Assembly (NCBI GenBank): GCA_964016885.1
Contig: OZ024749.1
Coordinates: 25,544,001-25,608,000, forward strand
From: Eledone cirrhosa
Taxonomy: Eukaryota
Length of the DNA: 64,000 nucleotides
Direction of reading: 5' to 3'
The notes below the pieces were generated by a model. The model was not told where the DNA came from. It searched no databases and saw only the letters and a list, made by a program, of their open reading frames with translations. Of the stretch, positions 1 to 64,000 are shown piece after piece. Position 1 is the first letter of the stretch, and the number at the start of each line of letters is the position of its first letter. The position numbers were made by a program, and so were the translations under genes.

Positions 1-712
1 TGGTGGTGGTGGCGATGGTGGTGGTGGCGATGGTGGTGGTGGCGCTGAGGATGGTGGTGATGTTGGTGCTGATGATGATGATGGTGGTGGAGGCGGTGAT
101 GCTGATGATGGTGATGGTAATGATGAGTATGATGATGATGTTGATGATGATGTTGATGATGATGTTGATGACGGTGGTTATGGTGGTGGTGGTGGTGGTG
201 GTGGAGGTCGTCGTCGGTGATGAAGGTGGTGATGATGATGATGGTGGTGGTGGCGATGGTGGTGGTGGTGGTGGTGGTGGTGGCGTTGATGATGGTGGTG
301 ATGTTGGTGCTGATGATGATGGTGGTGGAGGTGGTGATGATGATGATGGTGAGGGTAATGATGATTATGATGACGATGTTGATGATGATGTTGATGACGG
401 TGGTTTTGGTGGTGGTGGTGGTGGTGGTGAGGAGGAGGATGGGAGGAGGAGGGGGGAGAATGGCGAGGAGGAGTAGGAGGAGAGAAGTAGGAGTAGGAAC
501 AGGAGGAGGAGGAGAAGGAAGTGGAGGAAGAGGAGGAACAGGAGGTAAGAGGGGGAATACTGATGACGACAATGAAGATGAAGTTGATGTTGTGACGACG
601 AGGATGTTGATGATGTTGATGATGATGGTGATGGTGATTCTAATAATGATCATGACGAAGACAATGGTGATGATGGTGATGGTGTTGGTGATAATGATGG
701 CGGTGATTATAA
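1..712. repeat. Compound (GGT)n/(GAT)n/(GGA)n trinucleotide low-complexity tract
   Basis: Imperfect GGT/GAT/GGA repeats read directly; the ORFs here are poly-V/M/D/G artefacts. Confidence 0.95.
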
Positions 713-714
713 TA

Positions 715-1342
715 ATTGTTTCTACGTTAGGCACAAGGCCAGCAATCACCCAGTGTATTACTGGTACTTTATTTTATCGATCCCGTAAGGATGAAAAGCA
801 AAGTTAAAATGGTTTCTTATATAGGCACAAGGCAAGTCATTTTTTTTTTTTTTTTTGGTCGTGTTAATCGACCCTAGTGCGTGACTGGTACTTTATATTA
901 TCGACCCCGTAATGATGAAAGGCAAAGTTAACCTCGATGGGATTTGAACTCAGATCGTAAAGGGACGTAACTATGCTGGAAAGCATGGCTTCCGACTCTC
1001 TACCTATACTGCCAATCCACCGCAGTAATAATAATTGTTTCTACTATTGGCACAAGGCCAGTAATTACCCAGTGTATTACTGGTACTTTATTTTATCGAC
1101 CCCGTAAGGATGAAAGGCAAAGTTAACCTCGGCGGGATTTGAACCGCAGTAATAATAATAATGAAATTCATAAGTAGAAGTGTAACAAAATTATCAGAAA
1201 AATAACAATAACTGTTTCTACTTTAGGCACAAGGCCAGCAATTACCCAGTGCCTTAACTGGTACTTTATTTTATCGACCCCGTAAGGATGAAAGGCAAAG
1301 TCAACCTCTGCGGGATTTGAACTCAGATCTTAAAGGGACGTA
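715..1342 (-). mobile_element. Cluster of four tRNA-derived SINE family-1 copies or fragments (~715-805, 812-1023, 1033-1143, 1211-1342)
   Basis: Repeated reverse complement of GGATTGGCAG..GAGTTCAAATCCC (B box)..CCTTTCATCCTTACGGGGTCGATAAAATAAAGTACCAG..GGCCTTGTGCC..AGAAAC(ATT)n. Confidence 0.9.
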
Positions 1343-1374
1343 AAATAACAATAATGACAACATTAAAAGCAAGA

Positions 1375-1472
1375 ACATAGACAACGACGACGGGAACAAA
1401 TGAAACAACAGCAACAACAGCAACAACAAAACCACCACAGCACAAACACAACAACAACAACAACAAAAACTA

Positions 1473-1513
<41 letters not shown>

Positions 1514-1560
1514 ACTACAACAAAAACAACAGCTAAAAGAACTACAACAATAATAGAAAC
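1375..1560. repeat. (CAA)n/(CAACAG)n microsatellite
   Basis: Read directly. Confidence 0.9.
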
Positions 1561-1775
1561 GGTAAAAAAAAACAGCACTGAATAGCGAAGAACATTCGAG
1601 ATTATTAGTGAGAAGTAATAGTAGTGAAATCTATAAATATTGATAATTTAATAGAGAAAATATTAAAGAAAACTGTTGTTCATACGTTAAGAATTTTCTT
1701 ACGTTGTTTTCGTACAAACTTGATAAATGCACCAGTGAATTGTTGAGCTAAACGAACTAACGAGAAGAAAATCTT

Positions 1776-3650
<1,875 letters not shown>

Positions 3651-3660
3651 TTACAAGTGG

Positions 3661-3921
3661 TGGGGCACGTGGCCTAGTGGTAAGGGTGTTGGACTTACGA
3701 TTACAATGTCGTGGTCTCGATTCATGGGTTGTGTTTTGTGTTCTTGAGCAAAACACTTCATTTCGCGTTGCTCCAGTATACTCACTTGAAAATTGGTACC
3801 AGCTATAGCTGGAGCTTTAACCCTGCGATGGACTGGCGTCCTGTACAGGGGGGAGTCTTGTACCCATGAAACCGGGATAAGCCCCGGCCAAACGAGCCTT
3901 CTGGGTTAAGACAGAATTTAG
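3661..3921 (+). mobile_element. SINE family 2 (tRNA head plus CORE-like central domain)
   Basis: GTGGCCTAGTGG A-box-like head, TGTGTTCTTGAGCAAAACACTT CORE-like block, CTGCGATGGACTGGCGTCCTGT..GGG block; homologous copies at 40021-40310 and 43605-43700. Confidence 0.8.
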
Positions 3922-3954
3922 ATATATATACATATACATATGTATATATATAAC

Positions 3955-4073
3955 TATTTCTACTTTAGGCACAAGGCCAGCATTTAACCAGTGCATTACT
4001 GGTACATTATTTTATCGACCCCGTAAGGATGAAAGGCAAAGTCAACCTCGGCGGGATTTGAACTCAGATCGTA
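3955..4073 (-). mobile_element. SINE family 1, 5'-truncated
   Basis: Matches the family consensus from the 3' tail to the B box. Confidence 0.9.
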
Positions 4074-4133
4074 AAATGATGTTATGATGTTATGTATATA
4101 TATAACAATTGATATATATATATATATATATAT

Positions 4134-4309
4134 AGTTTTAATATAGATGAGATTCTACAGGACTAGAACTGTTTTATTCATTAGAAATCATCAGGATGAA
4201 TGAAACAGTTCTAGTCCTGTAGAATCTCATCTATATTAAAACTTTTATACTCTGCTATGTATTGAGTACCTTACTTACTGTGGTTACCTCCGATTCAACC
4301 CGGATTAAC

Positions 4310-4310
<1 letters not shown>
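4134..4310. mobile_element. Short palindromic element embedded in (TA)n, probably derived from a Penelope pLTR
   Basis: ~40 bp perfect inverted arms at 4134-4174 and 4203-4243; related sequence at 12681-12736 and 12900-13070. Confidence 0.6.
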
Positions 4311-4349
<39 letters not shown>

Positions 4350-4368
4350 AAAACATTGCAAAACAAAC

Positions 4369-4404
<36 letters not shown>

Positions 4405-4699
4405 GTATACATATGTATATATATATATATATATGTATATGTTTGTACGTATGTATACATATATAACTGCCGTGTTGTCTGTTATTGTGTGTATAATGAC
4501 ATATCTATATTTAAATCTAGTTGATGTGTTTTTTTTCCACGGAACAGATGAGATTTCAACAAAATCTAAGAATGGTTAACAATGTGTTACAATCAGAAAA
4601 TATGAATAAAGAACTATAAAAATACAATACGAAGTAGATGAAGATGAGGTGGAGGCATTGGAGGAGTGGGGGGAAGGAGGGGGAGTATGTTGTTGTCGA

Positions 4700-4775
4700 T
4701 GGTGATGGATGTGGTGGCTGTAGTGGTTCTGACGAGGATGATGATGATGGTGATGGTGATGATGATGATGACGAC

Positions 4776-4807
<32 letters not shown>

Positions 4808-4862
4808 CGATGATGATGATGATGATGATGCTGATGATGATGGTGATGATGACGGTGATGGG
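4700..4862. repeat. (GAT)n microsatellite
   Basis: Read directly. Confidence 0.95.
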
Positions 4863-5004
4863 GTTTATGGTTTCTTTGTTAAGCATAGACTTTTCCATAA
4901 AAGCCCATTTAGAACAGAAGAATACAATACTTTGTAATTTTTGGAGAAAAGGGAGAAATAACGAAACGAAAATATAAGAAATGACAATATAATAATGATA
5001 ATTA

Positions 5005-5095
5005 TGATCTCATTTATTGGCCACTAGGGCCGACATATAGGGAACAATACAAAGACTGGGACAATGAGGGCTTACAATAAAAGCCAGCGAAAATA
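5005..5095 (-). mobile_element. Tx1-like LINE subfamily B, 3' end
   Basis: Reverse complement matches 22990-23062 (..TGTCGGCCCTWGTGGCYAATAAATGARATC). Confidence 0.8.
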
Positions 5096-5179
5096 CACAA
5101 TAACAAAACCATAATAATGTTAATTCTTGTTTTTATTATTATTATTATTATTATTATTAAACCCTTGTGGTTAATAAAG

Positions 5180-6068
5180 AATGTGATCGGTGGAAACTCC
5201 ACCTTGGTGTTCTAAAGAGGATTAGTGGAGGAGAAGAGCGACGACGTACTTGGAGAAACTCTAGGCGTCGACGAAAATCAACTATCCAATCTCTTCGGAA
5301 GGACTTTCGGGTCGTGGCCTATGGACAACTTCCAGAAATCCCTGGCCTGGCAGTGCTACCGGCGAGCTTTGCCAGTTCGGGATAAACTCTACAGGCATGG
5401 AGGTGCCGTCAGCCGGACATGTCCGAGATGCGCGCAGGGCGACGAAACCTTCCTGCACTCACTCGTCCAGTGTCCGAGCATTGCTGACTTGTAGTTTTAT
5501 GTCGAACACCTGCTGTCACGTGTAGGACGGATCCAGCTATCAGCTGAGTCCATCATGAGGATTGCCCCGCCCTCTTCCTTTAGCCGGGAAGGGCAGGCAG
5601 TTTTTATCTGTCTGGTGGCCATGGCGAAAGAGATAGTATGGTGGACACGTTTGAAAGGGCTGAAGACGAGCACTTACCTCTTCGGTGATGCCCTGATTAA
5701 CTTTTTCAAATTTCATTTGAAAAGGAAAATCAGGTAGAGAGGGAAGTGCTCTCTTCCCAGCATTTTTTGTAAAGATGGGTGAGAGAAGCAAGAATGGCTC
5801 GAGTGAATGGGCCTACTCTGAGTATGTATCTGTAAATTAAAGGTGGAAAACTAGGAGAGGGCACTTGCCTTGGTGGTCAGGGTCACTGTGGTCTTTTACT
5901 GGGCTTTCTCCACAAATGTCCCTCCGAAGTCTCCCCCCCTATTGGGGAATTTTTCATTGTTATTTTTGTTTTTTACACGCAGAAATGCCCATTTGTACCG
6001 TCCTGTATTGTCCTGCACTGTCCTTAATGTCTACTTTATGTAAACCCTTGTGGTTAATAAAGAAATCC

Positions 6069-6099
<31 letters not shown>

Positions 6100-6121
6100 G
6101 ATTATTATTATTATTATTATT
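5180..6121 (+). mobile_element. 5'-truncated Tx1-like LINE (subfamily A): ORF2 C-terminus, 3' UTR and (ATT)n tail
   Basis: Near-identical to 36319-37280; encodes the CPRCAQGDETxxHxLVQC zinc motif, with stops and frameshifts. Confidence 0.95.
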
Positions 6122-6365
6122 AATAATAATGACTTCTTTATTGGCCACAAGGGCTTACATCAAGAAAAAACATTACAGACAGCACAAGACGGTACAGGAC
6201 GGTATGATGTGGGTTTTGTGCGTGTAAATATTTTTATTATTTATATAATAAAAAATAAAAAAAGACATAGAAATATATATATAAACAATAAAATGAAAAT
6301 TGAAACAATGAAAAATTCCCCCAATAGCGGGGAAACCTCCGAGGGTTACGCGTGGCGAAAACCTC
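6122..6365 (-). mobile_element. Tx1-like LINE subfamily C 3' UTR, tail-to-tail with the preceding copy
   Basis: Reverse complement matches ~24955-25195; the tail flips from (TTA)n to (TAA)n at ~6121. Confidence 0.85.
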
Positions 6366-6380
6366 AATAACAATAATACT

Positions 6381-6570
6381 AATTGTTTCTACTTTTGGCA
6401 CAAGGGCAGCAATTATTCCAGTGCATTACTGGTACCTTATTCTATCAGCCCCGTAAAGATGAAAGGCAAAGTTAACCTCGGTGGGATTTTAACTCAGAAA
6501 TGCAATGTCCGTAACTCTATGCGTCAAAGTATGGTGTCCGACCGTCTACCGATACTGCCAATCCACCGCC
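6381..6570 (-). mobile_element. SINE family 1, full length
   Basis: Complete match from head (GGCGGTGGATTGGCAG) to tail. Confidence 0.9.
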
Positions 6571-6589
6571 AATAATAATAATAAGTAAA

Positions 6590-6795
6590 GGGTGGTGGAT
6601 TGGCAGTATCGGTTGAGGTCCGGATGCCATATTTTGCAGCACAGAGTTATGGCTCTTTATGATCTGAGCTCAAATCCCGCCAAGGTTAACTTCGTCTTTC
6701 ATCCTTACGGGGTCGTTAAAATAAAGTAGCAGTAATGCACTGGGTAATTGCTGGCCTTGTGCCAAAAGAAGAAACAATTGTTATTATTATTATTT
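6590..6795 (+). mobile_element. SINE family 1, full length, head-to-head with the previous copy
   Basis: Complete match with (ATT)n tail. Confidence 0.9.
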
Positions 6796-6796
6796 C

Positions 6797-7285
6797 GTTT
6801 AGCTCAGTTCTGTTTCTCTATTGCCGGGAGCAGGCCTTGAACATAGAGCAATAGATGTTTTCATTGTAGAGAGAAAACTTGTCTGGGAATGTGTACTGTT
6901 ATAGTAGCCCGAATTTCGGTAGCTCATATTTGCTGATATTGCAGGGAAGGAGGCTAGGGTGCAGTATTTGGGTGTTAATCCTAATGCTCCTATTACCATA
7001 GGGATAGTGTTTGTTGTCATCCTCCGCATGCGGATCATCTCTATGTCCAGGTCTTTGTATTTTGCAGATTATCCTTTTTTTTTATAGATGTATTTTTTTC
7101 AGCTGGAACGGAAATATCTATAAGGTACATGTCCGATCTGTTTTGTTTTTTTATGATGATATCTGGTCTGTTGGCAGCAATTTCTTGGTCGGTTATCACA
7201 GACATATCCCACAAGATGGATATGGCGCCCTTTTCCATGACTGTTTTTGGTTGATGTTCATACCATTTGTTAGAAGTTAGGATGT
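6797..7285 (-). mobile_element. R4/Dong-like RLE retrotransposon 3' fragment (degenerate)
   Basis: KWYEHQP..ILWD..IAANRPDIII..LIDISVP..IPMVIGALG: PD-(D/E)xK restriction-like endonuclease signature. Confidence 0.85.
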
Positions 7286-7336
7286 TATGTCTGCTTAATA
7301 AAGAAAACATAAACCTCATTATTGTTGATATTATTA

Positions 7337-7558
7337 GCGTGGTTTGGCAATATCGGTAGAGCATCTTGCTTCGTAGCATAGAGTTATGGCCCTTCACGCT
7401 CTGAGTTCAAATCCCGCCGAGGTTAACTTTGTCTTTCATCCTTACGAGGTCGATAAAATGAAGCACCAGTAATGCAATGGGGTCGATTTAATTGACTTTC
7501 TCATCCGCCCCGCCCCTTGAAATTGCTGGCCTTGTGCCTGAAATAGAAACAATTATTA
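7337..7558 (+). mobile_element. SINE family 1 (longer variant)
   Basis: Head, B box GAGTTCAAATCCC and tail present; extra ~30 bp before the tail. Confidence 0.85.
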
Positions 7559-7599
7559 TAAACAAAGATAAAGAAATTTGTAGAAACATATTTCGGAAT

Positions 7600-7840
7600 C
7601 AATGATCAAGTTGTGGTTCAAAACATAGAAATGAAAGGAAACTTTAGAATAGGATACTATAATCTCTTTAGATTATTACTTAAATCAGAATTAATTGCAA
7701 GGAATAAGTTAATAGCTATGAATACTCTAGCGACCTTAATAATAAATGATAAGTTTAACTCTCTGAACTGAACATTAAAACAAGTCAGACAGTAGACAAA
7801 CACAAAGGTATTATTTACTGTATTTAGAATAAAACATCCG
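7600..7840 (+). mobile_element. Degenerate R4/Dong-like RT thumb fragment
   Basis: Translates RLLLKSELIARNKLIAMNTLA, resembling the post-RT motif of R4-type elements as I recall it. Confidence 0.45.
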
Positions 7841-7944
7841 ACACAGATCTGAATCTTATTACATGGCATAGATTTACTATAAATGATGTTTCCTGGGGTA
7901 AACCTGCGATTCTAAACAGTAAAGGTAAAATCTACGAATATGTT

Positions 7945-8401
7945 ACGCTATCTCCCGGTATTCGCGCAGGTTACCTTCCCCGAGCACCTGCGAAGAGTGA
8001 AAAAGCGCGAATATTAGAAGTGGACAATAGTAATACCTATAAAAGTCAAAATATTACCCAAAGGAGCGTTGTATGCGAAAAGGCACCAATAGACCGGCAA
8101 ATACGGTATATTATTATTAAATCCCGCCGAGGTTTACTTTGCCTTTAACCTTACGGGGTCGATAAAATAAAGTACCAGTAATGCACTGGTAATTTTCTGG
8201 CCTTGTGCCTAAAGTAGAAACAATTATTATTAATGATATAGCGTAAAAATTATAAATGTTGCCACGTAAAATGCCATGAAAAAAATCGTGGAAGATATTT
8301 AAGATTCTGCGAATATGCGGTGGTTTTGACGAAGAATTATTAGTTAGGCTGTAAAGAATATTCCGCGGATAACCGGGACCGCGAATGCCCGGGCTACACT
8401 G
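7945..8401. mobile_element. Tigger/pogo-like MITE interrupted by a SINE family-1 fragment (8118-8230)
   Basis: Right end CGCGAATGCCCGGGCTACACTG|TA; degenerate left inverted match CCCGGTATTCGCG. Confidence 0.55.
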
Positions 8402-8477
8402 TATAACGATTTTTTTTAATGAAGCATAATTTCCACAAATCTCAATTAGGGTTTATTGAGGTTTATAGATTTTATAT

Positions 8478-8665
8478 AATTGTTTCTATTTTTAGGTACA
8501 AGGCCAGCAAATAGCCAGTACATTACTGGTACTTTATTTTATCGACCCCATAAGGATGAAAGGCGAAGTTAACATAGGCGGGATTTGAACTCACATCATA
8601 AAGGGGCGTAACTCTATGCTTCAAAGCATGGTGTCCGACTCTCTACCGATACTGCCAATCCACCG
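8478..8665 (-). mobile_element. SINE family 1, full length
   Basis: Consensus match. Confidence 0.9.
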
Positions 8666-9298
8666 TGATTTTATATAATGCTTGTGATATTTGACTGTGA
8701 ATATATTCTATAATTGAGTGCTAACGTCGCGACTCTGTATATATTTAGCTTTCTAACCTATGTATATAGTATATCAAACAACAACGAGGAACTTCACCAC
8801 AACGACGTTGACAGTAATTAAAATAGTCACTGAAAACACAGCAGCAACTATAACAATAACAACAGCAACATTACATGTTGGAGGTGTAGCAACATCAGAA
8901 GAAATATCATCAGAAGCAATGGTATATGTTGAGTCTTATAATACTAGATAGCAGATGCAACTTTGTTTAACGGGATCTGTGAAATAAATTTGTGTACTTA
9001 CGCCTCTAGCGTGAACATTTTGCTGAAAACTCCGCACCTGACAATTTTCATTATCCCACATTTTCGCACCACTATTGCCTACTTTTGTGTTTCAATATAT
9101 ATATACCCACGCAGAAATACACGCACACACAATATACACGAAGAGCACACAGACACACACACGCACATACACGTATATATACATACATATATCTTTCACT
9201 ATATATATATATAGTGATATGCACATATATGCATATATTTACACACACACACATATATAGATACATATATATATATATATGCGTATATATATATATAT

Positions 9299-9336
<38 letters not shown>

Positions 9337-9382
9337 GTTTATATATATATATATATATAAGTGGTTACACAACAGTCAGTTC

Positions 9383-9440
9383 ACCATACCGAGAACAATT
9401 GTTTCACCTTCGCGGATCTTCAACTCGGGATGTGTATGGT
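9383..9440 (-). ncRNA. Minimal type-I hammerhead ribozyme-like motif (core C3>U variant) in a ~140 bp insert within (TA)n
   Basis: Minus strand: ccgag-TTGAAGA-tccgcgaaggt-GAAAC-AATT-GTT-ctcgg; stem I ccgag/ctcgg extendable with accata/tatggt; palindromic stem III ACAATTGT. Confidence 0.55.
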
Positions 9441-9497
9441 TATAGGAACAGCCACTGAGTGCTCCACCACTACGGATATTACCTTCCAGTGTTCCAC

Positions 9498-9626
<129 letters not shown>

Positions 9627-9799
9627 CAGATATATATGTACATACATACATTCATACCTATATACAATTCTATAGTGTGGTATTTATTATGAGTCTACAC
9701 TGTAACTTGGTTTGAAAATAACCAATAATGTGATTTTTCACCTCTTTGGGTATTTGGTATTTTTTACTATACACATGGTTACTTGGATACTTTGTGTGA

Positions 9800-9858
<59 letters not shown>

Positions 9859-9862
9859 CATA

Positions 9863-9978
<116 letters not shown>

Positions 9979-10356
9979 AGTATATATATACATGCTCTCC
10001 ATTATTTCTCGCGTCATTCATTTTATTGTTCTTACATTATATTATGTTTTTTGTTCCTTCTTATCACTATTTGTTTCATATACATTCCCACCGTTCTTAG
10101 ATATTTACTCATTCACTTAGATGTTTTCATGTTTATATTTTTGTTTAACCCTCTCCTGTCTTCTCAAATCTAATTCGTTTGTTGTTATGTTTCACTAGTT
10201 CTACAAACTCATCTTGTGTCTTGGCACAGTCGCTTTACTTCCCACTGGTTTTGCATCTTTCTGATTTCGTTTTATGGACTATTTGAACATTTTTATTTCT
10301 ATTCCTATATTTATTTCTGTGTATATATGTATATATTTCTTTCATTCCTGTTGTGC

Positions 10357-10435
<79 letters not shown>

Positions 10436-10444
10436 TATGTATCC

Positions 10445-10548
<104 letters not shown>

Positions 10549-10659
10549 ATATGTATGTATATATATAAATTTACATATATATATATATATGTATCAATCT
10601 ATATATATATACATGTGTGTGTGTGTGTCCATATGTATATATATATATCTATATATATA

Positions 10660-10692
<33 letters not shown>

Positions 10693-10839
10693 GTATCTAT
10701 CTCTCTCTCTATATATATATACATGTGTGAGTGTGTGTGCGTGTGTGTCTGTGCGTATATAAAAATATGTATTTCGGTTTATTTATCCATCTATCGATCG
10801 ATTGATCTGCTACTGCTGCTGTTGGTATTGATGATAAGG

Positions 10840-10863
10840 AAGATAAGGATGATGATGATGATA

Positions 10864-10928
<65 letters not shown>

Positions 10929-11120
10929 AATGATGTCGATGTGGTGGTTGGTCATACCCGCCATTCTGTAGGTCTCATTTTAAAAGTTTTATGTTCAGGC
11001 TGTTTGCTTTTGTTACGTTGAAGATGATGATGTTGATGATAATGATGGTGATAATGATTGTGATGATGATGACTATTATGATGATTCAGATGAAGATGAT
11101 GACGATGATGATGATGATGA
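10840..11120. repeat. (GAT)n microsatellites
   Basis: Read directly. Confidence 0.9.
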
Positions 11121-12050
11121 GAATGGTCGTTTTGGTTCCATTTTTTTAATTTTAAAGAAATGTAGAATATTTATTTGTCTATGATGAATAAACTCAGTTG
11201 GTTCTAGAATGTTTGTTCGTATTTTGTATGCAAGAATGACTACCTTGTATCACTTTCCGATCAACCAAATAGTTGATTTATATTGCACTCTATCGACATG
11301 TATCGACGATCGAGGAACTTAGATTCAAAATCGCAATTTTTCAATTGGAACCGAATACTCCTCGTTATCCTTCAAACCTTCTCCACTTCCTATTACAACA
11401 GTTGTAGTGCATTGGAGAGAAAATCTAGCTTCAAACAACGAACTATTTCACAAATTTTATGCTGCTTGCTCGACTGAATGTGTTCCTCGTACAATCCATG
11501 AGAGAATTGAAATAATATTTATCCGAAGAAAATTGTATAGCAAGTAACCAAGTTTTTATTTGTAACAATCTAACGATTTATTGTCTTTTATACCATATTC
11601 AATTACCTGCTTTACGACCGGAAATATAGACAGTCGAGCACAAGAAACAAATTGCATTCATTTAAGTTCTAAATTTATGGCGTTGCGTAGGAAACGTTGT
11701 TGACAGAGGTGAATAAAACCGTGTTATGACTCGGTTTTATTTCTTCATATGGATACCATTAGAATAAGTCATTCAATGATTCGGATTTTTGATTTTCTCA
11801 TACCGAACCGAACATTTTCGTTGAATTTGCTTTGGATATGTGCTGCTATTTCACTCTTTCTATATTTATCGCTTTTCACAATCTTAAACCATTGGCCAAT
11901 TTCAAGAATTTTATCTTAAAGCTGCATTAATACATAGTAATCAAAACATCACCATTACGACGAGATAAGTTTCAAGACATCCTTCAGATAGACACCTTTC
12001 AATTTTCATATCGTAAAATTGAGAGACACAATAAATAGCGGGAACCATTA
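11120..12050 (-). mobile_element. Highly degenerate Tc1/mariner-like DNA transposon remnant
   Basis: Minus strand gives RFQLKNCDFES..DRRYMS, reminiscent of the mariner HTH-linker motif WFxxFxxGDFxLxDxxRSG; many stops. Confidence 0.3.
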
Positions 12051-12680
12051 ATTGAAGTCCAACTTATTCAACTAGTTATTTCTCTTTCACCCAATCTCCA
12101 TTTCTATTGCTCACTTCTCTCTCTACATTTCTATATCTCAGGTTATTTATCTATATGTCTACTTCCTTTCACCGATCTGTGTTTCCTACAACACTTCTCT
12201 CTCTTTATATATATATATGCTATCGTATTCTTTTCTCTAATTTTCAGATTCAATGCTAACATACACTAAATATTACATTTGATTCCGTTCAGTGAACCAT
12301 AACAGAGAAAAGAAGGTAAATCAATGATAGAGGATGGCTAGCAATGTTAAGTAATAATCATTCATAGCTAGACTGGTAGAAGCTGCGTGATTACAGAGTT
12401 AAAAGCGACCGACTGCCATATTTTAAAGTTCCCATTATATTTATAGTACATCTCTCCATATAGTATATTACTTCATTTTTTTATTGAGGTTTTTCTTTCT
12501 GTTGATATAGTCATTGCGTTGGTACATTTCTTGTTTTGTTCATCTCTATTTCTATATATTTGAGGAAATTATTTAATCGAATAAATAGACAATATTAAAA
12601 CGGAAATATGTCCTTCATAACGTTTTGAGCTCACATCTTCATCTCTATACTTCTATCAATTGATCATATTTGTGTATATA

Positions 12681-13070
<390 letters not shown>

Positions 13071-13102
13071 ATTCTCTCTCTCGCTCTCCCTCTCTCTCTC
13101 TT

Positions 13103-13143
<41 letters not shown>

Positions 13144-13508
13144 GCCATTGTTAATTAATAAATAATTGTTAATTAATAAATAATTCAACTAATACCTTAA
13201 CACTTCACACAAAGTAAAATATTTCGTTTTAATCATTTCCTAACCCAGAAAAAAAGAGAGAAAAAAATAAAAAAGGAAAAAAATATATTTTTCTTCCTAA
13301 TAGTCGTCTTTTTCTCCCTATTTTCATATATATATACGGCCACTGGTAATATGTTTCCGTCTCTAGGGTCTTTATTCGTTTTACATAAGCCGTTTTAAAG
13401 CAATTGTCTGTAATCGCAAGTATTTTCTATCCCTGAGCTTCCTACATTTTATAAATGTATATCCGCAGCGAATAAGTTGGAAAATTCGAGCTTCACACCC
13501 GAAGATTT

Positions 13509-13626
<118 letters not shown>

Positions 13627-13734
13627 TGTGTGTGTGTGTGTGTGTGTGTATGTGTGTATATTTATGTTTATATTTTATTTATATGTATGTATCTAAATAT
13701 ATATATATATTTATATATATATATATATGTATAC

Positions 13735-13766
<32 letters not shown>

Positions 13767-14370
13767 ATACACGTGTATATATATAAATATATTGTGGATA
13801 TTCGCCATATAAAATATATTCAAATGAATGCAAATCGAATTCAGTCTTAAAATTAAGGAAAAATCTGATATTTTAATCAAAGAAACTCAGACAAACCATT
13901 GAAAGTAGAATTACTAATATATGACAATGGTGGTCAGGAAACTGACCTGTGAAGATGGAGAATTATCCCTTATGATTTTAACAAAAGTGTCAAGTAATAT
14001 TTTTCATCATTTAACATATTTAACAATATGACGTGAATACACTAGCGGAATAATTATTGTATTTGTGGAATTTTCTTTCTGTTCTGTATGTTTTTTATGA
14101 TTGTTAATTTTCTTTTATTTTTTTCTCATTTATAATATTTAGAAATATATTTTGTCGAAACTGAATGGCTGAATATTTCATACTTCAAATTTAATATGAA
14201 GTAAATATAGTTTAATATTTTATTTTTAACCTTTTATTACTTGTATTACTTTTACGCAGTTCGTTCGAAGTTATTATGTTTGAAATTGTGTTCAGTTTCT
14301 AACTTTGCCATTCTAGAATTTTTAGAGTTGACGTAGTATGGTTGAGGAGAGTCGTAAATTGTATATTAAC

Positions 14371-14812
14371 AAAATTCAAGTATATTTTATATATATGGGA
14401 TGAATCACAAATGGCTTACTCAGAATTATCCTAAATATGGCTGGAAACATAATCTCCAGATGGATTGTTAGTAACGCTATCATGACATACGGCGCAACTT
14501 GGTCACTTTATAAACTTGGCTAAACCCATCATCTCTCCCAATCTAAACAGAGAGTATTTCTTCAGGAGAAGAAGAGAACCGTAAAATGTATATTAAGAAA
14601 ATTCAAGTACATTTTATAAACTTGGGATGAATCACACAAAGCTTAGTCAGAATTATTGTAAATATGTTTGGAAACGTAAACTCCAGATGAATTCTTAATA
14701 ACGCTGTCGTGAAATACTGAACATCTTGAACACCCTTCAAACCTAGCGTAACCCATCCTCTCTCCAAATCAGAAGATAGAATATTTCTTCAACTGAAGAA
14801 TAGAAAGAGAAA
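14371..14812. repeat. Diverged tandem duplication of a ~227 bp unit
   Basis: AAAATTCAAGTA..GGGATGAATCAC..AACCCATC..TATTTCTTCA occurs twice (from ~14371 and ~14598). Confidence 0.85.
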
Positions 14813-16246
14813 AAAGAGAAAGGACTTACCAAAAGCTATAGAGGAAAAAAGACTCTAGAACTCGACTATAACTTTAATTTCATCGGCCTGGTATCGCTGA
14901 AAGACAATGTGGACATGGGGAGGGGGGTATTTGAATTTAGAGCACAGAGAGTCGGAATAAATCATTCAAAGCATTGTATCAGATGTTCTAATGATGCTGG
15001 CAATTCGCTAACTTTCTCAGAATAATTGTCCATATATTTATTACGTTCTAACGCTCCATGGGTCATTCGATCTGATAGATATAACAAAAAATTGTTGAAA
15101 TCTCTCTATACATTCGACATAAAAGTTTCACACTTAATGTCATTTTATGTCTTTTGTCAGAGGAAAAGTTATGATTTTCTTGATCGAAAACTTCTTTGAA
15201 CACAGATAAGCTTAGTCAGGGTTGAACGGTGGATAAAGAAGCGCATACATCATTTATCTCTCTCTCTGAAAGAGCTTTTAATATATATATATATTAAAAG
15301 CTCTTTTACTCGCGCGAATATTCGTTCACAAGCTTGATCCCTCTTACAGCCTCGAAATATGGTATATAATGGGCCTTCAAAACATAGGTGGCGGTTTTGT
15401 TCCGTTTATGAACATGAATACATAATAGAAAATATCAGCTCCCGTCTTGATTGGAGTACTGTTTTCCTTTTTCCGTTTTCCCACGTAGAGATATTTACTA
15501 GATATATACACACATATCTTCGTATTTATATATACATACACACACACACATATATATATATATATAGGGAGAGAGCAATAGAGTGTGAGAGAGCGGACCG
15601 TCACGAACAAGTGAATAATCCTAAACGTGATAATCTACTGTCTACGAATAAGACAAGATGGCCGGAGCTTGAAATCATCTGACAATAAAGTGTTGCTTAA
15701 TCAGAACTGACCTGCAGCCAAACAAACCGCCACCACCAACAATAACAAAAACAACGCCAACAAAGCAACAACAATAACTTCTACTACAACTACAACTACT
15801 ACTACTAATAGTATTACCACTATGACTACTACATCACGAATACAGCGTATTCTAAAGTTTACTTCTTACGCTCATTCCCCTTGATACAGTTACTACTCTA
15901 AATAATAGCATCACATAAGCAAATTGAAAACACATTATTCTTTTTACCAATTTACACAGTTTCCTACTTTTTTATCATTTTACTTTCACTTTCGCTTTTA
16001 AAATCGTGATATTTATATATTTTTTATATATTGTTTGTTTTAATAGTTTCTTCCTTTTTAGTGTGTGTTAGAGTATGTAGGATTTCAATTACTTTTGCCT
16101 TTCCTTGCATCTTTGAAAAGTTAGAAATATAATAGTATTAGTTATCTCATCTAGTTCATTTCATTATCATCAGATTTATTTAATTTTTTCTGTTATTATA
16201 TTTTTAGCAAAAGACATTGAGTGCTTTGAATAGAGTAACAAAAAAA

Positions 16247-16291
<45 letters not shown>

Positions 16292-16349
16292 TTATAATAT
16301 ATATATATATAATATATTTATAATATATATATATATATATATATAGATA

Positions 16350-16388
<39 letters not shown>

Positions 16389-16519
16389 TATGTATATATA
16401 TATATATATATATATACGTGTGTGTGTGTGTGTATATATATATAATATATATATATATGTATATATTCATATATATATATGTATATATATATATGTTTAT
16501 ATATACATATATTCATATA

Positions 16520-16593
<74 letters not shown>

Positions 16594-16718
16594 TATATAT
16601 ATATATATATAATATATATATATATATATGTATATATTCATAGATATATATATGTATATATATATATATATGTTTATATATACATACATATATTCATATG
16701 TATATATATATGTATATA

Positions 16719-16755
<37 letters not shown>

Positions 16756-17072
16756 GTTTATATATATATAGATAGATAGATATAGATATATGCATATATA
16801 TATGTATATAAATATATATGTATATATGTATATATATATGTGTGTGTGTGTGTGTGAGGGGAGGAGTAATATCAGCGTTGTAAGTAAATATGGAAAGAAA
16901 AGGCAACAACAACACCAACAATAACAGACAATAGGATTTGAAAACAAACAAATAGAGGAAAAAAGATGTTGGCTAAACTAAAGAATTCGCTAAAGCAAAA
17001 AAGAATACGTTCACAAAACAGCAGGCGTAGCCAAGAAGGATAGAATATATGTAGACATACCATATATATGCG

Positions 17073-17107
<35 letters not shown>

Positions 17108-17184
17108 TATCATACATGCACGAAATTATATATATGCATTTATATATATATATATATATGATATATACATATGTGTATTATGTA

Positions 17185-17269
<85 letters not shown>

Positions 17270-17430
17270 CGGTCTACGCTTTCATAATTCAATCTTATAA
17301 ATCACAGCGGCTATCTAAGTTTGTGATGTCCTTCCCCAAGAGTTAATGTGTCGTGTGTTATTTTTATCGTATTATCTAGAATATGAGCCACTTTATGTGT
17401 ATATATATATATACATATATATATATATAC

Positions 17431-17494
<64 letters not shown>

Positions 17495-17503
17495 TACATA
17501 TAC

Positions 17504-17535
<32 letters not shown>

Positions 17536-17900
17536 GCAGAGAGAGAGAAAGAGAGAGCGATTGAGAGAGAAAGAACGACAGACTAGGATTATTTACACTT
17601 TATATTCACAGCAAGAGATGAAATTGAACAAGTTCTAGTTCTATCTACAGTACCTTTATTTTAAGACTTCTAGTACACGCTGAGTTTTACATAAATATTC
17701 ATTACTCAATTAATTACTTTCTTGAACAAAACCCCGTCATTCAGATTGCACTGGTCATTACAGAAACGTTCTATATCAAATTTGACGCAAATAGCGACTG
17801 TCCTGGTGATCCCCTGCATGCAGATTCGTAGGGTTAGATCTGACGGATAGAAACAGAAATATATATTCATATATATATATATATATACACACATAGAGAG

Positions 17901-17931
<31 letters not shown>

Positions 17932-18044
17932 GAGAGGTATAGAGATTGTTTTAGCGAGAAGCTAACAGCATTCTATAACATATATGCGACTATAACGTCA
18001 AGATGGGAAAAGTAGTATACATATATATATACATATATATATAT

Positions 18045-18098
<54 letters not shown>

Positions 18099-18208
18099 AT
18101 AATAATAAATTTGAAGACTAAAATCCAAAGAGGGCTCGATAAGTATAAATATATATCAAATATATAAGAACCGTAGAGCATAATCAGTTATTTTAATAAA
18201 TATATATG

Positions 18209-18311
<103 letters not shown>

Positions 18312-18477
18312 GTATATACATATACATATGTGTATATCGCAATTTTGATCTCTCGTGTTCCGTGTTAAGAGGTCATAGAATAATCTGTACGCACAATTCT
18401 CTATATGGTAATATTTTGAAATCTAGAGTTTTATCAATACTAAATGACATATATACACCCACACACGTACACACATG

Positions 18478-18555
<78 letters not shown>

Positions 18556-18790
18556 TCGGGAATTTTACCCACACTATATATATAAATATATATATATATA
18601 TACGAAAAGAGTCAGGACCCCGGCGGCTGAGCTCCGGCCGGATCTAGCTGTCGACACTTTTATTATATACATATTAAATTTTACATTATATTTTGACGTT
18701 TCTAGGGATGTTTATGGACCATGTGCAATTCTCGCTTTTTCAGAGTTCGGGGGTGTTCTCGGAACTTAAACCCCGAAAATACAAGGGAAT

Positions 18791-18835
<45 letters not shown>

Positions 18836-18898
18836 AACATATATATACACACAGAGAATCACACTCTCACACACATGACTCCCCCCCCACCCACACAG

Positions 18899-18940
<42 letters not shown>

Positions 18941-19476
18941 CTGATATCCATTAGACAAAGGGACTTTCTTCAAGCATCAATATGACGCTATGGCGTCCAG
19001 TTAATTCTTCTTAGAGGCCTTACTTCTACTTAATCTTATGAATATTCATACTTTCTAAGTCGCTGTGAAAACAAATAATATGAAGTTATTAAGTGTATGG
19101 AAAACGTTTATCTTGTTTTAAGCCTGATACCTAGTACAGGAAGAGTACTAATATTAGAATTTTGGAAACGTGCGTAATACTATTACAGACTTTACATTTT
19201 CAGTCTGAATCCTTGTTTTGATTATTATTTACTATATAATAATAAATTTGAACACTAAAATCCAAAGAGGGCTCGATAAGGATAAATATATATCAAATAT
19301 ATAAGAAGCGTAGAGCAAATATTTATATACATGCATACACACAGACAGACACTCCCCCCCCACCCCCCAACACCCCCACCCCACCCCACCCACACACACA
19401 GTCGCATATATATATATATATGAAAAGATTCAGGATCCCGAGGGCTGAGCTCCGGCCGTTTAGACAGCTAGTCCCG

Positions 19477-19525
<49 letters not shown>

Positions 19526-19778
19526 CTGGAAAAAATAAAATTTCATTTCTCACTCTTAGTACGGTTGATACTTAAAAATAAGTATGTATACGTACATATA
19601 TATATGTATAGAGGCGTACACTAGTATGTATATACATACAGACATGCACACAAATATATATGTACGTATGGGTTTACCGAACATTTATTATAATGCTCGG
19701 TTTGTTTGTAAACAAACAGCCGGAATTGTCAGCCGTACAGTGTTCGGCAACCATCGATGCCATTTTGTTCAACACCGA

Positions 19779-20282
<504 letters not shown>

Positions 20283-20606
20283 GTCGAATGCGTGCGTGTA
20301 TGTTAATTTTGATGTTTGTATGATGTCGTATGATATCATGTAGATGTGTGACCTCGTCGGATTAAACACTTTAGATCTACTAAGTAATAAATTGCTATAC
20401 AATTCAGTGTATGTGTATTTACAAATTGGTTATTAATGTCACAGGTCTTGTTTTATTGTGGTAATTACTCTACAGCATCAAAGGAAGGAACATGCGTTCC
20501 ATTCCTGTTTGCCATCCAATTTGTTATTGGCTTTCAGATAGGCTTTGTATATCTAATAAAAGTTCTTTATCTTTTTTGTCTATTGCACATCTAGATAAAC
20601 ACTTAC

Positions 20607-20665
<59 letters not shown>

Positions 20666-20723
20666 TGTATATATACACCAAGCCGCACGTGCTTGATATG
20701 TATATATATATATATGTATATAT

Positions 20724-20804
<81 letters not shown>

Positions 20805-21312
20805 TATATACATATACATATATACAATTATCTATATATATAATTATATATATGTGTTTGTGTGTGTGTGTAAATATATATACTATATGTATGCATTCAT
20901 ACATACATATATCTATATCTTTGTATATACATACAAATATACGTGTGTGTATATGTGCTAGATCTAGCTGTCGAAACGGCCGGAGCTCAGCCATCGGGGT
21001 CCTGAATCTTTTCTTATATATATGAAAATAAAGATGGCGTAAGCATACAATGCAACGGGAGGAAACATAATAGCAACACTGACGATGTTGCAGATGTGCA
21101 ACGAAAGAACTTTGATAGACTATATATATGTGTTCGTGCCTATATTGTATCTGTATTTTTGACCGTTGGTCAGTCAATGGCAACATTGAGGATCGAATAA
21201 TTAAATTAACCGATATAAAAGACACAGAAGCGAAAACCAACCAAACAGTGAGTGTGTTCTGTTATTAATTCTGGCAATATTACACAAATATGACCCTCCC
21301 CATGTATAACAA

Positions 21313-21383
<71 letters not shown>

Positions 21384-21557
21384 TTATATATATACATACA
21401 TATATATATATATAATAAAGGAATTGTGGTAAGGAACCAGATGGACCATAACGCACCAGAGTACTCAATACTTAGGGTAGTCCAGAAATAGCCGTCGAAA
21501 CGGCTAGAGCTCTGCCGTCCAAACAGCTAGAGCTCTGCCGTCGGGGTCATACTTTTT

Positions 21558-21645
<88 letters not shown>

Positions 21646-21789
21646 TAATATATATATATTAAGCTGTTAGAAATATATATTTTGATTTTGCATATTTATT
21701 TGATGTTTTGTATAAAATATAAAAATGATATGTCTGTTTCTAGGAGAATAAATTGTTATTTTAGCATATTTCATTCATATTGTCATTGG

Positions 21790-22240
21790 TAACTTGGAAG
21801 TATCGGTTGAGGATTGTACGCCATGCTTTCTAGCATTGTTACGCCCCATTGCGGTCTGAGGTCAAATCCCGACGAGGTTTACTTTGCCCTTCATCCTTAC
21901 GGGGTCGATAAAATAAAGTACCAGTAATGTACTGGGTAATTGCTGGCCTTGTGCCAAAAGTAGAAACAATTATAAGTGTAATTAATACAGTTACTGTTAT
22001 TTTCATAATCATTTCATTATTATTTCAATATTGGGCGCCCAATATAGGGCGGTGGATTGGCAGTATGGGTAGAGCATCGGACGTCATGATTTGACCATAG
22101 AGTTACGGCCCTTGCCATTCTGAGTTCAAATCCCGCCGAGGTTAAGTTTGCCTTTCATCCTTACGACGTCGATAAAATAAAGTACCAGTAAAGCACTGGG
22201 GTAATTGCTGGCCTTGTGCCAAAAGTAGAAACAATTATTA
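21790..22240 (+). mobile_element. Two SINE family-1 copies (21790-21972, 22048-22240)
   Basis: Consensus match with ATT tails. Confidence 0.9.
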
Positions 22241-22471
22241 TTTCAATATTATCATTATTTTCTTAACATACATTACATTATTATCATCATTTTTATTACT
22301 AATATTATTGTTGTCGGCCCTTGTGGCTAATAAATGAAATCTCTATTGTCATTATTAACATCACTATTTTATTGATATCATTATTAGTAGTAGTATTATT
22401 TTTGTTATTATTGGCATTATTGTTTTTAATTATAATATTGTTATTATTGTTAGTGTTATCAATATTATTTT

Positions 22472-23078
22472 ACGGACCTGCCCGAAATGCGCACAGAACG
22501 ACGAAACCGGCTATCGGCCGGGTCCATAGTGAGGATCGATCACCGCCTTCCTTAGGTCAGGAAGAGCAGGATATTTTCCTCTGTCTGGTGGCAGTTGCGA
22601 AAGAGGTTATATGGTGGACCAGGTTAAAAGGACTGAAGACAGACACTTTTCTCTTCAGCCAATCCCTCATCAACTTCTTCAACTTTCACCTGGAAACGAA
22701 GGTGAGGGTGGAAAGAGTGCTGCCCCCAGTACATTTTAAAAGGTGGGTGAATGTGGCGAGAATGGCTCGTGTGAATGGGCCTACTCTGACCATGCGCCTA
22801 TAGGCTAGCTAACTTGAGGAGACGGGTGCTCTCCCTGGGTGCCCTAGAAGCGCAGGGTGGTTCAGGATTGGTGGGGTACCCGAGTCACCCCAGGGTCGTC
22901 CACCCTCTATCCGGGGATTTATTTTGTTGTATTTATGCATAGTTTCTTTTATATTTTTATATTTTCATTGTTAAATTAGTCTTGCCATTATTGTAAACCC
23001 CACTGTCCCTGTCTTTGTATTGTGCCCTACATGTCGGCCCTTGTGGCTAATAAATGAAATCATTATTATTATTATTAT
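22472..23078 (+). mobile_element. 5'-truncated, internally deleted Tx1-like LINE subfamily B
   Basis: ..CLVAVAKEVIWWTRLKGLKTDTFLF..RWVNVARMARVNGPTLTMRL stop; distinct 3' UTR; (ATT)n tail. A ~30 bp isolated 3' end also lies at 22312-22342. Confidence 0.9.
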
Positions 23079-23116
23079 TCTTTGAGTCTCAGCCATTGAT
23101 GTTATTATATATGTAG

Positions 23117-23318
23117 GGCGCTGAATTAGCAGTATCGGTAGAGGGTCGGACGCCATGCTTTGAGAGCATACAGTTACGGCCCTTTATGGTCTGAGTTCAA
23201 ATCCCGCCGAGGTTAACTTTGCCTTTCATCCTTACGGGAGGTCGATAAAATAGAGTACCAGTAATACACTGGGTAATTGCTGGCCTTGTGCCAAAAGTAG
23301 AAACAATTATTATTATTA
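23117..23318 (+). mobile_element. SINE family 1, full length
   Basis: Consensus match. Confidence 0.9.
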
Positions 23319-23826
23319 TTCTTTGAGTTTCAGTCATTGATGTTATTTAACTGGAAAGTTTGTTGAAATGAATATCAAGCCGCTACCTGCAGCCTCAGAT
23401 ATTCAGGAGGTATCGGAGGGCTGTTGCTGTTCCCAGCAAGCATGCCTTTTGAAATGTTCTAAAAAGGCGGGCTGGACTAATTTTATTTAACCATCCTTGG
23501 AAACTCTTTGAGATAGTACCTAGTGCGCCTATGACAATCGGGACCACTTTGTCTTCATGGCAGTTCCAAATCCTTTTTACCTCCCACTTTAAGTCTTGGT
23601 ATAGGTTAATTTTCTCCCTCTCCTTTTCTTGCACTCTCGTGTCAAATGGGCAGGCTACATCTACAAACAGGCATGATCTTTTTTCCTTGTCCAAAACCAC
23701 CAGATCAGGCCTATTTTGTTCCAGTTTCTTGTCCCTCTGTATCCTAAAATCCCATCGCACCTTTACCTAAACGTTTTCTATCACCGACTCTGGTTTATGC
23801 TCATACCACTTCTCAGAATGCGGTAA

Positions 23827-23830
<4 letters not shown>
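23319..23830 (-). mobile_element. R4/Dong-like RLE retrotransposon, 5'-truncated, flanked by (TAA)n
   Basis: ORF 23395-23760: WDFRIQRD..NRPDLVV..VDVACPFD..EKINLYQDL..VPIVIGALG..QKACLLGTA. Confidence 0.92.
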
Positions 23831-23894
<64 letters not shown>

Positions 23895-23911
23895 CATTAT
23901 TATTATATTAT

Positions 23912-24046
23912 TGTTCTTTGAGTCTCAGTCATTCAAGTTATTTAACTGGAAAGTTTGTTGAAATGAATATCAAGCTGCTACCTGCGGTCTCGGACATTCA
24001 GGACGTATCGGAGGGTTCTTGCTGTTCCCAGCAAGCATGCCTTTTG
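23912..24046 (-). mobile_element. R4/Dong-like 3' terminal fragment
   Basis: Near-duplicate of 23319-23450 (QKACLLGTARTLRYVLN plus 3' UTR). Confidence 0.88.
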
Positions 24047-25205
24047 TTCCAAAAAGAGGATTGGGCATGCCATGGGTGATGATGCCCAAACATGCGTTGA
24101 GGCTGCGACATCTCTGGTGCTTCCTTGACGGTGAACAGGTGTGGTCGCCGTTCGCCAGGCACGTTTTCCCACAACTCTTCTCCTTGACGGAGCTGCTGTC
24201 CTGGGTCAGCAAAAAACTGAGGGATAGCGCTTGGAAACTAGAATGTCTCCAAGCGTTCACTGCCCTCTGCCTGCTGTGAACCAGTATCGGTGGAACATCC
24301 ACCTCGGTGTTCTATAGAGGACTAGTGGAGAGGAAGAGCGACGACGTTATCGGAGAATTTCAACCCATGGCTTATGGATATTTTCAAAAAATACCTGGCC
24401 TGGCAGTGCTACCGCAGAGCGTTGCTGGTTCGAGATAGGCTCTACAGGCACGAAAGTGCCGTCAGCCGAGCCTGTCCGAGATGCGCGCAGAGCGACGAAA
24501 CCGTCGTGCACGCACTCGTTCAGTGCCCGAGAATTGCTGACTTGTGGAGCTATGTCGAACAGTTGCTGTCGCGTGTACGACTGATCCGGTTATCCACTGA
24601 GTCCATTGTGCAGATGGTCTCGCCGTCTTCCTTTGAGGAGGAAGGGCAGGCTGTTTTCATCTGCCTGGTGGCCATGGCGAAAGAGATTGTGTGGTGGACA
24701 AGGCTGAAAGGGCTAAAGACAGACATTTTCCTCTTCGGCGAATCCCTGATTAACTTTTTCAAGTTTCACTTGAAGAGCAAAATCAGGGTGGAGAGACAAA
24801 TGCTGCCTTCTAGCAAGTTTGTTGAAAGGTGGGTGAATGTAGCGAGAATGGTCCGAGTGAACGGGACCACTCTGAATATACGCCTGTAGTTTGAGAAATG
24901 GAAAAATTGAGAGAAGGCGCTTGCCCTGGTGGTCAGGGTGGCCGTGGTCTTTTCTGTGGTTTTCGCCACGAGTAAGCCTCGGAGGTTTCCCCACTATTGG
25001 GGAATTTTCGTTGTTTCAATTTTCATTTTTATTGTTTATATATATATATATGTTTCTGTGTCTTTTTTTTTCTTTTCTTATATAGATAATAAAAATCTGT
25101 ACACGCACAATACCCCACACCGTACCGTCTTGTACCATCCTGTGCCGTCTGTAATGTTTTTCTTGATGTCACCCCTTGTGGCCAATAAAGAAATCATTAT
25201 TATTA

Positions 25206-25273
<68 letters not shown>
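24047..25273 (+). mobile_element. 5'-truncated Tx1-like LINE subfamily C with (ATT)n tail
   Basis: GLGMPW..CPRCAQSDETVVHALVQC..VNGTTLNIRL stop at 24889; 3' UTR; long ATT tail. Confidence 0.92.
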
Positions 25274-25481
25274 GGCGACCTACGTAGTAAATCGTATCAT
25301 CGTGAGCTCCGCAAAGGTTTGTTATTTCCGTTTGTTAAAAATTGCCATTCATGGAAAATTTTTATTGTTAACTATATATAAGCGCACATACATTGTTTTC
25401 CGAAAAGGACACCCAAAAAGATTTGGGCCTTGTGCCCAAATTTTAAACTTTTATTATTATCAAAAATGTCTTTTTAAAAAA

Positions 25482-27496
25482 ATGGCTAATTCACCTCTGC
25501 ACCAAGCAGCTGAAAGCCTTCCTCACAAAGTAACACCTCACACCGACACCACTATTGTAAATGTTACTACGTTTGCCAACACAAAAAAAATATAAGCAGT
25601 AGCAATATTTTAAATTTGTCTCAGGCAGACATTCATTTCCCGCCATTACCAATGACTGCAGGTGTTAAAGCCTCCACCACCACCACCACCGCGACAACCA
25701 CCAACCCCACCACCACCGCGACAACAGAAACAAAAGAAGAAAAAAATAAATTAACTCGTGATGTCGAAATGAAATCAAGCAAATTGGACTCTTCCCCACC
25801 AAAGACGACTGACGTCACCACCACCACAACTGAAACTAAAATTAATATTAACACAAATAACGATAGCAACAACAACAACAATGACATTATAAAACCGACC
25901 CTCAGTTTCGACAGAGTAGCAAAAGAGTTCGAAGCATTTACGGTAACTCAGGAGGATTTAGAAAATGCCAAACAAATGGTAATGAAAGATGGGTACAGGG
26001 TCAGCCTCACCCCCCCCCCCCCCCACCTAGTAAAATGGAGCATCGGCGCCTATGCACCGTGTCGTATAGAACAATAAATGTAAAATCGCGCCGAGTGGAA
26101 CGGGCATCCGAGTCCCAAATCCAAAAGGCTTTGGGCAAGAAAAACCCACATCAACGTGGGCAAAAGTATGGAACCGTGGACGTGTTCTTTGAAACACCAG
26201 AGGAGGCTAGAGAACACTCCATGGCCCCATTAAGAAGTGACGACTTCACACTCGTCCCAAGCTATTGTGGCCAGAGATTCGTAAAGATCAGGGTGACCCC
26301 CGTTCCACCGGCCATCGAAATTCCCTGGCTAATAGCGGCCGTCCTAGCCGGCATCGAAGCCAACACAAAAATAATAGCAATAGCAAAAGAAAAGCAGGAG
26401 AACTGGTCCGGATCTGGGATGGAGCTCCTGATCCAAGCGGACCAAAAAAGCATTGAGGAGATCCTAGAGGTAATAGACCTCACTGACGGCAGCCACCTCA
26501 CGGTAATTGTCGAGGGCAGAAGACCTAGGTGTGTCGTTTGTGGTGAAGGAACCCACCTAAGGGCTTTCTGCCCTCAGGCTAAAAGGTTGAGGCCACCTCT
26601 CCTACCCACCCTAGTGGTACAACCATCAACACCACCAGTAGCAGAGATGGCAGCAACAACTGTAGCAGCAACAACAGAAGCAACTATAACAGCAACAACC
26701 TCAGCAACAGTAGCAAAACCAACACCACCACCACCACAGCAAAACCAACACCACCACCACCACCAGCAAAACCAACACCACCACCACCCAACGCTTCAGA
26801 ACTAGCACCAGCGCCTACACCATCCACCACGCCACAACCAAAACTAACGCCTGTGGAGGATTTTCCACTCCCCGGCCTATCACAACTGGAGACAGATTGT
26901 GACGACGAGGAGTGGGAAACGATATCCGGAAAAAAAAAAGAAACCAAAAAAGAAAAAATTCTCTTCCTTCCCCCTCCAAAAACAAAATACAGAGGGAAAC
27001 AAATAAACTAAGAAACAAAAAAGTTAGGACAGATATGCCACCATCCACACCAGCATCACCAACCCCACCAACCCAAACATCAACACCATCACTATCATTA
27101 ACTCCAACACCACCATCACCTACACCACAAAAGTCACCAAAATGCGAAACAGAAACAAACCCACAATAAACGCAAACAAAACAAAACAACCAAAACGATA
27201 CACACTACACAGCATTAAATTTGAACAACAAGCAATTATTACACTACATCCAACACAACACCAACATCACAGAACAAGACTACACAACAACCCCAAAATT
27301 CACACCACCTCCACACATACAAATCACTCGCATCACACAGAAAACGTACATGACACTAAAACAAAAATTCCCCAAAGACATCGGAGACTTCCGACAAGCA
27401 CTCTCCAGGAGGATTTATAAGGACATGCTTCCTGAGGAGGCCACAAGCAGTGAATAGGATGGAAAAACCGTCCTTCCTCTACGAGAAGTAAGGTAA
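25482..27496 (+). pseudogene. LINE ORF1 type a (RRM-like region, single CCHC knuckle CVVCGEGTHLRAFC), frameshifted
   Basis: Track pieces 25616-26077, 26035-26805, 26912-27169, 27221-27457; reading through TAG 27455 gives DGKTVLPLREVR-TAA (27494-96), matching the copy 2 terminus DVKTIPPLPKVR-TAA. Confidence 0.85.
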
Positions 27497-27530
27497 GTGG
27501 TCTTTTCCATCTGTTCCACTCCTTTTCAAC

Positions 27531-30500
27531 ATGACCTCACTCAGAATAGGCAGCATAAATGCGCGTAGCTTGGGGTCGTCATGGAAGCAGGGCCACCTGC
27601 TCAACGACCTCAGGTCACTAGACATAGATGTAGTGGCCATCAGCGAGACCAGAATCTCCGAAGCACAGGTTTCACACCGATCTTCGGCGGCTACGATGTG
27701 TACGCATCTCCCAGCCGTCCGGGATCGGGGGGAGGAGTTGCTGTGCTTTTTCGGAGAGGTTTGGATCTTGCCATACGGGCCATCTTCCTGGACCCAGAAG
27801 GTAAGTTGGTGGTGCTGGACGTGACCAGCGGAGACGGGCAAGCTTTCAGGTTAGTGGCCGTCTATGCCCCGACAGGAGCAGGGCGGCCTGATTTCTTCCG
27901 GCGTCTGGAGACCTTTCTTGGAACGTCTCGCTCTTTAGTGTTAGTGGGCGACTGGAACGGGATCTTAGATGCACGCTGGGATTGTGTGGGATTAGTGGAT
28001 AGGGAAGGAGGGTGCAAGAGTCTCACCAACCTGCTCAGACGTTTTGAACTGTCTGACAGGTGCCGAATGGATTTCCCGAATGTACCAATGTGGACTTGGA
28101 CAAATCGCATAGGGTCATCCAGATCATATCTAGATAGTGTATTTTGTAGGGAAATAGATAGGTCTAGCATAGGCTGTCCACAATTCAAAATAGTCAGCTA
28201 CACGGACCACAAATTCGTGATCTGTGTGCTTGACTTAGATAGGCTTCATAGGCGAGGACCCGGCTACTGGAAGCTAAACGCGTTCTTACCAGCGCGCAAG
28301 GCCTACAGAGACCGGATTAGCGAACTAGTTAAGCGGGCGTTGACGGGAGCCATCGTCAACAACAAGTGGTGGTTTGCTCTGAAAAGAGCAATTAGAATAG
28401 AGTCCATTAGGTTTAGTAAGACTTTAGCAATAGAGAAAAATAGAACAGAGGGAGAACTAGTTAGAAAATTAGATGAGGCGCTTAGCAAAGGCATCGCGAC
28501 CGACGTACTTGCGGCGAAATTGGCCCTTGACCAATTCTTCAAAGCAAAGCACGAAGGCTGCGTTGTCAGAGCTAGGGTGCGTGCTCTCAGACACGAGGGG
28601 ACGAAAGCCGTTCAATGGGCCCGAGTGGCGGAGGCGCGTCGTGGCAACAAAGCCACGATCCGGTCTTTGGTGGACCACGACGGGCGCATGCTACTCGATC
28701 CCGGGCAAATGTGTGAAGCTTTTCAGCGACACTTCGCTCAACTGTTCGGGGGCAGTGGCGGGCCGGATCGAGGGATGGACTTTAGTGTCTACTTCGACGG
28801 ACTGCCGCGGCTTTCGGCCACTGAGGCGGAGTGTTGCGAAAAGCCGATAACAACCGCTGAAGTACGGGATGCAATGACTAGTTGCACAAGGGCTAAATCG
28901 CCTGGTTTGGATGGTCTGCCCTATGAACTTTACGTACAAATGCCAAACTTGTTCGGAGGCCTCTAGGCGGACGTCTACTGCAACTGGCAACAGAACGGGA
29001 GAATTCCCAGCTCTGTAAGCCGAGGAGCGGTGGCGCTGCTGAGAAAGGATCCGAACAAGGGGGATAACATAGATAATTTTAGGCCCATAACTCTGCTAAA
29101 CACAGAGTTTAAGATTTTGGCCAAGGTGCTAGCAAAGAGGTTGGCGCTTGTCGTTGGTGGTCTGGTGGGAGAGGCACAGACATGCGCCATTCCCGACAGA
29201 TCCATCCACGACAACCTCGACCTCATGCGATACATCGTAGAGAGGGTAGCTAGGGAACCTGGCACGGTGGGTCTTTGATCAATTTAGATCAGTCGAAAGC
29301 CTTCGATAGGGTCGACCATCGTTACCTAGAGGCAGTCCTGAGGGCGGCTGGCTTTGGGCCCGTCTTCAGAGGCTGGATCGCTGCCATGCACAGCGACATC
29401 TGCTCTGTAGTGAGAGTGAACGGTCACCTTTCGGAACCGTTCAACATCATGCGCTCGGTCCGCCAAGGATGTCCCCTCTCGTCCCTATTGTACGTATTGA
29501 CTCTCGAGCCATTACTGCACAAACTGGAGACGTTGAGGGGGATCCCGCGCGAACTAAGATGCGGAAGATCCGTGTCAGCATATGCCGACGATGTCACCGT
29601 AGTGGTGTCGATCGCCAAACACATCGAGGCGATCGGCACTACACTAAGAGAATACGAAGCGGTGACAGGTGCAATGATCAACCAAGAAAAGTCAGTCGGC
29701 CTGCAGCTCGGCACCTGGAGAGGCAGGTCCATGCCGTCCAACAGCGTCGTCGGGCGCTGGACAGACGGACCGGTTAAATTGCTAGGGGTCTGGTTCGGTC
29801 CAGACCTCCAGACGGACAAAAACTGGGACGAGGTGACGAGCAGGGTGGCTTCTCTCACCCAGAATTGGGCGGAGAGGTAGCTATCCCTGAAAGGTCGAGC
29901 GGAGGTGGCTAACGCGTACATCACGTCCGTCATCTACTACCGCCTGACCGTCGTACCTTGTCCTAAGCCCCGCCTGACTGCGCTGGAGCGTTTGCTCTTT
30001 CGCTTCTTGTGGAAGGGACGCGCTCCGATGGTCAGGCGGTCCATCTGCTGTCAACACACGCTACGTGGAGGGCTGGGCATGCCGTGGCTGATGATGCGCA
30101 GACACGCGCTCAGGTTACGACATCTCCACCTCTTCCTCGACGGTGATCAGGTGTGGTCGCCGTTTGCTAGACACGTTTTTCCCCAGCTCGTCTCCTTGAC
30201 GGAGCTGCAGTCCTGGGTCAAGCGAAGACCGAGAGGGAGCGCTTGGAGACTGGAATGTCTTCAGGCGCTCACAGCCCTCGACCAATCGGGCAATGTGATC
30301 GGTGGAAACTCCACCTTGGCGTTCTATAGGGGATTAGTGGAGGGGAAGAGCGACGACGTACTTGGAGAAACTCTAGGCGTCGACGAAAATCAACTAGCCA
30401 ATCTCTTCGGAAGGACTTTCGGGCCGGGGCCTATGGACAACTTCCAGAAATCCCTGGCCTGGCAGTGCTATCGGGGTGCTTTGCCAGTTCGGGATAAACT

Positions 30501-30948
30501 TTACAGGCATGGAGGTGCCGTCAGCCGGGCATGTCCGAGATGCGCACAGGGCGACGAAACCGTCCTGCACGCACTCGTCCAGTGTCCGAGCATTGCTGAC
30601 TTGTGGGTTTATGTCGAACACCTGCTGTCACGTGTAGGACGGATCCAGCTATCAGCTGAGTCCATCGTGAGAATTGCCCCGCCCTCTTCCTTTAGCCTGG
30701 AAGGGCAGCCAGTTTTTATCTGTCTGGTGGCCATGGCGAAAGAGATAGTATGGTGGACACGTTTGAAAGGGCTGAAGACGAGCACTTACCTCTTCGGTGA
30801 TGCCCTGATTAACTTTTTCAAATTTCATCTGAAAAGGAAAATCAGGGTAGAGAGGGAAGTGCTCTCTTCCCAGCATTTTGTTGAAAGATGGGTGAGAGAA
30901 GCAAGTATGGCCCGAATGAATGGGCCTTCTCTGAGTATGTGTCTGTAA
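27531..30948 (+). pseudogene. LINE ORF2 (APE endonuclease, reverse transcriptase, C-terminal zinc motif), disrupted
   Basis: GDWN, YTDH, KSPGLDG, FRPITLLN, KAFDRV, QGCPLS, YADD; frameshifts at ~27667 and ~29270, stops at 28964 and 29878. Confidence 0.95.
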
Positions 30949-31423
30949 ATTAAAGGTGGAAAACTGGGAGAGGGCACTTGCCCTGGTGGTCAGGGCCACT
31001 GTGGTTTTTTAATGGGCTTTCTCCACAAATGTCCATCGGAAGTCTCCCCCCTATTGGGGAATTTTTCTTTGTTATTTTATTTCATCCTCTGTTTTTTTTA
31101 CACGCAGAAATGCCCATTTGTACCGTCCTGTATTGTCCTGTACTGTCCTTAATGTCTACGTTATGTAAACCCTTGTGGTTAATAAAGAAAACATTATTAT
31201 TATTATTATTGAATGCCATGCTTGACGGAGGCTCGGCTCTGTAAGGTATAGTAATTTTTAACCGTTAAAACAATTGTAAATTGTTTAAAACTTGAACCAA
31301 ATTGTTGATAAAGACACCCTCCTCCTCGTGAGAGGGGTCTTTCTGTCCGTTATTTGGCCCTTCGGGGTTAAATAACCAGTTATTGGGGTTTTGTACCCAA
31401 AATTTCATTTTAAACAAAAAAAC

Positions 31424-33520
31424 ATGGCTACGAAAAAGAAATTTCATACGTCACTCCCACTCATTCCGTCTTCTTCTTCCTCAATCATCACTACAGCAGA
31501 GAGAAGATTGTCTCTCTCCCTCCCTTCTTTAAATGTGTCTCTCTCCCTCCCTTCTCTTTCGCAAGCGACGAAAGAAAAGAAAAGTCTCGTGCAAAGCGTG
31601 CAAGGTTTCTCCACGACGACGACGACAGCAACGAAACAGGTGTGCGGGAAATACGAAAACCCAGTTCATTCGTCTGACGTCAGGAATAATAGCAGTAGCA
31701 GCCGTAATAACAACAGCAACAGTGACAATGAAAACAACAGTAGCAGCCGCAACAGCATCACCAGCAGCATAAACAACAACAGCATTAGCAGCAGCAACAC
31801 CAACAACAACCACAGCAACAGCGGCGGAGGCAGTAGTCGTAGTACCTGCAGCAACAACAAAAGTACCAGCAGCTCTGACGACAACAACAACAGCAGAGAA
31901 AAACCAATCTCATTTGCAGGTATTGCGAAAAACTTGGAAACAATCCTCATAACAAATGAGGAATTAGAGGAAGCGAAGAAGATGGTGACAAAGAACGGAC
32001 ACCGAGCAATCTGCAAGGCAGCGGAAAAATTTTTCGAAACCCAAGAGCACTGTACGGTCACGTACCGTACAGTAAGTACAAAATCCCGTAGGGTGGAAAG
32101 AGCCACAGAGGCCCAAATACAAAAAGCCTTGGGGTCTGTGTGGCAGCGGAAAACGCACATCACCCGAGGCAAAAAATATGCCACCGTAGACGTACTTTTT
32201 GCCACACCCCAGGAGGCAAAGGCCCAATCAGTAGTGACCCTAAGGAGCGAGGAAATGGTGTTGGTGCCCTCCTACTGTGGGCAAAAAATTGTGAGGGTCA
32301 AACTGACCCACGTCCCCCCCGGAATGACCCCTTCTTGGCTGGCCGCGTCTGTCCTCGTCGGAATCGAGGACAAAACAACTGTACTGCAAGTACAGAAAAA
32401 AGTAAGAGAAGATTGGGTCGGCTCCTCCATTGAGATGCTAATCCAAACCAACCAGGAGTGCATCGAAGCTATCCCGGATGTGATAGACTTCGATAACGGC
32501 ACTCAACTGCCCATAAGTGTTGAGGGCAAACGCCCGAAATGCTTTCGCTGTGGATCGAAGACTCACCTCAGGGCCTTCTGCAACGAGAAGACCCTGAGAA
32601 AGGAGAAAACCCCCCTCCTTCCGAATCCGGCTCCACGGCTACCAGCAACAGGACAAGCGGCAACCAGGAACGATAGGCCCGTGGCACCCATACCCACTCC
32701 ACGGAAATCAAAAACAGCAGCAGCAGTGGAAATACTAACAACAACAACAGCAATACCAAATGCAGCTGCAACAGAGACTCCAGTGCAAACATCACCAACA
32801 ACAACAAGTGAAAGAGTGGAGCTGGTACCCCTCCCCGACCTCACAGAATCAGACATGGAGTGTGAGGTGGGAGAGAGATGGCAAAAGGTCGTAAGAAGGC
32901 ACAAACGCAGAAGCAGCGCATCGTCGCCTTTGAAAAGGGAGGAAAGAAATGAGAAAAGGGTAAAGTCTACTGCAAAGAGACCCACAGCAGCAACAACACC
33001 AACACCATCACCACCCACACTAGCGCCACCATCACCACCGGCGACAACCCCACCGCCAACAACACCTTCAACACCACCACCACAAGCACCAACATCGCAA
33101 ACACAACAACAAAACACACACACCCAGCAACAACGACAAGAAAATAGCAGAACCACACCCCACCCCCAGAAAAACAAATGCACGGCAATAAATACACACA
33201 ACAAGAAACTAATGACTTACATAATTGAACACACAGACATTTCACAACAGGACTACATAATACCAGCACCAATCAAAACGCCAACTAACATAAGACTGCT
33301 AAAAATAGCACAGAAACAATACACAAATATTAAAACGAAATTCCCCAACGCAGTTGGTGATTTCAGGGACCTAGGAGGAACCATCAATCGAAGAGTATAC
33401 TCAGATATTCTCTTAGAAGAGCCGACGACCAGCCGAAGGGACGATTCAACGGTCCCTTCACCAGACGATCAAGTGAAAAGGGATGTAAAAACCATCCCTC
33501 CTCTACCAAAAGTACGGTAA
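31424..33520 (+). CDS. LINE ORF1 type b, 698 aa from the first ATG; nucleic-acid-binding gag-like protein
   Basis: Open frame; SFAGIAK motif, RRM-like region, CFRCGSKTHLRAFC knuckle, basic WQKVVRRHKRR motif, Pro/Thr-rich linker. Confidence 0.9.
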   Translation: MATKKKFHTSLPLIPSSSSSIITTAERRLSLSLPSLNVSLSLPSLSQATKEKKSLVQSVQGFSTTTTTATKQVCGKYENPVHSSDVRNNSSSSRNNNSNSDNENNSSSRNSITSSINNNSISSSNTNNNHSNSGGGSSRSTCSNNKSTSSSDDNNNSREKPISFAGIAKNLETILITNEELEEAKKMVTKNGHRAICKAAEKFFETQEHCTVTYRTVSTKSRRVERATEAQIQKALGSVWQRKTHITRGKKYATVDVLFATPQEAKAQSVVTLRSEEMVLVPSYCGQKIVRVKLTHVPPGMTPSWLAASVLVGIEDKTTVLQVQKKVREDWVGSSIEMLIQTNQECIEAIPDVIDFDNGTQLPISVEGKRPKCFRCGSKTHLRAFCNEKTLRKEKTPLLPNPAPRLPATGQAATRNDRPVAPIPTPRKSKTAAAVEILTTTTAIPNAAATETPVQTSPTTTSERVELVPLPDLTESDMECEVGERWQKVVRRHKRRSSASSPLKREERNEKRVKSTAKRPTAATTPTPSPPTLAPPSPPATTPPPTTPSTPPPQAPTSQTQQQNTHTQQQRQENSRTTPHPQKNKCTAINTHNKKLMTYIIEHTDISQQDYIIPAPIKTPTNIRLLKIAQKQYTNIKTKFPNAVGDFRDLGGTINRRVYSDILLEEPTTSRRDDSTVPSPDDQVKRDVKTIPPLPKVR

Positions 33521-33555
33521 GTGGTCTTTCCCATCTTTTCCACTCTATTTTAAAC

Positions 33556-36500
33556 ATGACCTCACTCAGAATAGGCAGCATAAATGCGCGTGGCTTGGGG
33601 TCGTCATGGAAGCAGGGTCACCTGCTCAACGACCTCAGGTCACTAAACATAGATGTAGTGGCCATCAGCGAGACCAGAATCTCCGAAGCACGGGCCTTCG
33701 CACCGATCTTCGGCGGCTACGATGTGTACGCATCTCCCAGCCGTCCTGGATCCGGTGGAGGACTTGCTGTGCTTTTTCGGAGAGGTTTGGATCTCGCCAT
33801 ACGGGCCATCTTCCTGGACCCAGAGGGTAAGCTGGTGGTGCTGGACGTGACCAGCGGAGACGGGCAAGCTTTCAGGCTAGTGGCCGTCTATGCCCCGACA
33901 GGAGCAGGGCGGCCTGATTTCTTCCGGCGTCTGGAGACCTTTCTTGGAACGTCCCGCTCTTTAGTGTTAGTGGGCGACTGGAACGGGATCTTAGATGCAC
34001 GCTGGGACTGTGTGGGATTAGCGGATAGGGGTGGAGGGTGCAAGAGCCTCACCAACCTGCTCAGGCGTTTTGAACTGTCTGACAGGTACCGATTGGATTT
34101 CCCGAATGTGCCAATGTGGACTTGGACAAACCGCATAGGGTCATCCAGATCATATCTAGATAGAGTATTTTGTAGGGAAATAGATAGGTCTAGCATAGGC
34201 TGTCCACAATTCAAGATAGTCAGCTACACGGACCACAAATTCGTGACCTGTGTGCTTGACTTAGATAGGCTTCATAGACGAGGACCCGGCTACTGGAAGC
34301 TAAACGCGTCCTTACCAGCGCGCAAGGCCTACAGAGACCGGATTAGCGAACTAGTTAAGCGGGCGTTGACGGGGGCCATCGTCAACAACAAGTGGTGGTT
34401 TGCTCTGAAAAGAGCGATTAGAATAGAATCGATTAGGTTTAGTAAGGCTTTAGCAATAGAGAAAAATAGAGCAGAGGGAGAACTAGTTAGAAAATTAGAC
34501 GAGGCGCTTAGCAAAGGCATTGCGACCGACGTGCTTGCGGCGAAATTGGCCCTTGACCAATTCTTCAATGCAAAGCACGAAGGCTGCGTTGTCAGAGCTA
34601 GGGTGCGTGCTCTCAGACACGAGGGGACGAAAGCCGTTCAATGGGCCCGAGTGGCGGAGGCGCGTCGTGGCAACAAAGCCACGATCCGGTCTTTGGTGGA
34701 CCACGACGGGCGCATGCTACTCGATCCCGGGCAAATGTGTGAAGCTTTTCAGCGACACTTCGCTCAGCTGTTCGGGGGCAGCGGGGGGCCGGGTAGAGGG
34801 ATGGACTTTAGTGTCTACCTCAACGGACTGCCGCGGCTCTCGGCCACTGAGGCGAAGTGTTGCGAAAAGCCGATAACAGCCGCTGAAGTAAGGGAGGCAA
34901 TGACTGGCTGCACAAGGGGTAAATCGCCTGGTTTGGATGGTCTGCCCTATGAACTTTACGTACAGATGCCAGACTTGTTCGGAGGCCTCTTGGCGGACGT
35001 CTACTGCAACTGGCAACAGAACGGGAGAATTCCCAGTTCTGTGAGCCGAGGAGCGGTGGCACTGCTGAGAAAGGATCCGAACAAGGGGGATAACATAGAA
35101 AATTTCCGGCCCATAACTCTGCTAAACACAGAGTTTAAGATTTTGGCCAAGGTGCTAGCAAAGAGGTTGGCGCTTGTCGTTGGTGGTCTGGTGGGAGAGG
35201 CGCAGACATGCGCCATTCCCGACAGATCCATCCACGACAACCTCCACCTCATGCGATACATCGTAGAGAGGGTAGCTAGGGAACCTGGCACGGGTGGGTC
35301 CTTGATCAATTTAGATCAGTCGAAAGCTTTCGATAGGGTCGACCATCGTTACCTAGCGGCAGTCCTGAGGGCGGCTGGCTTTGGGCCCGTCTTCAGAGGC
35401 TGGATCGCTGCCATGCACAGCGACATCTGCTCTGTGGTGAGAGTGAACGGTCACCTTTCGGAACCGTTCAACATCATGCGCTCGGTCCGCCAAGGATGTC
35501 CCCTCTCGTCCCTCTTGTACGTATTGACTCTCGAGCCATTACTGCACAAACTGGAGACGTTGAGGGGAGTCCCGCGCGAACTAGGATGCGGAAGATCCGT
35601 GTCAGCATATGCGGACGATGTCACCGTAGTGGTGTCGAACGCCAAACACATCGAGGCGATCGGCACTACACTAAGAGAATACGAAGCGGTGACAGGAGCA
35701 ATGATCAACCAAGAAAAGTCAGTGGGCCTGCAGCTCGGCACCTGGAGAGGCAGGTCCATGCCGTCCAACAGCGTCGTCGGGCGCTGGACGGACGGACCGG
35801 TTAAATTGCTAGGGGTCTGGTTCGGTCCGGACCTCCAGACGGACAAAAACTGGGACGAGGTGACGAGCAGGGTGGCTTCTCTCACCCAGAAATGGACGGA
35901 GAGGAAGCTATCCCTGAAAGGTCGAGCGGAGGTGGCTAACGCGTACATCGCGTCTGTCATCTGCTACCGCCTAACCGTCGTACCTTGTCCTAAGCCTCGC
36001 CTGACTGCGCTGGAGCGTTTGCTCTTTCGCTTTTTGTGGAAGGGACGTGCTCCGATGGTCAGGCGGTCCATCTGTTGTCAACACCCGCTACGTGGAGGGC
36101 TGGGCATGCCGTGGCTGATGATGCGCAGGCACGCGCTCAGGCTACGACATCTCCACCTCTTCCTCGACGGTGATCAGGTGTGGTCGCCGTTTGCTAGACG
36201 CGTCTTTCCCCAGCTCGTTTCCTTGACGGAGCTGCAGTCCTGGGTCAAGTGAAGACCGAGAGGGAGCGCCTGGAGACTGGAATGTCTTCAGGCGCTCACA
36301 GCCCTCGACCAATCGGGCAATGTGATCGGTGGAAACTCCACCTCGGCGTTCTATAGAGGATTAGTGGAGGGGAAGAGCGACGACGTACTTGGGGAAACTC
36401 TAGGCGTCGACGAAAATCAACTAGCCAATCTCTTCGGAAGAACTTTCGGGCCAGGGCCTATGGACAACTTCCAGAAATCTCTGGCCTGGCAGTGCTACCG

Positions 36501-36975
36501 AGGAGCCTTGCCAGTTCGGGATAAACTCTACAGGCATGGAGGTGCCGTCAGCCGGGCATGTCCGAGATGCGCGCAGGGCGACGAAACCGTCCTGCACGCA
36601 CTCGTCCAGTGTCCGAAAATTGATGACTTGTGGGTTTATGTCGAACACCTGCTGTCGCGTTTTGGACGGATCCAGCTATCATCTGAGTCTATCGTGAGGA
36701 TTGCCCCGCCCTCCTCCTTTAGCCGGGAAGGGCAGGCAGTTTTTATCTGTCTGGTGGCCATGGCGAAAGTGATAGTATGGTGGACACGTTTGAAAGGGCT
36801 GAAGACGAGCACTTACCTCTTCGGTGATGCTCTGATTGACTTTTTCAAATTTCATTTGAAAAGGAAAATCAGAGTAGAGAAGGAAGTGCTCTCTTCCCAG
36901 CATTTTGTTGAAAGATGGGTGAGAGAAGCAAGAATGGCCCGAGTGAATGGGCCGACTCTGAGTATATATCTGTAA
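33556..36975 (+). pseudogene. LINE ORF2 (APE-RT-zinc motif), 1139 codons with a single premature TGA at 36250-36252
   Basis: ORFs 33556-36252 and 36322-36975 are in the same frame; copy 1 has CGA (Arg) at the equivalent position. Confidence 0.95.
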
Positions 36976-37239
36976 ACTAAAGGTGGAAAACTGGGAGAGG
37001 GCACTTGCCTTGGTGGTCAGGGTCATTGTGGCTTTTTACTGGGCTTTCTCCACAAATGTCCCTCCGAAGTCTCCCCCCTATTGGGGAATTTTTCATTGTT
37101 ATTTTCATTGTTATTTTTGTTACATCCTCTGTTTTTGTTTTTTTTACACGCAGAAATGATGCCCATTTGTACCGTCCTGCATTGTCCTGCACTGTCCTTA
37201 ATGTCTACTTTATGTAAACCCTTGTGGTTAATAAAGAAA

Positions 37240-37286
<47 letters not shown>

Positions 37287-37788
37287 TTCTTATTAATAAT
37301 GCTTTGGTTGTTTCTGTTGTAGTAGTTGTTATGATTATATTAATAATGTTTATTATTATCATTATTACGTTGTTTTTATTAATATTGGGGTTGTTGATGT
37401 GATAAATAGTATCACTAATATTATTACCATTATTACTTTCTTATTATTATCATTATTTTCGTTTCTATGGTTGTTGTGTTTGTTGTTGCTATTATTAATA
37501 TTTTCATTTTGTTCTGATATTCGAGGAGTAGAAGTTGTTTGATTTATATAATTAAAGAGTGAGACGACTGGATATTTCAGTTCAGTGTTCTCAAATTAAA
37601 GGATAATTTATAGCTAAGATACACTGCTGTTATTGTCAATAACAGTTATCATTTCACCAACATTGGAATTATTACAGAATTACTTTTGATATCGATCGTA
37701 AATTGTTCAAACTTTTCAACTTACAATTTTTAGTTTAATCTTCTGACTGCCTTTTGTTTTTTGTTGTTTTATTTATTTCTCTATTTAA

Positions 37789-37876
<88 letters not shown>

Positions 37877-37889
37877 ATGTATTTATATG

Positions 37890-37922
<33 letters not shown>

Positions 37923-37974
37923 ATGTATATACTTGTTTATTTGCTTGAGGATGAGGTTTAATCATATTTCTATT

Positions 37975-38245
37975 CTAGTATTCTTCTTTTTCTTTTCCCT
38001 CTTCTTCTTCTCCTTCTTCTCCACCTTCTACTGCTTTTTCTTCTTCTACTTCTTTTTTCTTTTACTTCTACTTCTTTGTCTTTCTTCTTCTTCTTCTTCT
38101 TCTTCTTCTTCTTCTTCTTCTTCTTCTTCTTCTTCTTCTTCTTCTTCTTCTTTTCCTTCTTCTTCTTCCTCCCTCTCCACCTATTCATATTCTTCTAATC
38201 GTTCATTATTTCCTTCTTCTACTTCATCTTCTTCTTCTTCTTGGT
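37975..38245. repeat. (TTC)n microsatellite
   Basis: Read directly. Confidence 0.95.
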
Positions 38246-38918
38246 GACACATACTATATTGTTTTTGTTGTTGTTGTTGTGTCTTCAATATTTATTTCAT
38301 TTGTGTTTTGTTCACTAGGTTGGTATTTTTCACTGTTTTGGCTGCTGTTGTTGTAGTTGAGGTTGTCGTTCTTGCTGCTTTAGATAATATTTTGATATTG
38401 TTTCTGCTTGCCATTGGACAAATTATTCTAATTGTACACGTTTAAATCAACCAGGATAAGTTTTAAATCTTCATTAAGCGCCATATTTACATTTCACTGC
38501 GTCTGAGAGTACAGCAAATTTGTGAACAATATATTTATTTATTTTACAATGGTATTGTAGATATCGGCATGTGTAGGCAGAGGAGATCTTGTTCGGGGTT
38601 CGATTCCGCTTAGCATCTACTAACTATATTATAGTTTATGTATATTTATTTTTCATTTTATTCTTCTTTATTCAAGATTTATTACTAATGTCCAACAATT
38701 CTTACAAAAGATTCGGATATAAACATTTCAGAGGGGAAATCCACTCGACGATAAATCCAACAGAAAAAGTGTTGTCGTTGTTGATGCCTATAAAGATTTG
38801 ATGTGTGTGTGTGTGGGGGGGGGGGGTCTAAAAGGTTTTAAAAAATAACAAAAATAAGAAAAGAAACGGCACTGTACACGATGGAAGTAATATATTGTAA
38901 CTATTCCTTTATCATATA

Positions 38919-39885
38919 CTAGCAGTAAAGCCCGGCGTTGCTCGGGGTCGCTCAGTAGCTGTGTTTAAGTTACAATGTTAAGTTTCTTTTTTGGCTTAAA
39001 AACTGTAGTGTCTACTGTGCAGACTTGCATGTGGTGTTTTTGATTAATATTCCCTCAACCAACAATATGCCTTATGAAGTTAAGAAAACATAACGATAAC
39101 CCGAATGTTATAGCAAAAGAGGATTCTGGGGATAGAAACTGCACTGGTTATTTATTAACAAAGATCGAAAATGTAAACACTGCAACGCAGAGAAAAACAT
39201 TAGCGTAACCAAATTATCAGTTATGTCTGTCTGCACGCCTATATCACCTCTCTGCACGCCTATATCACCTCTCTGCACGACTGTCTGTCTGCACGCCTAT
39301 ATCACCTCTCTGCACGACTGTCTGTCTGCACGCCTATATCACCTCTCTGCACGACTATCTGTCTGCACGCGTATATCACCTCTCTGCACGACTGTCTGTC
39401 TGCACGACTGTCTGTCTGCACGACTGTCTGTCTGCACAACTGTCTGTCTGCACGCCTAACGATGAAATATTTGCTTGTTTTACGTAGTCTTTAAATAGAC
39501 TTGTTTTCAAGTAAAAATATTGTTTTAAAATGCTTTTAAATGGAAATGAAGCAAAACGGAAGCTTAGTGTTCGAACTGATGAATTTTGCAGGTCAATATT
39601 TTGCTGGCTCGACAACTGTTAAAGCCAGCGTAATTTTTTACGTAAGACGCTCAATGTAAACAGAACAAAGGGAAATAACTGATAACTTACGCTCAAAAAT
39701 CGATACATTATATTCGATTTCGTCACATAGGGTGGGTCAATTTGAAATCTTTTTTTTCCGATGTCTTCGCTAGGGCTCAATGTACAAGTATAGCAATTTC
39801 GGTGCAATTCCGTGAGAGATTCTAAGAGGAGATGTGTGCCAAAAATCGATAGACAGACAGACAACCACAGTTTTATATATATAGA
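38919..39885 (-). mobile_element. Non-autonomous Helitron, copy 1, with internal minisatellite
   Basis: Minus strand starts TC(TATATATATAAAA) and ends with hairpin CCCG-agcaacgc-CGGG then CTAG; inserted between A and T; no TSD. Confidence 0.9.
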
Positions 39886-40020
39886 TATACAACAGCTGAG
39901 CTATGACAAGATTTTGATTCCAGAGTCGGGCCAGATTAATACAGACCGAACCGTGAGCTGATCGATAGCGAAATACGCGTCACCAATGAAGGCATAATAA
40001 ATCTTCCCTGTATTATATAT

Positions 40021-40307
40021 ATGGAAGCACATGGCCTAGTAGTGTTGGACTTATGACCATAGAGTTGTGGGTTCAATTCCTGGACTGGGCTGTGTGTTGT
40101 GTTCTTGAGCAAAACACTTCATTTCATGTTGCTTCAGTATAGTCAACTGAAAATGAGTACGAGCAATAGCTGGGAATTTAACTCAGTGATGGTCTGGCGT
40201 CCTGTCCAGGGGGGGGGGGGGAGTATTGTGCTCTCAGTCACTTACCGTCACAGAAATCGGAATAAGCACCGGCCTAATGAACATCCGGGTTCGAGACAGA
40301 CTTTAGA

Positions 40308-40310
<3 letters not shown>
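40021..40310 (+). mobile_element. SINE family 2
   Basis: ATGGCCTAGTAG..GGTTCAATTCC (B box)..TGTGTTCTTGAGCAAAACACTT; homologous to 3661-3921. Confidence 0.8.
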
Positions 40311-40344
<34 letters not shown>

Positions 40345-40996
40345 TGCTAACTGTTGTGATTTTATTTAATAACATATGGAACAATGATATCGCATATATT
40401 TCCGTTTAGATAGGGGTCAGTCTTATGAATTGGTATTACTTATTTTAAAAAAGAAAGCAGTAATGGAAATTAGCTACTATGTCTAGCTTGATGGCTGGCC
40501 GCATAGCGACATCTACGTTTACTTTTGAAATTAGTTAGTTAATTAGACACATGTGTTAATTATTGCTATTACGTCTACATATTCGATAGTGTCGTTTATT
40601 ACTTATACACATTAATCATATATTTAATTTTTCATTTAAAGAACTCGTTACAGAAGATCATGTTTGTAATATACCTAGCATGCTGCTATAATTGGTAATT
40701 AAATCCATTAAATATTTTAATTAGACTATTAATAATTCATATTTAGAAAGACTGCATTTGATGGTTGGTTATAAAATTTGGTTATAAAATTTTAAAATTT
40801 GGCCAATTTAAACAGAGCACCAGATTGTTGTTTATGTCTCACCCATTTACATTTGAAATTGCTAAATGCAATCGCAAATTCCATTCTGATAGAGCTAAAA
40901 GGCAAAAGCAATGTTGTCTCTGATCTGATGTATTCAAATGTAATCCGCTTTGTCTCGATCAGAGACAAAGCGAATTACATTTGAATACATATAAAA

Positions 40997-41302
40997 CTGA
41001 GAAAAAGTATCGCTAGAACAGCCGTTAAGACAGCCGAATGCTGGCCAAGACAGCGATGGGCAAAAATGCCACAGCGGCTAGTGGTCAAATGTGAGATAAT
41101 CCGCAAGGTTGGTGACACACACCTCCTTGTCCTTGTCCTCCTCCTCTTTCAATCTTTTCTATATTTCATCTGCTTGCCAGCCACCTTCTGGGTTGTCTCT
41201 CTGTTGACCACTGGTCGGTGAGCTCTGAGGCATTTTTGCCCATCGCCCCCTTTGACATATTTTGCTGTTTTAACAGCTTTTCTAGCGATTACTTTTCTCA
41301 AT
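40997..41302. mobile_element. ~300 bp foldback/MITE-like element
   Basis: TGAGAAAAAGTATCGCTAGAA..GCGATGGGCAAAAATGCC..AGTGGTCAA is mirrored by TTGACCACT..GGCATTTTTGCCCATCGC..TTCTAGCGATTACTTTTCTCA. Confidence 0.7.
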
Positions 41303-42247
41303 ATATATATATACATAATATAAAATCAAAAGAAGGTTAAAAGAGTTCAATGTATTTTATTATGCGCATTTCAAAAACAAATATCATCATGGGATGATAT
41401 TTGCGTTCTCATCAAATAAATTAGGGGGACATGATATGAAGCTTAAAAAACACTTGCGAGCAGTGAAGTGTTAAATCAACATATGAAAAATAAAATAAGA
41501 TGGATATATGAGATTGGGAAAAAAAGAAAAGGAAGGGGGAAAGAAAAGGTAGGGAAGAGGAAGAAAGAATATAATAAGAAAAAAATATATAATAATAAGG
41601 AAAGGATGACGGAGGAGGAGTATAAGTAGGAAGGATGAAAGAGGAGGAGAAAATGAGTGAGAGAGAGATAACCTTTAATACTGAGAAACACTGTCTCACA
41701 GAGAGAAATAAAAAGAAACCGTTGTAAGATATTACAATGTCAATAATATAATGTCTTGTACCATCACGCGCGTCAGGCCATGATATTTACATTGCTTTAT
41801 TGTGCTACAATAAAACTCACCTCCTACATATATATATATATATATATTCAATTTATTTCCTCGCATATCTCGAATGTTTAATTCCCCTCAGGGTTTTTTT
41901 CTCTTCCTGACCACAAATATAACAATTGTCAACGTAGAACGTTGCAGGATATATACAAACTGTTTTGACTTTGAAATTTTGTTTTATTTCTAGATAGAGA
42001 ACAGACAACTTAATATGTGGTGAGGTGATGAATTATGGCAACACGTATCTATGAAATAGAGTTAACAATGCGTTCTGGTTTCATCACTGTCCCTGTCGAT
42101 TTGATTAGAATCTACGTAAAATTGATTGGGTGTTAAGTTGAATATAAAAACAAAATATTTCTGGAAGAGGAAACTAATTTGAAAGCAATAAGATGATATA
42201 AGTCATAGATATCTGTCACTATATGTCAAACTGGAGTTTATTGTAAA

Positions 42248-43154
42248 CTAGCAGTAAAGCCCGGCGTTGCTCGGGGTCGCTCAGTAGCTGTGTTAAAGTT
42301 ACAATGTTAAGTTTCTTTTTTGGCTTAAAAACTGTAGTGTCTACTGTGCAGACTTGCATGTGGTGTTTTTGATTAATATTCCCTCAACCAACAATATGCC
42401 TTATGAAGTTAAGAAAACATAACGATAACCCGAATGTTATAACAAAAGAGGATGCTGGGGATAAAAACTGCACTGGTTATTTATTAACAAAGATCGAAAA
42501 TGTAAACACTGCAACGCAGAGAAAAACATTAGCGTAACCAAATTATCAGTTATGTCTGTCTGCACGCCTATATCACCTCTCTGCACGACTGTCTGTCTGC
42601 ACGCCTATATCACCTCTCTGCACGACTGTCTGTCTGCACACATATATCACCTCCCTGCACGACTGTCTGTCTGCACGCCTATATCACCTCTCTGCACGAC
42701 TGTCTGTCTGCACGACTATCTGTCTGCACGCCTAACGACGAAATATTTGCTTGTTTTACGTAGTCTTTAAATAGACTTGTTTTCAAGTAAAAATATTGTT
42801 TTAAAATGCTTTTAAATGGAAATGAAGCAAAACGGAAGCTTAGTGTTCGAACTGATGAATTTTGCAGGTCAATATTTTTTAAACGCTGAGAAAGCCAGCG
42901 TAATTTTTTACGTAAGACGCTCAATGTAAACAGAACAAAGGGAAATAACTGATAACTTACGCTCAAAAATCGATACATTATATTCGATTTCGTCACATAG
43001 GGTGGGTCAATTTGAAATTTTTTTTTCCGATGTCTTCGCTAGGGCTCAATGTACAAGTATAGCAATTTCGGTGCAATTCCGTGAGAGATTCTAAGAGGAG
43101 ATGTGTGCCAAAAATCGATAGACAGACAGACAACCACAGTTTTATATATATAGA
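42248..43154 (-). mobile_element. Non-autonomous Helitron, copy 2
   Basis: Near-identical to 38919-39885 with the same TC / hairpin-CTAG termini but different flanks. Confidence 0.9.
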
Positions 43155-43458
43155 TTAGTTGTCTTTGTGGTGGAGTTTTTTGTTGCTGATGTTGTTGTGT
43201 GTGCGCGCGTTCATGGAATTTATGGTCAACTTTACGCAAATGCAACATAAATCTTTAAAACTGAAATTTACTGATCAACACTGGATTATAGATGGAAAGG
43301 AATCGGATTTGGCAACTATTCATTAGATTTTGAAAGGGTTTTGTAAAGTATGTTTAGAGAGGTGTAGGTGACAGCTAAAGCATAACGGCAGAAGATATAC
43401 AAGGAAAAGTAGATTGCTTGGATAGGTTTCGTATTCTTCAATTTGTTATAAATACATA

Positions 43459-43591
<133 letters not shown>

Positions 43592-43604
43592 TTTATGCTG
43601 TGGA

Positions 43605-43893
43605 GGAGGGGGGTGTCTTGTACCCTCACGCGCTTCAGGCCATGAAACTGGGATAAGCACGGGCCAAATGGGCCTTTTGGCTTAAGACAGACTTTAGACA
43701 TTATATATGTGGATTAGCAGTATCGGTAGAGGGTCGGACGCCATGCTTTGACGTATAGAGTTGTGGCCCTTGCCATTCTGAGTTCAAATCCCGCCGAGGT
43801 TAACTTAGCCTTTTATCCTTACAGGGTCGATAAACTAAAGTACCAGTAATGCACTGGATATTTTCTGGCATTGTGCCAAACGTAGAAACAATT
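43605..43893 (+). mobile_element. SINE family 2 3' fragment (43605-43700) followed by SINE family 1 (43708-43893)
   Basis: Consensus matches. Confidence 0.8.
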
Positions 43894-43934
43894 TTATATA
43901 TATATATATATATAAGTTCATATATATATATATA

Positions 43935-46689
43935 AATTAATAAAAACAATGAATAAAAACAAAGAACAAGTTCATTATATTAAAAAATTCATCATTTTAC
44001 GACCGTTTCTAGGGTATATATGTGTGTTGGTATGTATATCCTATAGATCTATGTAAAAATATTACAAACTATTAGAGGAAATATACATACCTTCACATAT
44101 ATATGCTGTCTTCAGAAATAATGAGATTTGTTTATTGAAAAAAAACAATAAATTTAATATAATAGGTCTGTTTGGGAACAGGTTTTGAATTGACCAATAG
44201 AAAAGTAGTAAGAGGTCAAGTTGATAGAATAATAGTAGTAGAAATTTAATTTAGGGGTTGAGGAATGCAGACTTATATTTTGAATGGAAAGAATACTTTG
44301 AATGAAAAGAATACTTTGGCGATGAAAAGAGGTCAAGCCGGTGAAAGGTACACGACAATTTGATGTTACTAAAGAATAATGTCATCTGTCTTCTTCTTTC
44401 CACTAATCTTAGCCTATCAGAAATTAAAAAAAATAAAAAATTTATTAGAACTTTCCTCAAAGACTATTATAATCTCACTATTACATTTGAAAACACCAGT
44501 AAAATAGTTAATTTCCTAGATATAACTTTAGACTTATCTACGGGTATCTACTAACCTTACCATAAAACCAACCAAAACTTACATTACATACACTCACAAT
44601 CCAATCACCCTAGATCTATCCTTAAAAATCTAGCATATAATATCTCACTCAGAATTTCTAACCTTTCATCTAACCAGGAGGTATTCGATAAAAATGCGCC
44701 CTTTTATAACGAAGCTTTAGCTAGAAGCGACCACAAAAACAAATTAGTCTATATATCTTGCACCAATAAAACTACAAACATACAACCCAATATTACCAAC
44801 AAACACCAAATGAAATATATACACCAAAATCCCACTCACACTACACCCAAAAATACCAACCTAAAACTCAATTTCTCTAACTCTTCTCCGATAAAATATA
44901 ATAACTTTCAAAAAACCATTCATCCTAATACTCCAATATACGTTAATAATATTACTAACAAAATTCCTAATAATCAGACTAAAATATCTAAATCAGTTAA
45001 TCTAACTAAACCTATATATAATAAATTCACTAATACTTACTTTCTTAGTAAATATCCTGATACATCGTATAAATATAAAAAACAACAACCAAACCGTAAT
45101 AGACCAGTTACTTGGTATAATGCTCCATTTAATCTACAAATTAAAGATTATATCCCTATAAAAATTGTTTACTATCCTAGAGAAAAACTTCCCGCCAAAC
45201 CATAAATACCATCAAATTTTAAATAGAATAACTGTCAAATTTTCCTACTCCACTACCAAAAATATACAACAAAATATCAGTGCGTACAACGCATATAAAT
45301 GTAAAATAACCACGAATATACCACCAACACATCAAACCAACCATAATACTAAAATAAACCGCAACAAACCACCATCTCCTTTACATATAAGAAGTCGAGT
45401 AAATTCCACACCAAATTTGACTACCTCCCCTGATATAATATTCACGAATGGTTGTAACTGTAGAAACAAAAAAAATTGCCCATTAAAGGAATATTGTTTT
45501 ATTAATAATATAGTATATAAATGTAAAATTAGCACTAAGGACTCAACTTATTCATATATAGGAGCTACGTCTAACCAATTTAGAGTAAGATTTAATACCC
45601 AGAAACAGTTTTAAAAATGCCGCATTAACTAATACAACATCCTTGGCTGAAACAATTAATAATTATAGAAAAACGAATATCGATTACAACCTGACCTGGA
45701 GTATGCTCAAAAGGGCCACCCCTTATCAAAATAGCAGATATGAGTGTAGATTATGCTCCCAGGAACTTTTTGAAATAATGAAATCTAAGGATATCCTATT
45801 AAATAAGCGACAAGAATTAATTATATTTTGCAATCATAGAATTAGAAGAACTTTCAAATATTATAAACCTAATTAATATACACCTTACACTTATATTTTA
45901 CATATTATTATAATTATTTTTTTTTATTTAGTTAACCTATAATTATTACTTTATTACAGAGAACTTCATAATTTTATTTCCCTCTTGCAGCTCTCTTTTC
46001 CTAAAATTAATACCTAAAAGAATACATATAAATTAATTTAATTTCCTGTTATGAATCTAGGTTCTTGTAGTCTATTGGTATTTCTCACTACTACACTTAT
46101 CCCAAAATGTTATTTTCCTTCGTTTTTAACAACATTCTTTAATAACATCTAATTCTTATTTATCACATCCATATGAATTAATATAAATTTATCCCTATAA
46201 GTATACCTATCAATTAATTTAATTTCTTGTTATAGATGTAAATTCCTTGTGTTTTAAATAAGATTGGTATTTCTGACTAATACCTTTACTCTAAAATTTA
46301 ATCTCCTTCGTTTTTAACATTATTCTTTAGTAACATCAAATTTTCGTGTACCTTTCACCGGCTTGACCTCTTTTCATCCCCAAAGTATTCTTTTCATTCA
46401 AAGTATTCTTTCCCTTCAAAACATAAGTCTGCATTCCTATTATATTACAGACCTATTATATTAAATCTTTGTTCGTTTTTTTTTCAATAAACAAATCTCA
46501 TTATTTCTGAAGACAGCATAGATATGTGAAGGTATGTATATTTCCTCTGATAGTTTGTAATATTTTTACATAGATCTATATGATATACATACCAACACAC
46601 ATATATATATCCTAGAAACGATCGTAAAATGATGATTTTTTTAATATAGGGAACTTGTTCTTTGTTTTTATTAATTGTTTTTATTAATT
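43935..46689 (+). mobile_element. Penelope-like element, 5'-truncated, with inverted pseudo-LTR
   Basis: RT C-terminus (IVNFLDITLDL, YIHSQSNHP), linker TWYNAPF, CNCRNKKNCPL, GIY-YIG (IVYKC..YIGATS..RFN), CRLCSQE; 43935-44382 is an inverted copy of 46317-46689. Confidence 0.92.
44383..45876 (+). pseudogene. Penelope RT thumb plus GIY-YIG endonuclease, disrupted
   Basis: Track pieces 44360-44554, 44810-45205, 45165-45614, 45643-45876. Confidence 0.88.
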
Positions 46690-46810
46690 TCTCTTGACTC
46701 TGTTTTCCTGTGATTTTCATCGAAAATTTTTGAATGCATCTTCTCTTTTCATGATATTTGGATTACATTGTGTTCTTCATACGGATTGGACACTACCGTA
46801 TAGATTTATC

Positions 46811-46878
<68 letters not shown>

Positions 46879-47332
46879 AAAAAGGACTAGGTGTTAGATC
46901 TTATTACATTTATTGAGATGTGACGTGTGTTTCACAATCATTCTGTCACTCGAGCTTTTCACTCGAGCTCTCAGCTGAATAATCGGTGTTTTGTTCGCTG
47001 TTTACTCTTTTTTCCCTTTTCCCTTCTATTTTCCTTCCCTCCCTCCTCCGTTTTCCCAATAACTTAACCAGATATTCACGCTCTGGGCGGTAAATATCTT
47101 GTCTATAAAGCTTGGAAATATCCGAGACCCCCCAGTAGACAACTGATGAGGACCCCCCCCCCCCGCCGTTCTTACTTTCTTCTCATTCTCATTCCATTTT
47201 ATGCTATCTATCTATATATATACATAAATACATGTATACATATATACATATATACATACGTACATACAGCAATTTGATACACCAACTCGAACCTCATATG
47301 ATAGATTGAACATTTATGATATTACAGACAGT

Positions 47333-47383
<51 letters not shown>

Positions 47384-48157
47384 ACACGCGCACACACAGA
47401 GACTTATATATATACATATATACGTCTATATATAGAGAGAGAGACAGAGAGAGGAGAGAAAGAAAAAACGAAATGTCAAATGAGGGGAAAATGAGTGAAA
47501 ATGAAATGTTTTATGTAATTAAAAGTTAAAATTAGTATATCAACTATTTTTTCTTGTTTTTCCAATGAAAGTTTCACGAAAATAAAGTGTAATTGAAACT
47601 TTTGAATTGGCCATCAGTAAAAGACATGAAAAATAAGTAAAATACTTTGAAAGAAACATTCCAATACACAATGAATTTAACCCTCGACTTAATTCTTCAT
47701 GTTTATTTCTGTAACTGGTGTGAAAAGTGTCTAACATCTAGGTGGGGGGTTGGGGGTTAGCAGCCAATGTATGTACCTCTCTCGCTCATGAAATCCACCC
47801 AGATTATGCTGACCGGACAACTGTTGCTTGTTTATTTTCCTATCTTCGGTTTGCTTTTATCCTTCTATATTGTTTACTTGTCCCCCTCGCTTTACGCGAA
47901 TTACTGGTCCCAATAACTTTTTTAGTTATTGCTCGCACCAACCTGAGGTATCTGATTTTTAATGCGATGAAATACCAATGAGGGTTGGAAAATCACTGAC
48001 GAAGGACTATTTTTATCATATGTAACCCATGTGCAAACCACGCAGTATTCTTCTTTCTTCTCATGTTTCTTTAATATATATATATATACATGTGTGTGAG
48101 TGTGGGTGTGGGTGTTTGTGAGTGTGTGCACGTATTCATATATATATATGTTCGTAA

Positions 48158-48213
<56 letters not shown>

Positions 48214-48504
48214 CATATATGTAAATGTATTATATATATATATTTGTGCATGTGTGCCTGTGTGTGTGTCTATATATACGTATGTATATATGTGTGTATA
48301 TATATATATAGGCATACATATAAGTTAAACACCCTCACACAAACACACACACACACAAACCGTTGCTGATTATGTGTGTAAATATGTGTAATTGTGATTA
48401 CCTGCTGTGTGTTTATTCCATTGTGTATGGACAAATGGCTGTTTTTCCAAGAAAGTGAATTTGAATTGAGATACGAGATTAGTAACACACATACATACAT
48501 ACAC

Positions 48505-48628
<124 letters not shown>

Positions 48629-48721
48629 TAGATATATATATATACATATATATACACATATATATATATACTGATTTACATATTATAATTATTATATGTA
48701 TTAATGATTAAATATATATAA

Positions 48722-48765
<44 letters not shown>

Positions 48766-49030
48766 TAGATAGATGCAACCAGAATGTTTTCGATTTAAAC
48801 TTGACGTCTGCTGTTGTAACGTTTCACCAAATACAATAATAGTAGTTTTGTTTATGCACAGCGTTTTATTTCTAAATTTGATTCTTGGTTTCTTTTTAAT
48901 TATCCAACGAATTCAGAGAGTAGTGTCATCTAATTAAAAATATAATTAAATTAATAAATTCTACATATATATATTTATACATAGCCATATACATATATAT
49001 ATATACATAAACATATACATACATATATAT

Positions 49031-49104
<74 letters not shown>

Positions 49105-49177
49105 TTTTATATATATATATATATATGTTTATGTATATATATATAAATATAAATTATGTATATATATATAAATATAA

Positions 49178-49223
<46 letters not shown>

Positions 49224-49363
49224 TTATATTTATATATATATACATAAACATATACATATATATATACATATATATATATATACATAAACACACATATATT
49301 TATATATATATACATATATTTATTTATATATATATTTATATATATATATACATAAACATATAC

Positions 49364-49396
<33 letters not shown>

Positions 49397-49478
49397 CATA
49401 TATACATAAACACACACACATATATATATATATATACATATATACATAAACACACACACATATATATATATATATACA

Positions 49479-49512
<34 letters not shown>

Positions 49513-50109
49513 CGTGTGTGAGTGTGTGTGTGTGTGCGTGTGTTGTGTGTGCGTGTGTTGTGTATGACTCAGCTAAACAAATTACGTTTAATTATTTTAT
49601 GTGACAAATGTAGCACGTATCACGCTAAATATCAAATTCTTTTTCTATCCCTTGTTATCCTCAATGAATAGACTGTTAAGACCATTCACTAAACTGATGC
49701 TGTCTGCAACATATTGCTTGCTACTTAGAACCAAGTTAAATGTTATTTTTAACGTTTCATTGTCTGGCTGATGTCATTTCTTTCCTCACATCACCTTGTG
49801 TTTGCTTTTTCATGGTAGACATTTTGTTTGCTTGCGGGTCGTTATAATATCTTCTTGTTCATGATGACATTTTTGTTCGCGTTTAGCTAGAGATCATCTC
49901 TAATGAAGGACATTCTAAATGTGACTTTCTTCTTTATTTTTAGTTTATCTTAATCACTATCTATGTAGATATTACCCAACGTTTTGCTTCTGTTTTGTTA
50001 TTTTTTATAGATGGAAATGTTTACTTTGAGGGGCATTTGGTTGCTATTTCTTCCATGTGATTCTATTATGTAAAGGCTTCCTCGGTAGGCCTTCTGTTAT
50101 AACCTGTAT

Positions 50110-50380
50110 GTTATGGTGGTGGTGGTAGTGGTTGTGGTGGCGGTGGCGGTGTATGTTGTTGTTGCTGTTGGTGGCGGTGATGGTGGTGGTGGTGGTGTTT
50201 GGTGGTGGGGGTTTTGATTGTTGGTGGTGGTGGTGACGGCGGCGGCGGTGGTGGTGGTTGTGGTGGTGATGGCGGCGGCGGTGGCTGTGGCGGTAGTTTT
50301 GTTGATGCTGATGATGGCGATGATGATGGTTGTGGTGACAGTCATGGAGATGTGATGGTTGTGGGGTGGACATGTTGGCA
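50110..50380. repeat. (GGT)n/(GAT)n low-complexity tract
   Basis: Read directly. Confidence 0.9.
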
Positions 50381-50391
50381 ATGATAATAAT

Positions 50392-50580
50392 AATTGTTTC
50401 TACGTTTTGGCACAAGGCCAGCAATTACCCAGTGCATTGCTGCTACTTTATTTGATCGACCTCGTAAGGATGAAAGGCAAAGTTAACCTCGGCGGGATTT
50501 GAACTCAGACCATAAAGGGCCGTAACTCTTTGCTGCAAAGCATGGTGTCCGACCCTCTACTGATACTGCCAATACACCGC
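50392..50580 (-). mobile_element. SINE family 1, full length, flanked by (AAT)n
   Basis: Consensus match. Confidence 0.9.
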
Positions 50581-50811
50581 ATAATAATGGTCTCTAATTT
50601 AGGCAAATAGCCAACAATTTTGTAGGGAAGGGATAGTCGATCAAATCGACATTCCCCTCCACCAAACTTGTTGGTTTGGTGCCTATAAGAGACACGTTAG
50701 GACTCAGTTGTGTTTCAGAATCAAACAGCTCGTTGGATAATTTATGGTTCGAATTCTTTTTACCGTTGAGTAGATTAAACGAAACAGTTTCTTTCTTTGT
50801 TGTAGAAGTAT

Positions 50812-51116
50812 GACTTGACTTGACGGCACTCTGTCAAGTGTTCCAATTGATACGATCAGCGGAACAGTCTGCTCGTGAAACTAACGTGCAAGTGGCTGAG
50901 CATTCCACAAAAACGCGTACCGTTAATGATCAGCTTGGCACATAATGTGATACGACTGGTCTTTAGAATTACAGGTACAACTCATGTATGCCAGCTGAGT
51001 GGACTGGAGCAACGAGAGATGAGGTTTCTTGCTCAAGGATACAAGCCACCAGCAGGAATCGAACTCACGACCTTATGATTGTGAGCCGAATGCCATAACT
51101 TCAAAGCCACGCACCT
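50812..51116 (-). mobile_element. SINE family 3 (tRNA head, CORE-like block, (GTCAA)n tail) with 12 bp TSD
   Basis: Minus strand GTGGCT..GAGTTCGATTCC..CCTTGAGCAAGAAAC; TSD TTGTAGAAGTAT at 50800-50811 and 51117-51128. Confidence 0.85.
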
Positions 51117-51824
51117 TTGTAGAAGTATAACCTGATAGAATATGACGTACATATTAATAATAACCAGACATGCCAACCTTATGAACCGGATGTCTGACTT
51201 TTCAATATACAAACTTATGAAAACTCACAAATCACCACGTCTTCAAATGAACGCATCATCATAAACCATCCAATAATTTATAAGTTTCACTGGAGTATCA
51301 CCAAATATTTCGTAACAAGATATTTCTATTTCCTTATTAGATGTCGAATTTATAGTTCATCTTCAATCTTTACTCATATATCAATATTCATATACATTTT
51401 CAATAAATATTTAATTGATTGTACGTTCTAGAGGGTTCAAATATTTGGGATATTATTGATGTCATTTTGTTTTTGTTTTTGCTTTCCGACTTGCTAGGAT
51501 TGAAGAAAGAGAATTTACCAGTGATATATCATCTTCTGTTAATATTTCGGTGGTGGGGGTGTTGGTAATATCACTTTTTAATTGTGTAGTTCAGTGTAGT
51601 GACCCGAATATAATTATTTATCAATTGAAACTACACATATACTGAGCAAAATGTTATTAACGTCAATGGCTTGTTTTAGCAAGGGATAAAGGGACGCAAT
51701 TCGTGATTTCAATTTATTAAGAATTGAATGGTGGCACGTTTTCTTCTCATTAAGTCTCATACAGTTAACAAATAAGAAGTGGCTGAAGCAATTTGAAGAG
51801 AAAGTGAAAATGAATTAAATAGAC

Positions 51825-51977
51825 TCCAATGCGTTACTGGTATTTTATGTTACCGACCCAGTAAAGATAAGATACAAAGCTAACACCAGCGGGATTTGAA
51901 CTCAGAACGCAAAGGGATGTAACTACATGTCATAAAACATGTTGTCCGACGCTCTACCAATACTGCCATCCACCGCA
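51825..51977 (-). mobile_element. Diverged SINE family 1
   Basis: GGGATTTGAACTCAGA..CTGCCATCCACCGC. Confidence 0.75.
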
Positions 51978-52154
51978 CTTTAGCGGCCGTTTCCGGGCAG
52001 AATTCTCTCACCTCTTTCTGTTCAAACCGACTGTAACTGGTCACTCATACTGATATGTTCTCAAAATAGATAATATCAAAATCACACAAATTCAATATTT
52101 TGTGAGATATTTTGTGAGGTAAAGCTTTAACCGCGAAGATTTAATAGTATATTG

Positions 52155-52605
52155 TGACGCTAAACTCCGCATGTTGAAGACTGCGCATCAACATGAGATA
52201 CCTGTCTCCACAAAGTTCGATCACCAACAGCAGAGTTCAAAGAGCAAAGATGAAGTCCAGTCCGTACGTTGACATTATCAAACCAACGTTTTGGCTGCCG
52301 GTCTCTGCTTCTCTTACGAGCCAACCTTCCTTCCAGGCATAACCAACTCACACCACGAGTTGATCTTTTTATATGGCCGTATAGTTTGAGTACTCTTGGC
52401 TTGACAGTTGATGTAATTGGACTAAGTTTGGTAATGTTCAGTAGCTCACTGATACAGATACAGTCGCTGAGCTGCTTCCCAGTTATGTCTCATGATGTAG
52501 TTCTGAAGTGACTTTGTCGTCCAGTTAACACAGTCAAGACCATATAACACAACTGGTATGATGTAAGAATCAAGCAAAGCCTTTAAATGATAGGAAACTC
52601 GTTTT
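52155..52605 (-). mobile_element. RTE-like LINE 3' fragment
   Basis: LDSYIIPVVLYGLDC..LEGRLARKRSRDRQPKRWFDNV; homologous to 57390-57935. Confidence 0.8.
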
Positions 52606-52813
52606 GAGTATATATAGAGTAATGTAAATCGGCCCAAGTACGTTGCTAGTACATTATAATACCGACCCTATAAGGAAGAAAGGCAAAGCTGAGCAGGATT
52701 TGAACTCAGAACGTAAAGAGACCTAATTACAGGAGGCAGCGCATGTTGTCCGATGTTCTAACGATTCTACCAATACACTACCCTTTTTACTGATATTAAT
52801 ATTAATAAATAAC

Positions 52814-52998
52814 GCGGTGGATTGGCAGTATCAGTAGAGGGTCGGATGCCATGCTTTGACGCATAGAGTTACGGTCCTTGCCATTCTGAGTTCAAATCCC
52901 GCCGAGGTTAACTTTGCCTTTCATCCTTATGGGGTCTATAAAATAAAGTACCAGTAATACACTGGGTAATTGCTGGCCTTGTGCCAAAAGTAGAAACA
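52814..52998 (+). mobile_element. SINE family 1, full length, with 19 bp TSD; a diverged minus-strand copy lies at ~52635-52782
   Basis: TSD ATTAATATTAATAAATAAC at 52795-52813 and 52999-53017. Confidence 0.92.
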
Positions 52999-53523
52999 AT
53001 TAATATTAATAAATAACGCCTTAATGTTACAATTTCTGAGCACACGGAATTTATTAGAATCACACACAAAGAGCCAGATAAAATGCCATTCTTTGGTGTG
53101 ACGTATATTCAAGAGCCGATTTAAAATCCTATTGAGGTTTATACTTTACTCAACTTCATCAATCCATGGCGATTTTAATATCGCACAGAATTCAACATTT
53201 CAATAACTAAGTACCGTCTAAATACACTGGGTGATATGATCGAGATTTGCCTCTCTAAGAAATCAACATTATCATTATTCTAAAAGATAAAAAAATGTTC
53301 AGCTTCAGAAATTCTATTTTTATAACATTTTTCTGTGTAATCTGTCATTCTGTATAATCATGTTCTTTCATTCTTTTATTCTCCTTTCTTTCATTTTTTT
53401 TCTTTCATTTATCCTCCATTCTTTCTTTCTTTCTTCCTTTCTTTCCGAACATATTGTTAGATATGGTTTTAATAAAAAGAAGTAGAAATAAAAATAAAGA
53501 AAATGGTATGGATACACACGTAC

Positions 53524-53573
<50 letters not shown>

Positions 53574-54002
53574 CATACATACATATATATATATATATTA
53601 TATACACACCTACACCTATATATATATATATATAGGAAGAGTGAGACATTACCAAAGAATTCTATAGATAGTGTATTGCAAATTCTAAAGAAATGGTTAG
53701 GCTTAGAAATTGAAACAAAAAGCCGTAAAAATTCCATACATTTTGTAAGTTATCCCGTGAGTCTTATGCTGCTAGCAAAATAAATTGAGATGAAGAGTAA
53801 CACAGAGAGATTGAAAGACGAGAGGGGGGGGGGGGGCTACATGGAGAAGGAAAGAGGAGAGGGAGAAAGCGCTAAACACAGGGAGAGTTTGAGAGATGTG
53901 ATGGATAGAAATGTATATAGTGTAGAAAACGTGTTTTTTCTCTTCTGGAAATGAGGAGATATGCTGCATGATAAATGTGTTGTATCAATAGATTTACATA
54001 TA

Positions 54003-54494
54003 CAGTAATCCCCTGTTCATCGCGGGGGATACGTTCCAGAACCAACCGCGATAAATGAAAATCCGCGATTTAGAGAGACCATAAACACAACCGTTGTTTT
54101 CATAGTTTAATCCTGAAAATACCTCTCCTACATGCTTTAAGTACATATAAACTCATTAAAACATACTTTTGTGTTTAAACTCGAAAGACAGCGAATAACT
54201 ATCATACCACTAGTTACCGATGGCGGCCATTACCAGCCACATTAGCCGCTTGGTAATACACTGCACATCTCCCGTCAATCTATGAAGTGTTTATAGTAGA
54301 TTAGAGAAAAACACAATCAGTAAAACAGTAATGGAATAAAAATTAAAAACATACCTCTTCCTTACAAGTTTAAATTTTAAACACTTTTTATTGAAATGTA
54401 CGTACCGCGATAAGAAAATAGATATGTCTTAACGAAAAATCCACGATGTAGCAGGGCGGCGAAAAGTGAACCGTGATATAGCGAGGGATCACTG
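54003..54494. mobile_element. Tigger/pogo-type MITE
   Basis: TA|CAGTAATCCCC..CGCG ... GCGAGGGATCACTG|TA: inverted termini with TA duplication. Confidence 0.85.
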
Positions 54495-54633
54495 TATATA
54501 TATGTACCACCTATGTATATATATATATATACTTCGGCAAGAGCATCCTGGTGGGGTTCTGGTCTTAGGGCAGCAGGCTGTTAAAGGTGGAACGATATTT
54601 GTGACACATACAGGGTGTGACTGTGCTTAGACT

Positions 54634-55270
54634 ATGAAGGCCCAAGTCACCAAAAGACCTAAGAGCAGAACCCAACTAACATGCTCTTGCCGAAGGCCTG
54701 AAGCTTGTCCCCTTCAACAACAATGTAAAAACCCCGCTATAATTGACGAAACTGTGGTCACGTCTAACCGACCAATTCTACAAGAGGTCAAATCCTATGT
54801 ATGTATGCGGGAAGGTTTAAATAACTCGTCTTGGACCAGCTGTCGACCTTCAGATACCCAGACAAACGATCGTCCACGAAGCTCGCGAGGCACGTATGGT
54901 CCCTGAAGGACACAGGCGTGGATTACTCCATTTAATGGGAAGTTATTACTTAGTCTAAGCCATATGGAAATGGGAATCCGTCTTGTGGGCTGTGCATTGA
55001 AGAAAGAATCAATGTCCTGAGAAGTTTCCGTAATAGCGCTTGTCTAAATTCAAGGGATGAAACGTTTTCGCGTTGTCAACAGTTTTGGAAACACCTAAGA
55101 GTAATTACAAAGCTCCAGATTTACTAACATGAACAATCTATAATATTCTGGACTGAATAACATGAATAATCTGTTATTATTGCGAGTATCCAGTTATCTC
55201 CAGACGACATTTCTGTATAGATGGATTGAAGACAACGTGTATTATAGCCGAAATCAACACTAAATGGAAT
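54634..55270 (+). mobile_element. Degenerate Penelope-like GIY-YIG fragment
   Basis: TCSCRRPEACPLQQQC..VKSYV.., later CGLCIEER; same motif order as 45450-45770. Confidence 0.7.
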
Positions 55271-55308
55271 TCTCGGATTAATAGACAATCATATGATATT
55301 TTTAGTTT

Positions 55309-55627
55309 CCGGTAGAGCTTCATGCTTTGCAGCATAGAGTTATGGCCCTTTACGTTCTGAGTTCAAATCCCACCGCGATTAACTTTGCCTTTCATTCTTA
55401 CGAGGTCTATAAAATAAAGCACCAGTAAAACACTGGGGTAATTGCTGGCCTTGTGCCAAAAGTAGAAACAATTATTAGTTTCAAAAAGGCACGAGGAATA
55501 ACAATACCGGTAGAGCATCGGACATCTTGATTCGTGGCAGAATGTTACTGAATCGGTTTAATCAACTTACACCAGTAATACACTGAGGTAATTGTTGGCC
55601 TTGTGCCTGAATCAGCGGTAATTATTA
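55309..55627 (+). mobile_element. SINE family 1 copy plus a deleted derivative
   Basis: GAGTTCAAATCC and GGCCTTGTGCC tails. Confidence 0.8.
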
Positions 55628-56393
55628 GTTTCAAATTTTGCCATACAGCTGGTAATATTTCCAAAATATTTGATCAGAATTGTTACCGGGTTGCAACACA
55701 TGAAAATCCATTTTGTCTATTCGTGTCTTCTTCGTGTGAAATTAAGAAAAGGTTCAACACAATCTTATAATGTTGAATCTTTAATGCAGTGGTACGGGTG
55801 GAATCCTGGTATCTTGACATCTTGTCATCTTGAATTATGAAACAGACATTGCCTTAATACCTTGATGTTTCTTACTTCTTTTCCTTTACTCCCTTATATC
55901 TCATTCCAAGAAGAAGCGATGTTTTCCTATAATGCCACGTGGTGAGTGAAAAGTCAGTTAACACAAATATCGTTCATGTTTACTCCATTCGCAAGTTCCT
56001 ATGAAATTTCACAATAAAATGCTGAATAAATAAATAAATCTCTGATAAAAATTTGTTGCAATGGATCACTCTCCACCCACCCTTTAACCAATTACTCCAC
56101 ATCTCACCTACACATACGATACAAGTGTATACCTGTTAGCGAGCGGGTGGGAAGTCCTGTAGATGTCAGGTAGGTCATATAAGAAACACATTCGAAAAAT
56201 AATCATCAAATTTATTGTAGACTTAGATATAGAACATACTCTGAATGTTATATTCATGTTGCGTAAACACAAGTATATATTGCTTATATACATAGATCAT
56301 ACATTACATACATACACATGCACACATGCACACATGCACACATACACATACACACAAACACAAACAGCCACACCTACATTCACACACACACAA

Positions 56394-56528
<135 letters not shown>

Positions 56529-57389
56529 TCAGAAAGAACAACTTCAGAATTTTGAATAATAACATTTAATGGCTGACAAATTGTTTCGGAAACCAAATCA
56601 TTGATTTGTATATAATCATCGATTTTACGGTTGATATTTGTGCAGTAAAAATAAATACTGGATAAGAATCCCTCTTCAGACCCAAAAAGAGAATATCAAA
56701 AGATGAAAATTCAAAAGGAAATCATGTCACTAAAAAAAGCCTACAATAAATGCAATACTTGGATGAACTGAGTCCCCACTCTGATGATGTCTTTTTGAAG
56801 ATGATCAATTAAAGCTTCGAGCAGCATGACGGTTTGAAAAAGAAAAGAGATGGATAAATTAAAATGTAATCAGAAGAGTGAATAACAGGGAACTTAACTC
56901 GTAGCAAAGGGAGATAAAAAAAAGTAGAACTGTACATATGGTTAATTTAGAATTATCTAGAAAAGAGTTATGAAGGAAAACGTGGGGAAAAAGCTATATA
57001 AAAATTAGAGATTAATAATTCAAGAGAAAAGATATAAAAAATATAGTTAATTAGTATATACTAACGGGAGGAAAATTTAATCAGTAAAAATTCACACTAA
57101 AAGTAATCCGAAGTGAATTAAAAATAATTGAATAATTAAACAAAACTAGATTAAAAATAAGTAGGTTTAATGATATGTACTAAGGTCGAAAACGCAAGAG
57201 GACATGAAATATTAAAAAAATATCAGTAGTAAAATAAAAAGAAAATAAGATAATATAGGAAGAGATTTCAGTTAATAAAAATAAGAAGTGTGAATAATGA
57301 AAAAGGTGAAAATTTATTAAAATAGTCTAATAATGGAGAGAATGGTTTGGGTATAAGGGGTTAAAGCCAAAATTGAAATAAAGAGATAT

Positions 57390-57935
57390 GGTTGGTTGCT
57401 GCGCAGTATCGCATCGCTCTAGGTTGGGCAGCTTTCAAGAAGAACAAGGAAGTACTAACATCAAAACGAGTTTCCTATCATTTGAAGACTAATTCTTTGA
57501 TACTTACATCCTACCAATTGTGTTATATGGTCTTGAATGTGTTAATTCGACGACAAGGTCATTTCAGAAGGTCACTACATTCCAGTACCAATTCATGAGA
57601 CTGAGCAAGCGGCTCAGCGACAGTAAATTTATCAGCGAGCTGCTCAACATTATCAAACTTAGACCAATTATATCAATTGTCAAGTCAAGAGTACTCAAAC
57701 TATACAGTCATATAAAAAGATCAACTCGTGGTGTGAGTAGGTTATGCCTGGAAGGAAGGTTGGCTTGTAAGAGAATCAGAGGTCGGCAACCAAAGCGATG
57801 GCTTGATAATGTCAACTTATGGACTGGACTTGATCTTTGACCTTTGAACTTTGCTGCTGGTGATCAAACTTTGTGGAGAGCGATATCTCATGCTGATGCA
57901 CAGTCTGCAGCTGGCAGAGTTTATCGTCGCAAGAA
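57390..57935 (+). mobile_element. RTE-like LINE 3' fragment with (AAG) tail
   Basis: RIALGWAAFKKNKEVL..LYGLEC..RGRQPKRWLDNV. Confidence 0.82.
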
Positions 57936-58070
57936 GAATGTCCTCCATTTCTTTCTTTTTCCAACTGTTATGCTGCTTGAAGCCTTAATTGATCATCTTC
58001 TAAAACACATTGTAGGCTTTTCTTCAGTGACATGATTTCCTTTTGAATTTTTGTTTTAATATTTTCTTTT

Positions 58071-58194
58071 TGGCTCTGAAGAGGGATTCTTATCGAACAT
58101 TTATTTGTACTGCACAAACATCAACCGTAAAATCGATGATTATATACTTTATGTACAAATTGATGATTTGGTTTCCGAAACAATTTGTCAGTCA
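58071..58194 (+). ncRNA. Hammerhead ribozyme candidate with a ~94 nt extended stem II; second copy at 56570-56684 on the minus strand
   Basis: tggct-CTGAAGA-ggga..ttcc-GAAAC-aattt-GTC-agtca; core nucleotides canonical, stem I paired. Confidence 0.6.
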
Positions 58195-58386
58195 GTAAAT
58201 GTAATTATTCAAAATTGTGATGTTTTTATCTCTAAACTTTTGTATATGAATTTTCGCTCTGCGTTTTCCACGTTTGTTCGCTTGCTTTTCAACTTATATG
58301 CAATGAGCACACTGCCCGCTTCGCAACAGGCATGTAATATTCATGACTAATCCCTTAATCTCTCCTCGTTGATTAGTTTGGTCACA

Positions 58387-58459
<73 letters not shown>

Positions 58460-58599
58460 TCATCATCATTATCACCATCATTATTTTACGTCCACTTTAC
58501 CCTGCTTGTATTTATGTATGTATATATATATAATTGAGAAAGATAGGTTTACACATGATAATAATAATGGAAATATGGACAGTAGTATTGGTTAGATAT

Positions 58600-59552
58600 A
58601 ATGCAACCAATCTTAGTTGCACTGAAGAAGAAATATTAAAATTTAGAGATAAATACGAGAAAATTAATGACATTGTACGGAGCTAATAGTGTTAGATTGC
58701 GCAGTAAGAAAAACAATGGTAGCAGAAGCCACATCAGTGTGGTTCTTTGTCTAAACATTGAAAGGAGAACGCCTGCACAATATTTGATAAAGAGTGACGA
58801 AGAATTGTTGCAGCAAAATATATGTTGATAAATGTTTGAAAAGAAAGAGTTTAACCAAAGTGCAAAAGAGAAAGGGCAAAAGCTACAGAAGGAATGCTAA
58901 TGGCTGCGCGAGAGCAAGCCCTCAGAACGAAGTGGGTGCACACCATATTGACTAGAAAGAGAATAGCTCACTGTGTAACATCTGTAGAGAGAGGAGACTG
59001 TGGCTCACATTGTATCCGAGTGTAAACACCTAGCCCAGACTCACTATAAAGGCTGGAAACATGATGTGATAGGTAGGGTGATCCACTGGCATCTATGCAA
59101 AGTAAACAATTTACCACACTCTGAGAAGTGGTAAGTGCATAAGCCAGAGTCGGTGATAGAAAACTATCAGCTGAAGGTGCTATGGGATTTTAGGATACAG
59201 AATGACAAGAAATTAGAACACAATAGGCCTGACCTGGTGATTTTGGACAAGGACAAAAGATCGTGCCTCATTGAAGATGTAGCTCCCCATTTGACACGAG
59301 AGTGCAAGAAAAGGAGAGGGAGAAAATTAACCGATACCAGGACTTAAAGTGGGAGGTAAAAAAGATTTGGAACTGCCATGAAGTCAAAGTGGTCCCAATT
59401 GTCATAGGCGCACTAGGTACTATCTCAAAAGGTTTCCAAGGATGGTTAAAGAATATTGGCCCCGCCACGCTTTTTAGATCGCTTCAAAAGGCATGCTTGC
59501 TGGGAACAGCAAGAACCCTCCGATACGTCCTGAATATCTGATGCTGCAGGTA
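58600..59552 (+). mobile_element. R4/Dong-like RLE retrotransposon fragment (CCHC plus RLE), 3' UTR deleted
   Basis: CNICRE..TVAHIVSEC..HDVIGRVIHW, WDFRIQND..NRPDLV, VPIVIGALG; same family as 23319-23830; left boundary approximate. Confidence 0.9.
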
Positions 59553-62500
59553 GTGGAGTTTCCACCGATCACAATTCCCGATTGGTCGAGGGCTGTGAGC
59601 GCCTGAAGACATTCCAGTTTCCAAGCGCCCCCTCTCGGACTTCGCTTGACCCAGGACTGCAGCTCCGCCAAGGAGACGACCTGGGGAAAGACGTGTCTAG
59701 TAAACGGCGACCACACCTGATCACCTTCGAGGAAGAGGTGGAGATGTCGTAGCCTGAGCGGGTGTCTGCACATCATCAGCCACGGCATGCCCAGCCCTCC
59801 ACTTAGCGGGTGTTGACAGCAGATGGACCGCCTGACCATCGGAGCGCGTCCCTTCCACAAAAAGCGAAAGAGCAAACGCTCCAGCGCAGCCAGGCGGGCC
59901 TTAGGACAAGGTACGACGGCCAGGCGGTAGTAGATGACGGACGCGATTTACGCGTTAGCCACCTCCGCTCAACCTTTCAGGGATAGCTTCCTCTACGCCC
60001 ATTTCTGGGCGAGTGAAGCCACCCTGCTCGTTACCTCGTCCCAGTTTTTGTCTGTCTGGAGGTCCGGACCGAACCAGACCCCGAACAATTTACCCGGTCC
60101 GTCCGTCAAGCGCCCGAGGATCAGGTGCCGAGCTGCAGGCCCACTGACTTTTCCAGGTTGATTATTGCTCCTGTCACCGCTTCGTATTCTCTTAGTATAG
60201 TGCCGATCGCCTCGATGTGTTTGGCGTTCGACACCACTACGGTGACATCGTCCGCATAAGCTGACACGGATCTTCCGCATCCAAGTTCGCGCGGGACCCC
60301 CTTCAACGTCTCCAGTTTGTGCAGTAATGGCTCGAGAGTCAATACGTATAAGAGGGACGAGAGGGGACATCCTTGTCGGACGAGCGCATGATGTTGGACG
60401 GTTCCGAAAGGTGATAGTTCACTCTCACCACAGAGCAGATGTGGCTGTGCATGGCAGCGATCCAGCCTCTGAAGATGGGCCCAAATCCAGCCGCCCTCAG
60501 GACTGCCGCTAGGTAACGATGGTCGACCCTATCGAAAGCTTTCGACTGATCTAAATTGATCGGCACAGCTCCTCGGCTCACAGAGCTGGGAATTCACCCG
60601 TTCTGTTGCCAGTTGCAGTAGACGTCCGCCAAGAGGCCTCCGAACAAGTCTGGCATCTGTACGTAAACATCATAGGGCAGACCATACAAACCAGGCTTTA
60701 CCACTTGTGTAGCCAGTAAATGCCTCCCGTACTTCAGCGGCTGTTATCGGCTTTTCGCAACATTCAGCCTCAGTAACCAAGAGCCGCGACAGTCCGTCGA
60801 GGTAGACACTAAAGTCCATCCCTCGATCCGGCCCGCCGCTTCCCCCGAACAGCTGTGCGAGGTCTCGGTGAAAAGCTTCACACATTTGCCCGAGATCGAG
60901 TAGCATGCGCCCGTCGTGGTCCACCAAATATCGGATCGTGGCTTTGTTGCCACGACGCGCCTCCGCCACTCGGGCCCATTGAACGGCTTTCGTCCCCTCG
61001 TGTCTGAGAGCACGCACCCTAGCTCTGACAACGCAGCCATCGTGCTTTGCATTGAAGAATTTTTCAAGGGCCAATTTCGCCGCAAGTACGTCGTTGCTAA
61101 GCGCCTCGTCTAATTTTCTAACTAGTTCTCCCTCTGCTCTATTTTTCTCTATTGTTAAAGCCTTACTAAATCTAATGGACACTATTCTAATTGCTCTTTT
61201 CAGAGCAAACCACCACTTCTTATTGACGATGGCCCCTGTCAACGCCCGCTTAACTAGTTCGCTAATCCGTTCTCTGTAGGCGTTCCAGTAGCCGGGACTT
61301 GTCTATGAAGCCTATCTAAGTCAAGCACACAGATCACGAATGTGTGGTCCGTGTAGCTGACTATCTTGAATTGTGGACAGCCTATGCTAGACCTATCTAT
61401 TTCCATACAAAATACTCTATCTAGACATGATCTGGATGACCCAATGCGATTTGTCCAAGTCCACATTAGCACATTCGGGAAATCCAATCGGTACCTGTCA
61501 GACAGTTCAAAACGCCTGAGCAGGTTGGTGAGGCTCTTACACCCTCCTCCCCTACTCGCTAATCCCACACAGACTCAGCGTGCATCTAAGATCCCGTTCC
61601 AGTCGCCCACTAACACTAAAGAGCGGGACGTTCCAAGAAAGGACTCCAGACGCCGGAAGAAATCAAGCCGCCCTGCTCCTGTCGGGGCATAGACGGCTAC
61701 TAACGTGAAAGCTTCCCCGTCGCCGCTGGTCACGTCTAGCACCACCAACTTACCTTCTGGGTCCAGGAAGATGGCCCGTATGGCGAGATCCAAACATCTC
61801 CGAAAAAGCACAGGAACTCCTCCCCCGATCCCGGACGGCTGGGAGATGCGTACACATCGTAGCCGCCGAAGATCGGTGCGAAGGCCCGTGCTTCGGAGAT
61901 TCTGGTCTCGCTGATGGCCACTACATCTATGTTTAGTGACCTGAGGTCGTTGAGCAGGTGGCCCTGCTTCCACAACGACCCCAAGCCACGCGCATTTATG
62001 CTGCCTAATCTGAGTGAGGTCATGTTGAAATGGAGTAGAAAAGATGGGAAATACCACTTACCTTACTTCTCGTAGATGGTTTGTCCATCCTTGACACTGC
62101 CTGTGGTCTCCTCTGGAAGGATGTCCTTATAAATCCTCCTGGAGAGTGTTTGTCGGAAGTCTCCAATGTCTTTGGGGAATTTTTGTTTTAGTGTCGTGTA
62201 CGTTTTCTGTGTAATGCGAGTGATTTGCATGTCTGTAGGTGGTGTGAACTTTTGGGTTGTTGTGTAGTCTTTTTCTGTGATGCTGGTGTTGTGTTGCATG
62301 TAGTGTAATAATTGGTTGTTGTTCAAATTTAATGCTGTGTAGTGTGTATCGTTTTGGTTGTTTTGTTTTGTAGGCGTTTGTTGTGGGTTTGTTTCTGTTT
62401 CGCTTTTTGGTGACTTTTGTGGTGTTGGTGATGGTGGTGTAGGGTTTAATGATGGTGATGGTGTTGGTGTTTGTGGTGATGTGGTTGGTGATGCTGGTGT

Positions 62501-64000
62501 GGATGGTGGCATATCTGTCCTAACTATTTTGTTTGATAGTTTATTTGTTTCCCTCTGTATTTTGTTTTTGGAGGGGGAAGGAAGAGAATTTTTTCTTTTT
62601 TGGTTTCTTTTTTTCTTTTTTCCTGATACCGTTTCCCACTCCTCGTCGTCACAATCTGTCTCCAGTTGTGATAGGCCGGGGAGTGTAAAATCCTCCACAG
62701 GCTTTGGTTTTGGTTGTGGCGTGGTGGATGGTGGAAGCGCTGGTGCTAGTTCTGAAGCGTTGGGTGGTGGTGGTGTTGTTTTGCTACTGTTGCTGGGTTT
62801 GTTGCTGTTACAGTTGCTTCTGTTGTTGCTGCTACAGTTGTTGCTGCCATTTCTGCTGCTGGTGGTGTTGATGGTTGAGTCACTGGGGTGGGTAAGAGAG
62901 GTGGCCTCAACCTTGTAGCCTGAGGGCAGAAAGCCCTTTGGTGGGTTCCTTCACCACAAACGACACACCTAGGGCTTCTGCCCTTGACGATTAAGGTGAG
63001 CTGGCTGCCGTCAGTGAGGTCTATTACCTCTGGGATCTCCTCAATGCTTTTATGGTCCGCTTGGATCAGGAGCTCCATCCCAGATCCGGACCAGTTCTCC
63101 AGCTTTTCTTTCGCTATTTCAATTATCTTGGTGTTGGCCTCGATGCCGGCGAGGACGGCAGCCATTAGCCAGGGAATTTCGATGGCCGGTGGAACGTGGG
63201 TCACCCTGATCTTCGCAAGTTTCTAGCCACAATAGATTGGGACGAGTGTGAAGTCGTCACTTCTTAATGGGGCCATGGAGTGTTCTCTGGCCTCCTGTGG
63301 TGTTTCAAAGACGTCCACGGTTCCATATTTCTGGCCACGTCTGATGTGGGTTTTGTTTGCCCACACATGTTCCAAAGCTTTTTGCATTTTGGACTCGGAT
63401 GCCCGTTCCACTCGGCGCGATTTTATCCAATAAGACACGGTGCATAGGCGACGATGCTCCATTTTATTAGGTGAGAGGGGGGTGAGGCTGGCGCTGTACC
63501 CATCTTTGTTTACCATTCCTTTGGCTTCTTCTAATTCCTCCCGAGTTACCTGGACCGCATCGCACGTTTTTGCTACTCTGGCAAAACTCAGGGTAGTTTT
63601 CTTAATTTCATTGTTGCTGTTGTTATCGTTATTTTTGTTATTGTTAATTTTAGTTTCAGTTGTGGTGGTGGTGGTGGTGGTGGTGGTGGCGTCAGTGGTT
63701 TTCGGTGTGGAAGAGTTCATATTGGTTGAATTCATTTCGATATCACGAGTTTCTTTTGTTTCTGTTGTCGCTGTGGTGGTGGTGGGGGTGGCGGCTTTAA
63801 CACCTGCAGTCATTGGTAATGGCGGGAAATGAACGTCTGTCTGAGACAAATTTAAAATATTGCTACTGCTTACATTTCCAGTGTTGGCAAACGTAGCAAT
63901 ATTTACAATGGTGGTGTCGGTGTGAGTTGTTTGTTTGTGAGGAAGGAGTGACCCTGAGTCATCCATGATTTTTCAAAGAAAAATGTTTGTTTGATAATTA
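59553..64000 (-). mobile_element. Tx1/L1-clade LINE, copy 3 (ORF1 type a), degenerate, 3' end deleted, running off the window
   Basis: ORF1 pieces 63966-62063 are homologous to copy 1; ORF2 from ATG 62023 has frameshifts and an internal deletion near 60565. Confidence 0.95.

What the first reader, a model, noticed from the sequence alone, without database searches (positions are those of the whole stretch)
25274..37280. Two diverged 5'UTR-ORF1 modules on one near-identical ORF2
Seen: copies 1 and 3 share ORF1 type a, and copy 2 has type b. The two ORF1s are homologous (KSRRVERA, RPxCxxCGxxTHLRAFC, GDFR..RRxYxD) but visibly diverged, and the 5' UTRs of copies 1 and 2 do not align. ORF2 and the 3' UTR are almost base-for-base identical. 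High identity starts abruptly ~35 nt upstream of the putative splice donor (GGATG.AAAAACC.TCC.TCCTCTAC). Established: L1 families recruit new 5' ends. Inference: a recent recombination or template switch at the ORF1 end exchanged whole promoter-ORF1 cassettes while keeping the donor site.
Basis: partly seen in the sequence, partly recalled or inferred. Interest (0 to 1): 0.7.

Follow-up and report, generated by a model that had tools for sequence, protein, structure and literature searches.

The report
Chimeric LINE cut at splice-donor motif
A young jumping-gene (LINE) family with over 2,000 copies in what is likely an octopus genome is a hybrid of the front end of one older family and the enzyme gene of another; such swaps are known from mouse, but here the join lies exactly at a splice-donor-like signal, likely from a reverse-transcriptase jump and possibly from RNA splicing.

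Summary
Confirmed and extended. Copies 1 and 2 are 95% identical over ORF2 and the 3' UTR, but only about 63% in the ORF1 core, with a sharp step. I found the missing parent: lineage D carries copy 2's 5'UTR-ORF1 (about 85-97% identical) on an ORF2 only about 82% identical. ORF1 and ORF2 trees conflict (AU p<1e-4 both ways). So type b (at least 2,387 copies) is D's front on lineage a's ORF2. It is a one-way capture, not an exchange. The junction resolves to 2 nt (AG microhomology). D sequence stops exactly at the exon end of D's own AAG|GTAAGT motif. It is followed by a's last 42 ORF1 nt, so the shared stretch comes from the recipient. That point is also the foot of a predicted RNA helix. Best reading: RT template switch (0.5); rival: splicing of D-to-a RNA (0.35). 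Against splicing: the acceptor is weak, no spliced retrocopies were found, and a second swap (C) crosses over in register inside ORF2.

The parts
24056..25273 (+). 5'-truncated 3' fragment of the D/C ORF2 lineage with (ATT)n tail, head-to-tail before copy 1
   Evidence: 88% to D and C references, 75% to a and b
25274..31210 (+). Copy 1, full-length LINE of lineage a (ORF1a about 25482-27496, ORF2 about 27531-30948, both broken by frameshifts or stops), (ATT)n tail
27451..27492 (+). Last 42 nt of ORF1a before the donor-like motif (predicted 8-bp hairpin), preceded by CAG; the recipient-side segment kept in type b
27491..27498 (+). AG|GTAAGT donor-like motif overlapping the ORF1a stop codon
   Evidence: sequence
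31211..33473 (+). Copy 2, D-derived module: 5' UTR plus all but the last ~15 codons of ORF1b (ORF1b 31424-33520, 698 aa, intact)
   Evidence: about 85-97% to 14 D loci from nucleotide 1 on; ORF1 core 92-96% to D, 63% to a
33435..33459 (+). D-derived predicted hairpin (8 bp) just upstream of where D's own donor-like motif lay
33472..33474 (+). Chimera junction GATCAAG|TGAAAAGG: D sequence ends at the exon end of D's AAG|GTAAGT; AG microhomology with a's CAG|TGAAAAGG
33474..33516 (+). a-derived ORF1 end (43 nt after a later +G), second hairpin 33479-33499 kept through stepwise changes
   Evidence: intermediates L179-L184; hairpin variants
33516..33552 (+). a-derived donor-like motif and pyrimidine-rich spacer; predicted 5' arm of a long-range helix
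33556..36975 (+). Copy 2 ORF2 (APE endonuclease, RT, zf-RVT), lineage a; one in-frame TGA at 36250
   Evidence: Pfam; 95-96% to copy 1, 81-82% to D
36982..37009 (+). Start of 3' UTR; predicted 3' arm of the long-range helix
   Evidence: duplex -40.5 kcal/mol against a best of -31.7 in 335 other windows
37010..37282 (+). Rest of copy 2 3' UTR and (ATT)n tail
59553..64000 (-). Copy 3, older lineage-a element with internal deletions, 3'-truncated; its 5' end lies just past the window

Best explanation
Type b is a chimeric LINE made of lineage D's 5'UTR-ORF1 joined out of register to lineage a's last 42 ORF1 bases, spacer, ORF2 and 3' UTR, and it likely arose once when reverse transcriptase jumped from an a RNA to a D RNA at a 2-nt AG microhomology. 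SHOWN: the parents, the direction, a single junction, and intermediate forms that later regained a's reading frame through a +G. INFERRED: the RT copied through a's spacer and hairpin and landed on D RNA just 5' of a helix that begins at D's GGTAAGTG. The product survived because it kept a's spacer, which is predicted to pair best with a's own 3' UTR, and kept an ORF1 stop next to it. The new promoter and ORF1 then accompanied a burst of copies; cause and effect is not shown. The chimera itself is about 0.97 certain; the confidence given is for the template-switch route.
For: Parent found: 14 D loci match copy 2 from its first bases to ~2,260 at about 85-97%, then drop to about 75-89%. ORF1-core tree rejects a+b as one clade (p-AU 5.8e-5); ORF2 tree rejects b+D (p-AU 2.7e-6) and supports a+b at 100/100. 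b nests inside paraphyletic a in ORF2. Short-microhomology joints are the norm in these families: 64 of 202 candidate junctions resolved, mostly 0-3 nt overlap, and 0 of 202 scored GT-AG (crude). A second swap (C = F front + D ORF2) crosses over in register ~350 nt inside ORF2. D's cut lies at the foot of predicted local and long-range helices. Cognate spacer/3'UTR duplexes are 4.5-11.5 kcal/mol stronger than cross-lineage ones. Mouse L1 Tf/Gf families took 5'UTR+ORF1 from L1MdF, and strand switching is among the proposed causes (PMC3600994, passages).
Against: A cut exactly at D's exon end is expected in only 0.9-3.4% of viable products under a uniform-switch model. The recipient side is a CAG, as a splice would need. 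The better microhomologies nearby were not used: 0 copies with a crossover in the shared 10-nt AAGGTAAGTG, and no CAAG-CAG-TGAA or GTAAG-TGAA intermediate among at least 2,387 b junctions. The helices are predictions only. Template switching was not observed directly.
Confidence: 0.5

Rival explanations
1. Spliceosome-defined origin. D's AG|GTAAGT was used as a real 5' splice site, joined in cis (read-through of a D-then-a tandem array) or in trans to a cryptic CAG acceptor in a's ORF1 end. Alternatively the freed 5' exon end served as the jump or ligation partner. The joined RNA was then retrotransposed and founded family b.
For: The product is exactly what such a splice gives, in one step: 28 of 30 D loci read ATCAAG|GTA at this point, one has a point change before and one after; the earliest b copies read GATCAAG|TGAAAAGGATGGAGAAACC; old a copies have CAG before the join (93 of 104 matches). 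Chance of the coincidence is 1-3%. D-then-a head-to-tail arrays exist (L197; L250; the window's own D/C fragment before copy 1). Precedents: SVA_F1 arose by splicing of MAST2 (PMC3287187 passage); host exons end at splice donors in L1 chimeras (bioRxiv 2025.02.02.635956 passages).
Against: The acceptor is the poorest of the four CAG sites in the 170 nt upstream of a's motif: 5 pyrimidines in 17 nt, against 11 for an in-phase CTCTCCAG 42 nt upstream. No spliced retrocopy from any lineage's motif was found: pattern searches gave only point changes, 4-40 nt deletions and small inversions; the patterns miss part of the possible next bases. The motif may be conserved as the top of an RNA helix, not as a splice site. 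It is a single event.
Confidence: 0.35
2. DNA-level origin: a 5'-truncated a element integrated into, or recombined ectopically with, a genomic D copy at its ORF1 end. The D promoter then transcribed the hybrid.
For: The lineages sit side by side in arrays, and mosaics occur (L202: D front, a-type 3' part). PMC3600994 notes that young 3' ends recruit older 5' ends, which fits pairing with a genomic copy (passage). D copies are older (about 6% apart).
Against: The family inserts in (ATT)n tracts (flanks), and CAAG|GTAAG is not such a site. It does not explain the exact position. No founder locus was found.
Confidence: 0.1
3. No swap: ORF1 simply evolves faster than ORF2.
For: ORF1 has low-complexity, indel-rich regions.
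Against: Within lineages both parts diverge alike (copy 1 vs 3: 92.1/93.6%; D vs D: 93.7/93.7%). Copy 2 vs D is 92-96% in ORF1 but 81% in ORF2, the reverse pattern. AU tests reject congruence.
Confidence: 0.01

Closest known systems
Mouse L1 recombinant families L1MdTf and L1MdGf (PMC3600994, passages seen)
   Same: New active family formed by putting the 5'UTR+ORF1 of an older lineage on the ORF2 of a younger one.
   Different: Mouse breakpoints lie inside ORF2; 'splic' does not occur in that paper's text. Here parents are much more diverged (ORF1 ~61%, ORF2 ~82%), and the join is out of register, duplicates a 14-codon hairpin module and falls on a donor-like motif. The C swap seen here matches the mouse pattern.
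SVA_F1 (MAST2 exon acquired by splicing; PMC3287187, passage seen)
   Same: A retrotransposon subfamily founded by a new 5' end, if the splice reading is right.
   Different: SVA is non-autonomous and the exon is a host gene's. Here both partners are autonomous LINEs and a whole ORF1 is replaced.
mRNA/LINE-1 chimeras and RAP1GDS1/L1PA2 (bioRxiv 10.1101/2025.02.02.635956, abstract and passages seen); SpIREs (PMC5860796, abstract seen)
   Same: 5' partners ending precisely at splice donors, sometimes with no clear acceptor in the LINE.
   Different: Those are a few insertions or dead ends with host exons or internal deletions, not a LINE-to-LINE ORF1 transfer that produced thousands of copies.
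Microsatellite-targeting Tx1-group LINEs Kibi, Koshi and crocodilian Tx1 (PMC4494074, passages seen)
   Same: Two ORFs, APE-RT-zinc finger ORF2, insertion in simple repeats.
   Different: Target here is (ATT)n, not (TC)n, (TTC)n, (TTCC)n or (TTTC)n; placement in Tx1 was not tested by phylogeny.

Membership tests
L1-group non-LTR retrotransposon (L1/Tx1) | ORF2 with N-terminal APE endonuclease, RT and C-terminal zinc finger | tested here: met
   Pfam Exo_endo_phos, RVT_1, zf-RVT; best solved relative is human LINE-1 ORF2p, E 8e-53
L1-group non-LTR retrotransposon (L1/Tx1) | Separate ORF1 upstream, 3' simple-repeat tail, 5'-truncated copies, no LTRs | tested here: met
   AATAAA followed by an (ATT)n tail
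Tx1 clade | RT phylogeny groups with Tx1L, Kibi, Koshi | not tested
   No named Tx1 references were available from the tools; the label rests on architecture and earlier scan notes
Tx1 clade | ORF1 with CCHC zinc knuckle | tested here: inconclusive
   One CxxCxxxxHxxxxC motif is visible in both ORF1s; no Pfam match above cut-off
Tx1 clade | Preference for a repeated target | tested here: met
   15 of 20 fetched b0/D loci could be read at the 5' end and all 15 abut an (ATT)n tract; target-site duplications cannot be read in such tracts
Recombinant LINE family (5' module recruitment) | Incongruent trees on the two sides of a breakpoint, both parents present | tested here: met
Splice-born retrotransposon subfamily (SVA_F1, SpIRE type) | 5' partner ends exactly at a GT donor | tested here: met
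   (within the 2-nt AG ambiguity)
Splice-born retrotransposon subfamily (SVA_F1, SpIRE type) | 3' partner begins after a credible acceptor (YAG with pyrimidine tract) | tested here: inconclusive
   CAG present, pyrimidine tract poor
Splice-born retrotransposon subfamily (SVA_F1, SpIRE type) | Donor shown to be used in RNA | not testable with these tools
   No RNA holder listed; no spliced retrocopies

The most novel reading that the evidence does not exclude
The conserved donor motif at the end of ORF1 is a real splice site that lets these LINEs trade whole promoter-ORF1 cassettes by splicing within their own head-to-tail arrays; one such spliced RNA founded an autonomous family of more than 2,000 copies. 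That would be exon shuffling between LINEs as a fourth route to new families, and the junction would be fossil evidence that the motif is used.
Probability: 0.35. Interest if true: 0.75.

Novelty: new variant of a known kind. Interest (0 to 1): 0.5.

Why it matters
How LINE families acquire new 5' ends is an open question; the mouse paper lists three models without deciding. Here both parents, the earliest hybrids and the stepwise repair of the ORF1 end are all still in one genome, so the event can be read to within two bases. It shows what must travel with ORF2 (hairpin, donor-like motif, spacer matched to the 3' UTR) and that an ORF1 about 50% different in protein works with it, judging by the copy number. 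If splicing made the join, tandem-targeting LINEs have a built-in way to swap promoter and ORF1, which I did not find described in seven literature searches.

Tried and rejected
Rate difference: rejected. Reading the shared 42 nt as conserved donor-lineage sequence that hosted a homologous crossover: rejected; it is a-derived, as early b copies match old a there. L038 looked like a b/a recombinant in the spacer but carries a-type spacer states also seen in early b. Two-step routes via CAAG or AGTGA microhomology: no intermediates (2 hits, one an early b variant, one unrelated). Spliced retrocopies: none. L236/L237 first looked like a spliced mini-intron but are a 6-nt deletion. Idea that type a itself was made by a join at the same CAG: no support. 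One search's pattern excluded the target by my error, and one search's pattern also excludes GT directly after CAG, so this is only partly tested; its 3 hits were deletions. A donor for the a-type ORF1 was not found (only older a). RNA evidence: no RNA holder listed; contigs of four runs of unrecorded kind showed no GT-AG joint at the motif among 15 rows shown, 306 not shown; this is not evidence either way. The junction survey left 138 of 202 rows unresolved, and its output was cut. In one search, 10 of the 33 loci I listed were dropped by the motif filter, and L150 had a misextracted ORF1 core (long branch), which lowers support for b+D (71/55). Pfam gave no ORF1 family.
Full report
Observation. 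The region holds two head-to-tail, full-length two-ORF LINEs, each ending in AATAAA and (ATT)n: copy 1 (25274-31210) and copy 2 (31211-37282); copy 3 lies on the minus strand at 59553-64000. ORF2 has APE, RT and zf-RVT domains, and its best solved relative is human L1 ORF2p. The closest named protein hit is from Argonauta hians at 58%, so the host is likely an octopod (inference). Copies 1 and 2 align at 95.1% over 3,788 columns from 27449/33472 on, at about 64% in the ORF1 core, and not collinearly in the first ~790 nt. Copies 1 and 3 align throughout. ORF1-core dS is saturated, while ORF2 dS is 0.06-0.13.

Both types are large families. The b junction motif occurs 2,387 times (exact matches, so a lower bound). 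A spacer pattern covering a, early b and C gives 2,804; the intact D/C motif gives 431. In an ORF2 tree of 87 loci plus copy 3, the 30 b copies (0.8% apart; chosen as best hits, so biased young) nest inside paraphyletic a. Type a is therefore ancestral on this ORF2 and b was acquired.

The donor lineage. Following the D/C-type fragment just upstream of copy 1 led to L106, whose ORF1 end matches copy 2 at 89-96% but whose ORF2 does not. Thirty such loci and 14 longer fetches define lineage D: about 85-97% to copy 2 from its first bases to ~2,260, then about 75-89%. ORF1-core/ORF2 identities to copy 2 are 96.4/81.3% for L192, 92.1/81.6% for L196 and 62.6/95.9% for copy 1. On 26 rows, the ORF1 tree rejects a+b (p-AU 5.8e-5), and the ORF2 tree rejects b+D (p-AU 2.7e-6) and holds a+b at 100/100. 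Support for b+D in ORF1 was only 71/55 because one row was misextracted.

The junction. D reads ...CCAGACGATCAAG|GTAAGTGA; old a reads ...GCCACAAGCAG|TGAAAAGGATGGAGAAACC...GTAAG|GTAAGTGG; b reads ...GACGATCAAG|TGAAAAGG. Five early b copies lack the later +G. L180 is D-like up to the join and differs from old a by one base in the next 42. Later copies gain +G, which restores a's frame, and further changes that keep an 8- then 7-bp hairpin. The overlap is two bases, AG. The two ORF1 ends appear homologous (each has a hairpin 14-17 nt before the motif), so b carries this module twice: the join is out of register by one module.

Mechanism, for splicing. A uniform-switch model over viable products puts the cut there in 0.9-3.4% of cases. 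The recipient has CAG at the join in 93 of 104 matches. D-then-a arrays exist (L197; L250). No intermediate from the longer neighbouring microhomologies was found, though a crossover in the shared 10-nt motif would fuse ORF1 to ORF2 in frame and likely be dead (inference from the sequence).

Mechanism, against splicing. The acceptor has the weakest pyrimidine tract of the four upstream CAG sites. Five pattern searches for sequences leaving the motif found 22 hits, all point changes, small deletions, insertions or inversions. Other joints in these families show 0-3 nt overlaps, and none scored GT-AG (crude). Prompted by an earlier scan note (e1-8673698), I checked pairing: the GGTAAGTG motif is the top of a predicted helix with the 3' UTR start, stronger than any of 328-335 other windows in each of four elements and stronger for cognate pairs. 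This explains why a's spacer was kept and gives a non-splice reason for a break at that spot. Finally, a second swap exists: most C copies (for example L256, L260, L266) match lineage F (L269, L253, L262, L276) through ORF1 and the first ~350 nt of ORF2, then match D, by an in-register crossover. I put template switch at 0.5, splice-defined origin at 0.35, DNA-level at 0.1; these are judgements, not computed values.

Comparison. 5'UTR+ORF1 recruitment is known in mouse L1 (PMC3600994, passages; PMC5381506, passages). Splice-born 5' ends are known for SVA_F1 (PMC3287187, passage), host-exon/L1 chimeras (bioRxiv 2025.02.02.635956, abstract and passages) and SpIREs (PMC5860796, abstract). A 2026 review of TE chimeric RNAs (PMC13690279, passages) shows no LINE-to-LINE ORF1 transfer in the passages seen. 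Seven searches (listings only, except the papers named) gave no report of this family or of a LINE family founded by a join at another LINE's ORF1-end donor. The library lacks most subscription papers and Repbase, and I read no supplements. Earlier scan notes describe the motif, an ORF2-as-intron idea and the helix on other windows (8 of 51 shown); a word search for the swap returned nothing.

Verdict. A real, well-resolved 5'-module capture: a new variant of a known kind, with one unusual and testable feature resting on a single event. Interest 0.5.

Noticed in passing
L253-L282 (G000 loci); L094, L100, L108: Second 5'-module swap: family C has the ORF1 and first ~350 nt of ORF2 of lineage F (L269, L253, L262, L276) on D's ORF2, with an in-register crossover.
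   Followed up: partly
window 33516-33552 with 36982-37009; 27492-27528 with the 3' UTR start of copy 1: Spacer pairs with the start of the 3' UTR (predicted -34 to -41 kcal/mol), lineage-matched; the helix begins at the donor-like motif.
   Followed up: partly
window 33435-33459, 33479-33499, and about 27455-27475: Each lineage has an 8-bp hairpin 14-17 nt before the motif; b has both, and its a-derived hairpin survived a +G through a T-to-C change.
   Followed up: partly
D loci L111-L140 versus window 27491-27498: The AG|GTAAGT motif sits in different codon phases in D (ORF1 ends GGT AAG TGA) and a/b (ends AGG/CGG TAA).
   Followed up: partly
window 22480-23060, 24056-25273, 25274-37282; G000:C1:179624847-179637311, C1:55427431-55453369: Elements of several lineages stack head-to-tail in (ATT)n tails; b arrays with ~6 kb spacing recur. 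The fragment at 22480-23060 is a further lineage, 72-76% to all references.
   Followed up: no
L246, L249, L236/L237, L147, L148, L250: Small deletions and inversions at the ORF1-end motif and hairpin in single copies (the search patterns select for these).
   Followed up: partly
window 23380-24050 and 59105-59556 (+): Fragments of a second, minus-strand non-LTR-like element (WDF...NRPD motif, recalled) flank the D/C fragment and copy 3, 89% alike.
   Followed up: no
window 705-1343, 6373-8611, 21800-23320, 43700-43900, 50385-55477: Dispersed ~100-270 nt SINE-like repeat, often next to (ATT)n tracts and to these LINEs.
   Followed up: no
L285 (G000:C6:30612931-30616281): An a-type copy in which nearly all of ORF2 is missing, joined just after the ATG to the 3' end; not a GT-AG junction.
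   Followed up: no
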